Position numbers and translations under genes: made by a program
Notes under the pieces: generated by a model
What the model was told of the DNA's origin: nothing
Database searches by the model: none
What the model saw: the letters and a program-made list of their open reading frames with translations, nothing else
Shown here: positions 1 to 64,000 of the stretch, piece by piece
How the letters are laid out: each line of letters starts with the position of its first letter
Position numbering within the stretch: the stretch's first letter is position 1
From: an uncultured Ectothiorhodospiraceae bacterium
Lineage (GTDB): Bacteria; Pseudomonadota; Gammaproteobacteria; Nitrococcales; Nitrococcaceae
Assembly: GCA_913056385.1 (NCBI GenBank)
Contig: CAJXND010000002.1
Location: 47,108-111,107, forward strand
DNA length: 64,000 nt
Reading direction: 5' to 3'

Positions 1-1
1 C

Positions 2-382
2 GCGCGACCGGCGGTGACGCCGGTTGCTATCCGGCGCTTGATCGAGGCCGTCGGCGATGATCCCGATGGCGGGCTGCTGGCCGTCCCGGTCCGCGATACC
101 CTCAAGCGCGCCGACGAACACGGACGCGTCAGCGAAACAGCGGATCGAACGGGGTTGTGGCAGGCCATGACGCCTCAGCTCTTCCCCCTGGGGCGGCTGC
201 ACGAGGCGCTGGTCGCCTGCACCGATACGGCGGTGACCGACGAGGCCCAGGCGATGGAGCGCAGAGGCGCCCGGCCACGACTGGTGATCGGCGACCCGGG
301 TAACATCAAATACACCTACCCCGACGATGCACGCTGGCTGGCGCACGCGCTGGAGGATCAACAAAGGGGGGCCAGCGGATGA
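2..382 (+). CDS. ispD: 2-C-methyl-D-erythritol 4-phosphate cytidylyltransferase (C-terminal part; begins before window)
   Basis: Motifs [35 protein letters not shown]; frame open to window edge; overlaps ispF start. Confidence 0.93.
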
Positions 383-855
383 TGCGGATTGGCCAGGGCG
401 TGGACGCCCATCGACTGGTGCCGGATCGCGAGCTGATTCTGGGTGGTGTCCATATAGAATTCGGTGAGGGGCTTGCCGCGCACTCCGATGGCGATGTCCT
501 GCTGCATGCGATCAGCGATGCGCTGCTCGGGGCGGCTGGCGCCGGTGATATCGGCCGCCATTTCCCGGACACGGATGCCGCCTATGCCGGGATCGACAGT
601 CGTATTCTGCTGCGGCAGGTGATGTCTGAGCTGAGCGGACGCGGCTGGCGCGTGATCAACGTGGACGCCACGGTGATCGCCCAGCGCCCGAAGCTCCGGC
701 CCTATATCGACGCCATGACGGCGAATGTTGCGGCGGATCTGGCGGTTGCTGCCGACCGCGTGAACCTCAAGGCGACCACCATGGAGTGGATGGGCTTTAC
801 GGGGCGTGGTGAGGGGATTGCCGCCACGGCCGTGGCAATGATCGAGGGCACGTGA
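379..855 (+). CDS. ispF: 2-C-methyl-D-erythritol 2,4-cyclodiphosphate synthase
   Basis: [48 protein letters not shown]; follows ispD. Confidence 0.97.
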
Positions 856-1910
856 TTATTCTGCCCGAATGGTCCAGAGCCTGGGGTGGGCCGCTGGGTC
901 ATGCCCGCGTTGCGTCGCTGCCGGAAGACTTTCAGGTGGACGAACGCCTCGGTTTCGAGCCTGAGGGAGAGGGGCCCCATCTGCTGGTGCACATTCGCAA
1001 GCGGCGCCTGTCCACGGCCCGCGCGATCCAGGCGCTGGCGCGGCACTGGCAGGTGGAAAGGCGTCAGATGGGGTATGCGGGGCGCAAGGACCGGCATGCA
1101 CTCACCACCCAGTGGTTGTCGGTGCCCTGGCCGCCCGGGGCACCTCTGCCACCCGCGGGATCGATTCCCCTGGAGCACGATCCGGATGCCGGCCTCGAGG
1201 TCATCAGGATGATGCGTCACCGGCGCAAACTGCCGGTGGGGGCGCTGACCGGCAATGACTTCCGCCTCACGCTACGGGATGTCGGGGCGTCCGCCGACGC
1301 ATTGCAGGCGCGGGTCGTCAGGATTGCCCGATATGGCGTTCCCAACTACTTCGGCCCACAGCGGTTCGGGCGGGACGGCGAGAATCTCGTGCGGGCCCGC
1401 CAATGGTTCGCCGGTGAGGTCAGGCCGCGCTCGCGCAACGACCGCAGCATGCTGCTCTCGGCCGCCCGGGCCGCCGCTTTCAACGCCATCCTGGACGCCC
1501 GCGTGAAGGCCGATGACTGGTGCGGCGCCGAACCCGGGGAGATCCTGACGCTGGATGGACGGGGCAGCGTATTCATGGCGGAATCGGGCGATGCCCGGCA
1601 TAACCGCTTGCGGGCCGCCGGTCTGCGCGTGCATCCGACGGGGCCACTGCCCGGCCGGCCGGGCCGGGGCCTCGAGCTGCCCGCGTCCCTGGCCGCGCGG
1701 GAGCGCGCGGTCCTGCAGGACTGGGACGGTCTGGTGGAGGGGCTCATCGACAGGGGTCTCGAGGCGGCGCGCCGGGCCCTGCGCCTGAGTGTGGGGGCAC
1801 TCGCCGTCAGGCGCCTGGATGGGCAGACCTGGCAACTGTCCTTCCGGCTGATGCGCGGTGCCTATGCCACGACCGTGCTCCGCGAGCTGATCGACTGGGA
1901 TGACGGCTGA
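852..1910 (+). CDS. truD: tRNA pseudouridine(13) synthase TruD
   Basis: [54 protein letters not shown]; ispD-ispF-truD order. Confidence 0.95.
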
Positions 1911-2486
1911 TCAGCGTCGCAGGAGGACGTAGAGTGCGCCGGTTCCCCCGTCCACCGGACGGGCCGAGCAGAAGGCAAGGACGTCATCGCGCTGCCGGAG
2001 CCAGCGGTCGACCTGACCCTTGAGGACCGGTCCCGCATTGGATGAGCGACGACCCTTGCCATGAATCACCCGGATGCAGCCGAGATGCCGGCGGTGGCAT
2101 TCATTGAGGAAATCGGTCAGCAGGCGGCGCGCGGAATCCACCGTCTGTCCGTGCAGGTCGAGCTCGGCCATGACACTGAACTCACCGCGACGAAGCCGCC
2201 GCAGTGTCCGGCGCTGCAGTCCGGGCCGCGCATAGGCCAGGGCCTCACCAAGCTCTGCGCCCAGTTCACTGCCATCGCGCTCGCCGTGGGCAAGCTCCCG
2301 CAGCACGGCGCGGTCATCGGCATGGCGCTGGCCGGGCACGGGCGGCGGGCGTCGCCGCCGCAGTTCGGCGTTCTGACGGGTACGAATCGGTCGCACGTCG
2401 GCCATCGCGGCACGAAAAAGCGCGGTATCGGGGTCCTCGTCATGCATTGCTGGCTCCCGTGGCGCTTCCGGATCGGTATAGTACAC
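1911..2486 (-). CDS. Smr/MutS2 C-terminal domain protein (SmrA-like endonuclease)
   Basis: [31 protein letters not shown]; start may be Met14 (MHDED). Confidence 0.9.
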
Positions 2487-2517
2487 GGGCGGTAGCGCAA
2501 GGAGAAAAGAGCATCAC

Positions 2518-3267
2518 ATGAGGATTCTCGTCAGCAACGACGACGGTTACCGTTCCACCGGTATCGGCACACTCGCGGCGGCGCTCGCCGAACGGGCCGA
2601 AGTCACCGTGGTGGCCCCCGAACGGGATCGGAGCGGGGCCAGTAATTCCCTGACGCTCGACTGGCCGGTCCGTGTCCAGGAAGCCTCGCCGGGGGTGTAC
2701 GGCGTTGAGGGGACACCGACCGACTGCGTGCATCTGGCCATCACGGGGCTGCTCGACGCGCTGCCGGACATGGTGGTCTCCGGGATCAATGCCGGGGGCA
2801 ACCTCGGCGATGATGTGCTCTACAGCGGAACCGTGGCCGCCGCGATGGAGGGCCGGACACTCGGCCTGCCAGCGATCGCCATCTCTCTCGTCGGCAGCCA
2901 CCCCCGGCACTATGACACCGCGGCCGAGGTGGCGCGCCGGCTGATGGATCGATTGCATCACGAGCCGCTGCCGGCCGATACGATTCTCAACGTCAATGTC
3001 CCCGACCGGCCATGGGACGGCATCGGTGGCATTGAGGCGACCCGCCTGGGCCAGCGCCATCGGGCGGAAGCGGCAATTCATGACCTGGACCCCAAGGGTC
3101 GCAGCATCTACTGGATTGGACCGCCGGGTGCGGAACAGGATGCCGGGCCGGGGACGGATTTCGATGCCATTAACCGCGGATTCGTCTCGGTAACGCCCAT
3201 CGAGGTCGATCTGACCCGCTATCCGGCCCTCGACCAGGTCGCGGGCTGGATCCAGGGACTGCGTTGA
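2518..3267 (+). CDS. surE: 5'/3'-nucleotidase SurE
   Basis: [47 protein letters not shown]. Confidence 0.97.
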
Positions 3268-3929
3268 TGGACGGATACCGCCTGCAGGGCATCGGGATGA
3301 CCTCGCGCCGGACGCGGGAGCGCCTTGCGGCCCGCCTTGGTGATGCCGGGATCCGCGATGTCCATGTGCTCAATATTATCCGCCAGCTCCCGCGACACCT
3401 GTTCGTCGACGAGGCACTCGCCTCCCGGGCGTACGAGGACACGGCCCTGCCCATCGGTCATGGACAGACGATATCGCAACCCTTTGTGGTTGCCCGCATG
3501 ACGGAAATTCTCATCCGAAACGGCGTTCCGGAGCGCGTGCTCGAGGTCGGGACGGGATCCGGCTATCAGGCGGCGGTGCTCTCTGCCCTGGTCGAGCGCG
3601 TGCACACCATCGAACGAATCCGGGCGCTACACGAGCGAAGCCGGCGACTGTTCCGCCAGCTCGCCATTACCAATATCCGCCAGCGCCTCGGTGACGGGCA
3701 TGCGGGCTGGTCCACCGCGGCTCCCTTCGATGCGATTATCCTGACTGCGGCGCCCCAGGCGATTCCCCAGGTGCTGTTCGAGCAGCTCGGCGAGGGCGGG
3801 AAGTTGCTGGCACCAGTGGGCGATGGCGACGCTCAGGAGCTGCGGGTCTACCACCGCGACGGAGAGGCCCTCGTGGAAGAGGCCGTTGAGTCGGTGAGCT
3901 TCGTGCCCATGCTGGGTGGCACCGAGTAA
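3267..3929 (+). CDS. pcm: Protein-L-isoaspartate O-methyltransferase
   Basis: PRHLFV, ALPIGHGQTISQP, VLEVGTGSGYQAA, PFDAII; ATG overlaps surE stop (TGATG). Confidence 0.96.
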   Translation: MDGYRLQGIGMTSRRTRERLAARLGDAGIRDVHVLNIIRQLPRHLFVDEALASRAYEDTALPIGHGQTISQPFVVARMTEILIRNGVPERVLEVGTGSGYQAAVLSALVERVHTIERIRALHERSRRLFRQLAITNIRQRLGDGHAGWSTAAPFDAIILTAAPQAIPQVLFEQLGEGGKLLAPVGDGDAQELRVYHRDGEALVEEAVESVSFVPMLGGTE

Positions 3930-4507
3930 TGCCGCTTTTTACGGCCCTATATGATCGCGTGCTTCGCTGGTCGGCTCACCGCCGGGCGCCCTGGCTACTC
4001 GGTGCCCTCAGCTTTGCCGAATCGTCTTTCTTTCCGATTCCGCCGGACGTCATGCTGGCGCCGATGAGCATTGCGCGCCCCAGGAATGCGGTCCGTCTGG
4101 CCACCATCACGACACTGACTTCGGTCGCCGGCGGGATCCTCGGTTATCTGATCGGACTGCTGGGGTTGGAGCTGGTTCTTCCACTGATAGTCGACGCCGG
4201 CTATGAACCGGCCTATGAGCAGGCCCGGTCCTGGTTCACGCAGTGGGGTTTCTGGGTGGTCCTGGTGGCGGGCTTCTCGCCGATCCCGTACAAGGTGTTC
4301 ACCATTGCCGCGGGCGCCATGGCGGTAGCCTGGTTGCCGTTTGTGATCGCCTCGCTGCTCGGACGCGGTGCGAGGTTTTACCTGGTGGCCACGCTGCTTG
4401 CATGGGGCGGCCCGCGCGCCGAGCCATGGCTGCGTCGTTACATGGAGCGAATCGGGTGGTTGAGTGTCATCCTCCTGCTGATGATCGTGCTCGCGCTGTC
4501 GCTCTGA
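3929..4507 (+). CDS. yqaA: YqaA family (DedA/VTT) membrane protein
   Basis: SFAESSFFPIPPDVML, AGFSPIPYKVFTI, GRGARF; usual pcm-yqaA-nlpD position. Confidence 0.9.
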   Translation: MPLFTALYDRVLRWSAHRRAPWLLGALSFAESSFFPIPPDVMLAPMSIARPRNAVRLATITTLTSVAGGILGYLIGLLGLELVLPLIVDAGYEPAYEQARSWFTQWGFWVVLVAGFSPIPYKVFTIAAGAMAVAWLPFVIASLLGRGARFYLVATLLAWGGPRAEPWLRRYMERIGWLSVILLLMIVLALSL

Positions 4508-5253
4508 GTCGGTGGTTCGCCCTGGCGTCGCTGCTTCTCGTGCTCGCCGGTTGCAGCGAATTCGACTATGCGTCTGATCGCCAACTGCGCGAGGCCGGTA
4601 TCAGTGCGGGCACACCGGAGGTCCATACCGTTCGCGAGGGTGACACGCTCTACCAGATTGCCTGGGCCTATGGGCTCGACTTCCGTGACGTGGCACGCTG
4701 GAACTCGATAAGCGAACCCTACGTGATCTATCCCGGTCAGCGATTGCGTCTGCGTCCTGGCCAGGGCGGCACGGGCCGAGCGGCAGTCGCTGTCGCACCG
4801 GAGACCTCCCGCGGTTCGCGCAACCGGGCGGACCGGGAACCGGACGAGCGACGGCCCGCAGTCGCCTCGCGAGAGCCCTTGACCGGTCCGGTGGCATGGC
4901 AGTGGCCGTCCGAGGGAAGGCTCGTCCGCCGTTATGACCCGGGGGCACTCGGCAAACGCGGTATCGGCATCGCAGGGGCCCCGGGCAGTCCCGTGAAGGC
5001 GGCCGGTACCGGCGATGTGGTCTACAGCGGGGACGGGCTGACTGGATACGGCAATCTGGTCATCATCAAGCATAACGAGCGGTTCCTGACCGCCTACGGC
5101 TATAATCGGGAGCTGCTGGTGGAGGAGGGTGACCGGGTCCGCGCCGGGCAGACCATCGCCCGAATGGGCGCCAGCGGCCAGCGCCCCGGCGAGCTGCATT
5201 TCGAGTTGCGGGAGCGCGGCGAGCCAGTCAATCCGGTGAGCTATCTGCCGTAG
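4456..5253 (+). CDS. nlpD: LysM + M23 peptidase-family lipoprotein (NlpD-like); start uncertain (GTG 4456 or CTG 4504)
   Basis: Lipobox LAGC, LysM HTVREGDTLYQIAW, M23 GYGNLVIIKH...LHFE; the 4243 start in the ORF track overlaps yqaA by >250 nt and is rejected. Confidence 0.88.
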   Translation: MVECHPPADDRARAVALSRWFALASLLLVLAGCSEFDYASDRQLREAGISAGTPEVHTVREGDTLYQIAWAYGLDFRDVARWNSISEPYVIYPGQRLRLRPGQGGTGRAAVAVAPETSRGSRNRADREPDERRPAVASREPLTGPVAWQWPSEGRLVRRYDPGALGKRGIGIAGAPGSPVKAAGTGDVVYSGDGLTGYGNLVIIKHNERFLTAYGYNRELLVEEGDRVRAGQTIARMGASGQRPGELHFELRERGEPVNPVSYLP

Positions 5254-5262
5254 CGTCGCGGC

Positions 5263-5637
5263 TCAGCGTTCGATGATGAGCGCGGCGACCACGCGACGCC
5301 CCTCGGACATCAGCACATTGTACGTACGGCAGGCCGACGCGGTATCCATGATCTCAAGGCCAATACCGGCCTGGAGCAGGCCGAGCATCAGTTCGCGATC
5401 CGGAAACGTCTGCCGGGCGCCGGTCCCCAGCAGTACCACCTCGGGCTCGAGATCGTGGACCGCCGCCAGATGTTCATCGCTGAGCGTCTGCAGGGAGCCG
5501 GGTCCCCATTCGGTGACCAGTGTATCGGGGGTCACCAGGAGGCTCTCCGCATAGCGGACATCGTTGATGCGGATCTCGCCATCCGAATAACCCTGAATAT
5601 GGTAGGCGCCCTCGGCACCGTCTAGGCTCATTTTCAT
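5263..5637 (-). CDS. Mth938-like domain protein (DUF498)
   Basis: PEVVLLGTGARQTFP, GLEIMDTASACRTYNVLMSEGRRVVAAL; start at MKMSL. Confidence 0.9.
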   Translation of the reverse strand: MKMSLDGAEGAYHIQGYSDGEIRINDVRYAESLLVTPDTLVTEWGPGSLQTLSDEHLAAVHDLEPEVVLLGTGARQTFPDRELMLGLLQAGIGLEIMDTASACRTYNVLMSEGRRVVAALIIER

Positions 5638-5696
5638 GACGGCACGATAGCGAGCGGCGAGGGTATGGGGCAAGCCGGGTCGAGGGGCGGCTTGAT

Positions 5697-5725
5697 TTGA
5701 CACCGGCAGGGGGCAATTTTAGCGT
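5697..5725 (+). promoter_or_regulatory. Sigma70-type promoter for alaC-hom-thrC operon
   Basis: TTGACA (5697-5702), 17-nt spacer, TAGCGT (5720-5725); GGAGG RBS before ATG 5763. Confidence 0.6.
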
Positions 5726-5762
5726 TCACCGTTTATCATGACGGGACGCGGAGGTTTTCCGC

Positions 5763-6986
5763 ATGCACACTCAACCATCGGCCCGGGGTACTGCCTTGAA
5801 CGAGGAATTCCAGCGCATCAAGCGCCTCCCGCCCTACGTGTTCAATATCGTCAATGAACTCAAGGCCCAGGCCCGCGCCCGGGGCGAGGACATCGTCGAC
5901 TTCGGCATGGGCAATCCGGACCTCCCGACCCCGCGGCACATCGTTGACAAGCTGGTCGAGGCCGCTCAGCGGCCGGATACCCACCGCTATTCCATGTCCC
6001 GCGGCATACCGCGTCTGCGCCGGGCCATCACGCGCTGGTATCACAGCCGCTACAACGTGGCGCTCGACCCGGAGACCGAAGCGATCGTGACCATCGGCTC
6101 CAAGGAGGGGCTTGCGCATCTGGCCCTCGCCACACTGGGCCCCGGGGATGCGGTCCTGGTCCCCAATCCGGCCTATCCGATTCACCCCTATGGCGTGGTC
6201 ATCGCCGGGGCGGATATCCGTCATGTCCCGTTGGTCGAGGGTGGGGATTTCTTCACCGAGCTGGAGAAGGCCATCAAGGACACCTGGCCCAAGCCGAAGA
6301 TGCTGATCATCAACTTCCCGGCCAACCCGACGGCGCAATGCGTCGATCTGGGTTTCTTCGAGCGGGTGGTAGAGATATGCCGCGAACATGGCATCTGGGT
6401 CGTCCATGATCTCGCCTACGCCGATCTGGTCTACGACGGCTATGAGGCGCCTTCGATCCTCCAGGTGCCGGGCGCACGCGAGGTGGCGGTGGAGTCGTTC
6501 TCGTTGTCGAAGAGCTACAACATGCCGGGCTGGCGCGTGGGTTTTCTGTGCGGCAATGACAAGCTGATCGCAGCCCTCGCGCGGATGAAGTCATACCTCG
6601 ACTACGGGATGTTCACGCCGATCCAGGTAGCGGCAATCCAGGCGCTGGAAGGGCCTCAGGAGTGCGTCAGCGAGATTCGGGAAACCTACCAGGGCCGGCG
6701 CGACGTGCTGTGCGACGGCCTCGAGGCAGCGGGCTGGCCGGTGACGCGGCCCAAGGCGACGATGTTCGCCTGGGCGCGCATTCCGGAACCCTATCGCGAC
6801 ATGGGATCGCTGGAGTTCGCCAAGAAGCTGTTGCGCGACGCCGGTGTGGCGGTATCACCCGGCATCGGCTTCGGCGAGTACGGTGACGAATACGTCCGTT
6901 TTGGTCTTATCGAGAATCAGCATCGGACACGGCAGGCCGTGCGCGGCATCAAGCAGATGCTGCGGCGGGATGGTCATGGGCAGTAA
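5763..6986 (+). CDS. alaC: PLP-dependent alanine transaminase (class I/II, AlaC/YfdZ)
   Basis: [28 protein letters not shown] lysine in [14 protein letters not shown]. Confidence 0.93.
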
Positions 6987-7005
6987 AGAAAAGGGAGATA
7001 ACCTC

Positions 7006-8316
7006 TTGGATCCGGTAAAGGTCGGGGTGCTTGGACTGGGGACGGTTGGCGGTGGCACCGTCAATCTGCTGGAACGCAATCGTGATGAAATCACCCGTCG
7101 CGCGGGCCGGCCCATCGATGTGGTGCGGGCCGCGGCTCGCCATCCCGCTCGTCCGCGGACGTGCAGCACCGAGAATATCCATCTCGACTATGACGCCTAT
7201 GCCGTCGTGGATGACCCGTCCATCGAAATCGTGGTCGAGCTCATCGGTGGTGAAACCCTGGCCAAGGAACTGATCCTGCGAGCCATTGATAACGGCAAGC
7301 ATGTCGTCACCGCCAACAAGGCGCTGATCGCCCTGCACGGCAACGAGATTTTCTCTCGGGCGCGGGAGAAGGGCGTGACCATCGGTTTCGAGGCGGCCGT
7401 TGCGGGCGGGATCCCGATCATCAAGGCGGTCCGCGAGGGGTTGGTCGGCAACCGGATCGAGTGGCTCGCCGGTATTATCAACGGCACCAGCAACTTCATT
7501 CTGACCGAAATGCTCTACGCCGGCCGTGCCTTCGGCGACGTCCTGGCCGAGGCACAGCGGCTTGGCTATGCCGAAGCCGATCCCACCTTCGATGTCGAGG
7601 GTGTCGACGCGGCACACAAGCTCACTATTCTGGCCTCAATCGCATTCGGGATTCCGCTGCAGTTCGACAAGGTATTCATGGAAGGCATCGGCCAGATCAG
7701 TACCGACGATGTCGCCTATGCCTCGGAGCTGGGCTTCCGCATCAAGCATCTGGGTATCTGCCGGCGGGAGGGGGATGGTATCGGCCTGCGGGTCCATCCC
7801 ACGCTCCTGCCGGAGCGCCAGCTCCTCGCCAACGTGGACGGTGTGATGAACGCCGTCATGGTGAATGCCGACCCGCTGGGACCCACGCTCTACTACGGGG
7901 CCGGCGCCGGTGCCGAGCCGACGGCCTCGGCCGTGGTGGCCGATCTGGTGGACGTGGTCCGGGAATTCACCCTGGAGCCCGAGAATCGGGTCCCTTATCT
8001 GGCCTTCCAGTCGCACTCGCTCTCGGATGAGCCCGTGGTCGGCATGGACGCCGTGGAGACCGCCTATTACCTCCGCGTCGAGGCGCAGGACGAGCCCGGT
8101 GTGCTGGCCGATATCACCGGCATTCTCAGCAATGCCGGGATCAGTATCGAGGCGGTCATCCAGAAGCAGCCGGCCCCGGGTGCGGAGACGGTACCGGTGA
8201 TCCTGCTCACCCATCGCGTGCGCGAGGCGCGCATGAACGAGGCCTGTGAGCGTATCGAGGCGCTGGAGGCCATCCATGGCAGTATCACGCGGATTCGTGT
8301 GGAGGCACTCCTGTGA
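7006..8316 (+). CDS. hom: Homoserine dehydrogenase with C-terminal ACT domain
   Basis: [47 protein letters not shown]; TTG start at 7006 after GGGAGA RBS. Confidence 0.96.
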
Positions 8317-9452
8317 GCGACCAGAACCGCTATACCGGCCTGATCGGCGCTTATGGCGACCGGCTCCCGCTTGCCGACAATGCACGCCCGATCAGTCTCG
8401 GCGAGGGCAATACCCCGCTGATTCGCCTCGAGAACCTGCCGACGGCGCTCAGTCATGACGTCGAGCTGTACGTCAAGTACGAGGGGCTCAATCCCACCGG
8501 GTCGTTCAAGGATCGGGGCATGACGGTGGCCGTGACCCAGGCCGTGGCCGAGGGGAGCGAGGCCATCATCTGCGCCTCCACCGGCAACACTTCGGCGTCG
8601 GCGGCGGCCTATGCCGCCCGGGCGGGCATCAAGGCATTCGTGCTCATCCCGGATGGCAAGATCGCCATGGGCAAGCTTGCCCAGGCCATCATGCACGGTG
8701 CCGAGGTGCTCCAGATCCGCGGCAATTTCGACGACGGCATGCGGATCGTCAAGGAAATGGCGGAGCAGGCGCCGGTCAGCCTGGTCAATTCGGTGAATCC
8801 CTATCGCCTTCAGGGCCAGAAGACCGCGGCGTTCGAGATCTGTGAGGCGCTCGGCAGAGCCCCGGACTATCACTGCCTGCCGGTGGGTAATGCCGGCAAC
8901 ATCACCGCGTACTGGATGGGCTACAGCGAAATGGCGCTTGCCCCGGGCCGAAAGGGAACACAGGCCTGTGGTTTCTGTAACGGCGACTGTGCCTATCACC
9001 AGGGCCGCGTGGAGGGTCGCCCGGTTATGGTGGGCTACCAGGCAAGCGGATCGGCCCCGTTCCTGCGTGGCGGGCCTGTCACCCATCCCGAGACGGTGGC
9101 CACCGCCATCCGGATCGGGGCGCCGCAGAGTTGGGATTACGCGCTCACCGCATCGCGGGAGTCCGGCGGCTGGTTTGACGAGTTTGCCGATGAGGCGATC
9201 CTCGAGGCCCAGTGGTTGCTCGCAAGCCGCGAGGGCATATTCTGTGAGCCGGCCTCGGCGGTCTCGGTGGCCGGCGCCATGCGGGATGTCGAGAACGGAC
9301 GGATTCCGCCCGGCAGCCGGGTGGTCTGCACATTGACCGGCCATGGATTGAAGGACCCGGATGTCGCCCAGCGGCATGCCGAGGCGGCCGTGACGACGGT
9401 GGACGCCGATTCCCCGGCGGTTCGGCAGGCGATTCTCGGCAAGATGGCCTGA
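8313..9452 (+). CDS. thrC: Threonine synthase (short, Bacillus/Mycobacterium-like class) with Cys-rich insertion
   Basis: [39 protein letters not shown]; GTGA overlap with hom. Confidence 0.96.
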
Positions 9453-9456
9453 GTCC

Positions 9457-10473
9457 ATGGCGGGACGCGGCGAGCTGATCTGCCTGGCCCCGGCGCTGCT
9501 GGGTCCTGTGCCGGCCACGCTGGCCGATGCCCTCCCGGCTGCGGGCCCTTTTCCGGTGCTGGAGGCACTGCTTGGCAAGTCCGTCCGGCGCGCGGGATCG
9601 CGTTCCGACGGAGAAGGGCTGCTGTGCGCACTGGCCGAGCCGGCGCCGCCGGTGGGGGGGCTGTTGGCCTCCGGGTTCGGCATCGAGGGGGAGCGGGTCT
9701 GCTACCGCGCCGCACCCACGCATCTGCGCCCGGATCGGGATCGGCTGCTGCTGTTTGCCGGTGATGCTCTCGATTCACCCGCCGCTGAAGCAGAACATAT
9801 TTGCCGTGATTTCAATGAGCTGTTCGCGGAAGATGGAATTTCACTTCAGTTTCGGGATGGTGAATGGCTGCTGATTGCCGAGTCGGCGCCGGGGCCGGAT
9901 CTGCCGCCGCTCTCGGCGGTTGCCGGCCGCTATCTGGATACCGTCATCCCGAACGACGCCGCGGCGCGGCCCTGGCGGAAGCTGCTCAACGAAGTGCAGA
10001 TGTTCCTGCATGACCACCCGGTTAATACCGCTCGACAGTCGCGGGGGGAATTGCCGGTCAACGGACTCTGGTTCTGGGGCGGCGGGTCGGGCAATGACGA
10101 GCGTCTGAATGTGCCGGCGCATGTCATCCATGGTGATGACGCCCTGGCACGGGGACTGGCCCGGAGCAGCAGCGATGTCGAATACATACGGGATCTTCCG
10201 CCTGCCGGCTCGCTGGCGGAAGCCGGCTCGGCGGTATTCGTCTGGCCCGATGCGGAGCGTGCCCTCCTTGGCGGGGATGCGGAGGCGTGGCTGGGCGCCC
10301 TGCAGCGGTTCGAGGGCGGAGTCGCGAGAATCCTCCGTGATCTCGTCTTCGAATACGGCGGTCGGGTTGAGCTTCGCTCGGCCAATGGTTGGACGCACCT
10401 CATCACCCCCGGCGACCGATGGCGATTGTGGCGCCGGCCGCGGGCGCTCAGGGAATGGCTGGTGGTCGAATGA
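9457..10473 (+). CDS. Degenerate phosphoglycerate-mutase-like (ApgM/RpfE-like) protein
   Basis: NEVQMFLHDHPVN..R..RGELPVNGLWFWGGG motif; lies directly upstream of recJ like Xanthomonas rpfE (recalled synteny). Confidence 0.7.
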   Translation: MAGRGELICLAPALLGPVPATLADALPAAGPFPVLEALLGKSVRRAGSRSDGEGLLCALAEPAPPVGGLLASGFGIEGERVCYRAAPTHLRPDRDRLLLFAGDALDSPAAEAEHICRDFNELFAEDGISLQFRDGEWLLIAESAPGPDLPPLSAVAGRYLDTVIPNDAAARPWRKLLNEVQMFLHDHPVNTARQSRGELPVNGLWFWGGGSGNDERLNVPAHVIHGDDALARGLARSSSDVEYIRDLPPAGSLAEAGSAVFVWPDAERALLGGDAEAWLGALQRFEGGVARILRDLVFEYGGRVELRSANGWTHLITPGDRWRLWRRPRALREWLVVE

Positions 10474-12215
10474 GCCGCCGCGACGCCGTGGAAATCCGCG
10501 AGCGGGACCTCCCGACATGCACGGACGATCTGCCAGCCACGCTCTCCCCGCTGTTGCGAAGGGTCTATCGCGGCCGCGGAGTAACGCGATCCGATGAACT
10601 CGATTATCGGCTCAACCAGCTCCCCCATCCGGGGTCGCTCCGGAGTGTCGGCTCGGCCGCGGCGGTGCTGGCCGACGCCATCACCGTCGGCCAGCGAATC
10701 CTGGTGGTTGGCGACTTCGACGCCGATGGTGCTACCAGCACCGCGCTCGCTGTACGGGCATTACATGCGATGGGCGCCTGCCGGGTCGACTATCTGGTGC
10801 CCAATCGCTTCCAGTTCGGTTACGGCCTGACGCCGGAGCTCGTCGAGGTCGCCAGGGCGTATGCCCCCGACCTGATTCTGACCGTGGACAACGGGGTCAG
10901 TGCCCACGCCGGCGTGGAGGCCGCGCAGGCAGCGGACATCGGTGTCGTGGTCACCGATCACCACCTGCCGGGTGAGTCGCTACCGGCGGCGCTCGCCATC
11001 GTCAATCCGCATATCGAATCACCGGCATTCGCAGGCCGCCATCTGGCGGGCGTGGGCGTGTGTTTCTACACGATGCTCGCCGTGCGCGCCGCTCTGCGCG
11101 AGCGGGCCTGGTTCAACACGGACCGTCCGGAGCCGGCACTGGTGGATAACCTCGATCTTGTCGCGCTGGGCACTGTAGCCGATGTCGTACCACTGGACCG
11201 TGTCAATCGCCTGCTCGTCGAACAGGGTCTGCGCCGGATCAGGGCCGGCCAGGCAACGCCGGGGGTGCTGGCGTTGCTGAACGCCGCCGGTCGCGATCCG
11301 GCCCGAGTCAACGCGATGGATCTCGGGTTCGGCGCCGCACCGCGTCTCAATGCCGCCGGCCGCCTGGATGATATGAGCCGGGGGATCGAGACGTTGCTTG
11401 CCGGCGACAAGCGCGGAGCCGACGCGCGCGCAACAAGCCTGGAGGCACTCAACCGGGAGCGGCGCGCCCTGGAGCGTGAGATGAGGGAAACGGCGCTCGC
11501 CGATATCGAGGCCCATGCCGAGGCGGCGGCGGGGGAGATGGCGCCGATACTCTGCCTGGTGGCGGACGATTGGCATCAGGGCGTGGTCGGCATCGTGGCG
11601 TCACGACTCAAGGAACGGTTCAGGCGCCCGGTGGTGGCCTTCGCGCCTGCGGACAATGGTGAGTTGAAGGGCTCGGCCCGCTCGGTGCCGGGATTGCATA
11701 TGCGCGATCTTTTCGAGGCCCTGGATACGCGCAGCGGGGGCAATCTCATCCTGCGCTTCGGCGGTCACGCAATGGCCGCCGGACTGAGCGTGCGGTCGGA
11801 GGATTTCGATGCGTTCAAGTCAGGTGTGACCGAGCTCGCCAGGGAATGGCTGGGCGACAAGCCGGCTGCGGAGATCCTCTGGACCGACGGCATACTATCC
11901 CCGGTGGATTATTGCCTCGAAACCGCCTCGGCGCTGCGCTATGCGGGTCCCTGGGGGGCCGGATTCCCCGAGCCGGTCTTCCATGACCGCTTCCTGGTGC
12001 GCGAACAGCGCATCGTCGGGGCGGATCACCTGAAGCTGCGTCTGAGTCCTCTCGGCGCCGGTCATCTGGAGGTCGACGCGATCGCGTTCAACGCCGTGGA
12101 CAACGGCTTTGCTGAAGCGCCCGGGGAGATTGAGGCGGTTTTCCGCCTCGACGTGAATCACTACCGGGGGATCGATCGGCTTCAGCTGATCGTCGACTAC
12201 CTTGCCGCCGCCTGA
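10470..12215 (+). CDS. recJ: Single-stranded DNA exonuclease RecJ
   Basis: GDFDADG, TVDNG, TDHH (DHH), LGTVADVV, APRLNAAGR, GGHAMAAG; ATG 10470 overlaps upstream stop. Confidence 0.97.
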   Translation: MSRRDAVEIRERDLPTCTDDLPATLSPLLRRVYRGRGVTRSDELDYRLNQLPHPGSLRSVGSAAAVLADAITVGQRILVVGDFDADGATSTALAVRALHAMGACRVDYLVPNRFQFGYGLTPELVEVARAYAPDLILTVDNGVSAHAGVEAAQAADIGVVVTDHHLPGESLPAALAIVNPHIESPAFAGRHLAGVGVCFYTMLAVRAALRERAWFNTDRPEPALVDNLDLVALGTVADVVPLDRVNRLLVEQGLRRIRAGQATPGVLALLNAAGRDPARVNAMDLGFGAAPRLNAAGRLDDMSRGIETLLAGDKRGADARATSLEALNRERRALEREMRETALADIEAHAEAAAGEMAPILCLVADDWHQGVVGIVASRLKERFRRPVVAFAPADNGELKGSARSVPGLHMRDLFEALDTRSGGNLILRFGGHAMAAGLSVRSEDFDAFKSGVTELAREWLGDKPAAEILWTDGILSPVDYCLETASALRYAGPWGAGFPEPVFHDRFLVREQRIVGADHLKLRLSPLGAGHLEVDAIAFNAVDNGFAEAPGEIEAVFRLDVNHYRGIDRLQLIVDYLAAA

Positions 12216-14293
12216 ACGGGCGATAGTCTGCCCACCATCCGAGGGGTTCCCCCGGCCTGAAGTTCGGCCAGGTCGGCAACCACTTCCACCGCCTCATCCA
12301 GCAGGACATCCGGCAGCGCATCCGGCTCCAGTTCGTCCAGACTCGCGAGGGGCTGGCGCCCGTAGGCAGTCAACTGGGCATTAACGGCGACCAGCCGAGC
12401 GGCCTCGGCTGCATCGATTTCCGCGCGGCGCTCGGCCTCATTGAGTGTTACTTGCGTCCTGTCACGCTCCGATTCGAGGCGGGAGGCCTCGCCTGCCACC
12501 GCCTGGAGTGCAGGATCGAGCCTGAGCCGTTGCTGATGGTGGCGCCGGAGTGTGTTGACCAGTCCGTCGAGCCGGCCTAGACGCACGTAGTCGGCGGAGC
12601 GGATGGTATCCCAGGGCAGGGCGTTATCCGCGGCACGCTCACCCATGTCGTTGCTGGCATGGGGATAGGGCATCTCCAGGTCCGGTGTGACGCCCTCCAG
12701 CTGTGTACTTTCGCCGTTGATCCGGTAGAACTTCGCAATGGTCAGCTTGAGCCGACCGCTGGGCGTCTCCTTGTCACCCACGCCGAAGCGCTCAAGGCCA
12801 ACCAGCGTCTGCACGGTGCCTTTGCCGAAGGTCTGGTCGCCCATGACCACCCCCCGGCCGTAGTCCTGCATGGCCGCCGCGAATATCTCCGAGGCGGATG
12901 CGCTGCGGCCGTCCACGAGCACTCCAAGGGGGCCATCATAGAGGGCGAGTTCACCGGCCGGATCGGTCAGGACCTCACGGCGACCGTTACTGCGATGCAC
13001 CTGCACCACCGGGCCCTGGTCGATGAACAGCCCGGTCATACGTACCGCTTCCTCCAGTGAACCGCCCGCGTTGCCGCGCAAATCGATGACCAGACCGTCG
13101 ATATCCGCGAGTGCCTCGCTAGCAAGCAGTTCGCGGACATCGCGCGTGGTGCTTCTATAGTCCTCATCGCCGGCGTTCGCCGCGCCGAAATCGGCATAGA
13201 AGGCCGGTATCTCGATCACGCCGATGCGTTCCGCGCCGTCTTCCCGCTCCACCTCGCGGACCTCGGCCCGGGCGGCCTGTTCCTCCAGTTCGATGGTGTT
13301 GCGGGTGAGCGTGATCACCCGCTCCCGGGACTCGCTGCCACGCGTGCTCGGGAGAATGCGCAGATGCACTTCCGAGCCCTTGGGTCCGCGGATCAGATCG
13401 ACCACGTCGGCGAGTCGCCAGCCGACGACGTCCTGCATATCATCCGGCGCCTGGCCAACACCGACGATCCGGTCACCGGCCTTGAGCTGACCACTGGTCT
13501 CTGCGGGGCCACCGGCGATGAGCTCCACGATCTCGACGAACTCTCCCTCGCTGCTGAGCAGTGCCCCGATGCCCTCCAGAGAGAGCCGCATGTTGATGTC
13601 GAAGTTCTCGGAGGTGCGCGGTGACATATAGCTGCTGTGGGGGTCGAACTCGCCAGCCCAGGCCGTCATGAAGACCTGGAAGACGTCCTCGGCGGTGTAC
13701 TGCGAGAGGGTCCGGGACAAGCGCTTGTAGCGACTCGCGAGGGATTCCTTGATCTCTTCAACTTCACGGCCATTGAGTTTCTGGGTAAGGGCGTCATTCA
13801 CCACACGCTTGCGCCAGAGTTCGTCGAGGTCTCCGGATGAGCGCACCCAGTCGACATCGGATCGGTCCAGCTCGAGGGTGGCGGCCGTATCGAAATCGAG
13901 CCCCGACGCGAGCACGTCGAGTGCGTAATCGCTTCGTTCGTTCACGCGCTGGCGATAGCGCTCGAAGATGGCATAGGCGGTGTCGAGACGTCCGCTGCTG
14001 ATTTCATCGTCAAGTTGATCACTGCGATCGGCAAACGCCTCCAGGTCCGCCGCGGTGAAGTAGAAGCGCTGCGGATCAAGGGCGTCAAAATAGGCTCGGT
14101 AGACTTCCTCCGAGAGCTGGTCGTTGGTTTGCAGATCGTTGTAGTGGTAGCGGGACAGCAACTCGCCGACCACCTGGCCCGCGCGCTCCTGGAGAGGATC
14201 GGGCTCGATGGCCTCGCCGGCGAGTGACAGGGCGGGCTGCGTGAACAGCAGCGTCATCGCCAGCAGGGCGTGTGTGAATGTGGCTCGGATCAA
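12197..14293 (-). CDS. prc: Carboxy-terminal processing (tail-specific) protease, S41A with PDZ
   Basis: DPHSSY, LEGIGA, IDLRGNAGGSL, SASASEIFA, TFGKGTVQ, TQLEGVTPD; N-terminal signal peptide. Confidence 0.95.
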   Translation of the reverse strand: MIRATFTHALLAMTLLFTQPALSLAGEAIEPDPLQERAGQVVGELLSRYHYNDLQTNDQLSEEVYRAYFDALDPQRFYFTAADLEAFADRSDQLDDEISSGRLDTAYAIFERYRQRVNERSDYALDVLASGLDFDTAATLELDRSDVDWVRSSGDLDELWRKRVVNDALTQKLNGREVEEIKESLASRYKRLSRTLSQYTAEDVFQVFMTAWAGEFDPHSSYMSPRTSENFDINMRLSLEGIGALLSSEGEFVEIVELIAGGPAETSGQLKAGDRIVGVGQAPDDMQDVVGWRLADVVDLIRGPKGSEVHLRILPSTRGSESRERVITLTRNTIELEEQAARAEVREVEREDGAERIGVIEIPAFYADFGAANAGDEDYRSTTRDVRELLASEALADIDGLVIDLRGNAGGSLEEAVRMTGLFIDQGPVVQVHRSNGRREVLTDPAGELALYDGPLGVLVDGRSASASEIFAAAMQDYGRGVVMGDQTFGKGTVQTLVGLERFGVGDKETPSGRLKLTIAKFYRINGESTQLEGVTPDLEMPYPHASNDMGERAADNALPWDTIRSADYVRLGRLDGLVNTLRRHHQQRLRLDPALQAVAGEASRLESERDRTQVTLNEAERRAEIDAAEAARLVAVNAQLTAYGRQPLASLDELEPDALPDVLLDEAVEVVADLAELQAGGTPRMVGRLSPVQAAAR

Positions 14294-14402
14294 TGTTCTG
14301 CCTCATGCCTTCAGCGACTGTAACCACTCTGACATCCCGCGGGGCAGGAAAATCCCCTGATGAATCTGCTAGCGTAGCGGCATCGCAACGGTAGGGGAAC
14401 CA

Positions 14403-15254
14403 ATGTTCGTTGATTTTCGTTGGCCGAACTGGCATCGCGAGGACGCATCGGAGCTCGAGATCTTCAGCGTCGCCCCGGTGGATGAGGGGGTAGCGCGGTC
14501 CACACCGGTGGTGTTCGTCCACGGCGCGTTCGTGGGCGGATGGTGCTGGCAGGCCCATTTTCTGGACTATTTCGCGTCCTGCGGCTTTCAGACGATCGCG
14601 CCAAGCCTGCGCGGGCATGGTGGCAGCGCTGGACGTGGCAGGCTGGATACCTATGGGATTCGGGAGTATGTCGGTGACCTCGAGCGTGTTGTCGCCGGGC
14701 TCGACGGACCGCCACCGGTCCTCGTTGGCCACTCCATGGGCGCGCTCGTCGTCCAGCGCTACCTGGAGCGGTTTCCCGCATCGGCCGCCGTGCTGATGGC
14801 GCCAGTCCCGCCGCAGGGGCTTTTGCCGTCGACGCTGCGCATGGCGATCGGCGATCCATTGCTCTACGCACAGTACGGGCTCATGCAGGCGTTCGGCTCG
14901 GGGGTCATCGACACGGATGTGGCGCAGCGCGCCATTTTCTCGGAACAGATGCCGGACGAACAGCTCACGGCCTATGCCCGGCGGGTCCAGCGCGAATCCC
15001 AGCGGGCCCTCTGGGACATGAACGTGCATGCTGCCGGCCGCCCGTGGCTCGCCCCGGAAACCGTCCCCATGCAGGTCCTTGCCGCGGACGACGATGCCCT
15101 GTTCCATGCCGATGAAACGCGCGCGGTGGCCGACCTCTGGGGATGCCAGTGGCAGTCGCTGCCGGACTTGGGCCATGCCATGATGCTTGAGCCGGGCTGG
15201 CGAGATGCCGCAGACGCCATCATCCGCTGGATCTGGCAGGAGGGGGTGCGTTAG
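14403..15254 (+). CDS. Alpha/beta-fold hydrolase
   Basis: VFVHGAF, SLRGHG, nucleophile GHSMG, DDALF, GHAMMLE catalytic-triad pattern. Confidence 0.9.
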   Translation: MFVDFRWPNWHREDASELEIFSVAPVDEGVARSTPVVFVHGAFVGGWCWQAHFLDYFASCGFQTIAPSLRGHGGSAGRGRLDTYGIREYVGDLERVVAGLDGPPPVLVGHSMGALVVQRYLERFPASAAVLMAPVPPQGLLPSTLRMAIGDPLLYAQYGLMQAFGSGVIDTDVAQRAIFSEQMPDEQLTAYARRVQRESQRALWDMNVHAAGRPWLAPETVPMQVLAADDDALFHADETRAVADLWGCQWQSLPDLGHAMMLEPGWRDAADAIIRWIWQEGVR

Positions 15255-15260
15255 CCGACA

Positions 15261-15743
15261 CTACCAGCGATATTTGTCCCAAAGCTCCGGATTGGCCCAG
15301 TGACGGGCGTTGAGCCAGTCCGGCGTGACCTTGTAGTGGGCGATATCGAACTCGTACCAGCGCCGTCGGCCATCCGGATCCAGACTGCTGGCCCAGCGCT
15401 GAAAGCCGAGACCGACAAGTTCCTGGCGGCCCAGGTGCCCGCCATGATCGCGGCTGGCGATCACCAGGACACGGTCGGCATGCAGATCGCGCAGACGCCC
15501 CACGAGCTGGACGGCGCCTGCTGCCGATGGGAATGCGGATGCGCCGTCGACCACGGCCAGTGCCGCCCGGGGTAGCCCGTCGAGGTGTGATTCCGCCACA
15601 TCGGGGGCGAACAGCGTGACCCCACGGTCTCCCACAGCCCGGCGAACCGACGAGGCGTCCGTGACGACCAGCGACGTGCCTTCACCCGCCGATTCAATTG
15701 CCGTCTCCAGCAGCTCCAGCGTGCCCGGGGCCTCTGTATTCAT
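15261..15743 (-). CDS. DUF6231-like hypothetical protein
   Basis: C-terminal YEFDIAHYKVTPDWLNARHWANPELWDKYRW, recalled as the DUF6231 signature; ATGA overlap with parA-like gene. Confidence 0.7.
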   Translation of the reverse strand: MNTEAPGTLELLETAIESAGEGTSLVVTDASSVRRAVGDRGVTLFAPDVAESHLDGLPRAALAVVDGASAFPSAAGAVQLVGRLRDLHADRVLVIASRDHGGHLGRQELVGLGFQRWASSLDPDGRRRWYEFDIAHYKVTPDWLNARHWANPELWDKYRW

Positions 15744-16507
15744 GCCGACTCCAGCGAATCATGCAGGGCTACGAATGCCTCGGTGAGCTTGTGCCGTGGA
15801 GCCAGATCAATCAGTGGGCGCGCCGCCTGATGGGATTCGCGCACCTTGACCGACGCCGGCAGAAAGGGTTCGGCAACCGGATTGCCGCGATCGCGCAACT
15901 CTTCCGCAAGTTCGCGCGGCAGACGGGCGCGTGACTGGAACTGGTTGACGACGATGGCCTCGATATTGAGATCCGGGTTGTGGTCGAGACGCAATTCCTC
16001 GACGGCGGCAATCAGTTCGTCGAGCGCCTGCCGGGCGAAGGCGTCGCAGTCGAAGGGTACAAGACAACGATCCGCGGCGATCAACGCCGAGCGGGTATAG
16101 AAATTCAGTGCCGGCGGCGTATCGATGTAGACCCGGTCGAACGACTCCAGCGCGGCGAGGGACTCGCGGAGCTTGTAGATTTTGTATCGCGATTCCAGCC
16201 GGCCCTGCAGCGTCTCGAGTTCGGGATGGGCGGCAACCACGGCCAGATTCTCATACCGCGTGGGCCGAGCAATTTCAGCAATATCGCGGGGATAAATACG
16301 AAAGCTGAGCGTATCTTCAAAATATCCGGCGACGCTTTCGCCCGGATCGTCCACCGCTTCGCCGAGTAAGTAATGCGTCGCATTGGCCTGTGCGTCGAGA
16401 TCGATTACCAGCGTGCGCAGGCCACGGTGGGCGGCGATCGCGGCCAGGTTGCAGGTGATGGTCGATTTGCCGACGCCGCCCTTCTGGTTGAATATCACCC
16501 GGCGCAT
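15740..16507 (-). CDS. Orphan ParA/Soj-family ATPase
   Basis: Deviant Walker A NQKGGVGKS, DLDAQANAT, IDTPPALN; start MRRVIF; no adjacent parB. Confidence 0.92.
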   Translation of the reverse strand: MRRVIFNQKGGVGKSTITCNLAAIAAHRGLRTLVIDLDAQANATHYLLGEAVDDPGESVAGYFEDTLSFRIYPRDIAEIARPTRYENLAVVAAHPELETLQGRLESRYKIYKLRESLAALESFDRVYIDTPPALNFYTRSALIAADRCLVPFDCDAFARQALDELIAAVEELRLDHNPDLNIEAIVVNQFQSRARLPRELAEELRDRGNPVAEPFLPASVKVRESHQAARPLIDLAPRHKLTEAFVALHDSLESA

Positions 16508-16581
16508 ATCGTCACTCCTGATAGACTGCCCCCGCCTGACCATCAGTCTAGGCACGTCGTGTACCCGGGTCGAGGGCTCCT

Positions 16582-17625
16582 ATGTTCAGCGTACTGAGAC
16601 GTCTGCTTTTCATGATGCCGCCGGAGCGCGCCCATGACCTCGCTCTGGGGGCAATGGACGGCCTCGCGCGGCTTGGCGGCGAGCGGTTCATGCCGTCGCC
16701 GGTAGAGGATAAGCGGCGCGTGATGGGGCTGTCGTTCCGCAATGCCGTCGGTCTCTCGGCAGGGCTCGATAAAAATGGGGATCACATCCGCGGACTTGCG
16801 GCGATGGGATTCGGGTTCGTCGAGCTCGGTACGGTCACCCCGGTGGGGCAGCCCGGCAATCCGCCACCGCGACTGTTTCGTCTGCCCGCGCACGAGGCGC
16901 TCATCAATCGGCTGGGATTCAACAATCAGGGCGTGGATTATCTCTGCGAGGCGGTGATGACCGCGCGTCAACATGTCGACATCCCCATCGGGATCAACAT
17001 CGGCAAGAACCGCGATACGCCGCTGGAGCAGGCGGCAGCGGATTATTGTCACTGCCTGCATGCGGTCCATGCCATTGCCGATTATGTGGTCGTCAACCTC
17101 TCCTCGCCGAACACACCGGGCCTGCGGTCGCTGCAGGCGGGCAGGGAACTGACCGGGCTTGTCCGGCGCCTGCAGGAGGAACAGGGCGCATTGGAAGCGG
17201 AAGCCGGGCGTCGTGTCCCGCTGGTGGTGAAGATCGCGCCAGACCTGACCGATGACGACCTGCGAGGTCTTGTCGACGCGTTGCTCGAGTGTGGTATCGA
17301 CGGCATCACGGCCACCAATACGACCATCGACCACAGCCGGGTGGCCGGCAGTCGCCATGCCAAGGAGACCGGTGGCCTCAGCGGCGCACCACTCCGCGCT
17401 CGAGCCACGGAGGTCGTGCGCCAGGTCCGCCACCAGGCCGGCCCGGATCTGCCGATCATCGCCGTTGGCGGCATCATGAGCCCGGCGGACGCGGTGGAGA
17501 AAATGGAAGCCGGCGCCAACCTGGTCCAGATCTACACCGGTCTGATCTACAAGGGTCCGCGCCTCGTTCGCGAGTCCGCGGCCGAGATCCGCGACCACTG
17601 CCCGGCGTCCCGGGACTTGTCCTGA
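16582..17625 (+). CDS. pyrD: Quinone-dependent dihydroorotate dehydrogenase (class 2)
   Basis: PPERAH, SAGLDKNG, GTVTP..QPGNPPPRLFRL, NRLGFNNQG, NLSSPNTPGLR, VKIAPDL, GGLSG. Confidence 0.97.
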   Translation: MFSVLRRLLFMMPPERAHDLALGAMDGLARLGGERFMPSPVEDKRRVMGLSFRNAVGLSAGLDKNGDHIRGLAAMGFGFVELGTVTPVGQPGNPPPRLFRLPAHEALINRLGFNNQGVDYLCEAVMTARQHVDIPIGINIGKNRDTPLEQAAADYCHCLHAVHAIADYVVVNLSSPNTPGLRSLQAGRELTGLVRRLQEEQGALEAEAGRRVPLVVKIAPDLTDDDLRGLVDALLECGIDGITATNTTIDHSRVAGSRHAKETGGLSGAPLRARATEVVRQVRHQAGPDLPIIAVGGIMSPADAVEKMEAGANLVQIYTGLIYKGPRLVRESAAEIRDHCPASRDLS

Positions 17626-17645
17626 AGCCTCGCGCGATGGACAAT
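17617..17645 (+). promoter_or_regulatory. Probable sigma70 promoter of tRNA-Ser
   Basis: TTGTCC, 17 nt, GACAAT, then GC-rich discriminator 11 nt before the tRNA 5' end. Confidence 0.4.
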
Positions 17646-17655
17646 CTCCACCGCT

Positions 17656-17745
17656 GGAGAGGTGGCAGAGTGGTCGAATGCGGCGGACTTGAAATCCGTT
17701 GAGTCCTCACGGGCTCCGGGGGTTCGAATCCCTCCCTCTCCGCCA
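17656..17745 (+). tRNA. tRNA-Ser (anticodon TGA), 90 nt with long variable arm
   Basis: GGAGAGG acceptor pairs with CCTCTCC + GCCA; D-loop GAGTGGTCGAA; anticodon arm GCGGA-CTTGAAA-TCCGT; T-loop GGTTCGAATCC; encoded CCA. Confidence 0.97.
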
Positions 17746-17783
17746 GATACGAAAGCGGCCCCACCGGGGCCGTTTTCGTATCT
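17745..17783 (+). terminator. 18-bp hairpin after tRNA-Ser (copy 1), terminator-like
   Basis: AGATACGAAAGCGGCCCC-ACC-GGGGCCGTTTTCGTATCT; one G-U pair. Confidence 0.65.
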
Positions 17784-17789
17784 GATCGT

Positions 17790-17924
17790 GCCGGGGTTCG
17801 AACCCCCGGAGCAGACAGAGCGGGTTCGACCAACTGCCGCCAGGCAGTTGGGACGCCGAGCGGCGCGGCGAGGCGCCCGGAGGGCGAGGCCCGGCGGGCC
17901 GAGTCAATCCCTCCCTCTCCGCCA
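17790..17924 (+). ncRNA. RtT-like structured RNA (tRNA-associated repeat unit)
   Basis: GGTTCGAC + CAACTGCC/GGCAGTTG hairpin + CCCGGAGGGCGAGGC...GAGTCAATCC + tRNA 3' end; resembles the E. coli tyrT 178-bp RtT repeat as I recall it; not run against Rfam. Confidence 0.6.
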
Positions 17925-17962
17925 GATACGAAAGCGGCCCCACCGGGGCCGTTTTTGTATCT
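17924..17962 (+). terminator. 18-bp hairpin (copy 2), possibly bidirectional terminator facing the beta-barrel gene
   Basis: Same inverted repeat as 17745-17783. Confidence 0.55.
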
Positions 17963-18020
17963 GATCGTGCCGGGGTTCGAACCCCCGGAGCAGACAGAGC
18001 GGGTTCGACCAATCGCCAGT

Positions 18021-18584
18021 CTAGAAGCGGTACTCGACGCCCGCCGAGAAGCTGGGCGTGTAGCGGAAGCTCTCGAAGGTATCACCCAGCATGGTGCTGT
18101 TGGCCGCCGCGTTCGGAGAGGAGCGGCCGGCGTCGAGGGTATCGGCAACGCCTTCGAAGGTAAGGCCCATATCCAGCGAGAGCCCCAGGCGCCCCTGCGT
18201 GCCGAGATCGTTGTCCCAGCCGACGCCCAGGTAGGTCCGCATATCCTCTGCATCGAGGCCGGGCATGCTGAAGGAATTGGCATCCAGCAGCTCTTCCCCG
18301 TACAGCGCGCCGCCGGTCATTCGCAGACCGCTCTCATGCAGGGACCAGTCCACCAGGGCCGAAAACTGCATCGACTCATCAACCAGGGAAAAGGCGGTCC
18401 GCCGCGCCGATCCGATCCCGGACGATTCGCGATTCACTCCGAAACGGATATCAAGGCGCTCGCTGAGGTGCGAGGTAAGCTCAAGCTCGGGCTGGACCCC
18501 CAGCCGCCAGTCGGGGGACTGGGCATGCACGACAGGCGCGGCCACCCATGCCATGGCAACCGCCGCAACAAGCTTTCCTGTCAT
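18021..18584 (-). CDS. Predicted outer-membrane beta-barrel protein, function unknown (start Met at 18584 or 18599)
   Basis: Signal peptide ending VHA; amphipathic strands (YLGVGW, LSLDMGLTF); C-terminal SAGVEYRF BAM-type motif. Confidence 0.7.
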   Translation of the reverse strand: MTGKLVAAVAMAWVAAPVVHAQSPDWRLGVQPELELTSHLSERLDIRFGVNRESSGIGSARRTAFSLVDESMQFSALVDWSLHESGLRMTGGALYGEELLDANSFSMPGLDAEDMRTYLGVGWDNDLGTQGRLGLSLDMGLTFEGVADTLDAGRSSPNAAANSTMLGDTFESFRYTPSFSAGVEYRF

Positions 18585-18650
18585 GCGTTTAGCGCTCATG
18601 CCTATATTATTGCGCAAACCGTTGTGAAAACGAACCCCTATCCGACTGAT

Positions 18651-18896
18651 TTATGACTGATAGCGTGATTTCCACTCGGCATAGGGCATGCCGTGAATCA
18701 TCTCCCGTGCGGTTTCCTTGTCCAGTTCGATGCCCCGTTCGGCGGCGGCCTCCGCATACCAGCGCGCAAGGCAGTTGCGGCAGAACCCGGCCTGGTTCAT
18801 GAGGTCGATATTCTGGACATCGGTGCGCTCACGAAGATGCTCGACAAGCGCCCGGAATGCGGCGGCCTCGATTGCGGTGCGTTGCAGATCGTCCAT
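18651..18896 (-). CDS. DUF1244 domain protein
   Basis: IEAAAFRALVEHL, VQNIDLMNQAGFCRNCL, IHGMPYAEWK. Confidence 0.88.
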   Translation of the reverse strand: MDDLQRTAIEAAAFRALVEHLRERTDVQNIDLMNQAGFCRNCLARWYAEAAAERGIELDKETAREMIHGMPYAEWKSRYQS

Positions 18897-19000
18897 GGCT
18901 TTAATCCTCGGCAGACGGGTCGGATGCGATTCGCGTTACATTATGTCAGTCAGCAGAGGATTCCGGGTGGAATCGGCTTTCCGAACATGAGCAGGACAGG

Positions 19001-20038
19001 GTGATGCGAACGGCAGGAATAATCGGTCTGGCGCGAATCTGGGCATTGGCATGGTGGATGGGTATCCCCTCGCTTGCCATGGCCCTCAGCTATCCGCTGC
19101 CTCCACCCAACGAGGATGTGGTCGGGCATGTGCAGAGTGTGACCGCCGACCAGGAGGACACGCTACTGGCGCTCGGGCGTGAGTATGGCGTTGGTTACGA
19201 GGAAATGCGCCGTGCGAATCCGGATGTGGATGTCTGGTTGCCCGGTGAGGGCGCGGACGTTGTTATTCCGAGCCGGTTCATTCTTCCCGCGGCGCCCCGA
19301 GACGGCGTTGTCATCAACCTCGCGGAGATGCGGCTTTATTATTACCCGCCCGCCGATACAGCGGACAGCCGCCGCGTCGAGACCTATCCCATCAGTGTCG
19401 GGCGCATGGACTGGGGTACGCCGCTGGGCGAGACCCGGATAACCGAGAAGACCGAGGATCCCTACTGGTTTCCGCCAGAGTCCATTCTGACCGAACGCGC
19501 TGCCCAGGGCCGGCCACTGGCAAGCGCCGTCCCGCCGGGGCCGGATAATCCCCTCGGGCGACACAAAATGCGGCTGGATATCCCCGGAGGTGCTTATCTG
19601 ATCCATGGCACCAATGAGCCGCGGGGCATCGGCATGCGGGTGACCCACGGTTGCATCCGCATGTTCCCCGAAGATGTGGAGTCGCTGTTCGAGCGCCTCC
19701 CGGTCGGCACGAATGTCCGGATCGTCAATCAGCCGGTCAAGGCGGGCTGGATGGCTGGTGAGCTGCTGATCGAGGCGCACCCCGTGCTGCCGGCGGACGC
19801 GGAGAATGCCTATGACCCGCTGAAACCACCACCGATTCGGGATGCCGTGCGCGCGCTCGCCGGGATTCTGGATGAAGGACCGGCCCGCGTGGACCATGAC
19901 CGGCTTAGCCGCATGGTCAAGACCGCGAGCGGCATGCCAGGCGTTGTCTCGAGAAGTCTGGACGCCGGCCCGACGGATACCGGTTACTGGTCCTCGGTGG
20001 TCCGGCAAATAAAAAACCCCGCCGGGGCGGGGTTCTGA
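19001..20038 (+). CDS. L,D-transpeptidase, ErfK/YbiS/YcfS/YnhG family (LysM-like + YkuD)
   Basis: Signal peptide then YPLPP, ANPDVDVWLP, INLAEMRLYYY, PGPDNPLG, IHGTN...THGCIRM; ATG at 19004 is an alternative start. Confidence 0.93.
   Translation: MMRTAGIIGLARIWALAWWMGIPSLAMALSYPLPPPNEDVVGHVQSVTADQEDTLLALGREYGVGYEEMRRANPDVDVWLPGEGADVVIPSRFILPAAPRDGVVINLAEMRLYYYPPADTADSRRVETYPISVGRMDWGTPLGETRITEKTEDPYWFPPESILTERAAQGRPLASAVPPGPDNPLGRHKMRLDIPGGAYLIHGTNEPRGIGMRVTHGCIRMFPEDVESLFERLPVGTNVRIVNQPVKAGWMAGELLIEAHPVLPADAENAYDPLKPPPIRDAVRALAGILDEGPARVDHDRLSRMVKTASGMPGVVSRSLDAGPTDTGYWSSVVRQIKNPAGAGF
20007..20034 (-). terminator. Rho-independent terminator of the Lpp/OprI-like gene
   Basis: 8-bp stem AACCCCGC/GCGGGGTT with T-tract on minus strand (A-run 20007-20016), 26 nt past the lipoprotein stop. 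Confidence 0.8.
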
Positions 20039-20059
20039 TGGGATCAGCCGGGGCGGATC

Positions 20060-20329
20060 CTACTTGTACATCGACTCCTCGAACATGCGATCGATCTTTT
20101 CGCTGTTCTCGTCAGCCGTGTCCTGGGCGGCATTGGCGACGGTCTCGGCGCCTTCCGCAGTCACCATGGCGGTGCTCGCTTCGTCCATCGCGGCCTCGGC
20201 CAGCGCCCGGACATCATCAATCTGAGCCTGCAGGTCTTCCGTGGACGCCTGCGTGGCACACCCCACCAGCAGTCCCATCGAGGCGGTAGCAGCGCTCAGC
20301 TTGAGCAGCGTTTTGAGCGACTGGGTCAT
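20060..20329 (-). CDS. Lpp/OprI-family alanine-zipper lipoprotein
   Basis: Lipobox LVGC, Ala-rich heptads, ...ADENSEKIDRMFEESMYK with terminal Lys; AGGAG RBS before ATG 20329. Confidence 0.88.
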   Translation of the reverse strand: MTQSLKTLLKLSAATASMGLLVGCATQASTEDLQAQIDDVRALAEAAMDEASTAMVTAEGAETVANAAQDTADENSEKIDRMFEESMYK

Positions 20330-20362
20330 ATAAAACTCCTTCGTCTTGTCCTGACGTTTGAA

Positions 20363-20436
20363 TCCGACGGACATCAACGGCGCCAATTCGCCGTGATCGT
20401 CGGACGCATGATTGCTCGCCGGCGGATGACTTTCAA
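20363..20436 (-). promoter_or_regulatory. Putative promoter (TTGAAA-17-AATCAT) and 5' stem-loop of the lipoprotein mRNA
   Basis: -35 at 20431-20436, -10 at 20408-20413; 16-bp interrupted hairpin 20363-20404. Confidence 0.4.
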
Positions 20437-20449
20437 CCCCCCGGAAAGG

Positions 20450-21019
20450 CTATTCAATCACCACCGGCGTACCGATTGTGACAACGGAATGCAGCGTTTC
20501 GATCTGCTCATTGGTCAGCGCAATGCAGCCCTGGGTCCAGTGAAAGTCTCGGTGAATGGCGGGGTTGCCATTACCGATGCCGTGAAATCCGATATACCCA
20601 CCGAGCGTGCCATCCTGCGGGAACTCACCGCGTTCCAAGCCTCGCCGCAGGGCAGCACTGTATTCCGCCTCCGTCATCACGCCCCTCCGACGAGCTTCGT
20701 CGAGATGGGCCAAGGTCGGGTAATTAATACCGATGAAAATATGAAAGCGGCTTTCCCGATTGAATCGGGTAATCCTGAATTTACCCCTTGGTGTTGTTTG
20801 ATCACCCCTGAAATGAAGGTCCGATACGCCGCCCCGGCCGAAGGCGACGTCGTCGAGTTCCATAAGACGCTGCTTGCCACGCCAGACCTCGGTGACTTCG
20901 GCCTCGATATCGACGCGCACCCAGACCTCATCCTCATCGGGGGAAGCCGAGACGCCGCGGGGATTGAGCAGCGTCACGGCGCCGAGGATGGCGAACAGCG
21001 CCGCGATGAGCCGGTTCAC
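20450..21019 (-). CDS. YkuD-domain protein, YafK/DpaA-like L,D-transpeptidase/amidase
   Basis: Signal peptide; GDQTTPRG, NRESRFH, INYP, FHG...WTQGCIALTN; GTG start overlapping upstream stop. Confidence 0.82.
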   Translation of the reverse strand: MNRLIAALFAILGAVTLLNPRGVSASPDEDEVWVRVDIEAEVTEVWRGKQRLMELDDVAFGRGGVSDLHFRGDQTTPRGKFRITRFNRESRFHIFIGINYPTLAHLDEARRRGVMTEAEYSAALRRGLERGEFPQDGTLGGYIGFHGIGNGNPAIHRDFHWTQGCIALTNEQIETLHSVVTIGTPVVIE

Positions 21020-21252
21020 GGGAGATACCGATAGAGATCGGCCATGTCGAACGGCCAGTAGAGTGGCTCTGACCGCTGAGCACATTCGACCACGGGGATG
21101 GACTCGGCGTAGGCGACTTCGGCTTCCGCGTCGTCCATGATGTCGACACACTCCACGGACAGGCCGCGTCGCCGTGCGACGGGTTCGAGGCGTTGCCAGG
21201 CCTCATCGCACAGGTGGCAGCCTGATGTCGTGTAGAATCGGATGGATCCCAT
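21016..21252 (-). CDS. Glutaredoxin-like protein (DUF836)
   Basis: FYTTSGCHLCDEA, VDIMDD, IPVV, LYWPFD. Confidence 0.88.
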   Translation of the reverse strand: MGSIRFYTTSGCHLCDEAWQRLEPVARRRGLSVECVDIMDDAEAEVAYAESIPVVECAQRSEPLYWPFDMADLYRYLP

Positions 21253-21306
21253 GATCTGAACGTCCCGTCATCACTCAGCCAAAAGCATAACCCGACTGCA
21301 TCGCCC

Positions 21307-22332
21307 ATGAGTATCACTGCGGACCTGCGCCTCTGCGTTGCCCCCATGATGGACTGGACCGATCCGGCGTGCCGGTATCTGCTGCGCCTGATCAGCCGCC
21401 ATACGCGGTTATACACCGAAATGGTCCCTGTACAGGCCCTCTGGTATGGCCGCGCGGAGCGCTTTCTTGCGGGACACCCCGCCGAGGCGCCGGTGGCGCT
21501 GCAGCTGGGGGGCAGCGACCCGGAACAGCTTGCCCATGCAACGGCACTCGCCGAGCAATGGGGCTACGACGAGGTCAACCTCAATGTCGGCTGCCCGAGC
21601 AGCCGGGTTCAGTCCGGACGCTTTGGCGCCTGTCTCATGCGAGAGCCAGCGCTTGTTCGTGAACTGGTAGCCGGCATGCGTGAATCGACAACGCTGCCGG
21701 TCACGGTGAAGTCGCGTATCGGCGTCGACGACGATGACCGTTTCGACCAGCTCTGCGATTTCACTGAGCAGATCGTGGCCGGTGGGGTGGACGCAATGAT
21801 CGTGCATGCGCGAAAGGCATGGCTGCAGGGACTGTCACCGAAGGAAAACCGGGAGGTGCCGCCGCTGCGCTACGGGACGGTTGCAGCCCTCAAGATGGTG
21901 TTTCCCGATTTGCCGATCGTACTCAATGGCGGGATTCGCAGCCTGGATACCGCAGAGGAATGGCTGGGTCCGCTCGAGGGCGTCATGATCGGGCGCGAGG
22001 CGTATCACAACCCCTGGCTTCTTGCCGATGCCGATGCACGCATTTTTGGTGATCGTGAACGGCCGCAGCCGGATCGCACGACGGTGGCGCTTGCCTACCG
22101 GGACTACGTTGCCGCGCACTGGCATGCCGGCATTCCGGTAACGCGGTTCACGCGGCATCTGGCCGGACTTTTCCAGGGCCTGCCGGGCGCCCGGGTCTGG
22201 CGGCGGACGCTGAGCGAGGCGGCCGGCCGCAAGGGCGCCGGTCCCGAGGTGATCGATGCTGCACTGGCGGCGCGGGCACGCGCTGTCCCCGTCGGTGACC
22301 CGCCGGTCGACGCCGCCGTTTCTGCCGATTAG
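21307..22332 (+). CDS. dusA: tRNA dihydrouridine(20/20a) synthase DusA
   Basis: VAPMMDWTD, LQLGGSDP, NLNVGCPSSRVQSGRFGACLM, HARKAWLQGLSPKENREVPPL. Confidence 0.97.
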   Translation: MSITADLRLCVAPMMDWTDPACRYLLRLISRHTRLYTEMVPVQALWYGRAERFLAGHPAEAPVALQLGGSDPEQLAHATALAEQWGYDEVNLNVGCPSSRVQSGRFGACLMREPALVRELVAGMRESTTLPVTVKSRIGVDDDDRFDQLCDFTEQIVAGGVDAMIVHARKAWLQGLSPKENREVPPLRYGTVAALKMVFPDLPIVLNGGIRSLDTAEEWLGPLEGVMIGREAYHNPWLLADADARIFGDRERPQPDRTTVALAYRDYVAAHWHAGIPVTRFTRHLAGLFQGLPGARVWRRTLSEAAGRKGAGPEVIDAALAARARAVPVGDPPVDAAVSAD

Positions 22333-22339
22333 GCCGACG

Positions 22340-23140
22340 CTAGCGATCGAAGCCGAAAAATGCCCGGCTGTTGCTCGCCGTGATCATGCCGATCGAGTCG
22401 GGATCCTCCCCCCTGAGCTCCGCCACGGCCTCGAGAACATGGGGTAGAAAGGCGGGCTCATTGCGCCGGTTTGCGGGTTTGGCAGGCAGATCACGGGGTA
22501 GCAGGAAGGGCGCATCGGTCTCGATCATCAGCCGCTCGGCGGGAATGCCCGGAATGCATGCCCGCAATGCGCCGCCGCGCCGTTCATCGGTCACCCAGCC
22601 GGTGACGCCAATGTGCAGATCGAGCTCAAGGCAGGCCTCGAGCAGGGCCTGATCGCCCGTGAAGCAATGCAGCACCGCCGCCGTCAGATGTGGGCGATAC
22701 GCCTTGATCATGGCGAGGAAGTCGGTCTCGGCATCGCGCTGGTGAAGAAAGACCGGGCGTCCGGTGCGGGCGGCGAGCTCGAGCTGGCCCGCGAAGGCGT
22801 CCCGCTGGACGGCCCGGGGCGAGAAGTCACGGAAATAATCCAGCCCGGTCTCGCCGATGGCAGCGGCCGACGGCTCCTTGAGCAGGGCCTCGAGCGAGGG
22901 GGTGCTGTTCCCGGTCCATTCATCGGCGTGATGCGGGTGCAGGCCGACGGTGGCCCGCATCGCACCGGGGTGTTGCGCCGCCATTGCGACCGCCGCGCGG
23001 GATTCCTCGAGGCTGACGCCGGTCAGGATCATCGACGCGACGCCGGCGGCCGCGGCACGCTCGATGACGTCGGCGCGATCCTCGTCAAACCGCCGATGGG
23101 TGAGGTTGACACCGATATCGACAAGGCCGTTGTACTTCAT
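22340..23140 (-). CDS. tatD: TatD family metal-dependent nuclease
   Basis: DIGVNL, GLHPH, IGETGLDY, FLHQR, VLHCFTG, IETDAPFL; true start MKYNG (upstream extension is antisense to the ligase). Confidence 0.94.
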   Translation of the reverse strand: MKYNGLVDIGVNLTHRRFDEDRADVIERAAAAGVASMILTGVSLEESRAAVAMAAQHPGAMRATVGLHPHHADEWTGNSTPSLEALLKEPSAAAIGETGLDYFRDFSPRAVQRDAFAGQLELAARTGRPVFLHQRDAETDFLAMIKAYRPHLTAAVLHCFTGDQALLEACLELDLHIGVTGWVTDERRGGALRACIPGIPAERLMIETDAPFLLPRDLPAKPANRRNEPAFLPHVLEAVAELRGEDPDSIGMITASNSRAFFGFDR

Positions 23141-23170
23141 CCCGCCATTCTGCTGGAATTCCCGGTCACG

Positions 23171-24751
23171 ATGAATACCGAATACTGCGCTGACCAACGC
23201 CCGATGAACTGGGTGGGCGACTGGGCCGGACGGCGCCGGTGCCTGACCCCGGATCGCATCGCACTCGTCGACCCGGAACGCAATCTGCAGCTCACCTATC
23301 GGGAACTCGATGATCGGGCACGCCGCTGGGCGACCTGGATGGTCGACTCGCTGGGGCTCGGACAGGGCGACGTGATCGCGCTGCTGAGCCGTAATCGGCT
23401 GGAGGCCATCGAGATCTTCATGGCGGCGGGCAAGGTGGGCATCGTCGTTGCGCCGGTCAGTCACCGCCTCAGCCCGGCGGAGGCCGCGGACATCCTGTCC
23501 CGACTCCAGCCCGAATGGCTGCTGGTGGATACGGCGCTCGGCGACTACGTCGAGGGGTTGCAGGGGGCGGTCGCCACCCTGCGCAGTCTGGCGTTCGGCG
23601 CTCCGGACAGCGCGGTGGAACAGGCGCTGGAGCGAGTCACGCCGCGGCCCGTGAATCATCCCCTGACGCTGGCGGATCCCTGCCTGCTGGTCCACACGGG
23701 TGGCAGCACCGGGCTGCCCAAGATCTGCCGGATCAGCCACCGGCAGATGGTCTGGAATGCCGTGGAGTTGCTCGTTGCGGCGCCGGAGGGCCTCGCGAGC
23801 CGTCGTGAACTGGTGCTCTTCCCGCTCTTCCATGTCGGGGGCTGGAACACGGTCCTGCCTATTCTGTATGCCGGTGGCTGTGCCGTGGTACCGCCGGCAT
23901 TCGATCCGGCGGCGGTGCTGCGCGCCATTGATACCCATCGCATCAATCACCTCGGCGCCGTCGAAGCCATGCTACAGGCGATCGCCGCGGATCCGGCGTT
24001 CGGGGGCGCGTCCCTGGCATCCCTTGAGGCCATCACCACCGCGGGAGCGCCCTGCGCCGAGACCAGCATGGCACCGTTCCTGGCACGCGGGATCACCGTC
24101 CGCCAGTCGTATGGACTCACCGAGGCGGGTCCCTCGAATTTCATCAATGCCCGGGCCACGGCCGACCCGGCGAGCGCGGTGACCGAGCGGGCAAGCGTCG
24201 GGACCAGTTTCTTTCACTGCGACTATCGCATCGTCGATCCCGCCGACGGCAGCGCGGTGCCGACGGGGGAATCCGGCGAGCTCCAGCTGCGCAGCCCGCA
24301 CGACTTCGATGGCTACCTCGATGACCCTGAACGAACCCGGTCCCGCTGGACCGATGATGGCTGGATCCGCAGCGGCGATCTGGCCCGTGAGGATGCCGAG
24401 GGACGTGTATTCATCGTCGGGCGTATCGACAATGTCATCGTCAGCGGCGGGGAGAACATCGCGGCCGAGGAGGTCGAGCGGCTTCTCGGGGAACATCCGG
24501 CCATCAAGGGTGTGATGGTGTTCGGGGTGCCCGACGAGCGCTGGGGTGAACGGCCCGTTGCCTGGTTGACCGGGCCGGCGCATGATGCACTGCCGGGGAT
24601 CCGTGATTGGCTCGACGACCGGCTCGCCCGCTTCAAGCATCCGGCGACACTGCAGGTCGTCGAGGCACTGCCGGTCACCGGTGCCGGCAAACCGGACCGA
24701 CGGCGGGCACGCGAAGCGTACATCCAGGCAACACAGGGAGAGGGTCCATGA
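23171..24751 (+). CDS. AMP-binding enzyme (acyl-CoA synthetase/ligase), substrate unknown
   Basis: HTGGSTGLPK, YGLTEAG, SGDLA, GGENI, LPVTGAGK. Confidence 0.9.
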   Translation: MNTEYCADQRPMNWVGDWAGRRRCLTPDRIALVDPERNLQLTYRELDDRARRWATWMVDSLGLGQGDVIALLSRNRLEAIEIFMAAGKVGIVVAPVSHRLSPAEAADILSRLQPEWLLVDTALGDYVEGLQGAVATLRSLAFGAPDSAVEQALERVTPRPVNHPLTLADPCLLVHTGGSTGLPKICRISHRQMVWNAVELLVAAPEGLASRRELVLFPLFHVGGWNTVLPILYAGGCAVVPPAFDPAAVLRAIDTHRINHLGAVEAMLQAIAADPAFGGASLASLEAITTAGAPCAETSMAPFLARGITVRQSYGLTEAGPSNFINARATADPASAVTERASVGTSFFHCDYRIVDPADGSAVPTGESGELQLRSPHDFDGYLDDPERTRSRWTDDGWIRSGDLAREDAEGRVFIVGRIDNVIVSGGENIAAEEVERLLGEHPAIKGVMVFGVPDERWGERPVAWLTGPAHDALPGIRDWLDDRLARFKHPATLQVVEALPVTGAGKPDRRRAREAYIQATQGEGP

Positions 24752-25569
24752 GACCGGCGCGCATTCTCATCATCGCCGGATCGGACGCCGGCGGGGGCGC
24801 GGGTATCCAGGCCGATATCAAGACAGTCACCGCGCTCGGCGGCTATGCGATGACCGCCATCACGGCGCTGACCGCGCAGAACACCGTCGGCGTCCAGGGG
24901 GTTCGGGGCGTTGAACCGGCGTTCATCCGCGAGCAAATGCGCTCGGTGCTGGACGACCTTGGCGCCGACTGCATCAAGACCGGCATGCTCCATGACGCCG
25001 CGGTGATCGATGCCGTGGTCGGCGAACTCGATGCTCATGCGACCGGCGCGCCGCTGGTTGTCGACCCGGTGATGGTTGCGCAGAGTGGTGATCGCCTTGT
25101 CGCGGAGGAGGCGATGACCCATCTGCGTGACGTCCTCATCCCACATGCCCGGCTTATCACCCCCAATATTCCCGAGGCGGAGGCACTGCTGGGCCGGCCC
25201 CTTGAGGGGGCGGAAGCCATGCCCGCCGCGGCCGAGGCCCTGCTGGAGCTCGGCTGCGGGGCAGTGCTGCTGAAAGGCGGCCATCTCGCGGGGGAGATGC
25301 TGGAAGATGTCCTCGCCACCCGCCGGGGGGTCACCCACCTTCGTCACGCCCGAATCTCTACCACGAGCGATCACGGCACGGGCTGCACCCTGGCTTCTGC
25401 GATTGCCGAGGGAATCGGGCGGGGGCTCGACCTGGAGGCAGCGGTCCAGCGAGGGCGGGACTATCTGCAACAGGCCCTTGAGACAGCGGTTGCGCTCGGG
25501 CATGGCCACGGCCCCGTGAATCACGGTCATACCGTCATGCCGTTCGGACTGACGCCGAGTACCCGATGA
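24748..25569 (+). CDS. thiD: Hydroxymethylpyrimidine/phosphomethylpyrimidine kinase
   Basis: IAGSDAGGGAGIQAD, TAQNT, KTGML, DPVMVA, TPNIPEA, KGGH, HGTGCTLASA. Confidence 0.96.
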   Translation: MRPARILIIAGSDAGGGAGIQADIKTVTALGGYAMTAITALTAQNTVGVQGVRGVEPAFIREQMRSVLDDLGADCIKTGMLHDAAVIDAVVGELDAHATGAPLVVDPVMVAQSGDRLVAEEAMTHLRDVLIPHARLITPNIPEAEALLGRPLEGAEAMPAAAEALLELGCGAVLLKGGHLAGEMLEDVLATRRGVTHLRHARISTTSDHGTGCTLASAIAEGIGRGLDLEAAVQRGRDYLQQALETAVALGHGHGPVNHGHTVMPFGLTPSTR

Positions 25570-25585
25570 TTGGCATAATGAACCC

Positions 25586-26065
25586 ATGATCAGACTGTCC
25601 GCGAAAAGCCGGTATGCGGTAAGCGCACTGATGCACCTTGCCATCCACAACGATGCCGGCGCCGTGCCGCTGTCGGAGGTATCCGTCTGTCAGGGCATAT
25701 CGATGTCCTATATCGACCAGATCTTCTGGAAACTCCGGCGCGCCGGACTCGTCCGGGGGACGCCGGGGCCGGGCGGGGGTTATCGACTGGGCCGGCCCGC
25801 GGAGACAATCTCCATTGGCGAGATCATCACGCTGATGGATGGACAGGGCGGACCGCGACGCGCGAATTCGTCGCTTGACGAGAAACTCTGGTCGGGACTG
25901 GCGGAGCAGATCGAGACGTTTCTGCGCGGAATCACCCTGGCGGATTTTGCCACCCGCCCGGAAATCCGGGAGGCCATGCAGCGTCAGTACGGGCGGAGCC
26001 CGTGGCGCTGTGATGTCTGCGGTGCGCTGTCGAATCGACGCCAGCTGCCGTCGGGAGCGGGCTGA
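25586..26065 (+). CDS. Rrf2-family regulator, IscR paralogue lacking the Fe-S ligand segment
   Basis: RLSAKSRYAV, QGISMSYIDQIF, GPGGGY, LWSGL...FLRGITL; no C-x5-C-x5-C-x2-H; C-terminal CDVC. Confidence 0.88.
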   Translation: MIRLSAKSRYAVSALMHLAIHNDAGAVPLSEVSVCQGISMSYIDQIFWKLRRAGLVRGTPGPGGGYRLGRPAETISIGEIITLMDGQGGPRRANSSLDEKLWSGLAEQIETFLRGITLADFATRPEIREAMQRQYGRSPWRCDVCGALSNRRQLPSGAG

Positions 26066-26067
26066 TC

Positions 26068-26391
26068 ATGACCTACGTGGTGACGGAGTCCTGCATCCGC
26101 TGCCGATATACCGATTGTGTGGAGGTCTGCCCGGTAGATTGCTTTCACGGCGGACCGAACTTCCTGGTCATCGACCCGGTGGAATGCATCGACTGCGCTG
26201 TCTGCGTGCCGGAATGCCCGGTCGACGCCATCTACCCGGATGATGAGGTCCCGGCGGACCAGCAGGACTACATCGCCCTCAATGAACGCCTGTCGCGTCA
26301 GTGGCCGGTCATCGATCGTCGCGAGGACCCGCCGCCCGATGCCGCGGAATGGGAGACCGTCAGCGACAAGCGCTCATGGCTGGAGGAATAG
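26068..26391 (+). CDS. fdxA: 7Fe ferredoxin ([3Fe-4S]/[4Fe-4S], FdxA/FdI type)
   Basis: MTYVVTESCIRCRYTDCVEVCPVDCF, CIDCAVCVPECPVDAI. Confidence 0.95.
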   Translation: MTYVVTESCIRCRYTDCVEVCPVDCFHGGPNFLVIDPVECIDCAVCVPECPVDAIYPDDEVPADQQDYIALNERLSRQWPVIDRREDPPPDAAEWETVSDKRSWLEE

Positions 26392-26409
26392 CCTCCGCAA
26401 ACCGTCCGT

Positions 26410-27651
26410 TCAGGCGTGGGATGTTCCCCGGCCGTAACGGCGCTCGACGTAGCGCTCAACGATCTCCTTGAAGTCGTCGGCGATGGTCTCGCCCTTCAGG
26501 GTGACCGTCTTTTCGCCATCCTCGTAGACCGGTGCCACGGGTTTCTCGCCGGTGCCGGGCAGGCTGATGCCGATATCCGCCTGGCGGCTTTCACCCGGAC
26601 CATTGACGACGCATCCCATTACCGCAAGGCTCATCGACTCCACGCCCGGATATTGCTCCCGCCACTCGGGCATACGTTCCCGCACATGGGTCTGGATCTC
26701 GTCGGCCAACTCCTGGAAGAAGGTGCTCGTGGTCCGGCCGCAGCCCGGGCAGGCGGCCACCAGCGGCGTGAAATGGCGCAGCCCCATGGTCTGGAGGATC
26801 TCCTGCGCTACAACCACTTCCTGGGTCCGGTCGCCGCCGGGCTCCGGCGTCAGCGATATCCGGATGGTGTCGCCAATGCCCTGCTGGAGCAGTACTGACA
26901 GGGCCGCCGTGGAGGCGACGATGCCCTTCGAACCCATGCCGGCCTCGGTGAGGCCCAGGTGCAGCGGATACTCGCAGCGCATGGCGAGATCCCGGTAGAC
27001 GCTGATGAGGTCCTGCACCCGACTCATCTTGCAGGAGATGATGATTCGGTCGTGGGGCAGGCCGAGTGCCTCCGCACGCTCGGCGCTCTCCAGCGACGAG
27101 ACCACCACGGCCTCGCGCATCACCGCTTCGGGCGGCTGCGGATCGGCCCGGCGGGCGTTGTCGTCCATGAGCCTCGAGAGGAGATCCTGATCGAGACTTC
27201 CCCAGTTGACGCCGATGCGCACCGGCCGGTCGAAGTCGCGCGCAATCTCGATGATTTCGGCGAACTGCGGATCACGGCGGCTGCCCTTGCCGACATTGCC
27301 GGGGTTGATGCGTAGTTTTGCCAGTGCCGCGCCACACTCGGGCACCGCCTTCAGCAAGCGATGGCCATTAAAGTGGAAATCGCCCACGAGTGGAACGTCG
27401 ACGCCCATGTCATCGAGGCGGCGGCGAATGGCGGGGACGGCGCGCGCGGCCTCCTCGTTATTGACGGTAATCCGCACCAGCTCCGATCCCGCGCGGGCGA
27501 GATCGGCCACCTGGATGGCAGTCCGGATCTCGTCGACGGTATCCGTGTTGGTCATGGCCTGAACAACCACGGGTGCATCGCCGCCCACCGTGACGTGGCC
27601 GACCTTCACCGGCACACTATGGCGTCTCTCGTAACCGGGAATCTCATTCAT
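26410..27651 (-). CDS. ispG: (E)-4-hydroxy-3-methylbut-2-enyl-diphosphate synthase
   Basis: [49 protein letters not shown]. Confidence 0.96.
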
Positions 27652-27679
27652 AGTCGCAATCATAAAGGATGCAAGCCGC

Positions 27680-28372
27680 ATGATCGACGTCTACAGCTGG
27701 CCGACACCGAATGGTCACAAGGTCCATATCGCCCTCGAGGAGCTGGGCCTTGAGTACAACGTCCATGGCATCAACATCGGACAGGGGGATCAGTTCGGCG
27801 AGGACTTCCTGCGGATCAGCCCGAACAACAAAATTCCCGCGATCATTGACCGCGAGGGCCCGGATGGCGAGCCGATCTCGCTGTTCGAATCCGGCGCCAT
27901 CCTGATCTATCTCGCGGAGAAAACCGGGCGTCTCATGCCGCCGGATACCCGCGCCCGGTACGAGACCCTCGAATGGCTCATGTTCCAGATGGGCGGGCTT
28001 GGTCCCATGCTCGGCCAGGCCCATCACTTCAGGCAGTACGCGCCGGAGCCCATCGATTACGCAATCAATCGCTATACCAACGAAGCGAGTCGCCTTTATG
28101 GCGTGATGGATCGCCGACTGGCGGATCGCGACTGGCTCGCGGGCGGTGAATACACGATCGCCGACATCGCCTGCTATCCCTGGATTCGCCCGCACGAAAA
28201 CCAGGGCCAGTCGCTGGCGGATTACCGGAACCTCAAGCGATGGTACGACGCCATCTCCGGGCGCGCCGCCGTGCAGCGGGGCGTTGCGGTGCTCGCCGAT
28301 GCGCGCTCGCCGAAACTCGATGATGCGGCCAGGGAACAGCTCTTCGGTGCCACGCAGTACCGCAAGCGATGA
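27680..28372 (+). CDS. Glutathione S-transferase family disulfide oxidoreductase (YfcG-like)
   Basis: [44 protein letters not shown]. Confidence 0.92.
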
Positions 28373-29175
28373 CGGCGCTGGAGGAATTGCTCGCGGTAAT
28401 GGCCACGCTCCGGGATCCGGAGCGCGGCTGCCCCTGGGATCGTGAGCAGGATTTCCGAAGTATCGTTCCGCATACCCTGGAGGAGGCCTACGAGGTCGCG
28501 GACGCCATGGAGCGTGGCGACCGGTCGGCCATGTGCGACGAACTGGGTGACCTCCTGTTTCAGGTCGTGTTCTATGCCCAGATCGCCCGGGAGGAGGGCA
28601 GCTTCGATTTCGAGGCCATCGCCCATGGCGTGGTCGACAAGCTCATCCGGCGTCATCCGCACGTCTTCGGCGAACGCCGCGAGACATCGGCGGCCTCGCA
28701 GCGGGCCACCTGGGAGGCGATCAAGGCTGAGGAGCGGGCCACCCGGACGGACGGTGATCAGGCGCCGAGCGCCCTGGATGATGTGCCGCTCGCGCTGCCC
28801 GCGCTCACCCGCAGCCGTAAACTGCAGTCCCGGGCGGCGAGGGTGGGCTTCGACTGGCCCGAGGCCCACCAGGTGGTGGACAAGGTGCGCGAGGAGCTTG
28901 CCGAGCTCGAGGAGGCGATGACACACACGCCGAGGGACCAGGCGCATATCCACGAGGAAATGGGCGATCTGCTTCTGGCCTGCGTCAATCTGTCCCGGCA
29001 GCTTGGTGTGGACCCCGAGCAGGCGCTGCGCGACGGCAACATGAAATTCGAGCGCCGCTTCCGGGGGCTCGAGGGCATCCTCGCCGATGCCGGCGAAACC
29101 CCGGAATCGGTCGATTTCGAACGCCTCGAGGCCGCCTATCAGCAGGCCAAGACACGGGATACCGACGCGGGCTAG
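28369..29175 (+). CDS. mazG: Nucleoside triphosphate pyrophosphohydrolase MazG
   Basis: LRDPERGCPWDREQ, EEAYEV, ELGDLL, KLIRRHPHVF, GFDW, EEMGDLL. Confidence 0.96.
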   Translation: MTALEELLAVMATLRDPERGCPWDREQDFRSIVPHTLEEAYEVADAMERGDRSAMCDELGDLLFQVVFYAQIAREEGSFDFEAIAHGVVDKLIRRHPHVFGERRETSAASQRATWEAIKAEERATRTDGDQAPSALDDVPLALPALTRSRKLQSRAARVGFDWPEAHQVVDKVREELAELEEAMTHTPRDQAHIHEEMGDLLLACVNLSRQLGVDPEQALRDGNMKFERRFRGLEGILADAGETPESVDFERLEAAYQQAKTRDTDAG

Positions 29176-29256
29176 GGGGCGGGCGCCGTTCAACCATTGC
29201 AGACGGCCGGCCCGAGATGATTAGGTGGAGATTCAAGTCTCAAACAAGGAGCGAGC

Positions 29257-29589
29257 ATGAGTCTGACCGAGAAGCACTGCACACCGTGCCAGGGCGGCAT
29301 TGATCCCATGTCGAGGGAAGAAGCCGAACGCTATCTCGCCGATGTGCCCGGTTGGGAACTCAACGGGGATGCCACGCGCATCAGCCGCCGGTTCAAGACC
29401 CGGGACTTCGCCGAGGCGCAGGCGGTGGCCAACCGGGCGGGTGACGTCGCCGAGCAGGAGGATCACCACCCGGATATCCGTTTCGGCTACGGCTGGTGCG
29501 AGGTGGAGATTCACACCCACGCCATCGGCGGGCTGCACGAGAACGACTTCATCTATGCCGCCAAGGTCAACGAAGCGGTGGGCGGCTAG
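29257..29589 (+). CDS. phhB: Pterin-4-alpha-carbinolamine dehydratase
   Basis: CTPC, AEQEDHHPDI, THAIGGLHENDFIYAAKV. Confidence 0.93.
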   Translation: MSLTEKHCTPCQGGIDPMSREEAERYLADVPGWELNGDATRISRRFKTRDFAEAQAVANRAGDVAEQEDHHPDIRFGYGWCEVEIHTHAIGGLHENDFIYAAKVNEAVGG

Positions 29590-30063
29590 CTAGCGATTCC
29601 ATTCACCGGAGCGGCCGCCCACTTTATGGGTCAGGCGCACACCTTCAATGCACATGCCCCGGTCCATCGCCTTGCACATGTCATAGACGGTCAGCAGGGC
29701 GACCTGGACCGCGGTCAGTGCCTCCATCTCGACGCCGGTGCTCCCGTTTGTCGCTGCCGTGACCTCGCAGTGCACGGCCGGGTCATCGGCCGCCGGGGTC
29801 AGCTTCACATCGATGTGCGTGAGAGATAGCGGATGACAGAGGGGCACCAGGTCCGATGTGCGTTTCGCGGCCATCACGCCAGCGACACGCGCGGTTCCGA
29901 GCGCATCGCCCTTTTCCAGATTGCCCCGCTGCAGCGCCTCGAGGGCCTCCTCCGTCATGCGGATACGGCCCTCGGCCACGGCGACCCGATGGCTGTCGGC
30001 CTTCCCGCCGATGTCCACCATGTGCGCCTCGCCACGCTCGTTGAGATGGGGCAGCCCGCTCAA
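29590..30063 (-). CDS. moaC: Cyclic pyranopterin monophosphate synthase MoaC
   Basis: [39 protein letters not shown]; TTG start overlapping gpmA stop. Confidence 0.96.
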
Positions 30064-30758
30064 CGGCCGTCCCTCAACGAGTACTTGGCGTTCACCGCCA
30101 GGCGATCGTCCAGTTCGTAGACCAGCGGGTCTCCGGTCGCGATCTCGACGCCGGTGATCGCCTCATCCGAGACCCTCTCCAAATGCTTGACCAGGGCGCG
30201 CAGGCTGTTGCCGTGGGCAGCGATCAACAGTGTCGGGTAGCGCTCGAGTGCCGGCGCGATGTCACTCTCCCAGTACGGCAGAACCCGCGCGAGGGTGTCC
30301 TTGAGCGATTCCGTGGCCGGCAGCAGGGCGGGGTCGAGTCCGGCGTAGCGCGGATCATGAAGGGGATGGCGTTCGTCGTCATCGGTGAGTGCCGGTGGCG
30401 GTGTAGCGAAACTGCGCCGCCACACATGGACCTGCTCGTCACCGTACTCGGCGGCGGTTTCGGCCTTGTCCAGACCGGTGAGCGCGCCATAGTGGCGTTC
30501 GTTGAGACGCCAGTCCTTGATCATGGGGATCCACAGCCGGCCGAGCACATCCAGACTCATGAAACCCGTGCGGATCGCGCGGGTCAGGACCGAGGTATAT
30601 ACCGCATCCGGTGCCAGCCCGGCTGATGCCATGAGGCGGCCGGCCTCGGTGGCCTCCTCGCGACCCTTGTCGCTCAGATCGACGTCGTGCCAGCCGGTGA
30701 AGCGGTTTTCGAGATTCCAGATGCTCTGCCCGTGACGCAGCAGAATCAGACGTTTCAT
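30060..30758 (-). CDS. gpmA: 2,3-bisphosphoglycerate-dependent phosphoglycerate mutase
   Basis: [45 protein letters not shown]. Confidence 0.97.
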
Positions 30759-30814
30759 GCGCAGCGCACTCCCTTCGTCATTATCAGTCGAGCGGCTAGG
30801 ATATCATCGCAGAC

Positions 30815-31324
30815 ATGATCGATGAGGGGCGGGGCATGCACGACTGGCTGGCAATCTCGATTCCACGGCAGCGGCTCTGGCTCTGCCATGGATCACGGCA
30901 GACCGCGGGCTGGCCTGTCTCCACGGCGGCCGCCGGTGTCGGCGAGTGGCAGGGCAGCGGCGCGACCCCCCGGGGCTGGCATCGCATTCGGGCGATGATC
31001 GGCGCTTCAATGGCGCCGGGCACCGTTTTCGTTGGCCGTCGTCCCACCGGAGAGATCTACAGTCCGGCACTGGCCGCCCTGGAGCCGGGGCGCGACTGGA
31101 TTCTCACGCGGATCCTCTGGCTCACCGGAAGCGAACCGGGACGCAACCGCGGCGGGGCGGTGGATACCCTGCGCCGCTTTATCTACATACATGGCACGCC
31201 GGAGACCGAACCCATGGACAAACCGCGCTCCCATGGCTGCATCAGAATGCGCAGCGAGGATGTGGTCGCGCTGTTCGATCGCTGCCGTCCCGGCATGCCG
31301 GTGCTGATCGAGGATGGCGGCTGA
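30815..31324 (+). CDS. Cytoplasmic YkuD-domain protein, ElsL-like L,D-carboxypeptidase
   Basis: No signal peptide; TPRGWH, RDWILTRILWL, IYIHGTP...SHGCIRM; resembles Acinetobacter ElsL as recalled; coupled to nagZ. Confidence 0.8.
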   Translation: MIDEGRGMHDWLAISIPRQRLWLCHGSRQTAGWPVSTAAAGVGEWQGSGATPRGWHRIRAMIGASMAPGTVFVGRRPTGEIYSPALAALEPGRDWILTRILWLTGSEPGRNRGGAVDTLRRFIYIHGTPETEPMDKPRSHGCIRMRSEDVVALFDRCRPGMPVLIEDGG

Positions 31325-32331
31325 TGCTCGGCCCCCTCATGCTCGGCGTGGCGGGCACGCGACTCACCGGCGAGGAGCGGGAGCGCCTGGCCCATCCCGC
31401 CGTGGGTGGTGTCCTGCTTTTCGCCCGGAACTACGAGACACCCGCGCAGCTGCTGGCACTGACCCGATCCATCAGTGCCATACGCAACCCCCCGCTGCTG
31501 ATCGCCGTGGACCAGGAAGGCGGTCGGGTGCAGCGTTTCCGGGAAGGACTGACCGCGCTGCCGGCCGCGGGTCGGCTGGGGCGAGCCGCGCTGGAGGCGC
31601 CGGCGCTGGCGCGGGAGGCGGCTTGTGCTGCCGGGTGGGTGATGGCCGCGGAGCTTCGGGCCCTGGGAGTGGATTTCAGCTTCGCGCCGGTCCTCGATCT
31701 GGACCGGGGCATCAGCCGGGTGATCGGTGACCGGGCCTTCTCCGGCGCGCCGGAGATGGTCGCGGATCTTGCGCTCGCCTGGCAACGCGGCGTCCGCTCG
31801 GCGGGCATGATCTGTGTCGGCAAGCATTTCCCCGGGCATGGCGGCACGGCCCCGGACTCCCACGAGGCCAGCGCGATCGATGAAAGGGCGCTGGCCGATC
31901 TGGTCCATACCGATCTCTTGCCTTTCCGGCGACTCATCGACAACGGCCTTGCCGCGGTCATGATGGCGCATGTTGTATTCCCCGCCGTGGATTCGCGACC
32001 CGCCGGCTTCGCCCGGACGTGGACCGGATATCTTCGGCGGACGCTGGGCTTCGAGGGGGCCATCTTCACGGATGACCTGGAAATGGCGGCGGCGGAGGTG
32101 GCGGGCGAGCCGGCCGGCCGCCTCGATGCCGCGATTGCGGCGGGTTGTGACATGGCGGTTTTCGGCAATGCGGGACGCCGGGCGGACATGCTGCTGGATC
32201 GCTGCAGCGGCCCCGATCCGCTCTCGGCGCTGCGACTCGCGCGTCTGCATGGTCGCGGCGGAGAATCCCTCGCGACACTTCACGCAAGTGAGGCCTATCG
32301 GGAAGCCCGGGGACAACTGGCTGGCCTTTGA
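31324..32331 (+). CDS. nagZ: Beta-N-acetylhexosaminidase NagZ
   Basis: GGVLLFARN, VDQEGGRVQR, FAPVLD, KHFPGHG..DSH, MMAHV, TDDLEM; ATG overlaps upstream TGA. Confidence 0.96.
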   Translation: MLGPLMLGVAGTRLTGEERERLAHPAVGGVLLFARNYETPAQLLALTRSISAIRNPPLLIAVDQEGGRVQRFREGLTALPAAGRLGRAALEAPALAREAACAAGWVMAAELRALGVDFSFAPVLDLDRGISRVIGDRAFSGAPEMVADLALAWQRGVRSAGMICVGKHFPGHGGTAPDSHEASAIDERALADLVHTDLLPFRRLIDNGLAAVMMAHVVFPAVDSRPAGFARTWTGYLRRTLGFEGAIFTDDLEMAAAEVAGEPAGRLDAAIAAGCDMAVFGNAGRRADMLLDRCSGPDPLSALRLARLHGRGGESLATLHASEAYREARGQLAGL

Positions 32332-32369
32332 ACCCGGCGCTATACTGACGGGTTACAACGCTAGCCGGA

Positions 32370-32951
32370 GTGACAATGACGCAGGGTGTGGAGCTCACCG
32401 CCTCGGAACTGGCCGGGGTGATGGAGCGGGCGGAGTGCCTGCATGATGCCGGGGCCATCGAGGCCGCGCTGGACCGCCTTGCGGAACAGATCACCGAACG
32501 CCTGGCCGGATCGCGTCCCCTGGTGCTGGGCGTCATGACCGGCGCCATTGTGCCGATGGGGCGGCTCCTGAATCGGCTCGACTTCCCGCTCGAGATCGAC
32601 TACATCCATGCGACCCGCTATCACAAGACAACCACCGGCCGGGAGCTGGTCTGGCTGGCCCGGCCGCAGACCCCGTTGCGTGATCGCCATGTCCTGCTGG
32701 TGGACGACATTCTCGACGAGGGACACACCTTCCGCGGACTGCTTGCATCCTGTCGGGAGGAGGGGGCCGCCTCGGTGCACACCGCGGTTCTCGCCGACAA
32801 GCCCAATCCGGGACGGGTCCCCGGTCTGTCAGCGGACTTTGTGGGCCTGACCGTCCCGGAACGTTACGTATTCGGCTCGGGGATGGATTACAAGGGCTAT
32901 CTGCGCAACATCGATGCCATCTACGCAGCCCATCCCGACGACGAGGACTGA
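32370..32951 (+). CDS. hpt: Hypoxanthine-guanine phosphoribosyltransferase
   Basis: DYIHATRY, PRPP-binding VLLVDDILDEGHT, YVFGSGMDY. Confidence 0.92.
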   Translation: MTMTQGVELTASELAGVMERAECLHDAGAIEAALDRLAEQITERLAGSRPLVLGVMTGAIVPMGRLLNRLDFPLEIDYIHATRYHKTTTGRELVWLARPQTPLRDRHVLLVDDILDEGHTFRGLLASCREEGAASVHTAVLADKPNPGRVPGLSADFVGLTVPERYVFGSGMDYKGYLRNIDAIYAAHPDDED

Positions 32952-32953
32952 AA

Positions 32954-33574
32954 TCAGTTCGTATCGGCGCTGACCGGGTCGACGCGAACCAGCAGTCCGA
33001 GCGCCGGATGATCCAGGTAGTGCTGCTGGCCGCTGCGCATCCGCCGGCTGGTGCTCATGGCCCAGTGGCGATTTTCGGCCTCGGCGTAACGCAGTTCGGC
33101 CTCGACATGCAGAAAGCGCTGACGATAGACGCGGACAAAGCCGCTGATCCCGTCCGCCCCGAGTTGCATCGGCAGCGCCACGGCCTGTGCCCGGGCAGGG
33201 CCGAGACCGGGCTGCTCCCAGGCTGCATGCCATAGCACCTCGAAACCCTCGCGGGCACTGATGCGCCGGGCCGCCCGGGCGAGCGAATGATCCGCCACGG
33301 GGAGTTGGCGGTATCCGAGTGTTCCCTCATCAACCCGACGCAGCGGCCAGGCCATGGTTTCGCCAAGTGCTCCGGCCTGGCGCCCGGGCTGCTCGGGGCG
33401 ACCCGGATCGATGGGGGGTTGGGTGAAAAGCACAACCTCCACCCGATAGCGATCCGGATCCTCCGGCCCGTTGCGGGCCTGACCCAAGGCGATGCCGATG
33501 CCGGTCAGCATCAGGATCCCGAACACCGCGGCGCGGAGAAGCGCCGAGTCGAGAGGACGGACGGGACATTTCAT
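32954..33574 (-). CDS. csiV: CsiV-family peptidoglycan-binding periplasmic protein
   Basis: YRVEVVLF, HAAWEQ, RMRSGQQHYLDHPALGLLV; coupled to mfd. Confidence 0.8.
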   Translation of the reverse strand: MKCPVRPLDSALLRAAVFGILMLTGIGIALGQARNGPEDPDRYRVEVVLFTQPPIDPGRPEQPGRQAGALGETMAWPLRRVDEGTLGYRQLPVADHSLARAARRISAREGFEVLWHAAWEQPGLGPARAQAVALPMQLGADGISGFVRVYRQRFLHVEAELRYAEAENRHWAMSTSRRMRSGQQHYLDHPALGLLVRVDPVSADTN

Positions 33575-36500
33575 CAGGCGGCCTCACGCAATGCCATGGA
33601 AGCGAGCAACTGCTCGACGAGATCGATCCGCTCCTGCGCGGATTCGGTCTCGCGCTGGAATCGCAGCCGCTCCTGTCCCTCCAGACGATACACCGCCGGC
33701 TGTTCCTGGACCATGCGGACAAGGGCGCTGGCGTCCACCTGGGGCGCCTCGCCGAACTGGACGATTCCGCCCCCCGGGCCCACCTCAAGGCGTTCAATTC
33801 CCATGGCCTGGGCCTGCTGGCGCAACCGCGCGACTTCCAGAAGATTGCGTGCAGGCTCGGGGATCAGGCCGAAGCGATCGATCATCTCCACCTGCAGCTC
33901 GCGCAGTGCCTCCGCGCCCTTGGCGCTGGCGATGCGCTTGTAGAGCACCAGCCGCGTATGGACATCCGGCAGGTAGTCCTCCGGCAGCAGAGCCGGGATA
34001 TGCAGATCGACATCTGTACTCTGCTCCAGCGGTTGCTCAAGCGCGGGTTCCTTCCCGGACTTCAGCGACTGGACGGCACGGTCGAGAAGATCGTTGTAGA
34101 GGTTGAATCCCACCTCGTGTATCTGGCCACTCTGGCCCTCGCCCAGCAGCTCGCCGGCACCCCGTATTTCGAGATCGTGACTGGCCAGCGCGAAACCAAT
34201 GCCAAGGTCTTCCAGTGAGGCAATGGCATCAAGGCGCTTGACCGCATCGGCAGTCTGACTCCGCCGGGGTGGGGCGACCAGGTAGGCGTAGGCGCGGTGA
34301 TGGGAGCGACCCACCCGACCGCGCAGCTGATGCAGCTGGGCCAGGCCCAGACGATCGGCACGGTTGATGACGATGGTATTGGCCGTCGGGACGTCGATGC
34401 CGCTCTCGATGATCGTCGTGCAGACCAGGATATTGAAGCGCTGGTGGTAGAAATCCAGCATCACCCGCTCAAGCTCCCGCTCGGGCATCTGTCCATGGGC
34501 GGTGCGCACGCGTGCCTCGGGCAGCAATGTGGCCAGTTCCTCGGCCATGCGCTGAATGCTCTGGACATCGTTGTGGAGGAAATAGACCTGGCCGCCACGA
34601 TGGAGCTCACGCAGGCAGGCCTCGCGAATCGTGGCGTCATCCCATTCGTTGACAAAGGTCTTCACCGCCAGGCGCCGCGCCGGCGGCGTGGCGATAATCG
34701 ACAGATCCCGCAGGCCGGCCAGGGACATGTTCAGTGTCCGCGGAATCGGCGTGGCCGTCAGTGTCAGCACGTCGACATTGGCACGCAGGCTCTTTAGCGA
34801 TTCCTTCTGGCGGACACCGAAGCGATGTTCCTCGTCGATGATCATCAGCCCGAGGCGCCTGAAACGCACCGACTTCTGCAGAAGCTTGTGGGTACCGATG
34901 ACGATATCCACCTTGCCGTCGGCGAGGGCCTCGAGGGTCCGGGCCTGGGCCTGCGCCGACTGGAAGCGCGAGATCTGTTCAATGCGCACCGGCCAGTCGG
35001 CAAAGCGATCCGTGAAGTTCTGGAAATGCTGCTGGCAGAGCAGGGTGGTGGGCACCAGTACCGCCACCTGCCGGCCCGACTGGACACCGGCGAAGGCCGC
35101 CCGCATGGCGACTTCGGTCTTGCCGAAGCCCACGTCGCCACAGATCACCCGATCCATGGGCCGAGTCTGCTGCAGATCCTCCAGCACGGCATGGATCGCG
35201 GTCTGCTGATCGGGGGTTTCCTCGAAGGGAAACTGGGCGGCGAAACGCCGGTACTCGTCCTCGGGTATCTCGTGCGCCTCGCCTTGCTGCGCCTCACGCC
35301 GGGCGTAGATATCCAGCAGCTCCGCCGCCACGTCGCGCGCTTTCTCGGCTGCGCGACGTTTTGCCTTCTCCCACTGGCCACTGCCGAGGCGGTGAAGCGG
35401 GGCGCCTTCGTCCTCGGCGCCAGTGTAGCGGCTGATCAGATGCAGCGAGGCCACCGGGGCGTAGAGCTTGTCACCACCTGCGTATTCGAGGGTGAGGAAT
35501 TCCGTTGCCACGCCATCGACCTCGAGCGTCTGCAGTCCCTGGTATCGGCCGATGCCGTGCTGTTCATGGACCACCGGCGCGCCGGCCCGGAGATCGGTGA
35601 GATCGCGGATGATGGCGTCGGGGTCACGCTCGGGGGCCGATGTCCGGCGTCGACGCTGTTCGGCGCGCTCGCCGAAGAGCGCGGATTCCGGGACCACCGC
35701 AAGGCCCGCCTCTGGCAGCCGGAATCCGACATCCAGCGGCGCCACGGTCAGGGCCAGGGGGGAGGGGGCGGCGAGGAAGGACGCCCAGTCATTGAACTCG
35801 CGGACCCTCAGCCCGCCGGCCTGGAGTCGCTCGCGCAGCGCCTCCCGGCGGCCGGCGGTCTCCGCCGTCAAGAGGACGGCGCCGTCGAATTCCTCCACAA
35901 AGCGCCGCAACGGGGAAAGCCCGGACTCATCACCCGGCGCTACTGTCAGATCCGGCAGCGGACGCGCGCCAAGGAGACGATCGCGGCTCCGGGCCACCTC
36001 GCGGGTGGGATCCGCCGGGATATCGATCCGGCCACTCTGGCGCAGGCCCTGCCTGACCGCATCGGGGTCCAGGTAGAGCGACGCCGGCGGCATGACGGGC
36101 CGTTCGCGGTCATGTCGACGCTGTTCGTAACGCTCGTTGATCTGCGCCCATTCCGCATCGAGCTGATCGTCGACGGCGCCGACGCGGACCGCCAGGGTTC
36201 CCGCCGGGAGATAGTCGAATAGCGTCGCGGTTTCTTCGAAAAAAAGCGGCAGATACGACTCGATCCCGTTCGGGATGTGGCCATCGCTGATGGCCTGATA
36301 GATCGGACTGGCGGTGGGGTCCCCTTCGAAACGGGCCCGATACTGCCGGCGGAACCGCTTGATGCCCTCTTCATCGGTGGGAAACTCATGGGCCGGAAGG
36401 AGCTCGACGGTATCCAGGCGCTCGAGGCTGCGCTGGGTCTCGGGATCGAAGGTGCGGATCGTGTCGATTTCATCATCGAAGAGATCGAGCCGGTAGGGCG

Positions 36501-37044
36501 CCTCCGCGCCCATGGGATAGAGATCGAGGATGGCGCCCCTGACGGTGAATTCGCCGTGTTCGAGGACCTCGGACACGCAGCGGTAACCGCTCGCCTGCAG
36601 GGCACTGCGCATGGATTCCAGCGCCAGGCGCTGACCCCGGGCGAGGCGGACCACGGTGGCCTCCAGAAACGACGGTGGCGCAATGCGCTGCATGAGCGTC
36701 GCCGTCGGCACAATCACCACGCCGGATTCCTTGCGTGGCAGGCGATGCAGGGCGCGCAGGCGCTCGGAGGTGATGTCCTGGTGCGGTGAGAAGACATCGT
36801 AGGGGAGCACTTCCCAATCGGGCATGAGCTCGATGTCGTCGATGCCGAAAAAGCGCAGTCCGCGCCGCAGCTGCTCGGCCTCGGCGGTCCCGGTGGTCAC
36901 CAGGATCATCGGCCCGTTGTGCCGCCGGGCGGTCTCGGCGATGGCGAGGGCCGTGGCGTCGCCCACCAGCCCCAGCCAGTCCTGCCGGTCACCGGCGCCG
37001 GCGGGGAGATCTTCGGTTATGAGCAGCGGTTTTGCGTTCGGCAT
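33574..37044 (-). CDS. mfd: Transcription-repair coupling factor
   Basis: PDWEVLPYD, RGAILDLY, VVHEQHGIGRY, CGDVGFGKTE, DEEH, TATPIPRTL, QLRGRVGR. Confidence 0.98.
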   Translation of the reverse strand: MPNAKPLLITEDLPAGAGDRQDWLGLVGDATALAIAETARRHNGPMILVTTGTAEAEQLRRGLRFFGIDDIELMPDWEVLPYDVFSPHQDITSERLRALHRLPRKESGVVIVPTATLMQRIAPPSFLEATVVRLARGQRLALESMRSALQASGYRCVSEVLEHGEFTVRGAILDLYPMGAEAPYRLDLFDDEIDTIRTFDPETQRSLERLDTVELLPAHEFPTDEEGIKRFRRQYRARFEGDPTASPIYQAISDGHIPNGIESYLPLFFEETATLFDYLPAGTLAVRVGAVDDQLDAEWAQINERYEQRRHDRERPVMPPASLYLDPDAVRQGLRQSGRIDIPADPTREVARSRDRLLGARPLPDLTVAPGDESGLSPLRRFVEEFDGAVLLTAETAGRREALRERLQAGGLRVREFNDWASFLAAPSPLALTVAPLDVGFRLPEAGLAVVPESALFGERAEQRRRRTSAPERDPDAIIRDLTDLRAGAPVVHEQHGIGRYQGLQTLEVDGVATEFLTLEYAGGDKLYAPVASLHLISRYTGAEDEGAPLHRLGSGQWEKAKRRAAEKARDVAAELLDIYARREAQQGEAHEIPEDEYRRFAAQFPFEETPDQQTAIHAVLEDLQQTRPMDRVICGDVGFGKTEVAMRAAFAGVQSGRQVAVLVPTTLLCQQHFQNFTDRFADWPVRIEQISRFQSAQAQARTLEALADGKVDIVIGTHKLLQKSVRFRRLGLMIIDEEHRFGVRQKESLKSLRANVDVLTLTATPIPRTLNMSLAGLRDLSIIATPPARRLAVKTFVNEWDDATIREACLRELHRGGQVYFLHNDVQSIQRMAEELATLLPEARVRTAHGQMPERELERVMLDFYHQRFNILVCTTIIESGIDVPTANTIVINRADRLGLAQLHQLRGRVGRSHHRAYAYLVAPPRRSQTADAVKRLDAIASLEDLGIGFALASHDLEIRGAGELLGEGQSGQIHEVGFNLYNDLLDRAVQSLKSGKEPALEQPLEQSTDVDLHIPALLPEDYLPDVHTRLVLYKRIASAKGAEALRELQVEMIDRFGLIPEPARNLLEVARLRQQAQAMGIERLEVGPGGGIVQFGEAPQVDASALVRMVQEQPAVYRLEGQERLRFQRETESAQERIDLVEQLLASMALREAA

Positions 37045-37142
37045 GAGGATGCAGTCATGGATCAGGGGCACAGGAGTCTACCCAAAGCGATGACGGCGCG
37101 AAACGGGATGAATGGCCGCGCCGCGCCCGGTAGACTGCGGTC

Positions 37143-37844
37143 ATGGATTATGACGCACCGCTGGCCGCCGGGACCCTCGAGAAGCGCTATAAACGGTTTC
37201 TGGCCGATATCACGCTTGATGATGGCAGCCGGATCACCGCGCACTGTCCGAATACCGGCTCGATGCTGGGCTGTGCCGAGCCCGGCATGCGGGTATGGCT
37301 GTCACGCAGCGACCGGCCCGGGCGCAAGTATGCCCACACCTGGGAGCAGGTGGAGGCGGCCGGTGGCGTGCGCGTCGGCATACACACCGGGCGCACCAAT
37401 CGACTGGTCGCCGAGGCGCTTGCGGATGCCGGACTCATTCCGGAAGCGACGGATGCCGGGCCGGCGCGCCCCGAGGTGAATGTGCCCGATGAGCCGATGC
37501 GTGCGGATTTCCGGCTCGAGGGGGACGGCCGATTCGTGGAAGTGAAAAACGTCACCGCGGCCGTCGACGACGGGGTGGCGGTCTTCCCGGATGCCCCCAG
37601 CACGCGCGGCGTTCGCCATCTCGAGGTCTTCCAGCGGCTCGCCGAGCGCGGTGAAGGCGCGATGCTCATCTTCTGCGCCCAGCGCCCGGACGTCCATGAA
37701 ATCCGGCCCGCCGACGTCATCGACCCGGTCTACGGCCGGGCGCTGCGCGCGGCGATTGCCGCCGGCGTGATGGTGCTCGGCGTCGGCGCGACGCCCACAG
37801 CGAACGGGATCCGCGTGGATCGGCGCATCCCGGTGATCACATGA
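37143..37844 (+). CDS. sfsA: DNA/RNA nuclease SfsA
   Basis: RYKRFLAD, AHCPNTGSM, VEVKNVT, FPDAPSTRGVRHL. Confidence 0.94.
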   Translation: MDYDAPLAAGTLEKRYKRFLADITLDDGSRITAHCPNTGSMLGCAEPGMRVWLSRSDRPGRKYAHTWEQVEAAGGVRVGIHTGRTNRLVAEALADAGLIPEATDAGPARPEVNVPDEPMRADFRLEGDGRFVEVKNVTAAVDDGVAVFPDAPSTRGVRHLEVFQRLAERGEGAMLIFCAQRPDVHEIRPADVIDPVYGRALRAAIAAGVMVLGVGATPTANGIRVDRRIPVIT

Positions 37845-39088
37845 TCAAACCGCTACCCCTGTTCATCGGGTTGCGCTACACCCGTGCCCGTCGCCGCAAC
37901 CGGTTTGTCTCCTTTATCTCGGCAAGCTCGATGCTCGGAATCGCGGTGGGTGTCATGGCGCTTATTACCGTCCTCTCGGTCATGAACGGTTTCGAGAAGG
38001 AACTGCGCGAACGGATCCTGGGCATGGTCTCCCATGCCACGGTCCAGGGCTATGAGAGCGGGCTGACGGATTGGCAGGCCCTGCTGCCGCGGCTCGACGA
38101 GCGCGGTGACATCATCGGGGCTGCACCCTTCGTCAACGGCGAAGTCATGCTGACCCGGGGCTCCGCTGTCACCGGCGCACTGGTCCGGGGCATCGATCCG
38201 GCGCGTGAGACGGCGGTCTCGCGGGTGGCCAACACCCTGATCAAGGGTCGACTCGACACCCTGGCGGATGGCGAATACCGGATCATCCTCGGTAGCCGAC
38301 TGGCGAGGGAACTGGGTGTCACCACCGGGGATGCGGTCAGCGTCATCACACCGGAGGTGCGCGCCTCGGCGGCCGGGATACTCCCGCGGCTGCGCCGCTT
38401 CGAGGTGGGTGGCATCTTCGAGGTGGACATGGCGCAGTACGACGGTTCGCTGGCGCTGATCCATCTGGCCGATGCCCAGCGACTGTTCCGCATGAGTGAC
38501 ACGGTCAGCGGCATCCGGCTCGAGTTCGATGACCTGATGGCGGCGCCGGCGAGGGTTCGCGAGATTGCCCGGGCGCTGCCCGGCAACTATCTGGTCAGTG
38601 ACTGGACCATGCAGCATCGGAATTTCTTCCGCGCCGTGGCGATGGAGAAGACAGTAATGTTCATCATTCTTATGCTGATCGTCGGTGTCGCCGCCTTCAA
38701 CATCGTCTCCACGCTGGTCATGGCGGTGCAGGACAAACAATCGGATATCGCCATCCTCCGGACACTGGGAGCGCGACCGCTGACAGTCATGGGGATATTC
38801 GTCGTCCAGGGGAGTCTGCTCGGCGTGGTCGGCACACTGCTCGGCACCGGTGCCGGCATTGCCCTCGCGATGAACGTGGAGACCATCGTTCCGGCGATCG
38901 AACGGCTTTTCAGCGTCGAATTCATCTCCGGTGATGTCTACCTGATCAGCGAACTGCCCTCGGATCTGCGCATGCCCGATGTATGGCGCATCAGCCTCTC
39001 CGCCATTGCCCTGAGCCTGCTTGCCACGCTCTATCCGGCATGGCGGGCTGCGCGTACCGCGCCGGCGGAGGCGCTGCGCCATGAGTAA
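37841..39088 (+). CDS. Lipoprotein-releasing ABC transporter permease (single LolC/E, LolF-like)
   Basis: [31 protein letters not shown]. Confidence 0.95.
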
Positions 39089-39767
39089 CCGCGAACCGGT
39101 GATCGACTGCCGCAACGTGGATAAAGGCTTCCGCGAGGGCGGACTGGCCGTTGATGTCCTGCGCGGGCTTGAATTCCGCGTTGAACCGGGGGAGCAGGTG
39201 GCGATCCTCGGCCGCTCTGGCTCCGGCAAGAGCACGTTGCTGCATCTCCTCGGCGGACTGGAGGACCCCGATGCCGGCGAGATCTGCATACAGGGCGAGC
39301 GCCTGTCGGGGCTTGGCCCGGCGGCGCGCGGGCGGCTTCGCAATCGCGTCCTGGGGTTTGTCTACCAGTTCCACCACCTGCTCGGTGAGTTTACGGCCCT
39401 CGAGAACGTCGCGATGCCGCTTCTGATCCGCGGCAGCGCCATCCGGCCATCGCAAGAGCAGGCGACTCGCATGCTCGAGCAGGTCGGACTGGAAAAGCGC
39501 CTCGGTCATAAACCCGGAGAACTCTCCGGCGGCGAGCGACAGCGGGTCGCCATTGCCCGGGCGCTGGTCACACGACCGGCGTGTCTGCTGGCTGACGAGC
39601 CCACTGGCAACCTCGATGGGCAGACCGCCGAGTCCGTGCTCGCGCTTTTCCAGGACCTCAATCGTGCCAACGAAACCAGCGTCGTTCTGGTGACCCACGA
39701 TCTGGAGGTCGCCGGGCGGATGGACCGGCGGCTGAATCTCGCCGACGGGGTGCTGCAACCGGTCTGA
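39081..39767 (+). CDS. lolD: Lipoprotein-releasing ABC transporter ATP-binding protein
   Basis: [35 protein letters not shown]. Confidence 0.96.
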
Positions 39768-39810
39768 GCCCCACTGGTAGCCTGCCCTCCGGTCATTCCA
39801 AGGGGCGTGC

Positions 39811-42171
39811 ATGGCAAAGGACGCGGGCGGGGTACTGGTCTCGCTGGCAATGGGACTGGTGCTGGTGATGCTCCTGCCGACGCGCTTCACTCCGGCCCTG
39901 CTGGTGATCGCGCCGCTGCTCCCCACCCTCGCGCTCGATGACCGCCGGGCTCTTGCTGGATGGCTCGCGGCCGGCGTGATCTATGGTCTGGTCTGGCAGG
40001 GGTGGGCCCACAGCCTCCGGCCACCGGTCGATTCCGGGGATGCGGTGACGGTTGTCGGCCGCGTGGTCACGCTGCCCGAGGCGGCCCATGGCCGGCAGCG
40101 TTTTCTGCTGCGGCCGGAGGCAACCGAAGGACGACGGGCCGGCATGCCACGCCGTATCCGGGTGAGCATCTATGCGCCGACGCCGCGTGTCAGCGCTGGC
40201 GAGCGCTGGCGGATGAAACTGCGACTGCGGCGGCCGCGTGGATTCATGAACCCGGTGCGTTTCGACTATGAGCAGTGGCTTGCCAGCCGACACATCGATG
40301 CAACCGCCTACCTGGTCGTGCCACAAGCGGCGGAACGACTCGCCCCGGCCACCGGGCTCGTTCACTGGCGAAATGAACTCTCGAAGCGGATCGGCGCCAT
40401 GAGTGGCACAACGGGACCGGGCCGCGCGCTGCTCCAGGGCCTCGTGACGGGCGACCGACGGGCGTTCACCGACGAGATATGGGACGTGTTGCGCGCCACC
40501 GGGACAAGTCATCTGATGGCGATCTCGGGGCTGCACATCGGGCTGATGGCGGCGGCCGGCTATGGCCTCGGCGGCCGGCTATGGGCCTGGCTTCGCCTGC
40601 CGGGCCGACGCCGCCTCACGGCAACGCTGGCCGCATTCTCGGCGGCTGCCGCCTATGCGGGGCTGGCGGGGTTCGCGCTGCCGACCACCCGGGCGCTGGT
40701 CATGTTCTCGGTGCTGGCCTTCACTGCGCTCGCCGGGCGCCGTGTTGCGCCGGTGCGACTGCTTGTGCTTGCCGCTGTCATACTGCTGCTGCTGGACCCG
40801 GCTTCGGTGCTGTCGGCCGGTTTCTGGCTGTCCTTCCTGGCGGTCGCCTTGATCATCATGGTGGCGCGCGGCCGACGGCTGGGTCCGTTGACTGGCCTTT
40901 GGCAGATCCAGATCGGGTTGCTGTTCGGGCTTGCGCCGGTTTCCGGGCTGTTCTTCGGTAGCTGGAGTCCACTCGGACTAGTCGCCAATCTCTTTCTGCT
41001 GCCGCTTTTCTCCCTGGTTATCGTGCCCGCGGCACTGATCGGCACAGCATCGAGCCTGGTATGGCCAGGCGGCGGCGGGATATTGCTGGGCGCCGCCGCC
41101 GGCCTGCTCGACCGGCTAATGGCGGCAGGCGACTGGCTTTACGCCATCGGGCTGACCGAATGGCCCCTCAACCCGGCGGGTATCTGGCCGTTGCTGTGCA
41201 TGACCGCCGCGCTCATGCTGCTTCTCGCACCGTCGGGGACCCCTTTGCGCCCGCTGGCAGTCCCCATGGCGGTGGCATTTTTCCTCGCCGAGCCGAAGGA
41301 GTTGCCCCGCAGCGGGGTCGAAGTGACCTGGCTTGAGGTGGGGCAGGGCAACAGCACCGTGATCCGCACGGCCGATCATGTCCTGGTGATCGACACCGGC
41401 CCCGCCTGGTCCGGCGGCGGCAACGCGGCTGCCTTCACCCTCCTGCCATTCCTGGCGGATCGGGGCATTCGGACCGTCGACCGACTCATCGTCACCCATG
41501 CCGACCGGGACCACCGCGGTGGACTCACGGCGCTTGCCGCGGCCGTGGATATCCATCGCATTGACGCCGGTGAACCGCTGGCGGATTTCCCGCGGGCCCG
41601 CGCCTGTCGGGCCGGCACCCAATGGTGGGTCGATGGCATCCGCTTTGAGTATCTCTGGCCGGACTCTCCGCAGCGCGGGGAAGGCAATGCCGCCTCCTGT
41701 GTTCTGCTCATGGAAGCGCCCGGCGGACGGGTGCTGTTCACCGGCGATATCGACGCCGCCATCGAGGCGCAGATCGCCCGCCACCTGAATGCCCCCGTCA
41801 CGGTTATCGAGGCGCCACACCATGGCAGTCGCACGGGCAGTAGCGGTGCATTACTTGATGCGGCGCAACCGGCGCATGCGGTGGTTTCGGCGGGGTTCCG
41901 GAACCCCTACGGGATGCCTCATTCCGAGGCGATCGCGCGCCTGCGCTGCCGACGCATCCGAGTGCACGACCTCGGCCGCACGGGGAGCCTGCGGCTTCGT
42001 CTCCTTCCGGGGGAATCGCCGAAGGTCTGGAGCATGCGCCCGTACCATGGCCGCCTGTCCCACGAGCCGCCGGGTCTGCGCCGCTTTCGGCCGGGCCGTC
42101 AAATCCATTATGATCGGCGGCATTACGCGGTTCTGGACGGGGAGATAGACCAGCCAACGTGTGGGAACTGA
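39811..42171 (+). CDS. comEC: DNA internalization-related competence protein ComEC/Rec2
   Basis: GFMNPVRFDY, HLMAISGLHIG, GFWLSF, EVGQG, THADRDH, PHHGS. Confidence 0.93.
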   Translation: MAKDAGGVLVSLAMGLVLVMLLPTRFTPALLVIAPLLPTLALDDRRALAGWLAAGVIYGLVWQGWAHSLRPPVDSGDAVTVVGRVVTLPEAAHGRQRFLLRPEATEGRRAGMPRRIRVSIYAPTPRVSAGERWRMKLRLRRPRGFMNPVRFDYEQWLASRHIDATAYLVVPQAAERLAPATGLVHWRNELSKRIGAMSGTTGPGRALLQGLVTGDRRAFTDEIWDVLRATGTSHLMAISGLHIGLMAAAGYGLGGRLWAWLRLPGRRRLTATLAAFSAAAAYAGLAGFALPTTRALVMFSVLAFTALAGRRVAPVRLLVLAAVILLLLDPASVLSAGFWLSFLAVALIIMVARGRRLGPLTGLWQIQIGLLFGLAPVSGLFFGSWSPLGLVANLFLLPLFSLVIVPAALIGTASSLVWPGGGGILLGAAAGLLDRLMAAGDWLYAIGLTEWPLNPAGIWPLLCMTAALMLLLAPSGTPLRPLAVPMAVAFFLAEPKELPRSGVEVTWLEVGQGNSTVIRTADHVLVIDTGPAWSGGGNAAAFTLLPFLADRGIRTVDRLIVTHADRDHRGGLTALAAAVDIHRIDAGEPLADFPRARACRAGTQWWVDGIRFEYLWPDSPQRGEGNAASCVLLMEAPGGRVLFTGDIDAAIEAQIARHLNAPVTVIEAPHHGSRTGSSGALLDAAQPAHAVVSAGFRNPYGMPHSEAIARLRCRRIRVHDLGRTGSLRLRLLPGESPKVWSMRPYHGRLSHEPPGLRRFRPGRQIHYDRRHYAVLDGEIDQPTCGN

Positions 42172-42782
42172 TCAACGCCGGCGGTTGGGTGATGGCCCCG
42201 ATCATTGCCTGCTCCATCCTGGCGGTCGCCATCGTCGCCGAGCGTCTCTGGGTTCTGCGCGGGACGCGGGTCGCACCGGCACATCTGGTCCCCGAGGTCT
42301 GGCGCCTGCACACGGTCAGCGGACTGGATGCGGTGGCGCTGCGACGCCTGCGGGCGGGCTCTCCCCTTGGCCGGGTGGTCGCCGCCGGAATTACCCATGC
42401 TCAGCAGCCCCGCGCCGAAATGCTCGAGCGCATCGAGGAGGTCGGCCGAATCGAAGCCCTGGGGCTCGAGAGATACCTGAATACGCTGGGGACCATCGCT
42501 GCCATTACCCCCTTACTGGGCCTCCTCGGGACGGTGATCGGCATGATCGATGTCTTCAGCACGATCGATGCCACCGGGCTTGGCGATAATCGCGCTCTGG
42601 CCGGAGGGATCGGCGAGGCGCTCATCACCACGGGCGCGGGTCTCACGGTGGCCATCCCGGCGGTGGTTGCCCATCGCTATCTGCGGGGGCGGGTCAACCG
42701 CCTGATCGTCAGCATCGAGCGTGAGGCACTGAAGCTCGCCGAGGTCATCGCCCGCAATCCGACTGCCGGAGGTAGGGCGTGA
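42159..42782 (+). CDS. exbB: MotA/TolQ/ExbB proton channel
   Basis: GGWVMAPI, TPLLGLLGTVIGMI, GIGEALITTGAGL. Confidence 0.93.
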   Translation: MWELINAGGWVMAPIIACSILAVAIVAERLWVLRGTRVAPAHLVPEVWRLHTVSGLDAVALRRLRAGSPLGRVVAAGITHAQQPRAEMLERIEEVGRIEALGLERYLNTLGTIAAITPLLGLLGTVIGMIDVFSTIDATGLGDNRALAGGIGEALITTGAGLTVAIPAVVAHRYLRGRVNRLIVSIEREALKLAEVIARNPTAGGRA

Positions 42783-43201
42783 GACTCCCCACACGCGAAG
42801 CGGATACGCCGGATATCAATCTGACGCCATTGATCGACGTCGTCTTCCTGATGCTGGTGTTCTTCGTGGTCAGCACGACATTCATCGAGGATCAGGCGCT
42901 GCAGGTCACGCTGCCCGCCGCGGATGCGACGGAAGAGATTGAACGCACGCGGGTGGTGGCCAGCATGGCCGCCGATGGACGGATCCAGATCAATGGTGTG
43001 GCCGTGCCGGATACGCAGGAGGGCCTGGGGCAGGCACTTGAAGATGCCCTCGCTGATCAGGCCGTACGCAATCCGGTACTCCTGATCCGCGCCGATCGCC
43101 GTGTTCCGCATGGCGAGGTGACCCGCGTCATGAGTGAGGCCGGGCGACTGGGCTTCAGCACCGTCAGTATCGCCACGACAAGGGAATCGAGCACTCCATG
43201 A
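42779..43201 (+). CDS. exbD: ExbD/TolR family protein
   Basis: INLTPLIDVVFLMLVFF, IRAD, VMSEA. Confidence 0.93.
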   Translation: MRLPTREADTPDINLTPLIDVVFLMLVFFVVSTTFIEDQALQVTLPAADATEEIERTRVVASMAADGRIQINGVAVPDTQEGLGQALEDALADQAVRNPVLLIRADRRVPHGEVTRVMSEAGRLGFSTVSIATTRESSTP

Positions 43202-44982
43202 GCAGCGCGCAACCGAGTCGGGGGACGCCGTCGGCAATGCAGATCTACCGCCGGCTACTCGGGTATGTCCTGGTCCACTGGCGGATCGCCATCGTTGCCG
43301 TCGCCGGCATGATCGTCACCGGTGCCAGCGAGGCGGGATTTGCCTGGCTGGTCAAGCCGATGCTGGACTCCGGTTTCGTTGAACGCGACCCGGAGGTGCT
43401 TCGTCTCATTCCACTGGGCGTACTCGGCATTTTCCTGATCCGCGGCCTCAGCAGCTTTGCCGCGCAGTACGGGACGGCCTGGATCAGTCGCCGGGTCATC
43501 GCCCAGCTCCGTGCCGAGGTGTTCGATCGGCTCCTCACGCTCCCACGGCGATACTTCGACGATGCCTCGTCGGGCATGCTCCTGTCCCGCCTGACCTACA
43601 ACGTCGAGCAGGTTGCCCAGGCAGGCACCAACGCGATGGTCATTATCATCCGTGACAGCGCCACGGTGATCTTCCTGCTCGGCTACATGGCCTGGCTGAG
43701 CTGGCAGCTGACGCTCACCTTCATGCTCCTCGGGCCGGTGGTCATCGGGGTCGTGTTGTACGTCAGCAAGCGATTCCGGCGCCTGAGCCACAAGATTCAG
43801 CACTCCGTCGGCAGCATCGCCTACGTGGCCGAAGAGGCGATCGAGGGCAGTGACGAAGTCCGTATCTTCGGCGCCCAGGACCTGGAACGGGCGCGATTCG
43901 ACGAGGCCAACCAGCGTAATACCCGTCAGTTCATGAAATTCGCCGGTACCCAGGCGCTCAGCACACCCGTGGTGCAGTTCTGCGCGGCGCTTGCCCTGTC
44001 CATCGTGGTCTGGCTCGCCACACTGGAGGGCAGCGTGACCACCGTCAGTGTCGGGACGTTCGTCTCCTTCATCACCGCGATGATGCTGCTGCTCCAGCCG
44101 CTCAAGCGGCTCACCAAGGTCCATGCCGAGATACAGCGCGGCATTGCGGCGGGGGAAAGCATCTTCGAGATTATCGACGAGACACCGGAACATGACCGCG
44201 GCACTCATGCGCCGACGCGTGTCGATGGCCGTATCCGCTTCGAGGCTGTCGGTTTTGCCTACGAGCCCGCCGGAGAGCCGGTTCTCGAAGGCATCGAGCT
44301 GGATATCCGTGCCGGCGAAACCGTGGCCCTGGTGGGACGGTCGGGAAGCGGGAAGACATCACTGGTCAATCTGCTGCCCCGCTTCTATGAACCCACCACC
44401 GGCACGATCCGCCTGGATGATGTGCCGCTGGCCGATTACCGGCTCTCCGCGCTCCGCCGCCAGCTCGCCCTGGTCGGCCAGCAGGTGGTGCTCTTCAATG
44501 CCAGCGTGGCCGAGAACATTGCCTACGGCCAGGATCCCATGCCATCGCGGGATGCCATCGTTGCCGCCGCCGAAGCGGCCAATGCGCGAGGGTTCATCGA
44601 GGTGCTGCCGGACGGCTTCGATACGGCCATCGGAGAAAACGGCGTGCTTCTGTCGGGCGGGCAACGTCAACGCCTGGCCATCGCCCGGGCGTTGCTCAAG
44701 GATGCCCCCGTCCTGGTCCTCGACGAGGCGACATCGGCGCTCGATTCGGAATCCGAGCAGCACATCCAGTCCGCGCTGGCGCATTTGATCGAAGGCCGAA
44801 CCACCCTGGTGATCGCGCATCGCCTGTCCACCATCGAGCGGGCGGATCGCATCGTCGTGCTCGACGGCGGCCGTATCGTGGAGCAGGGCAGTCACATCGA
44901 GCTGCTAGCGCACAGGGGCGCCTATGCGGCGCTGCACCGACTGCAGTTCCGGCAGCAGGATGAGACGGCGCATGGCGACTGA
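43198..44982 (+). CDS. msbA: Lipid A export ABC transporter MsbA
   Basis: Six TM region, GRSGSGKT, LSGGQRQR, LDEATSALD, IAHRLSTI. Confidence 0.95.
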   Translation: MSSAQPSRGTPSAMQIYRRLLGYVLVHWRIAIVAVAGMIVTGASEAGFAWLVKPMLDSGFVERDPEVLRLIPLGVLGIFLIRGLSSFAAQYGTAWISRRVIAQLRAEVFDRLLTLPRRYFDDASSGMLLSRLTYNVEQVAQAGTNAMVIIIRDSATVIFLLGYMAWLSWQLTLTFMLLGPVVIGVVLYVSKRFRRLSHKIQHSVGSIAYVAEEAIEGSDEVRIFGAQDLERARFDEANQRNTRQFMKFAGTQALSTPVVQFCAALALSIVVWLATLEGSVTTVSVGTFVSFITAMMLLLQPLKRLTKVHAEIQRGIAAGESIFEIIDETPEHDRGTHAPTRVDGRIRFEAVGFAYEPAGEPVLEGIELDIRAGETVALVGRSGSGKTSLVNLLPRFYEPTTGTIRLDDVPLADYRLSALRRQLALVGQQVVLFNASVAENIAYGQDPMPSRDAIVAAAEAANARGFIEVLPDGFDTAIGENGVLLSGGQRQRLAIARALLKDAPVLVLDEATSALDSESEQHIQSALAHLIEGRTTLVIAHRLSTIERADRIVVLDGGRIVEQGSHIELLAHRGAYAALHRLQFRQQDETAHGD

Positions 44983-45973
44983 TCGCTACGCCGGGTTCTG
45001 GAGTCACAATGGCGCCGGTGCGACCCTGCTTGGCCCGCTGGAATGGCTCTTCCGCCAGGCGGTTGCTCGCCGTCGGGCCCGCGCCGGCGCCATCGCACAG
45101 TGGATTGATGCACCCGTGTTGGTGGTGGGGAATGTCAGTGTCGGAGGGACCGGTAAAACGCCATTGGTGCTCTGGCTTGTCGAGACCGCCGTGGAGATGG
45201 GGTTCCGGCCCGGCATCATTCTGCGCGGCCATCGCGGCAGCGCCCGTGGCGTCATGCCGGTCACGGCTGATAGCGATCCCGGTGTCGTCGGCGATGAAGC
45301 CGTACTGCTCGCCCGGCGAGCACCATGCGCGGTCGTGATCGGCGCCGATCGCGTCGCCGCCGGTCGGACGCTGCTCAAGACCGGCGCGGTGGACCTGGTG
45401 ATCAGCGATGACGGGCTGCAGCATTATGCTTTGGGTCGCGATGTGGAGATCGCGGTTGTCGATGCAGACCGCGGCCACGGGAACGGGCGGTGCCTGCCCG
45501 CCGGGCCATTGCGAGAACCACTGAATCGCCTGGATGAGGTCGACCTGGTGTTGGGCAACGGGCAACAGATTAAAGGTTGCGGGGGAATGTTCGAGATCGT
45601 GCCCGGGCTGCTCCAGGCGCTGCCGGGGACGGACGAGGGTGGCGAACCGCCAACATCGGGCTGCGCGGTTCATGCGGTTGCCGGCATCGGTCATCCCGGG
45701 CGTTTCTTTGCCACGCTGGAGGCGATGGGATTCTTCGTCCATGCCCACCCGCTCGGCGATCACCATCATTTCCGTCCCGGGGATCTGCGCTTCGATGACG
45801 ATGCACCGGTCATCGTCACGGAGAAGGACGCGGTAAAATGTCGGGGTATGGCACCCGCGAACAGCTGGTATCTGCCTGTGGCGGCCCGGCCGGACGAGAT
45901 CACTACGGTGCGCCTCGGAGAACTGCTGGCGCTCGCCCGGCGCCGTTTCGTCAACCGCAGGGCAGGCTCATGA
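44972..45973 (+). CDS. lpxK: Tetraacyldisaccharide 4'-kinase
   Basis: VGNVSVGGTGKTP, GDEAVLL, SDDGLQHY, LPAGPLRE, TEKDAVK. Confidence 0.96.
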   Translation: MATDRYAGFWSHNGAGATLLGPLEWLFRQAVARRRARAGAIAQWIDAPVLVVGNVSVGGTGKTPLVLWLVETAVEMGFRPGIILRGHRGSARGVMPVTADSDPGVVGDEAVLLARRAPCAVVIGADRVAAGRTLLKTGAVDLVISDDGLQHYALGRDVEIAVVDADRGHGNGRCLPAGPLREPLNRLDEVDLVLGNGQQIKGCGGMFEIVPGLLQALPGTDEGGEPPTSGCAVHAVAGIGHPGRFFATLEAMGFFVHAHPLGDHHHFRPGDLRFDDDAPVIVTEKDAVKCRGMAPANSWYLPVAARPDEITTVRLGELLALARRRFVNRRAGS

Positions 45974-46725
45974 CTCCGTTCACCGTTATCATTCCGGCAC
46001 GCCACGCCTCGACGCGGCTCCCCGGCAAGCCGCTGCTTCCGCTTGCCGGTCGGCCGGTGATCGAGCATGTCTGGCGCGCGGCGGTCTCGAGTGGTGCCGA
46101 TCGCGTCATTATCGCCACGGATCATGCCGGCATCAGTGACTGCGCAACGGCCTTCGGTGCCGAGGTCTGCATGACCGGAAGCGCTCATCGGAGCGGCACG
46201 GAGCGGATTGCCGAAGTGGTGCGCGCCATCGGGATCGGCGACGACGCGATCATCGTCAATCTCCAGGGCGATGAGCCCCTCATGCCGGCCTCTCTGCTGG
46301 TCCGGGTCGCCGAGACGCTCGCCGAGGCACCGGGATCGGTGATGGCGACCCTCTCGACCCCCCTGATGGATGCTGACGAGTTGCATGACCCCCACACAGT
46401 GAAGCTGGTGACCGGGCACGATGGCCGGGCGCTTTACTTCAGCCGCGCCGCCATTCCCCGGGACCGGCGGGGGCACACGGACTGGCAGATGTCGGTGGCC
46501 CGGCGTCATCTGGGGCTCTATGCCTATCGCGCCGGGTTCCTCAGGCGTTATCCGCTGCTGCCGGAAAGCCCGCTGGAGAATCTCGAGCAACTGGAGCAGC
46601 TGCGCGTTCTGCAGGCCGGGGAACGGATCCAGGTCGGGGAGGTGACGGAGCGACCGGGGCATGGTATCGATACCGAGCGCGATCTCGCCGCCGCAGAGGC
46701 CGCGCTCATCCGACGTTCACGATAG
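45970..46725 (+). CDS. kdsB: 3-deoxy-manno-octulosonate cytidylyltransferase
   Basis: IPARHASTRLPGKPL, SGTERI, NLQGDEP, ALYFSR, HLGLYAYR, EQLEQLR. Confidence 0.97.
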   Translation: MTPFTVIIPARHASTRLPGKPLLPLAGRPVIEHVWRAAVSSGADRVIIATDHAGISDCATAFGAEVCMTGSAHRSGTERIAEVVRAIGIGDDAIIVNLQGDEPLMPASLLVRVAETLAEAPGSVMATLSTPLMDADELHDPHTVKLVTGHDGRALYFSRAAIPRDRRGHTDWQMSVARRHLGLYAYRAGFLRRYPLLPESPLENLEQLEQLRVLQAGERIQVGEVTERPGHGIDTERDLAAAEAALIRRSR

Positions 46726-46735
46726 ACCGGCCGGA

Positions 46736-47650
46736 TTACTTGCAGGCGAGGGTTTCCAGCATGCAGCGCCGGAACGCCTCGACCATCCGGCTTGCCGGGC
46801 TCGCCGTCATGCCGAGATAGAACTGCGTGGCATAAGCGTACTCGCTTGGCAGGAGCTCACGCATCAAACCGTCGCGCACCCAGTTTTCGGCGTAGTGTAT
46901 CGGCAGATAGCCGACATAGCGGCCACTGAGAATCAGCATGGCGGCACTTTCCATGTGACCGACACTGGGCCCGACGCGGCTGTCGTGGTGGCCGAGCATC
47001 GATGGGCCCTTGTAGTTCTTGTCGCAAAAGACGGCCGATTCCAGTGACTCGCGAATGGCCTCGGGATCCATTTCCTCGAATAGGGCATGGTCGCGCCCGC
47101 AATAGAGGCTCTGGACCTCCATGAACAACGAGTCGGCATTGATCGAGTCGTGCTCCGGTTCGACCGGCGTGATAATGAGGTGGTATCGATTATCGACCAA
47201 CCCCTGGGAGAGGTCTTGTGGCGATCCGATGTTAAAGTGCAAACGGACATCCGGCGCGATGTCGGCGAACCGCCTCAGGACCTCGTCGAACTGCAGCCGG
47301 TCGTAGGTAACCAGCGCGTCGACAAGACCCAGATAAAGGTCACCGGACATGTTGCCCCGGACATCCGAAATGACCTCGCGGAAACCCAAAATCGACTCGA
47401 AGAGCGGCCCGAGGCTCTCGTAGATGCGCTCTCCCTCGCGTGTCAGTGCAAAGCCCTTGCGACCGCGTTCACAGAGCGTAAAGCCGAGACGCTCCTCGAG
47501 CTGTTTGAGCTTGATGCTGATGGTCGACAGCGAGAGGCCCAGCGTCTCCTGGGCCGGGGCGAGCCCCTGCGCCTGGACAACGGCCCGGAATATCCGGAGA
47601 AGTTTGAGATCGAAATCGGTGAGGTTCGGGAGGCTCGGGTCGCTTCCCAT
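46736..47650 (-). CDS. LysR-type regulator, GbuR/GpuR-like
   Basis: DLKLLRIF HTH, LCERGRKGFALT, ILSGRYVGYLPIHYA..WV; divergent from the ABC operon. Confidence 0.92.
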   Translation of the reverse strand: MGSDPSLPNLTDFDLKLLRIFRAVVQAQGLAPAQETLGLSLSTISIKLKQLEERLGFTLCERGRKGFALTREGERIYESLGPLFESILGFREVISDVRGNMSGDLYLGLVDALVTYDRLQFDEVLRRFADIAPDVRLHFNIGSPQDLSQGLVDNRYHLIITPVEPEHDSINADSLFMEVQSLYCGRDHALFEEMDPEAIRESLESAVFCDKNYKGPSMLGHHDSRVGPSVGHMESAAMLILSGRYVGYLPIHYAENWVRDGLMRELLPSEYAYATQFYLGMTASPASRMVEAFRRCMLETLACK

Positions 47651-47915
47651 GATTGTCTGCTCCCGGTGATCGGACCCGACGGCGAGTTCTGGCCCGAATC
47701 TCCCTTGCTGCCTGTTATTTCAATATGTTGGTCATGAAGGATTCGGTCAAGCCCGCTTGCGCGTGTCGCCGTTGTCGGCCAGGCATCGCTTTGTTCGACT
47801 CCAAAGCCCGGTTTGCAAGGTGATGATGGTTGGGCGGTTGACGCGCGGAACATACTCAGGTCGTCCCTTGGCGGGATTTACATCAGAAAAGGGGCCTGGC
47901 CCCGGGGGTTCAATC

Positions 47916-48998
47916 ATGTTCGAAGTGAAGAAAACAACCCGATGGGCACTGGCAGCGATGCTCGCTGCCGCGACCATCACCGGCGTATCCACCACGGCGA
48001 CGGCGAAGGAAGAGATCAACGTGGGCGCCTGTGTATCGTGGCCGGGATATTCATTCTTTGAAGTCGTTCGTCAGCAGGACCTGGCGCCCGATTACGATAT
48101 CAACATCTCCATTTTCGAGGACCCGCTCGGCGGGCACGCGGCCCTCGCTACCGGACAGCTCGATATCTACCTCTGCACTGGTGATTACACCCCCGTGGCG
48201 GCAGCCCGGGGCCTCGATGTCACCAATGTCGCCGTTCAGAACCTCGTCTATGGCGTCGACAAGGTGGTCATCGGCCCGGATCTGGAGCCCGAGGATCTCC
48301 GCGGTCAGCGCATCGCCGCGCCCCAGGCCTACATCGGCCAGCTGGTGATGGGACTCTGGCTGGATAGCGTGGGGATCAGCCCGGATGAGGTCACATGGGT
48401 CAACCTCAATGCCGACGAGGCGGTCGGCCCCATGATGTCGGGTGATCTGGGTGCGGCCTACATGTACGAGCCCTGGGTCAATCAGGTGGTCGACAACCTC
48501 GACGGCGCACGGGTGATCGCCGACACCTCGGCACCGGAGCTCATGGAGACGGGCATCTTCATGGACGTCATGTACATGAATACCAATTTCATCGCCGAAC
48601 ACCGTCAGGCGGCGATCGACATGTTGAAGGCGCGATTCGAGGCGACGGCTTACTGGAACGAGCATACCGACGAGGTGAATCAGACCTTCGCGGACTACCT
48701 GCAGTGGTCCAAGGCGGATATCGAGTCGATCATGGGCAGCAACGGCAAGTATCTCGAGGGCGGAATGTATATGCTCGACTTCAATGAGGTCGCCAGGATC
48801 TGCGGCGTCATGGACGGAGAGCCGCCGTTCGGCATCGACAATGGCGCGATGGAGAGCATGGTCGAGCTGACCAACGAGTGGTGGATCAAGCTCGATCTGA
48901 TGGACGAAATGCTCGCCGATCCGAGCGATGCATTCGACTGCAGTCTGGTCGGGGACCTTGCCGCCCAGGGCTACCGTCAGACGTTCTCGGCGCGTTGA
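47916..48998 (+). CDS. ABC transporter substrate-binding protein, NitT/TauT (SsuA/NMT1-like) family
   Basis: Signal peptide ending ATA; SWPGY; YEPW; acidic periplasmic protein; upstream of permease and ATPase. Confidence 0.88.
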   Translation: MFEVKKTTRWALAAMLAAATITGVSTTATAKEEINVGACVSWPGYSFFEVVRQQDLAPDYDINISIFEDPLGGHAALATGQLDIYLCTGDYTPVAAARGLDVTNVAVQNLVYGVDKVVIGPDLEPEDLRGQRIAAPQAYIGQLVMGLWLDSVGISPDEVTWVNLNADEAVGPMMSGDLGAAYMYEPWVNQVVDNLDGARVIADTSAPELMETGIFMDVMYMNTNFIAEHRQAAIDMLKARFEATAYWNEHTDEVNQTFADYLQWSKADIESIMGSNGKYLEGGMYMLDFNEVARICGVMDGEPPFGIDNGAMESMVELTNEWWIKLDLMDEMLADPSDAFDCSLVGDLAAQGYRQTFSAR

Positions 48999-49068
48999 AT
49001 CCCGGGGCCAGGGACGGCCCATCCTCTCAATCCAGAATCATCATGCGAGAATGGGGCGGAGTCTCCCT

Positions 49069-49905
49069 ATGAGTCAGAATCGCCAGAATCCGGTCGGCAC
49101 CAGGGCCCAGCGGGGGCCCTGGCTGGAGTTCCTGCGGCCCATATCCACCCGCGAGAGCGCGCTGCTCGGGCTTGTGATCTGGGTCCTCTTCTTCGTCGGC
49201 TGGGAAGTCGCCGCCTGGCGGGAACTGGTGAACCCACTGCTTCTGCCGCCGCCGGAGCAGGTCCTGGTCTCGCTCTACGATCTGCTGGTGAACCGCGGCT
49301 TCGGCGTGGATATCGGCGTGAGTATCCTGCGCATCCTCGCCAGCTTCGTCGCCGCCTGCATTATTGCCATACCGCTTGGCGTCCTGATGGGCTCCTTTGC
49401 GCGCATCGAAGGACTGTTCAATCCGTTTGTCTCGGCCTGGCGCTACCTGCCGGCTCCGGCCTTCATCCCGATTCTGCTGGCCTGGTTCGGCACCGGTGAA
49501 GAACCCAAGCTGGCGTTGCTCTTCCTCGGTGTGATCTGGTTTCTGATCACGCTGGTCATGGACCATACGCGCAACGTTCGCGACGAGCTCATCGAGACCG
49601 CCATGACCCTCGGTGCGAGGCGATGGCAGGTGCTCTGGACGGTGATCGTGCCGGCGGTCCTGCCCAACATCCTGATCGCCATGCGTCAGATGCTCGCCAT
49701 CGCCTGGACCTATCTCGTGATCGCCGAGATCATCGCCGCGACGAACGGCATCGGTGCGGTCATGTGGCGGGCGCGCCGATTCCTGGATACCGACGAGATT
49801 CTCGCCGGCATCCTGGTGATCGGCGTGCTGGGACTGGCGTTCGATCTGTTGTTCCGCTGGCTCTACCGAATTCTGTTTCCCTATCTCGATCGCAACGGCC
49901 GCTGA
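49069..49905 (+). CDS. ABC transporter permease, TauC/SsuC-like
   Basis: LLPPPEQV, SILRI, PAPAFIP, EAA-like IETAMTLGA, WTYLVIAEIIAA. Confidence 0.93.
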   Translation: MSQNRQNPVGTRAQRGPWLEFLRPISTRESALLGLVIWVLFFVGWEVAAWRELVNPLLLPPPEQVLVSLYDLLVNRGFGVDIGVSILRILASFVAACIIAIPLGVLMGSFARIEGLFNPFVSAWRYLPAPAFIPILLAWFGTGEEPKLALLFLGVIWFLITLVMDHTRNVRDELIETAMTLGARRWQVLWTVIVPAVLPNILIAMRQMLAIAWTYLVIAEIIAATNGIGAVMWRARRFLDTDEILAGILVIGVLGLAFDLLFRWLYRILFPYLDRNGR

Positions 49906-49921
49906 GCCGGGGAGCGCATGC

Positions 49922-50770
49922 ATGACACTCCAGGCCCCGACAACCGCTGCCGCCCCGTCAGGACAGCCCCATCTGGCGCTGGAGGGCGTTGGCAAGGTCT
50001 TCGAGCTCCGGCGCAACGAGCACATCGAAGCCATCAAGGATGTCAGTTTCACCATGCAGGAGAACGAGGTCTGCGTGATTCTCGGCCCCTCGGGTTGCGG
50101 CAAGTCCACGGTCCTGCGGATGGTGGCGGGTCTTGAGAGCCCCAGCGCCGGCCAGCTCCTGCTGGATGGCAACCCGATTCATGGTCCGGGTCGCGAGCGG
50201 GGCATGGTCTTCCAGAGCTATACCTCGTTCGACTGGTTGACCGTGCAGGACAACGTCGAATACGGGATGCGGCTCAATGGCGCCGGCGCACGGGAGCGCC
50301 GGGAACGCGCCGCCGAGTTCATCGAGCTGGTGGGTCTGACAAAGTTCGCCAATGCCTATCCACGGCAGTTGTCGGGGGGCATGAAACAGCGCGTCGCGAT
50401 CGCAAGAACGCTGGCCAATGATCCAGCGCTGCTGCTGATGGACGAGCCCTTCGGTGCACTCGATGCGCAGACACGCTGGCATATGCAGGAGCTGATGATG
50501 AGTGTCGTGGAGTCCACGCGGACATCGGTCCTGATGGTGACGCATGATATCGAAGAGGCCATTTTCCTCGCCGACCGGATTGAGTTCATGTCGCGCCATC
50601 CGGGCAGCGTGCTGGAGGAGATCAAGCCCACGTTCAAGCAGGGGCAGCGGTTCACGCGCAAGGAACAGTTGCTCGATTTCCCCGAATACGGCGATCTTGA
50701 GCGGCACGTCATGAAACTGATGCGGCAGCAGGGCGGTGACGATGCAACACCGGCCGAGCAGGGCGCCTGA
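49922..50770 (+). CDS. ABC transporter ATP-binding protein, TauB/SsuB-like
   Basis: GPSGCGKS, LSGGMKQR, MDEPFGALD, THDIEEA. Confidence 0.95.
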   Translation: MTLQAPTTAAAPSGQPHLALEGVGKVFELRRNEHIEAIKDVSFTMQENEVCVILGPSGCGKSTVLRMVAGLESPSAGQLLLDGNPIHGPGRERGMVFQSYTSFDWLTVQDNVEYGMRLNGAGARERRERAAEFIELVGLTKFANAYPRQLSGGMKQRVAIARTLANDPALLLMDEPFGALDAQTRWHMQELMMSVVESTRTSVLMVTHDIEEAIFLADRIEFMSRHPGSVLEEIKPTFKQGQRFTRKEQLLDFPEYGDLERHVMKLMRQQGGDDATPAEQGA

Positions 50771-50801
50771 GACGATCATGGACAACAGACAGGGAGGCGG
50801 A

Positions 50802-51581
50802 ATGCCGGCAGGACCGACATGTATCTGGGAGATGACCTGGCCGGAGTTTGCCGAACAGGTGGACCGCAATCCGGTGGTCCTGCTCCCCACCGGCATGACC
50901 GAGCAGCACGGCCCCCATCTCCCGCTCGGAGTGGATTTCCAGCTTCCCCTCGCGATTGCGGATCTGGTGGCCCGGGAGATCGACGGGCTCATCGCGCCTC
51001 CGTTGCACTATGGCTACAAATCCATGCCCCGGACGGGCGGCGGGCCGGGGTTTCCTGGCTCGCTCGGGCTGGACGGCGCCACCCTCAGTGCGATCCTCCG
51101 GGATCTGATCCGCGAGCTGGCCCGCTCGGGAGTCCGGCGAATCGTGGTGCTTGACGGCCATCTGGAGAATCGCTGGTTTCTGACCGAGGGGATCGATCTC
51201 GCGGTCCGCGAGCTGGGTGAACGCTCCCCTCGCGTGGTCTGCATGCAGCACTGGGACTTTCTCGACGACGAGACCATGACAAGGGTTTTCCCGGAAGGCT
51301 ATGCCGGGATCGACAAGGAGCATGCGGCGATCCTTGAGACATCGCTGATGATGCATTTCTACCCGCAGCATGTCCGCCTCGATCGGATACCGGATGAGCC
51401 GCCGCTCGCGGCGCCGCCCTATGACACCTGGCCGGCGCGGCCTGAGTGGATCCCGCCGGGGGGTGCGCTGACCTCGGCAAAGCCGGCCACGGCGGCCAAG
51501 GGCGAATGCGTGGCGGACTGCTATCGACGCCGAATCAGCGCTGCATTGCGCGCGGAATTCGATCTGGGAGAGGGGCCATGA
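50802..51581 (+). CDS. Creatininase-family cyclic amidohydrolase
   Basis: TEQHGPH, VD, GYKS..TGGG..FPG, DGHLEN, EHAAILETS metal ligands intact; GGAGG RBS before ATG 50802. Confidence 0.93.
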   Translation: MPAGPTCIWEMTWPEFAEQVDRNPVVLLPTGMTEQHGPHLPLGVDFQLPLAIADLVAREIDGLIAPPLHYGYKSMPRTGGGPGFPGSLGLDGATLSAILRDLIRELARSGVRRIVVLDGHLENRWFLTEGIDLAVRELGERSPRVVCMQHWDFLDDETMTRVFPEGYAGIDKEHAAILETSLMMHFYPQHVRLDRIPDEPPLAAPPYDTWPARPEWIPPGGALTSAKPATAAKGECVADCYRRRISAALRAEFDLGEGP

Positions 51582-52345
51582 ACCCGGGATCACGCCATGT
51601 CCTCGTGACCGGCGCGAGTCGCGGCATTGGCCGCGGCGTGGCGGAGGCATTCGCGCGGGAAGGGCATGCGCTGACCCTGCTGGCCGACGATGAATCGGTG
51701 CATTCCGTCGCGGCGCAGATCGCCCGGGAGATCGGCGCGGAGGTCGAGGCCCGATGCTGTGACATCACCGATGCGGACGCGCTGGCCAGGGCCTTTAACG
51801 ATATCCGACCGATCGATGTGCTGATCAGTAATGCGGGGATCGAATTGCCCACGCCGCTGGATGATGGGAGCGCCGAGACGCACCGGCGTTTCGCCCGGAT
51901 TATCGATGTCAACGTGACCGGCACCTGGCAGGTCATGCGGGCCGCCCTGCCGCATCTGATGGATGGCGGGAGTGTGGTGGTGACCGCCTCGATCTGGGGG
52001 CGAACCGCCGTGCCCGGGTTTTCCGCCTATGTGGCCTCGAAGCATGCACTCATCGGCCTGACCCGGACCTGGTCCCGCGAACTTGCCGCGCGCGGCATCC
52101 GCGTCAATGCGGTCTGCCCGGGATGGGTCCGTACCGAGGCCTCGATGGCCTCACTCGACTGGATGGCCGAACAGGAGGGTCGCTCCGTGGGTGAGCTGCT
52201 CGCCGAAATCGAGGCGGGACAGAGCCTGCCCGGGCTCATGGAGCCGGACGATATCGCCGGGTTGTATGTCTATCTCGCCTCATCGGCCGCCCACGGGCTG
52301 ACCGGGCAGGCCATTCCCGTCGACCGCGGCGAGGTGATGGCATGA
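51578..52345 (+). CDS. Short-chain dehydrogenase/reductase (SDR 1)
   Basis: TGASRGIG, SNAG, AS, YVASK, VCPGWV; ATGA overlap with amidohydrolase. Confidence 0.94.
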   Translation: MNPGSRHVLVTGASRGIGRGVAEAFAREGHALTLLADDESVHSVAAQIAREIGAEVEARCCDITDADALARAFNDIRPIDVLISNAGIELPTPLDDGSAETHRRFARIIDVNVTGTWQVMRAALPHLMDGGSVVVTASIWGRTAVPGFSAYVASKHALIGLTRTWSRELAARGIRVNAVCPGWVRTEASMASLDWMAEQEGRSVGELLAEIEAGQSLPGLMEPDDIAGLYVYLASSAAHGLTGQAIPVDRGEVMA

Positions 52346-53094
52346 GCGGGCGCCTCGAGGGCATTCGGGCCGTGGTCACCGGTGGCTCGCGCGGGATCGG
52401 TCGTGCCTGTGCCATCGCCATGGCCACCGCTGGCGCGAAGGTCGTCATCATCTACCAGGGCAGCGAACAAGCGGCGACCGCGGTCGTCGACGAGATGCGC
52501 GCAATCTCACCGGGACACCGGTCACTGCGCGCCGACGTCTCCTCGGAACCGGAGGTCGTCGAGGCCATGACGACAGGCACTCGGTACCTCGGCGGGCTGG
52601 ACGTCCTTGTCAACTGCGCGGGGGTCCTCGAGGAACGACCGCTGCTGGAGACGGATGCCGCCGCCTTTGACCGGATCATCGCGGTCAATCTGCGCGGTGC
52701 GTTCCTGGTCGGTCGCGAGGCGGTACGCCACATGATGGCAGGGCCCGGGCATGGTCAGATCATCAACATCGGGTCGGATCTGGCGGATCTCGGGCGCCCC
52801 CGGAACAGCGCGTACTGTGCCTCCAAGGCAGGCATCGCCGCGCTGACACGCTGCTGGGCGCGCGAGTTCGGGCCCATGATCCGCGTCAACACCGTGGCCC
52901 CCGGACCCATCGCAACGGACATGCTGAGCGCAGAGACCATGAGCGAGGAGAGCCTTGCGGAGGAGACCCGGACTCCGCTCGGGCGGATCGGGGAACCGCG
53001 CGAGGTTGCCGACTTCGTTGTTTTTCTTGCGGGCCCGGGAGGGTCGTTCACCACCGGCCAGACGCTAGGCGTCAATGGCGGCAGCACAATGTAA
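52342..53094 (+). CDS. Short-chain dehydrogenase/reductase (SDR 2)
   Basis: TGGSRGIG, NCAG, GS, YCASK, VAPGPI, TGQTL; ATGA overlap with SDR 1. Confidence 0.94.
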   Translation: MSGRLEGIRAVVTGGSRGIGRACAIAMATAGAKVVIIYQGSEQAATAVVDEMRAISPGHRSLRADVSSEPEVVEAMTTGTRYLGGLDVLVNCAGVLEERPLLETDAAAFDRIIAVNLRGAFLVGREAVRHMMAGPGHGQIINIGSDLADLGRPRNSAYCASKAGIAALTRCWAREFGPMIRVNTVAPGPIATDMLSAETMSEESLAEETRTPLGRIGEPREVADFVVFLAGPGGSFTTGQTLGVNGGSTM

Positions 53095-53142
53095 AGCAAC
53101 GACGGCACGATCCACGCCCACCGTTACCAGGAGAGCAGTTCA

Positions 53143-54114
53143 ATGAAGCGCCCGGATTCCCATTTCCGACCCATCAGCGGCTCGGCCCTGCCACGCTTCG
53201 CGGGGCCCTCGACATTCATGCGTTTGCCCATGGTGGAGGATCCGGCGGAGGTCGATATTGCCCTGGTCGGGTTACCCTGGGACGGGGGCACGACGAACCG
53301 CGCCGGTGCGCGTCATGGCCCTCGCGAAATCCGCAATCAGTCGAGCATGATGCGCCTGGTGCATCAGGCGAGCCGCATCGCCCCCTATGATCTGTGCCGA
53401 GTGGCCGATCTCGGGGATGTTCCCGTCAACCCCATCGACCTGTCCGATACCCTCGAGCGGGCCACGGCGTTCTTCCAGCGCATCTGCGCGGCTGGCGCCA
53501 CACCACTCACGGCCGGTGGCGATCATCTGGGATCGTTGCCCGCGCTCCGCGCGGTAGCCGCCCAGCGCCCGGTCGGCCTGGTGCAGTTCGACTCGCATTC
53601 CGATACCAACGACAGCTATTTTGGCGAAGCCAATCGCTTTACCCATGGAACGCCGTTCCGACGGGGCATCGAGGAAGGGCTGCTCGACCCGAAGCGGATG
53701 GTTCAGATCGGCATCCGCGGATCACTCTATTCCGAATCCGATCTCGACTACGCCCTTGAGCAGGGCATTCGTGTGATCGAGATAGAGGAGTACTTTGATC
53801 TCGGGGTTGAGGCGGTCATCGCCGAAATCCATCGTGTCATCGGCACCGGACCGGTCTACGCGACGTTCGATGTCGATGTGCTTGATCCCGTCTATGCGCC
53901 GGGCACGGGAACGCCGGAAGTCGGCGGGATGAGCACGGTCGAGGCGCAGCGGCTGCTGCGGGGTCTGCATGGGCTCGATGTGGTGGGTGCGGATGTCATG
54001 GAGGTGTCGCCTCCATTCGACTCCGGTTATCTCACGGCACTCACCGGCGCCACGATGCTCTTCGAGCTGCTCTGCGTCCTGGCAGGCGCCATCGCCGACC
54101 GCCGCGGTCGCTGA
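53143..54114 (+). CDS. Ureohydrolase (agmatinase family), 3-guanidinopropionase GpuA-like
   Basis: PRFAG, PWDGGTTNRAGARHGPREIR, GGDH, DSHSD, HGTPF, FDVDVLDP, EVSP; closely resembles P. aeruginosa GpuA as recalled. Confidence 0.92.
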   Translation: MKRPDSHFRPISGSALPRFAGPSTFMRLPMVEDPAEVDIALVGLPWDGGTTNRAGARHGPREIRNQSSMMRLVHQASRIAPYDLCRVADLGDVPVNPIDLSDTLERATAFFQRICAAGATPLTAGGDHLGSLPALRAVAAQRPVGLVQFDSHSDTNDSYFGEANRFTHGTPFRRGIEEGLLDPKRMVQIGIRGSLYSESDLDYALEQGIRVIEIEEYFDLGVEAVIAEIHRVIGTGPVYATFDVDVLDPVYAPGTGTPEVGGMSTVEAQRLLRGLHGLDVVGADVMEVSPPFDSGYLTALTGATMLFELLCVLAGAIADRRGR

Positions 54115-54122
54115 GCCGGGCA

Positions 54123-54152
54123 TAGCGGACGGGGCCCGTACCCCATCCGCTA
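54123..54152. terminator. Hairpin between convergent ureohydrolase and rne stops
   Basis: TAGCGGA-C-GGGG...CCCC-A-TCCGCTA, 11 bp; weak U-tract. Confidence 0.45.
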
Positions 54153-54164
54153 CACGACGCGGAA

Positions 54165-56735
54165 TCAGTCAGCGCCGGGCTGTTCCTCCGCGGAATCCCC
54201 ATCGGCCGATGCCGCTGGCAGACGCGGCCTTCCCGGCCAGCGCCGGGGATCATCCGTTCTGACAGAGCGGGTCGCCGGGGCGTCCTCGGCCTCCTTCGAT
54301 GCGCTGATCTCCGCGGATTCACTGGTGCTGGCAGTCTCAGGCTTACGACTCCGTCCGTTGGACCGGCGCCGTGTCCGGCTGCGGGATTTCTGCGCCCCGT
54401 CATCATCCGCCACGGTCTTGCTCGCGTCGGGTCGCTCCGGCTCGGGCGTTGCTGCTTTCTCTGCCTCTTCTACCGCATCGGCCGCCTGAGCCTCCGGCCC
54501 GCCCTCATCAACCGTTGCCGAGCCGCCTGTCTCGGTGCTCTGGCCATTGCCGCTGCGACGACGTCGACGCCCGCCGCGCCGACCACGACGGCTCCGGGAA
54601 CCGCTCCCGGTACCGGCCGCCGAAGCGGACTGACGACCCTCGGGAGCCTCGGCAGAGGCCTTCTCGGCATGCCCGGCGGATATTCCGTTCGGCCCGGCAT
54701 CATCGGTCTTTTGCGTTCCTTCCGCCGCAGCACGGGCGTTCTCGCCATCCGCCCGTCCGCCGGTAGCCTTGCCATTACCGCTGGTCGAGGTACGCGAGCG
54801 CCGCTGACCACCGCGGCGGCCACTCTGGCCATTGCCACCGCTACTGCCGCTCCGGCGGCGGCGGTCGCCGCTCCCGCGGGTGCGCTCACGCGATTCACCG
54901 TCGCCGCCGCCGCTGGACGGCGCAGTCTCTGTCTCGGCCGGCGTGGCCTTGCCATCGGTCGACGCCTTGCCGGTCGTCTCGGCTTCGCCACTGACCAGGC
55001 GCTTGAGCCAGCCGATCAGGCCCGGTCCACGGTCCGCTTCGGCGGCAGCGCCGTTCCCGGAAACGATTGAGGCGCTGGTGGCCGGCGCGCTCTCGGCCGG
55101 GGCGCTCTCGGCCCTGGGCGTTGGGGTCGGAGCCGGCGTGGCCGGACTGACGCCGCTCACCACCGGCTTCTCGGCGCGGGGACGTTCCGCCGTCAGCAAT
55201 TCCTCCGCGCGACTCGGCTGACCGTCCTCACCGGCCATCTGATAACTCGTCTCGGTCTCGGTCTCCTCATCCGTACGCACCCGCTGCAGCTCGTAGTGCG
55301 GCGTTTCCAGGTTGCGATTGGGGATGAGGATGACGTCGATCCCGTTGCGGGTCTCGATGGTGTCGAGGATGCCCCGCTTTTCGTTCAGCAGGAAAGTGGC
55401 CACATCAACCGGCAGCTGCGCGACCACCTTGCCGGTTTTGTCCTTCATGGCCTCTTCCTCGATGATCCGCAGCACCGAGAGGGCCAGCGATTCCACGCTG
55501 CGCACCGTCCCCTGGCCGCTGCAGCGGCTGCAGAGCTCGAGGGAGGATTCGCCGAGAGAGGAGCGCAGGCGCTGGCGCGACATCTCGAGCAGGCCGAACC
55601 GGGAAATCCGGCCAACCTGGACACGCGCCCGGTCCTGCTTGACCGCCTCGCGCAGCCGGTTTTCAACCTCCCGCTGGTTCCGGTTGGGGCCCATGTCGAT
55701 GAAGTCGATCACGATCAGGCCGCCAAGATCGCGCAGGCGCAGTTGGCGGGCGATCTCCTCGGCGGCTTCGACATTGGTCTTGAGTGCGGTCTCCTCGATG
55801 TCCGCGCCCTTGGTGGCGCGGGCGGAGTTGATGTCGATCGAGATCAGCGCTTCGGTATGGTCGATGACGATCACGCCACCGCTGGGCAGCCGGACCTCGC
55901 GCTGGAAGGCCGATTCGATCTGGCTCTCGATCTGATAGCGGCTGAACAGCGGCACCTTGTCATCGTAGAACTTGAGCTTCTGCAGGTTGTGGGGCATCAC
56001 CTGCTGGACGAACTCACGAGCGCGCTCGTAGACATCGCGGTCATCAATGAGGATTTCGCCGATATCCGAGCGCAGGTAGTCGCGCAGGGCCCGGATGATG
56101 ACATTGCTCTCCTGGTAGATCAGGAAGGGCGCCGACCGGGTCTCCGCCGCCTTCTGCACGGCGCTCCAGAGATTGCGCAGGTAGTCCAGATCCCACTGCA
56201 GCTCCTCGGCATTGCGCCCGACGCCGGCGGTGCGCACGATCAGGCCCATGCCCTCCGGCACATCGAGTTCCTTGAGCGCGTCGCGGATCTCGTTGCGCTC
56301 GGGCCCCTCGATGCGCCGCGAGACGCCGCCGGCCCGCGGATTGTTGGGCATCAGGACCAGGTAGCGGCCAGCGAGGCTGATGAAAGTGGTCAGTGCAGCG
56401 CCCTTGTTGCCGCGCTCCTCCTTCTCCACCTGGACCACGACCTCGAGGCCTTCCTTGATGACATCGGCGATCGACGCCTTGGCAGGATCGATATCGCCAC
56501 TGAAGTACTCGCGGGCGATCTCCTTGAAGGGCAGAAAGCCGTGGCGCTCCGCACCGTACTGGACGAAGGCGGCCTCGAGGCTGGGCTCGACCCGCGTGAT
56601 CCGTCCCTTGTAGATGTTGGCTTTTTTACGTTCCCGTGCCGGTGTCTCGATATCCAGGTCGTAGAGTGACTGGCCGTCGACCAGTGCAACGCGCAGCTCT
56701 TCGGGCTGGGTTGCATTGACGAGCATTCTTTTCAT
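54165..56735 (-). CDS. rne: Ribonuclease E
   Basis: [42 protein letters not shown], Zn-link CSRCSG, membrane helix GLIGWLKRL, Arg-rich disordered CTD. Confidence 0.98.
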
Positions 56736-57073
56736 GCCGAAATGATCTCCGGCGTCTGCCCCGGGTGTCCGCGCATGCGTCATGCTGGCCGGCGCAGCGC
56801 CAGTGGAGACTGGCGAGCGTCAACGGCAGGAGCGCCTTTTGGAAGGGCTCTGGGAAGCAACTGATTCGCAGGATCGCAAGACCCGTCATGGGGTGTCCAA
56901 TTGCGGGCGCCAGGGCAGGCGCGTTGTCAGGTTGAATTTTTTCATCGTACCGGACGACGACCGCAGGCCGCCGCCCGTGCAGCATTCTTTCCCGTCCGGC
57001 AGGGAGCGCACCCGTACGCGCCTCTCACCCGCCGAATCCCGGAGAGTGTAGCAATTTGCTGTTAATGCGTCCA
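56736..57073 (-). promoter_or_regulatory. rne promoter and ~300-nt 5' leader
   Basis: Minus strand TGGACG (57068-57073), 17 nt, extended -10 TGcTACACT (57045-57050); ~300 nt to ATG. Confidence 0.55.
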
Positions 57074-57131
57074 AAAATCACCGGAAGGTGTGGCAGTCTT
57101 GCGGCTTGTCGAACAGCGGGGGCAAGGATCA

Positions 57132-58064
57132 GTGGCAGGCGTGCGGACCGAAACCGTTCCCGAGGAACTCGCGGGACAACGCATCGACAACTATCTGCTC
57201 CGGGTGCTCAAGGGCGTGCCCAAGACCCGGATCTACCGCCTGTTGCGACGGGGTGAAGTGAGAGTGAACGGCGGGCGGGTCCGACCGACGACGCGTCTGG
57301 GCGCCGGTGACCGGGTCCGCATCCCGCCGGTCCGCGAGGCCACCGGTGAAGAGGCGCTGAAGCCGTCCGCACAGGTCATGCAGCGACTCGAGGCGGCCAT
57401 CCTTCATGAGGACGAGCGGCTCCTTGTCATCGACAAGCCATCCGGGCTTGCCGTCCATGGGGGCTCGGGGATCGCCTATGGCGTGGTAGAAGCCCTGCGC
57501 CTGATGCGACCCCGGGCCGCCTTCCTCGATCTCGCCCATCGCCTCGACCGGGAGACCAGCGGTTGCCTGGTCCTGGCAAAGCGCCGCTCCACCCTGCGTG
57601 CCCTCCACACCGAGTTTCGCGAAGGCCGGGTCGACAAACGCTATCTTGCCCTGGTGCATGGGCGGTTCGACGCCGGCAGCCGACGGGTCGAGGCACGACT
57701 GCGCCCCGAGCCGGGAAAGGGCGGCGAGCGGGTCATGCGGGTGCACCCCGAGGGCCTGAGCGCGCGAACCGATTTCCGCTGTCTGCGGTCATACGATTCG
57801 TGGAGCCTGGTGGAAGCGGTGCTGCATACCGGGCGAATGCACCAGATTCGCGCCCATGCGGCCTCCATCGGCCATCCGGTGGCCATGGACCGTCGCTACG
57901 GTAGCGGTGCAGCCGACCGGGAGATCCGGGCGCTGGGCCTGCGTCGCCTGTTCCTGCATGCGGCGAATCTCGGCTTCGACGCGCCGCACTGCGGTCGGGT
58001 GGACGTCGAGGCGCCATTGCCGAGCGACCTTGCCGCGCTGCTTGAGCGCCTTGCCAACGACTGA
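57132..58064 (+). CDS. rluC: 23S rRNA pseudouridine(955/2504/2580) synthase RluC (start uncertain, GTG 57090/57132/57141)
   Basis: S4 GQRIDNYL..GVPKTRIYR, DKPSGLAVHGG, HRLDRETSG, TGRMHQIRAH; divergent from rne. Confidence 0.95.
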   Translation: MAGVRTETVPEELAGQRIDNYLLRVLKGVPKTRIYRLLRRGEVRVNGGRVRPTTRLGAGDRVRIPPVREATGEEALKPSAQVMQRLEAAILHEDERLLVIDKPSGLAVHGGSGIAYGVVEALRLMRPRAAFLDLAHRLDRETSGCLVLAKRRSTLRALHTEFREGRVDKRYLALVHGRFDAGSRRVEARLRPEPGKGGERVMRVHPEGLSARTDFRCLRSYDSWSLVEAVLHTGRMHQIRAHAASIGHPVAMDRRYGSGAADREIRALGLRRLFLHAANLGFDAPHCGRVDVEAPLPSDLAALLERLAND

Positions 58065-58100
58065 CCGACAATCCGTATGCCGCAGTGAGGAGTGAACCTG

Positions 58101-59045
58101 ATGGCTGACGAGGAGAAATGGGCCAGAGAAAGCCTGCGCGAGATTGCCCTCGAGGGCATACGCGAACGCCGCCGGGCCCGGCGATGGGCGATTTTCATGC
58201 GTCTGCTCTTCCTGGGGGTCATCGTCGCGTTGTTCTTCTTCACGCTGCGTCCCGGCCTGCAGATGGGGGACACCGCGATCAGTGGCGGACATACGGCCGT
58301 GGTGCAGATCAACGGCCCGATCATGGCCGGCCGTCCTGCGAATGCGGACCGCGTTATCCAGGGGCTGGAAGCGGCATTCGAATCCGAGGGCGCGCGCGGC
58401 GTGCTACTCGAGATCAACAGCCCGGGCGGTTCACCCGTTGCCTCGAGCCGGATCTATCAGGCCATTGACCGCCTGCGCGAGGCCCATCCGGACAAGCCGG
58501 TCCACGCCGTGGCCGGAGACATCATGGCCTCCGGGGCGTACTACGTCGCCGCCGCCGCCGATCAGATCCACGTCGACGGCGCCTCGATCATCGGTTCCAT
58601 CGGGGTCGTGAGCCGGGGTTTTGGATTGAATGATGCTATCCAGCGGCTGGGCATCGAGCGCCGCGTCTACACCGCCGGTGACGAAAAGGCCGGTATGGAT
58701 CCGTTCACGCCCCCCGAACCGGGCGAGGTGGAACGGCTGCAGGGCATGCTCGACGGGATTCACGACCAGTTCATCGCGGCCGTCCGAGAGGGGCGCGGCG
58801 ACCGGCTGACCGGCAACCCCGAGACGCTTTTCTCGGGGCGGGTATGGACCGGACGCCAGGGCATCGAGCAGGGTCTTGCGGACGGCTATGGCAGCCCCGA
58901 GAGCGTGGCCCGCGAGGTGATCGGGGCGCCCGAGCGGGTCAACTACACGCCGACGCGCGGCCTGCTGGATCGAGCGCTGGAGCAGGTCGGTCGTGCCGCA
59001 GCTGCCGCCTGGGTGGAGCTCCAGAGCCCACTCAACCTGCGGTGA
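58101..59045 (+). CDS. sppA: S49 family signal-peptide peptidase (short SppA)
   Basis: INSPGGSP, ASGAYY, SIIGSIGV, FSGRVWTG; GAGGAG RBS before ATG 58101. Confidence 0.92.
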   Translation: MADEEKWARESLREIALEGIRERRRARRWAIFMRLLFLGVIVALFFFTLRPGLQMGDTAISGGHTAVVQINGPIMAGRPANADRVIQGLEAAFESEGARGVLLEINSPGGSPVASSRIYQAIDRLREAHPDKPVHAVAGDIMASGAYYVAAAADQIHVDGASIIGSIGVVSRGFGLNDAIQRLGIERRVYTAGDEKAGMDPFTPPEPGEVERLQGMLDGIHDQFIAAVREGRGDRLTGNPETLFSGRVWTGRQGIEQGLADGYGSPESVAREVIGAPERVNYTPTRGLLDRALEQVGRAAAAAWVELQSPLNLR

Positions 59046-59624
59046 TCAGGGGCGAACGATGCCGATGCGGGCCAGGAGCCGGGTCAGGGCGATCAACGGC
59101 AGACCGATGATCGCATTCGGGTCATCGCTCTGTATGCGCTCAAACAACGCGATTCCCAGTCCCTCGGCGCGGAAGGCGCCGGCACAGTCGAGGGGCTTTT
59201 CCAGGTTCACGTAGCGCTCGATCGCACTGCGCTCCAGTCGCCGGAAGTGCACGTGGGTGGGCACCAGATCCACTTCGACATGGCCACTATCGGGATCGTA
59301 AACCGCAACGGCGGTGGAAAGGGTGACCCGTTGACCCGAGGCACCCGTCAATTGCTCGATGGCGCGTTCGATGCTTCCGGGCTTGCCAAGGATCTGCCCG
59401 CGGCACTCGCTGCACTGATCCGAGCCGATCACGACCCGCCCGGGAAATCGTTCGGCCACGGCCAGAGCTTTTTCGCCGGCAAGGCGGCGGACATACTGAT
59501 CGGCCGTCTCGTCCGGGGCGATTGATTCATCGATCTCCGGGGCGATCTGTTCGAAATCCAGTTGCAGACGATGCAGCAGCTCCGCCCGGTAGGGTGAGCT
59601 GGAGGCCAGTACGATTCCGGTCAT
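59046..59624 (-). CDS. maf: Maf-family nucleotide pyrophosphatase (YceF-like)
   Basis: VLASSSPYR, IDE, IGSDQ, LGKPG, CAGAF.AEGLG, IIGLPL. Confidence 0.94.
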   Translation of the reverse strand: MTGIVLASSSPYRAELLHRLQLDFEQIAPEIDESIAPDETADQYVRRLAGEKALAVAERFPGRVVIGSDQCSECRGQILGKPGSIERAIEQLTGASGQRVTLSTAVAVYDPDSGHVEVDLVPTHVHFRRLERSAIERYVNLEKPLDCAGAFRAEGLGIALFERIQSDDPNAIIGLPLIALTRLLARIGIVRP

Positions 59625-59709
59625 TGACATATCCCTCAACAGCGTTGGACCGATGGTCGGCACTTTCGCCGCGGGACGCAACGGAGCCGGCAATGCGGAT
59701 CCATGGCCT

Positions 59710-59738
59710 TTGACAGGAATCCGCCACCCGCCTAATAT
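59710..59738 (+). promoter_or_regulatory. Sigma70 promoter for yceD-rpmF
   Basis: TTGACA (59710-59715), 17 nt, TAATAT (59733-59738). Confidence 0.75.
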
Positions 59739-59747
59739 CCAGCGGTT

Positions 59748-60275
59748 ATGCAAGTGACTGAACTGCCGGCGCGAATCGAGCTGGATCGGCTCGCCCGCGG
59801 CTTCCACGAGTGGTCGGGATCACTGCCGGCGGGTGCCACGCCGCGGCTTGCCGAACTGCACGCGTCACTTGGCAGTGCCGAGGCATCGTTATCGGTGGAT
59901 ATCGGCGAGGGCCGCCCCCGTATCCGGGGCACCTGCCACGGCCGCGTCACGGTTCGGTGCGAGCGATGTCTGGAGCCGATGGAAGTGACCGTCGCGGGCG
60001 AATTCGCGCTGGTGGCTGTCGACCGAATCGAGGAGGCCGACGAGCTGGGCGCGGATGAGCCGGTCGTCGTTGCCTCGAGAGGGCAGCTTGACGTGTTGCC
60101 GATGGTAGAAGACGAGCTCATTCTGGGACTGCCGGTGGTATCGCGACACGAGCGCGCGGACTGCGATGGGGGTCAGCGGCACTTCGGACCGCCGGGTGAA
60201 TCGGAGCCCGCCAGAGACAATCCGTTCAAGGTGCTCGAATCGCTCCGAAAGGGCGGGTCGGGCGACGCCCACTAA
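59748..60275 (+). CDS. yceD: YceD/DUF177 family protein
   Basis: [32 protein letters not shown]; upstream of rpmF. Confidence 0.92.
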
Positions 60276-60303
60276 TCGAGTCAGACAAAACGCAGGATCC
60301 ATC

Positions 60304-60483
60304 ATGGCCGTACAGAAATCGAAGAAGACCCCTTCCCGTCGCGGCATGCGCCGCAGCCACGATGCGCTCGAGGGCCCGACCCTGAGTGTAGACAGCACGA
60401 CCGGCGAGACCCATCGCCGGCACCACATTTCGGCGGATGGCTACTACCGTGGCCGGAAAGTGACCGCGGGCCGCGACGAGTAG
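60304..60483 (+). CDS. rpmF: 50S ribosomal protein L32
   Basis: [22 protein letters not shown]...[17 protein letters not shown]. Confidence 0.98.
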
Positions 60484-60505
60484 GCCATTGGCTGAATGGC
60501 CTGAA

Positions 60506-60541
60506 GGCCGCATCGGCTTCGTGCCGGTGCGGCCGTTGTTT
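60506..60541 (+). terminator. Intrinsic terminator after rpmF, preceded by an 8-bp hairpin at 60482-60502
   Basis: GGCCGCATCGGC-TTCGT-GCCGGTGCGGCC then GTTGTTT. Confidence 0.65.
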
Positions 60542-60564
60542 ATGGGCGGCACAAAGCGGCGGCT

Positions 60565-61593
60565 ATGACTCAACCCTGCACGCTCGCGATCGATGCGATG
60601 GGCGGCGATTACGGCCCATCGGTCACGGTGCCGGCCGCACAGGCGGTGTTACGGCGCCATCCGGGGCTCCGACTGATCCTGGTCGGCGAACAGGCCGCCC
60701 TGGAGTCCGCGCTGGCGGGAACGACGGCGGCGGAGCGACAGCGCCTGACGGTTCATCCCGCCTCCCAGGTGGTAGGCATGGACGAACCGCCATCGCAGGC
60801 GCTTCGATACAAACGCGATTCGTCGATGCGGGTGGCCATCAACCTGGTCAAGAGCGGTGAGGCCGATGCCTGCGTGAGTGCTGGCAATACCGGTGCGCTC
60901 ATGGCCACGGCGCGCTACGTCCTGAAAACGCTGCCGGGCATCGACCGGCCCGCCATCTGCACCACGATTCCCTGCCAGGGCGGGCATTTCCGCATGCTGG
61001 ATCTGGGGGCCAACGTCGACTGCACGGCGGAGCATCTCTTTCAGTTTGCCGTCATGGGCGCGGTCCTCGTGGAAGCCGCCGGGGACAGTGCCGACCCGCG
61101 CATCGGTCTGCTCAACCTCGGCGAGGAGGAGATCAAGGGCAACGATCAGGTAAAGCAGGCCGCCCAGCTGTTACAGGACAGCGACCTTCAGTATGTTGGC
61201 TACGTGGAGGGAGACAAAATGTTCCGGAACGTGGCCGATCTGGTGGTCTGCGACGGCTTCACCGGCAACGTCGCGCTGAAAAGCAGCGAGGGTGTTGCCG
61301 CGATGATCTCGCAGTTCCTCCGCGAGGAATTTCAGCGCAACGCGCTGACGCGGCTCGCCGGCCTGGTGGTCCTGCCGGTTCTCAGGGCACTGCGTCGACG
61401 CCTCGATCCGAGACGCTATAACGGGGCCAGTCTGCTGGGATTGCGGGGCGTGGTGGTGAAGAGCCACGGCGGCGCCGATCAGGTTGCCTTCGAGCAGGCC
61501 ATAGAGACTGGACGGGTCGAGGCCATGGAGACCATACCCACCCGCATCGACGCCCGTCTGGGCGAGCTCTTTGCCCGGGAGGCCGTCGAATGA
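60565..61593 (+). CDS. plsX: Phosphate acyltransferase PlsX
   Basis: [53 protein letters not shown]. Confidence 0.97.
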
Positions 61594-62561
61594 ACCGCTC
61601 ATGTATCGCGGGGACCGGTGGCTATCTCCCGGAACGGATCATGACCAATGCCGAGCTCGAGGCACTGGTCGACACCTCCGATGAGTGGATCCGCGAGCGC
61701 ACCGGCATCGCGCAGCGGCATATCGCCGCGCCCGAGCAGACCTGCTCCGATCTGGCCGGGGCCGCCGCGCACAAGGCACTCGCCAATGCGGGACTGGACG
61801 CCGGGGCGATCGACCTGGTGGTGGTGGCCACCTCAACGCCGGACCACGTCTTCCCCAGTACCGCCTGTCGGCTGGTCGAGCGTCTGGGCATGCCCTCGGG
61901 GGTCATCGCATTCGATGTTGCCGCGGCCTGCTCGGGATTCATCTACGCGCTGGATGTCGCCGACCGGTTCATTCGCACGGGCGGCGCATCACGGGCGCTG
62001 GTCATCGGCGCCGAGGTCTTCTCACGCATTCTCGACTGGCAGGATCGCGGCACCTGCGTGCTGTTCGGTGATGGCGCCGGCGCCGTTGTGCTGGAGGCCG
62101 GGGAGGAGCCCGGCGTCCTGTCCACCCATCTCCACGCCGATGGCCGGCAGACACCACTGCTTAATGTCCCCTGGGGCGTTTCCCAGGGATACGAACGCCT
62201 CGAGAACGAACGTGGCAAGGTCAGCATGCGCGGTAACGAAGTCTTCCGCGTCGCGGTCCGCACGCTGGGAGCGCTGGTGGATGAGACACTGGAGGCGAAC
62301 GGGCTGGCGCGTGGTGACGTCGACTGGCTCGTGCCCCACCAGGCGAATATCCGCATCATGATGGCCACGGCGCGCAAACTCGGCCTTCCTCCCTCGCGGA
62401 TGGTCAGCACCGTGGCCGAGCACGGCAATACCTCCGCGGCGTCGATACCCCTCGCGCTGGACCAGGCCGTCGGGGACGGACGGATCCGGCGCGGCGACCT
62501 GCTCCTCCTGGAGGCGTTCGGTGCCGGATTCACCTGGGGCTCGGCACTGATTCGTTACTGA
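61590..62561 (+). CDS. fabH: Beta-ketoacyl-ACP synthase III
   Basis: [44 protein letters not shown]. Confidence 0.97.
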
Positions 62562-62573
62562 ACGGAACCGGCA

Positions 62574-63524
62574 ATGAAAAAACGCACAGATCTCGCTTTC
62601 CTCTTTCCCGGGCAGGGTTCGCAGTCGATCGGCATGCTCAGCGAGCTGGCCGAGCGCCATGCGGTGGTGCAGAAGACCTTCATCGAGGCTTCCTCCGCGC
62701 TGGGGGAAGATCTCTGGCAACTCGCCAGCTCAGGCCCGGAATCCCTGCTCAATCGCACCGATCACACCCAGCCGCTCATGCTGACCGCCGGCATCGCGGT
62801 CTGGCGGGCCTGGTGTGAGGGTGGCGGGGCAATGCCGAACCGGATGGCAGGGCACAGCCTTGGCGAGTACACGGCCCTCGTGGCCGCCGGGGCCCTGGAT
62901 TTCCCGGTCGCCGTGGAGCTGGTCCGCGACCGCGGCCGCTACATGCAGGCCGCCGTCGCGGAGGGGGAGGGCGCGATCGCCGCAGTCCTCGGCATGGACG
63001 ATTCCAGTCTGGCCACCCTCTGCGAGGCCAACGCCGGCGAAGGGGTTGTCGAGCCCGTCAACTACAACGCACCGGGCCAGACGGTGATCGCCGGTCACCG
63101 GGGTGCGGTCGAGCGTACACTGGCCGCCGCCCGCGAGGCCGGCGCGAAAAGGGCGGTGATGCTGCCCATGAGTGTCCCCGCGCATTGCTCTCTGATGGTG
63201 CCGGCGGCGGAACAACTGGCGGCTCGGCTTGCGGATGTTCCGCTGCGTGAGCCCGACATTCCCGTCATCCACAATGTGGACGTCACGCTGAGTGGCAGTC
63301 CAGATGCCATTCGTCAACGGCTGGTCGCTCAGGTCGAATCACCGGTGCGCTGGACCGAGTGCATCCAGGCGCTGGCCGCGGATGGCATCCAGGAAGCGGT
63401 GGAGTGCGGCCCGGGTCGAGTGCTCGCCGGTCTCAACCGGCGCATCGACCGGCGCATGAATATCCAGGCGATCCACGATCCGGACTCGCTGGCCAAGGCT
63501 TTGAATACCCTGGAGGTCGAATGA
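62574..63524 (+). CDS. fabD: Malonyl-CoA-ACP transacylase
   Basis: FPGQGSQ, TQP, GHSLGEY, NYN..QTVIAG, SVPAHC, PVRW. Confidence 0.97.
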   Translation: MKKRTDLAFLFPGQGSQSIGMLSELAERHAVVQKTFIEASSALGEDLWQLASSGPESLLNRTDHTQPLMLTAGIAVWRAWCEGGGAMPNRMAGHSLGEYTALVAAGALDFPVAVELVRDRGRYMQAAVAEGEGAIAAVLGMDDSSLATLCEANAGEGVVEPVNYNAPGQTVIAGHRGAVERTLAAAREAGAKRAVMLPMSVPAHCSLMVPAAEQLAARLADVPLREPDIPVIHNVDVTLSGSPDAIRQRLVAQVESPVRWTECIQALAADGIQEAVECGPGRVLAGLNRRIDRRMNIQAIHDPDSLAKALNTLEVE

Positions 63525-64000
63525 ATCTGCAGCTTGATGGCGAGATCGCCCTGGTGACCGGCGCGAGCCGCGGTATCGGGGCCGCAATCGCGCAGCGGCT
63601 GGGGCGCAGTGGCGCGACGGTCATCGGCACGGCGACCAGCGACAGCGGGGCCGAGCGCATCGGCCAGTCACTGGCGGAGGCCGGCATCACCGGACGCGGC
63701 ATTCAGCTCGACGTGCGTGACGCCGAACAGATCCCGGCGCTGGTAGCCGACATCGCCGCCGGCGAGGGTTCCCCCTCCATCCTGGTCAACAATGCCGGCA
63801 TCACGCGGGACAACCTGGCCATGCGCATGGGCGACGACGACTGGGACAGCGTCATCGAGACCAATCTCAGCGCGGTTTTCCGCGTATCCCGTGCGGTACT
63901 CCGGGGGATGATGAAGGCGCGGCATGGTCGCATTATCAACATCGGCTCGGTGGTCGGGCTCATGGGTAATGCCGGTCAGACGAACTACGCCGCCGCCAAG
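63521..64000 (+). CDS. fabG: 3-oxoacyl-ACP reductase (partial; runs off window end)
   Basis: MNLQLDGEIALVTGASRGIG, NNAGITRDNL, IGSVVGLMGNAGQTNYAAAK; follows fabD. Confidence 0.96.
   Translation, partial: MNLQLDGEIALVTGASRGIGAAIAQRLGRSGATVIGTATSDSGAERIGQSLAEAGITGRGIQLDVRDAEQIPALVADIAAGEGSPSILVNNAGITRDNLAMRMGDDDWDSVIETNLSAVFRVSRAVLRGMMKARHGRIINIGSVVGLMGNAGQTNYAAAK

Follow-up and report, generated by a model that had tools for sequence, protein, structure and literature searches.

A conserved operon in Spiribacter that may release nitrogen from a small guanidine compound other than creatinine

The window that we analyzed (64,000 nucleotides in all) comes from Spiribacter, a salt-lake bacterium with a small genome, and contains a 7.4-kb cassette with a LysR-type regulator divergent from seven genes on the same strand. 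The regulator gene (46736..47650, minus strand) encodes HTH_1 and LysR_substrate domains, and is followed by a 265-bp intergenic region (47651..47915), the divergent promoter/operator region. The seven plus-strand genes begin with a putative importer: an NMT1/SsuA-like periplasmic binding protein (47916..48998; NMT1 and NMT1_2 domains and a signal peptide), a TauC-like ABC permease (approximately 49051..49905, as the start could be 49051 or 49069; BPD_transp_1 domain), and a TauB-like ABC ATPase (49922..50770; ABC_tran domain). The other four genes encode CRN, a metal amidohydrolase of the creatininase family (50802..51581; PF02633 and TIGR04448); SDR1, which is probably NAD-dependent (51578..52345; adh_short domain); SDR2 (52342..53094; adh_short domain); and ARG, a GpuA-type ureohydrolase (53143..54114). 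CRN is preceded by a ribosome-binding site (GGGAGG) 5 nucleotides upstream of its start. All eight genes that the sequence-only reading had listed, seven co-oriented and one divergent, were confirmed at their coordinates. It had also described several 4-bp stop/start overlaps; these exist, but there are two (ATGA, between CRN and SDR1 and between SDR1 and SDR2), so “several” was slightly generous. The remaining genes of the operon are separated by 16–70 nucleotides.

The cassette lies exactly between kdsB (45970..46725, plus strand) and the RNase E gene rne (54165..56783, minus strand), which form its left and right borders and are outside the system. It is carried by 2 of the 20 genomes of the genus; in five cassette-free relatives, kdsB is followed directly by the convergent rne. 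The cassette is thus a horizontally acquired one, and within the genus it behaves as a single inserted unit.

The order binding protein, permease, ATPase, CRN, SDR1, SDR2, ARG is also found in Modicisalibacter, Oricola, Roseibium, and a sister Spiribacter, as well as in two Halomonadaceae-like genomes and one metagenome contig. Because distant taxa have the gene set in the same or nearly the same order, the arrangement is not due to chance, and the operon is conserved. There are also variants of the operon. One locus (L008) has two arginase-fold genes at the end, and in two others (L010 and L108), the last enzyme is swapped for a pair of genes, DUF1989 and a DDAH/amidinotransferase-like gene; these swappable end modules are all guanidino enzymes. 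Another locus (L109) has a CE4 hydrolase in place of CRN. The best match of this CE4 protein is the allantoinase PuuE, so the substitution points to a step of cyclic-amide hydrolysis. SDR2 and CRN are the recurring core across the variants, and SDR2 adjoins CRN in most of the SDR-linked loci. The oxidizing enzyme upstream of this core varies: it can be SDR1, a fatty-acid-desaturase-like protein, or a luciferase-like monooxygenase. Both SDRs are retained in every guanidino-type variant, including the locus with CE4 instead of CRN.

The importer scores below the curated models of the families that it resembles. The only relative of the binding protein in the PDB is TauA (E = 1e-6), and the binding protein scores below the curated cut-offs for SsuA_fam (80 vs. 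163 bits) and taurine (47 vs. 304 bits), as well as those of the SaoX and urea/guanidine-type models. Similarly, the permease reaches 161 bits with the TauC model (cut-off 342) and the ATPase reaches 241 bits with the taurine ATPase model (cut-off 357). All three components are therefore short of the curated equivalog scores for the taurine/sulfonate importers TauABC and SsuABC.

CRN passes the family models for creatininases (PF02633, 187 bits; TIGR04448, 314 bits vs. a cut-off of 235) and is about 50% identical to CrnA from Pseudomonas putida (about 240 bits). We number its residues by aligning it to the P. putida sequence from the PDB, which is a mutant entry. The ligands of the binuclear metal site and the catalytic histidine are all present (E34, H36, D45, H120, E122, H178, and E183), and the creatinine-site residues E122, W154, D155, D175, and H178 are conserved. 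On the other hand, creatinase-linked enzymes have W174, G179, Y/F121, and M/Q125, while CRN has I174, A179, L121, and W125. (We take residue 174 of the wild-type P. putida enzyme to be tryptophan; besides the mutant entry, all nine other sequences in the creatinase-linked clade have tryptophan at this column.) The swap between W174/G179/M-Q125 and I174/A179/W125 tracks the clades, and the whole CRN clade differs in the same way. In a phylogenetic tree, a single clade (support 94/89) unites P. putida CrnA with the creatinase/sarcosine-oxidase-linked creatininases, while CRN from the window is in a separate clade (100/100); the support for a wider clade of SDR-linked CRN proteins is just 85/65. 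CRN is a paralogue of the true creatininases and seems not to act as one itself, which agrees with the earlier proposal of a hydrolase for something other than creatinine. Still, the gain of W125 could offset the loss of W174 and keep the pocket creatinine-sized, and because CRN passes NCBI's creatininase equivalog, it might have residual or even full activity on creatinine.

If so, the operon could be for ordinary creatinine use, with CRN as a true creatininase, ARG taking the place of creatinase by splitting creatine into sarcosine and urea, and SDRs that are accessory enzymes. The score against TIGR04448 and the identity to CrnA with all catalytic residues retained are consistent with this, as are the urease that is encoded in the host genome and two Halomonadaceae-like operon carriers (G246 and G400), which have creatinase elsewhere in the genome and no other homolog of creatininase. 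We nevertheless consider it quite improbable. CRN is not part of the creatinase/sarcosine-oxidase-linked clade, its pocket is altered at positions 121, 125, 174, and 179, and two conserved SDRs would be left unexplained. The window contains neither creatinase nor sarcosine oxidase, as had been noticed from the sequence alone, and neither is found elsewhere in this 98.8%-complete Spiribacter genome. Also, we know of no arginase-fold enzyme that accepts creatine. A related guanidino-acid hydrolase does not use creatine as a substrate (PMC9772407).

Another member of the creatininase family is IolN, the 3-dehydro-scyllo-inosose hydrolase, whose step follows those of two dehydrogenases. By analogy, SDR1 and SDR2 might convert a cyclitol (which could be a guanidino-cyclitol) to a 1,3-diketone whose ring is then opened by C-C cleavage by CRN. 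CRN does match the IolN model, but weakly (67 bits vs. a cut-off of 245, as compared to 314 bits for the creatininase model), it retains the five creatinine-site residues, and the transporter is not of a sugar type. We give this idea very little credence.

ARG contains the Arginase domain (PF00491, 290 bits), and its manganese-ligand motifs GGDHLG, DSHSD, and DVDVLDP align to the motifs of GpuA (GGDH, DxHxD, and DxDxxD). It is 65.5% identical to the guanidinopropionase GpuA of P. aeruginosa (EC 3.5.3.17; 3NIP; 467 bits), as compared to 48.2% identical to the guanidinobutyrase GbuA (3NIO; 320 bits), and it scores 199 bits against SpeB. In a tree, ARG groups with GpuA, and GbuA is on a separate branch (support 100/100). 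Of the earlier label “GpuA/GbuA-type,” then, identity, bit scores, and the tree retain the first half and drop the second: by homology, ARG is GpuA-type.

Both SDRs have the features of classical SDRs, namely the cofactor motif TGxxxGxG and the catalytic residues Ser-Tyr-Lys. The best named relative of SDR1 in the PDB is 3-hydroxybutyrate dehydrogenase, and some sources name its orthologues D-3-hydroxybutyrate dehydrogenase. SDR1 does not fit this annotation: Q94, H144, K152, and Q196 (P. fragi numbering), which we take to be the carboxylate-binding residues of that enzyme, are replaced by E, W, F, and S in SDR1, and SDR1 scores 179 bits against TIGR01963 (cut-off 307). All 121 sequences of an alignment (the window protein and 120 orthologues) have the E, W, and F, and an acidic residue closes strand beta2 in 115 of them. 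SDR2 comes closest to the models for FabG, glucose-1-dehydrogenase, and sugar lactol dehydrogenases, with rhamnose 1-dehydrogenase also among the nearest, and all of these matches are below the cut-offs. An Asp or Glu directly follows the catalytic serine in all 22 of the cluster-linked SDR2 sequences, including the one in the window. The pocket features of SDR1 and SDR2 are unique among the roughly 16 SDR paralogues of the host genome. Judging from alignment to one solved relative, the acidic pocket residues of both SDRs would suit a cationic substrate, which might be a guanidino alcohol or a hemiaminal. Given these invariant acidic pockets and the conserved core of SDR2 and CRN, we read the SDRs as acting before ring opening.

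Putting these observations together, we suggest, at about even confidence, that this catabolic operon, under the control of its LysR, serves to obtain nitrogen from a guanidine compound that is small, cationic, and not creatinine, by the following steps. The NMT1-type ABC system would import the compound, and SDR1 would use NAD+ to oxidize a hydroxyl group that is two or three atoms from the guanidinium group. The simplest substrate would be an omega-guanidino alcohol such as 3-guanidinopropanol or 2-guanidinoethanol, although we know of no report of these in hypersaline waters. The resulting guanidino aldehyde would cyclize on its own guanidine nitrogen, giving a cyclic hemiaminal, and SDR2 would turn this into a cyclic acylguanidine, either glycocyamidine or the six-membered 2-amino-5,6-dihydropyrimidin-4-one. 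CRN would then hydrolyze the ring amide to yield a short guanidino acid (guanidinoacetate or 3-guanidinopropionate), ARG would cleave this to urea and glycine or beta-alanine, and the cell's urease would free ammonia from the urea. There is a chemical precedent in the unusual stability and long lifetime of guanidine hemiaminals as intermediates (PMC12508155). What the substrate is, in what order the steps occur, and what each SDR does are all inferred. The order of the genes, with CRN upstream of the SDR genes in the window, is no guide to the order of the reactions. A literature search found no published description of a pathway with this gene set, as the sequence-only reading had supposed; its broader interpretation is strengthened in part, on this point and by the conserved operon, the separate clade and changed pocket of CRN, the GpuA-type ARG, and a near-complete genome that lacks the classical route for creatinine.

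Alternatively, in the order that the sequence-only reading had proposed, a pre-formed cyclic acylguanidine (glycocyamidine, 5,6-dihydroisocytosine, a hydroxylated analogue, or isocytosine) might be imported and its ring opened first by CRN, with the SDRs either reducing isocytosine beforehand or oxidizing a hydroxyl group on the ring-opened product before ARG acts. Of the enzyme genes, the one for CRN comes first after those of the transporter, pyrimidines are among the ligands of NMT1-type binding proteins, and a GpuA-type ARG would fit 3-guanidinopropionate as the product. However, this scheme gives no necessary role to the two SDRs, which are retained in all guanidino-type variants, even with CE4 instead of CRN, and we know of no precedent for an SDR that reduces the C5=C6 bond of a pyrimidine. 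Also, the acidic pockets of the SDRs suit a substrate that is a cation, but the guanidino acid left by ring opening is a zwitterion. We view this alternative as unlikely.

A LysR that is 60–62% identical to the one in the window adjoins the same operon in the Halomonadaceae-like genomes, and other carriers have a TetR regulator instead. The LysR does not reach the cut-off of any NCBIfam equivalog. The divergent region contains a single weak sigma-70-like site, on the minus strand, and we found no riboswitch at the operon (no Rfam match with E ≤ 1 within positions 46000–55000). In contrast, four related pseudomonad-type loci, with genes for a binding protein, a desaturase-like protein, an SDR, and CRN, have guanidine-I riboswitches upstream (72–92 bits vs. 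a gathering score of 63). These riboswitches suggest an independent link of the operon family to guanidine.

Because these riboswitches are specific for free guanidine, a linear acylguanidine might be the intermediate instead: SDR2 would act on an open-chain hemiaminal, an N-(1-hydroxyalkyl)guanidine, and oxidize it to an N-acylguanidine, which CRN would cleave into free guanidine and a carboxylic acid, and ARG would act on a different co-substrate. The creatininase family includes deformylases, which is compatible with such a role for CRN, and stable guanidine hemiaminals do exist (PMC12508155). But the window has neither a riboswitch nor an oxygenase to make such a hemiaminal, ARG is GpuA-type rather than a guanidinase-type protein of 390–412 residues, and SDR1 would have no role. 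We think this is very unlikely, and we compare the cyclic route that we favor to known systems.

The classical creatinine pathway of P. putida and Arthrobacter (CrnA, EC 3.5.2.10; creatinase; and sarcosine oxidase) opens a ring with an enzyme that belongs to the family of CRN and has its metal-binding and catalytic residues, and like the proposed route, it has urea among its end products. As compared to this pathway, for which an Arthrobacter locus with the full set (L014) was our reference, the cassette lacks creatinase and sarcosine oxidase, its CRN is from another clade with a changed pocket, urea would be released by an arginase-fold enzyme, and two SDRs are added. The importers differ as well: NMT1-type ABC in the cassette and NCS1 or BCCT carriers in the classical pathway.

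The gpuPAR and gbuA-gbuR systems of P. aeruginosa (3-guanidinopropionase and 4-guanidinobutyrase with LysR regulators) resemble the cassette, in which a ureohydrolase 65.5% identical to GpuA is paired with a divergent LysR, and they likewise yield urea and an amino acid. P. aeruginosa takes up the guanidino acid itself, through a symporter. In the cassette, three extra enzymes precede the ureohydrolase, which implies intracellular formation of the guanidino acid.

The methylguanidine hydroxylase/lyase MgdH-MgdL of Vreelandella boliviensis is within a guanidine-riboswitch regulon (PMC12508155). That regulon and the cassette have in common NMT1-type ABC importers, halophilic hosts, and (as proposed for the cassette) chemistry via a stable guanidine hemiaminal, and relatives of the cassette's SDR-CRN core are found behind guanidine-I riboswitches. 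The cassette itself has no riboswitch and no oxygenase. Also, its hemiaminal would be oxidized instead of fragmented, and urea would arise from a guanidino acid instead of from free guanidine.

Finally, pairs of a sugar 1-dehydrogenase and a lactonase (such as those with glucose or L-rhamnose 1-dehydrogenases of the SDR family) differ from the cassette in that SDR2 matches all of these models below the curated cut-offs, a guanidine nitrogen would take the place of the ring heteroatom, and the hydrolase is from the creatininase family. What they would share is the logic, with an SDR that oxidizes a hemiacetal or hemiaminal ring and a hydrolase that opens the product.

The operon at positions 46736-54114 begins with a divergent LysR regulator gene (46736-47650, minus strand), followed by seven genes on the plus strand. 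The first three encode an ABC importer: an NMT1/SsuA-like periplasmic binding protein (SBP) with a signal peptide (47916-48998), a TauC-like permease (~49051-49905), and a TauB-like ATPase (49922-50770). The others encode a creatininase-family protein (CRN; 50802-51581), two short-chain dehydrogenases (SDR1, 51578-52345; SDR2, 52342-53094), and an arginase-fold ureohydrolase (ARG; 53143-54114). Pfam and NCBIfam models agree with all of the families in the sequence-only reading, and the seven co-oriented genes and the LysR gene are as it described. Where it saw several 4-bp overlaps, there are two (ATGA at CRN/SDR1 and at SDR1/SDR2); a ribosome-binding site, GGGAGG, precedes CRN. We ruled out a taurine importer, as none of the transporter proteins reached the curated NCBIfam scores for taurine or sulfonate transport. 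No Rfam riboswitch was found in the region around the operon. As argued below, there is about an even chance that this operon is for the catabolism of a guanidine compound other than creatinine, via an acylguanidine ring and the release of urea.

CRN passes NCBI's creatininase model, and the alignment shows that its metal-binding and catalytic residues are all kept. In a tree of 42 sequences, the enzymes that adjoin creatinase and sarcosine oxidase form one clade with the solved creatininase from P. putida, CrnA (support 94/89), while the window's CRN lies in a clade that contains only SDR-linked genes (100/100). The wider SDR-linked clade has moderate support (85/65). The pocket also differs between the creatinase-linked enzymes and the window's clade (P. 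putida numbering): Trp174 is replaced by Ile, Gly179 by Ala, and Met or Gln at 125 by Trp, while position 121 is Tyr or Phe in the former and Leu, Phe, or Tyr in the latter (Leu in the window). Asp or Glu at position 175 is kept in almost all of the arginase-linked members and is Ala in the pseudomonad type. Judging from its sequence, CRN is probably no ordinary creatininase. An IolN-type role for CRN was rejected as the main reading because the score for the IolN model was below the cut-off.

The sequence-only reading noted that creatinase and sarcosine oxidase are missing from the window. Neither is found elsewhere in the host genome (98.8% complete): its Creatinase_N proteins and M24 matches are far below the level of orthologs. 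The host genome does encode urease. One caveat to the claim that the operon spares creatinine is that two Halomonadaceae-like carriers of the operon have a creatinase ortholog away from it (59% identity to the Arthrobacter enzyme; G246:C1:681536-682729 and G400:C1:150490-151677), and neither has a second creatininase homolog.

ARG is more similar to the 3-guanidinopropionase GpuA from P. aeruginosa (467 bits, 65.5% identity) than to the 4-guanidinobutyrase GbuA (320 bits, 48.2% identity). In the tree, the ARG enzymes from these clusters remain with GpuA, and GbuA branches off (100/100). These scores, identities, and tree positions make a short guanidino acid the likely substrate. A human enzyme that is related to ARG does not take creatine (PMC9772407).

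Among structures, the best named relative of SDR1 is D-3-hydroxybutyrate dehydrogenase, and its best relative in the PDB is 9FE6/9FEB, for which we found no relevant literature. The four carboxylate-binding residues of D-3-hydroxybutyrate dehydrogenase (Q94/H144/K152/Q196) correspond to E/W/F/S in SDR1, and the E, W, and F are invariant across all 121 aligned sequences, including the window's. With four of four substrate-binding residues replaced, we rejected the assignment of SDR1 as a 3-hydroxybutyrate dehydrogenase. Public sources often give orthologs of SDR1 this name, which is very likely wrong. The former anion site appears to be acidic and aromatic now, as expected if a guanidinium group lies 2–3 atoms from the reacting carbinol. 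In SDR2, Asp or Glu directly follows the catalytic Ser in all of the cluster-linked sequences (22/22, including the window's), and the nearest models are lactol-oxidizing sugar dehydrogenases. The acidic features of SDR1 and SDR2 are absent from the ~16 other SDR paralogs in the host genome.

The sequence-only reading proposed a synteny search. Using exact-protein look-ups and genome searches, which added the closest relatives to those listed by a genome-collection scan, we found that the order SBP-permease-ATPase-CRN-SDR1-SDR2-ARG is kept in distant taxa; a metagenome scan with a single CRN protein gave one useful locus. The identical order occurs in Modicisalibacter ilicicola (with a LysR regulator), in Oricola nitratireducens and Roseibium aggregatum (with TetR regulators), in one Halomonadaceae-like genome, and on one metagenome contig. 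A second Halomonadaceae-like genome has this order as far as SDR2, at the end of its contig. Orthologs of SDR1 form over 100 clusters (at 90% identity), mostly from uncultured samples, and the named carriers include Halomonadaceae, Roseibium, Oricola, Hyphomicrobium, Parvibaculum, and Allorhizobium.

In other loci, the importer and both SDRs are kept and further parts differ. SDR1-SDR2-CRN is followed by two arginase-fold genes in a Rhizobiales genome; Hyphomicrobium and Parvibaculum have SDR1-SDR2-CRN-DUF1989-DDAH/amidinotransferase-like; and Salipiger has an added flavin monooxygenase and lacks ARG. All of the alternative end modules act on guanidino groups. A metagenome-derived genome (L109:9001-12945) retains the two SDR genes along with DUF1989 and the DDAH-like gene; in place of CRN, it has a protein from the CE4 polysaccharide deacetylase family that is best matched, though weakly, by the model for the allantoinase PuuE. 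This looks like non-orthologous displacement of the ring-opening step. The only substitute for CRN that we found is itself a hydrolase, and the enzyme that it resembles best, if weakly, cleaves a ring amide.

An aldehyde dehydrogenase adjoins one cluster (L008) and scored just 231 bits against the MmsA model (cut-off 448); as it is not MmsA-like, it does not support a route to beta-alanine. A gammaproteobacterium (L102:9120-12641) encodes a very divergent creatininase paralog, with Tyr in the column of H178, next to a LysR gene and a ureohydrolase of the GbuA type, not the GpuA type. An uncultured proteobacterium (L012:10001-11553) has two tandem creatininase-family genes directly 3' of an ABC ATPase gene.

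Because SDR2 and CRN form a conserved core, the upstream oxidizing enzyme is interchangeable, and the downstream enzyme always acts on the guanidino group, the simplest explanation is a route from an alcohol to a lactam. SDR1 would oxidize the alcohol to an aldehyde, which would close on a guanidine nitrogen to form a stable cyclic hemiaminal; guanidine hemiaminals are unusually stable (PMC12508155). A second oxidation, by SDR2, would turn this hemiaminal into a cyclic acylguanidine, whose ring CRN would open to give a guanidino acid; ARG would free urea from this acid. A hemiaminal intermediate would explain why a ring hydrolase is needed instead of an aldehyde dehydrogenase. The specific roles of SDR1 in alcohol oxidation and SDR2 in hemiaminal oxidation rest on alignments, and we give this scheme less than even odds. 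Given a GpuA-type ARG and the loss of the bulky W174 and Y121 from CRN, we favor a six-membered ring, which would yield 3-guanidinopropionate; a five-membered ring, which would yield guanidinoacetate, is equally allowed.

The host genome is a 1.95 Mb Spiribacter, and SDR1 is 89% identical to a protein from Spiribacter onubensis. Of 20 genomes from the genus, just 2 have CRN. Five relatives have rne, a convergent gene, directly after kdsB; in the host and its sister species, the cassette of eight genes is inserted precisely between kdsB and rne, at the same site. The borders are tight, with 10 bp to kdsB (46725-46736) and 50 bp to rne (54114-54165), and neither has an integrase, tRNA, or other mobility gene. 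The G+C content is 62–63% over 46-50 kb (the first half of the cassette), which is the lowest in the window except for 18-22 kb; most of the window is at 64–69%. Given the rarity of the cassette, its exact insertion, and the lower G+C of its first half, it is acquired and accessory. That a genome-streamlined bacterium from salterns recently gained this operon suggests that its substrate is a real environmental source of nitrogen. Elsewhere, tRNA genes lie ~150 bp from the copy in Modicisalibacter (L081:13516-13589) and ~1.6 kb from the SBP gene of the copy in G400 (L095:7313-7385), and may mark sites of island integration there.

Guanidine metabolism has been a quickly growing field since the discovery of guanidine riboswitches, yet to our knowledge, few substituted guanidines have an established natural source or fate. 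A sister group of CRN genes is found in pseudomonads and other Gammaproteobacteria, within larger operons. The full version encodes SBP, a fatty-acid-desaturase-like protein, an SDR2-like protein, EamA, CRN, a BiuH-like isochorismatase, a lactonase with the metallo-beta-lactamase fold, a permease, and an ATPase; some also have an SDR1-like gene. In four of these loci that start with the SBP gene, from Stutzerimonas, Phytopseudomonas, and two other Gammaproteobacteria, a guanidine-I riboswitch lies directly upstream (72–92 bits, with a gathering score of 63; L003:5334-5435, L005:5802-5906, L096:6395-6494, and L099:14544-14642 on the minus strand). Neither creatininase-family nor SDR genes are named as part of this regulon in the recent guanidine reviews that we examined. 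One possibility is that the pseudomonad-type operon is a formaldehyde-free route for oxidizing methylguanidine or alkylguanidines. Rfam scans of close-ortholog loci found no riboswitch on the window's type of operon.

The sequence-only reading knew of no characterized pathway with this gene set, and we found no published description in open PubMed Central or bioRxiv. Made from known enzyme families, the operon would be a new form of guanidino-compound catabolism. In many genomes, these genes are probably misnamed, or misleadingly named, as "creatininase," "agmatinase," and "3-hydroxybutyrate dehydrogenase." More speculatively, and with considerable doubt on our part, SDR2 and CRN could be an unrecognized general module: a guanidine-hemiaminal dehydrogenase and an acylguanidine amidohydrolase, with varied front and back ends. 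The front ends would be SDR1 as an alcohol dehydrogenase, a membrane di-iron hydroxylase, or a flavin monooxygenase; the back ends would be a GpuA-type ureohydrolase, the DUF1989 and DDAH-like pair, or a BiuH-like amidase. Such a module would oxidize N-alkyl or hydroxyalkyl guanidines without releasing an aldehyde. In the window, the module would turn guanidino alcohols into guanidino acids via a cyclic lactam; where it is under riboswitch control, it would belong to a branch of the guanidine regulon that has yet to be described. If this operon were solved, new enzyme activities would be gained, orphan guanidino-acid hydrolase activities might be matched to a gene, and a function could be assigned to genes that follow guanidine-I riboswitches and are so far unexplained.

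The operon in Roseibium aggregatum has neighbors of related interest on both sides (L107:1-4455 and 11540-18780). One flank is a guanidine-I-riboswitch operon with a TIGR03427-type SBP, a 2-oxoglutarate oxygenase, ABC transporter genes, and a 412-residue arginase-family protein; the other is a cluster of AtzE/G/H-like, isochorismatase, and nitrilase genes. Together, these form a scavenging island for nitrogen-rich compounds. The riboswitch operon beside the CRN operon resembles the recently described methylguanidine demethylation system (PMC12508155). The logic that we propose for SDR2 and CRN would mirror that of sugar dehydrogenases paired with lactonases.

What the first reader, a model, noticed from the sequence alone, without database searches (positions are those of the whole stretch)
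50802..51581. Creatininase-clade enzyme with intact metal site but remodelled substrate pocket
Metal/catalytic residues are all present (TEQH, VD, GH-x-E, EH, ETS), as is the GYKS...GGG..FPG segment of true creatininases. Against P. putida CrnA as I recall it (GHYEN, SYWDF, GWDIEH), this protein has GHLEN, QHWDF and GIDKEH: the Tyr121 and Trp174 equivalents become Leu and Ile while Trp154 is kept. Those aromatics line the creatine pocket, so a different ring size or substitution is likely.
Basis: partly seen in the sequence, partly recalled or inferred. Interest (0 to 1): 0.65.

Follow-up and report, generated by a model that had tools for sequence, protein, structure and literature searches.

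The report
Mis-named creatininase in guanidine-ring operon
An enzyme that annotation pipelines would call creatininase lacks the tryptophan that clamps creatinine. It sits in a conserved, undescribed operon with an importer, two dehydrogenases and a 3-guanidinopropionase-type urea-releasing enzyme, so it most likely opens a different, probably six-membered, guanidine ring to harvest nitrogen.

Summary
The ORF at 50802-51581 (+) encodes a 259-aa creatininase-family protein, 47% identical to P. putida CrnA. All metal and catalytic residues are intact. Tyr121 is Leu, Trp174 is Ile, Ile176 is Lys, and Trp154 is kept.

The two changes sit at different evolutionary depths. Loss of Trp174 defines a sister group of about 150 leaves next to true CrnA. 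Tyr121 to Leu/Val is private to a 7-member subclade.

Genomic context separates the groups. Trp174 enzymes sit beside creatinase or lone transporters. Non-Trp enzymes sit beside one or two SDR dehydrogenases (20 of 24 loci against 0 of 13).

Here the gene lies in a cassette of LysR, ABC importer, creatininase-like enzyme, SDR, SDR and ureohydrolase. The cassette recurs in halophilic and marine Proteobacteria. It is inserted between kdsB and rne in only 2 of 20 congeners. The ureohydrolase is orthologous to P. aeruginosa 3-guanidinopropionase. The genome has urease but no creatinase.

Best reading: a cyclic acyl-guanidine hydrolase, probably acting on the six-membered lactam of 3-guanidinopropionate, in an undescribed nitrogen-scavenging pathway. 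The substrate is inferred, not shown. NCBIfam's creatininase "equivalog" model scores both groups equally, so the name is unreliable.

The parts
46736..47650 (-). Divergent LysR-family regulator of the cassette
   Evidence: Pfam HTH_1 and LysR_substrate. It matches no named NCBIfam regulator above cut-off. Homologues of 59-62% identity hold the same position in L016, L017 and L109, and it is 98% identical in G009.
47916..48998 (+). Periplasmic substrate-binding protein of a NitT/TauT-type ABC importer (NMT1/SsuA family), with a signal peptide
   Evidence: Pfam NMT1 and NMT1_2. SsuA_fam scores 81 bits, below its cut-off. The only PDB match is TauA at E=1e-6. It is 60-77% identical in the cassettes of L013, L016, L017, L019 and L109.
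49069..49905 (+). ABC permease
   Evidence: Pfam BPD_transp_1. It is TauC/SaoP-like but below the cut-offs. The start was checked.
49922..50770 (+). ABC ATPase
   Evidence: Pfam ABC_tran. It is TauB/SaoA-like but below the cut-offs.
50802..51581 (+). Creatininase-family binuclear-metal cyclic amidohydrolase lacking Trp174 and Tyr121 (the finding). Predicted to hydrolyse a cyclic acyl-guanidine.
   Evidence: Residues are T78, H120, L121, E122, W151, D152, I170, D171, K172, E173, H174 and E179.
51578..52345 (+). SDR1, a classical short-chain dehydrogenase. It has an Asp after strand beta-2, which suggests NAD preference. Its start overlaps the upstream stop as ATGA.
   Evidence: Pfam adh_short_C2. 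The best named matches are 3-hydroxybutyrate dehydrogenase and FabG subfamilies, below their cut-offs. Ser/Tyr-x3-Lys is conserved in all 14 cassette orthologues aligned.
52342..53094 (+). SDR2, a classical short-chain dehydrogenase. Its start also overlaps the upstream stop as ATGA. It is the most constant partner of the non-Trp174 creatininase-like enzymes.
   Evidence: Pfam adh_short_C2. FabG and glucose-1-dehydrogenase subfamilies score 195-202 bits against cut-offs of 215-222. SDR2-like genes alone flank the enzyme in L111-L113 and L115. The catalytic triad is conserved.
53143..54114 (+). Arginase-fold ureohydrolase orthologous to 3-guanidinopropionase GpuA
   Evidence: PDB 3nip/3niq (P. 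aeruginosa 3-guanidinopropionase) at E=2.7e-139, about 65% identity. Guanidinobutyrase 3nio scores 1e-94. In a tree, PaGpuA nests inside the cassette-linked ureohydrolases.

Best explanation
The protein is a creatininase-fold, two-metal cyclic amidohydrolase whose physiological substrate is not creatinine. It probably acts on another cyclic acyl-guanidine.

The most probable substrate is the six-membered lactam of 3-guanidinopropionate, 2-amino-5,6-dihydropyrimidin-4(3H)-one (5,6-dihydroisocytosine), or a close derivative.

Proposed pathway:
1. The LysR-controlled ABC importer takes up a guanidine-ring or guanidino-alcohol compound.
2. One or both SDRs bring it to the lactam oxidation state. 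This could be oxidation of a cyclic carbinolamine (the ring form of 3-guanidinopropanal), in the way glucose dehydrogenase makes a lactone. It could instead be reduction of an unsaturated 2-aminopyrimidin-4-one ring.
3. The creatininase-like enzyme hydrolyses the ring amide with the same Glu34/His36/Asp45/His120/Glu183 metal site and Glu122/His178 chemistry as CrnA. Its pocket is widened by Trp174 to Ile and Tyr121 to Leu.
4. The GpuA orthologue splits the linear 3-guanidinopropionate into beta-alanine and urea.
5. The genome's urease releases the nitrogen.

Shown here: the fold, the intact catalytic residues, the substitutions and their clade distribution, operon conservation, GpuA orthology, absence of creatinase and presence of urease.

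Inferred: the identity of the ring, the role and direction of the SDRs, and the order of steps.
For: (1) Catalytic machinery is intact and the fold equals CrnA.

(2) Trp174 is present in 12 of 12 members of the CrnA clade (support 0.995) and in 70 of 99 more distant family members. It is absent from 148 of 149 members of the sister group that holds the query. Positions that separate the two groups (76, 82, 118, 167, 174, 179, 180, 221) cluster in the 74-84 loop and the 174-180 flap beside catalytic His178.

(3) Context splits the same way. SDR genes lie next to 20 of 24 non-Trp174 loci and next to none of 13 Trp174 loci (Fisher p=7e-7, not corrected for phylogeny). Creatinase (1CHM, E=7e-169) lies next to Trp174 enzymes only.

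(4) The same importer-hydrolase-SDR-SDR-ureohydrolase cassette is found at 54-77% protein identity in Modicisalibacter, Oricola, two other gammaproteobacterial genomes and metagenome contigs.

(5) The ureohydrolase is orthologous to characterised 3-guanidinopropionase. PaGpuA branches inside the cassette-linked clade. 3-guanidinopropionate is exactly what opening the six-membered acyl-guanidine ring gives.

(6) The genome has urease. It has no creatinase: only two remote M24 proteins, 24-27% identical to creatinase.

(7) A related arginase-fold guanidino-acid hydrolase does not cleave creatine or guanidinoacetate (PMC9772407).

(8) The gene is under strong purifying selection, dN/dS 0.06.

(9) Replacing two bulky aromatics with Ile and Leu enlarges rather than shrinks the pocket (inference).
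Against: No activity data exist for any member of the non-Trp174 group.

The protein passes NCBIfam's creatininase equivalog cut-off (314 against 235 bits) and keeps Trp154.

One non-Trp174 locus (Pseudomonas sp. AL03, L023) has an NCS1 permease and no SDR, like canonical creatinine loci. So loss of Trp174 alone need not abolish creatinine use.

Monophyly of the non-Trp174 group has weak support (0.37-0.62).

Neither dihydroisocytosine, 3-guanidinopropanal/-propanol nor free isocytosine is a documented abundant natural product, so the environmental source is unknown.

Two SDRs are more than the simplest scheme needs.

Some cassette variants lack the ureohydrolase (Salipiger L018, Hyphomicrobium L029).

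Pocket geometry was not measured, because no model coordinates or docking were available.
Confidence: 0.5

Rival explanations
1. It is an ordinary creatininase (creatinine to creatine). The pocket changes are neutral drift or tuning. Creatine is then cleaved by the GpuA-like enzyme acting as a non-M24 creatinase, or is dealt with elsewhere.
For: TIGR04448 equivalog scores 314 bits against a 235 cut-off. Identity to CrnA is 47%, with TM 0.93. All catalytic residues and Trp154 are kept. One non-Trp174 relative (L023) sits next to an NCS1 permease, as true creatininases do.
Against: TIGR04448 does not discriminate. SDR-linked and creatinase-linked proteins all score 314-379 bits. There is no creatinase in the genome. 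Creatinase adjacency is seen only for Trp174 enzymes. The two conserved, translationally coupled SDRs would have no role. No arginase-fold enzyme is known to cleave creatine, and human AGMAT does not. Positions separating the clades lie around the flap and His178.
Confidence: 0.15
2. It is a glycocyamidine (unmethylated five-membered ring) hydrolase in a 2-guanidinoethanol pathway. SDR1 makes guanidinoacetaldehyde. SDR2 oxidises its cyclic carbinolamine to glycocyamidine. The hydrolase gives guanidinoacetate. The ureohydrolase acts as guanidinoacetase, yielding glycine and urea.
For: This scheme uses all four enzymes once. Guanidinoethanol-based phosphagens occur in marine annelids (established knowledge). 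The cassette occurs in marine and saline bacteria. The gene for guanidinoacetase has, to my knowledge, not been assigned.
Against: The ureohydrolase is orthologous to 3-guanidinopropionase, with PaGpuA nested among the cassette enzymes. Glycocyamidine is smaller than creatinine, so removing Trp174 and Tyr121 is not what one would expect. The related hydrolase AGMAT does not accept guanidinoacetate.
Confidence: 0.15
3. It belongs to a hydrolytic, Rut-like route for an aromatic 2-aminopyrimidin-4-one (isocytosine-type) ring. The hydrolase opens the unsaturated ring to 3-guanidinoacrylate. The ureohydrolase releases urea and aminoacrylate. Aminoacrylate decays to malonic semialdehyde, which the SDRs reduce to 3-hydroxypropionate, as YdfG/RutE do.
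For: Cassette variants carry Rut-like partners. These are a RutB/BiuH-like isochorismatase in Stutzerimonas L022, a RutC/RidA-like protein in L013, and an NtaA/DmoA (RutA-related) FMN monooxygenase in Salipiger L018. SDR1 resembles 3-hydroxy-acid dehydrogenases. Other creatininase-family enzymes bind 2-amino-4-oxopyrimidines (BrbF/ArfB formamidases, PMC9478397).
Against: Direct hydrolysis of an aromatic pyrimidinone ring is chemically hard, which is why known routes first reduce or oxygenate it. The SDRs are the most constant neighbours of the hydrolase even where no ureohydrolase is present, which suggests they act next to it rather than three steps later.
Confidence: 0.1
4. The substrate is not a guanidine ring at all. 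The hydrolase cleaves another lactam or a diketone made by the SDRs (IolN-like logic). The ureohydrolase acts on a separate guanidino side chain.
For: The creatininase family includes C-C hydrolase IolN, peptidase MftE and formamidases. Some variants lack the ureohydrolase.
Against: The protein is far closer to CrnA (47% identity, sister clade) than to IolN or MftE, which score 67 and 83 bits, well under their cut-offs. The ureohydrolase is tightly linked in at least seven independent cassettes.
Confidence: 0.1

Closest known systems
Creatinine amidohydrolase CrnA of Pseudomonas putida (EC 3.5.2.10; PDB 1J2T, 1Q3K, 1V7Z, 3A6D-L)
   Same: Same fold (TM 0.93, rmsd 1.4 A) and 47% identity. The metal ligands are identical (E34, H36, D45, H120, E183), as are Glu122, His178, Trp154 and the GYKS...GGG..FPG loop.
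   Different: Trp174 is Ile, Tyr121 is Leu, Ile176 is Lys and Ser78 is Thr. Gly179-Gly180 is Ala-Ala. It belongs to a sister clade whose members sit next to SDRs and a GpuA-type ureohydrolase instead of creatinase or an NCS1 permease.
P. aeruginosa gpuPAR system: 3-guanidinopropionase GpuA (PDB 3NIP/3NIQ) with LysR regulator GpuR
   Same: The cassette's last enzyme is a GpuA orthologue, about 65% identical, with PaGpuA nested among the cassette enzymes. A divergent LysR regulator is present. The Tyr that I recall as GpuA's specificity residue (Tyr157) aligns with a Tyr here (alignment; the role of that residue is from memory).
   Different: In P. aeruginosa the substrate is imported as the linear acid. 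Here an ABC importer, a ring hydrolase and two SDRs precede the enzyme, which implies a cyclic or more reduced precursor. Similarity of the regulator to GpuR could not be tested.
Reductive pyrimidine catabolism (dihydropyrimidine dehydrogenase, dihydropyrimidinase, beta-ureidopropionase)
   Same: The proposed logic runs step for step in parallel. A redox step sets up a saturated six-membered ring. A cyclic amidohydrolase opens N3-C4. A third hydrolase removes the C2 unit and leaves beta-alanine.
   Different: All three enzymes are non-homologous to those of the pyrimidine route (SDRs, creatininase fold, arginase fold). The C2 unit leaves as urea from a guanidino group rather than as CO2 and NH3 from a ureido group. 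This analogy is inference only.
Creatininase-family formamidases BrbF/ArfB (riboflavin biosynthesis; PMC9478397)
   Same: They are a precedent that proteins annotated as creatininase have other substrates, and that the fold accepts 2-amino-4-oxopyrimidine compounds.
   Different: They are distant clades and hydrolyse an exocyclic formamide, not a ring amide.

Membership tests
Creatininase superfamily (Pfam PF02633) | Significant match to the family model, and the creatininase fold | tested here: met
   188 bits against a 31 cut-off. The AlphaFold model has TM 0.93 to 1J2T and 1Q3K.
Creatininase superfamily (Pfam PF02633) | Binuclear metal ligands Glu34, His36, Asp45, His120 and Glu183, plus Glu122 and His178 | tested here: met
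   All are conserved in the alignment with CrnA.
True creatinine amidohydrolase (CrnA, EC 3.5.2.10) | NCBIfam TIGR04448 equivalog score above cut-off | tested here: met
   314 against 235 bits. The model is not discriminating, though: SDR-linked and creatinase-linked clades both score 314-379 bits.
True creatinine amidohydrolase (CrnA, EC 3.5.2.10) | Aromatic substrate clamp: Trp174 (flap), Trp154 and Tyr/Phe121 | tested here: not met
   Trp154 is kept. Trp174 is Ile170 and Tyr121 is Leu121. All 12 members of the CrnA clade have Trp174 and Tyr/Phe121. That these residues contact creatine is recalled from Yoshimoto 2004 and Yamashita 2010, and is supported only by the existence of the W174F, W154F and W154A structures.
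True creatinine amidohydrolase (CrnA, EC 3.5.2.10) | Placement inside the clade of verified or creatinase-linked enzymes | tested here: not met
   The query falls in the sister group. The CrnA clade (support 0.995) excludes it.
True creatinine amidohydrolase (CrnA, EC 3.5.2.10) | Partner creatinase (M24 family) to use the product creatine | tested here: not met
   No creatinase is in the cassette. In the 98.8%-complete genome the best hits are 24-27% identical M24 proteins, DoeA-like and DddP-like and far below their cut-offs. Positive control: creatinase lies next to the Trp174 enzymes in L037, L038 and L118.
True creatinine amidohydrolase (CrnA, EC 3.5.2.10) | Hydrolysis of creatinine to creatine | not testable with these tools
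   This needs an enzyme assay.
Other characterised creatininase-family functions (MftE, IolN) | Score above the equivalog cut-off | tested here: not met
   MftE scores 83.5 against 172. IolN scores 67.4 against 245.
Importer-hydrolase-SDR-SDR-GpuA cassette (unnamed, uncharacterised) | Co-linear ABC importer, non-Trp174 creatininase-like enzyme, SDR1-type, SDR2-type and GpuA-type ureohydrolase | tested here: met
   The window has all of them in order. The same order is seen in L016, L017, L019, L109 and L124, partly in L013 and L110, and rearranged in L027 and L033.

The most novel reading that the evidence does not exclude
The non-Trp174 'creatininases' are a new enzyme activity: hydrolases for six-membered cyclic acyl-guanidines (dihydroisocytosine type). 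They form the core of an undescribed nitrogen-scavenging pathway that mirrors reductive pyrimidine catabolism with three unrelated folds (SDR, creatininase fold, arginase fold) and ends in beta-alanine and urea. If so, most proteins named 'creatininase' by TIGR04448 in Proteobacteria and Cyanobacteria are misnamed, and an unrecognised guanidine-ring metabolite circulates in saline and marine habitats.
Probability: 0.3. Interest if true: 0.75.

Novelty: new variant of a known kind. Interest (0 to 1): 0.6.

Why it matters
Guanidine-compound metabolism in bacteria is being rewritten. Guanidine hydrolase, guanidine carboxylase and the re-assignment of human 'agmatinase' are recent examples. This cassette would add a ring-opening branch that no paper in the searched library describes.

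There is also a practical point. NCBIfam's creatininase 'equivalog' gives equal scores to creatinase-linked and SDR/GpuA-linked clades. In a 400-genome sample of the class, all 9 close homologues were of the non-Trp174 kind. Many database 'creatininases', and inferences of creatinine use in marine, sponge and saline microbiomes, may therefore be wrong.

The enzyme pair also offers a natural experiment on how a two-residue clamp (Trp174 and Tyr121) sets ring specificity in an enzyme used in clinical creatinine assays.

Tried and rejected
- Literature: ten full-text searches found no description of this cassette or of non-Trp174 enzymes. They covered creatininase with Trp174/Tyr121, glycocyamidine, agmatinase/SDR, 3-guanidinopropionate, guanidinopropionase and cyclic guanidine. 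PDB codes 9FE6/9FEK proved unrelated to each other; 9FEK is the comammox guanidinase.
- Riboswitch control: no Rfam match at E<=1 in 45500-54500, so there is no guanidine riboswitch.
- Promoter and terminator scan: counts equal those of shuffled sequence, so it is uninformative.
- Pterin or other SDR-specific clues: the SDRs' best PDB and NCBIfam matches are generic (FabG, 3-hydroxybutyrate, glucose and gluconate dehydrogenases). No pteridine reductase is among the strong hits. A pterin substrate was therefore not pursued.
- Substrate-binding protein: only a remote TauA match, so no ligand could be inferred.
It was useful for contrast but not for the close clade.
- Greedy ORF calling in high-GC loci first hid the creatinase next to L037. 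This was corrected with the ORF listing and a PDB search.
- Pocket volume and docking were not possible because model coordinates are not exposed.
- Similarity of the LysR regulator to P. aeruginosa GpuR could not be tested because no sequence was at hand.

Full report
**Observation.** The plus-strand ORF at 50802-51581 is open and encodes 259 aa. Its ATG is preceded by AGGGAGG. Its TGA overlaps the ATG of the next gene. It matches Pfam Creatininase (188 bits). P. putida creatininase structures are the best PDB hits (E about 1e-70).

In CrnA numbering, all metal and catalytic residues (E34, H36, D45, H120, E122, H178, E183) and Trp154 are kept. Tyr121 is Leu, Trp174 is Ile, Ile176 is Lys and Ser78 is Thr.

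An AlphaFold model (pLDDT 90.6) superposes on CrnA with TM 0.93 and rmsd 1.4 A. Its two least confident stretches are the 71-90 loop and the 161-180 flap that carry the changed residues. Against the orthologue in a sister genome, dN/dS is 0.06 at dS 0.45, and the pocket residues are identical.

**How special are the substitutions?** I aligned 249 family members: the 120 closest database proteins, 50%-identity cluster representatives, proteins from fetched loci, and CrnA.

- CrnA falls in a 12-leaf clade (support 0.995) in which every member has Trp174 and Tyr/Phe121.
- The query falls in a sister assemblage of about 150 leaves in which 148 of 149 lack Trp174 (Ile 96, Phe 24, Val 15, others). 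The backbone support for this assemblage is weak (0.37-0.62).
- In the remaining, more distant family, 70 of 99 members have Trp. Trp174 is therefore ancestral and was lost once or a few times.
- Positions that separate the CrnA clade from this group are 76, 82, 118, 167, 174, 179, 180 and 221. They lie in the GYKS...GGG loop and in the flap and His178 segment.
- Tyr121 to Leu/Val, with Ser78 to Thr and Leu176 to Met/Lys, is confined to a 7-member subclade (support 1.0) that includes the window protein.

**Context.** The gene is the fifth of eight in a compact unit:
- divergent LysR (46736-47650, minus strand);
- NMT1/SsuA-type binding protein, permease and ATPase (47916-50770);
- the hydrolase;
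- two classical SDRs joined by ATGA overlaps (51578-53094);
- an arginase-fold ureohydrolase (53143-54114).

The same cassette, in the same order, occurs at 54-77% protein identity in several places. These are Modicisalibacter ilicicola, Oricola nitratireducens, two further gammaproteobacterial genomes and several metagenome contigs. A rearranged form occurs in Rhizobiales. Variants replace the ureohydrolase. Salipiger has an NtaA/DmoA FMN monooxygenase. Stutzerimonas has a desaturase-like protein, a BiuH/RutB-like isochorismatase and a lactonase-like MBL protein. The hydrolase-SDR core persists in all of them.

Across all loci where neighbours could be read, SDR genes flank 20 of 24 non-Trp174 enzymes and 0 of 13 Trp174 enzymes (p=7e-7, not corrected for relatedness). 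A bona fide creatinase (E=7e-169 to 1CHM) lies next to Trp174 enzymes in Arthrobacter, Terrabacter and a Pseudomonas-like contig. It lies next to no non-Trp174 enzyme.

Both SDRs keep Ser/Tyr/Lys in all 14 cassettes aligned, so both are probably active.

**The last enzyme.** The ureohydrolase matches P. aeruginosa 3-guanidinopropionase (3NIP) at E=3e-139, about 65% identity. It matches guanidinobutyrase at 1e-94. In a small tree rooted on GbuA, PaGpuA branches inside the cassette-linked enzymes. It is sister to the gammaproteobacterial ones and internal to the alphaproteobacterial ones. The cassette enzymes are therefore GpuA orthologues.

Pipelines would call this protein agmatinase (TIGR01230: 177 against 174 bits). 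That label is known to be unreliable for this branch. The related human enzyme hydrolyses linear guanidino acids but not creatine or guanidinoacetate (PMC9772407).

**Genome level.** The window's genome (1.95 Mb, 98.8% complete) has urease. It has no creatinase. The only Creatinase_N hits are a DoeA-like and a DddP-like M24 protein, far below any cut-off and 24-27% identical to creatinase.

The cassette is accessory. Only 2 of 20 same-genus genomes have it. In the closest relative without it, kdsB and rne are 74 bp apart, exactly where the 7.4-kb cassette sits here. In a 400-genome sample of the class, only 10 genomes (counting the window's own) have a close homologue. All 9 others are of the non-Trp174 kind.

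**Interpretation.** Three things are shown:
- a catalytically intact creatininase-fold enzyme with a changed clamp;
- a clade-wide correlation between that change and SDR/GpuA neighbours instead of creatinase;
- an orthologue of 3-guanidinopropionase at the end of the operon.

The inference runs as follows. Opening the amide of a cyclic acyl-guanidine gives a linear guanidino acid. If that acid is 3-guanidinopropionate, the ring is the six-membered 2-amino-5,6-dihydropyrimidin-4(3H)-one. It is one carbon larger than glycocyamidine or creatinine, which agrees with two bulky aromatics being replaced by Ile and Leu.

The SDRs most simply bring an imported precursor to the lactam oxidation state. 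One way is to oxidise a cyclic carbinolamine, as hemiacetal dehydrogenases and lactonases work together in sugar and pyridoxal catabolism. The other is to reduce an unsaturated 2-aminopyrimidinone. Urea then goes to urease. I put 0.5 on 'a non-creatinine cyclic acyl-guanidine feeding GpuA' and about 0.3 on the specific six-membered ring.

The rivals are: a plain creatininase (0.15), a glycocyamidine/guanidinoethanol route (0.15), a hydrolytic Rut-like route on isocytosine-type rings with the SDRs as malonic-semialdehyde reductases (0.1), and a non-guanidine substrate (0.1).

**Comparison with the known.** The enzyme works like CrnA: same fold, metals and acid/base residues. It fails three membership tests for true creatininase, namely the aromatic clamp, clade placement and a creatinase partner. 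It passes the TIGR04448 cut-off. That model does not discriminate, however, because creatinase-linked and SDR-linked proteins score 314-379 bits alike.

There is a published precedent for annotated creatininases that do something else: the formamidase BrbF, whose substrate carries a 2-amino-4-oxopyrimidine ring (PMC9478397). Ten literature searches found no description of this cassette. Earlier notes of this scan reached a similar 'undescribed cyclic-guanidine operon' reading for this and another genome. I treated them as leads and re-derived the evidence here.

**Verdict.** This is a real, conserved, selected enzyme. It is a new variant of a known enzyme kind inside an undescribed pathway. 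The substrate remains an inference that a handful of enzyme assays would settle.

Noticed in passing
window 46726-54164, compared with L119 (G012) and L124 (G009): The whole 7.4-kb cassette is an insertion between kdsB and rne. The closest relative without it has a 74-bp kdsB-rne spacer. Between the two carriers, cassette proteins are 89-98% identical while the flanking KdsB and Rne are 86-87% identical. That hints at recent transfer or stronger constraint. No mobility genes were seen.
   Followed up: partly
Homologues P0024-P0090 and L020: A large, mostly alphaproteobacterial and marine subclade of the non-Trp174 group has the metal ligand His120 replaced by Asn (SNYWEIEL signature). It keeps the same cassette (for example Oricola L019 and Salipiger L018). 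This suggests altered metal content or affinity.
   Followed up: no
G000:C1:81387-82106 (L001), outside the window: A second, distant creatininase-family paralogue, about 30% identical, lacks the 174-177 segment and Glu122. It is present in most genomes of the genus, unlike the cassette. Its function is unknown.
   Followed up: no
L022 (Stutzerimonas stutzeri 4C29) 1989-12714; similar in L114 and L043: A different cluster is built around the same hydrolase-SDR-SDR core. It holds an aldo-keto reductase, an NMT1 binding protein, a membrane fatty-acid-desaturase-like di-iron protein, two SDRs, an EamA protein, a Cys78/Phe174 creatininase-like enzyme, a BiuH/RutB-like isochorismatase, a pyridoxolactonase/AHL-lactonase-like MBL protein, and an ABC permease and ATPase.
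   Followed up: partly
L018 (Salipiger sp. PrR002) 6622-7935: An NtaA/DmoA-family FMN monooxygenase (427 bits, above cut-off) is inserted between the ABC ATPase and the creatininase-like gene. This cassette has no ureohydrolase.
   Followed up: no
L027 9811-10725 and L033 10984-11871: The Rhizobiales versions of the cassette carry a second, divergent arginase-family gene (about 34% identity) directly after the GpuA-like one.
   Followed up: no
L013 3244-4755: In one metagenomic cassette, a PuuC/aminoaldehyde-type aldehyde dehydrogenase and a GntR regulator replace LysR directly upstream of the binding protein. This is a weak hint that guanidino-aldehydes are involved.
   Followed up: no
NCBIfam TIGR04448: The 'equivalog' model for creatininase scores creatinase-linked Trp174 enzymes (328-379 bits) and SDR-linked non-Trp174 enzymes (314-373 bits) alike. 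It cannot separate the two groups.
   Followed up: yes
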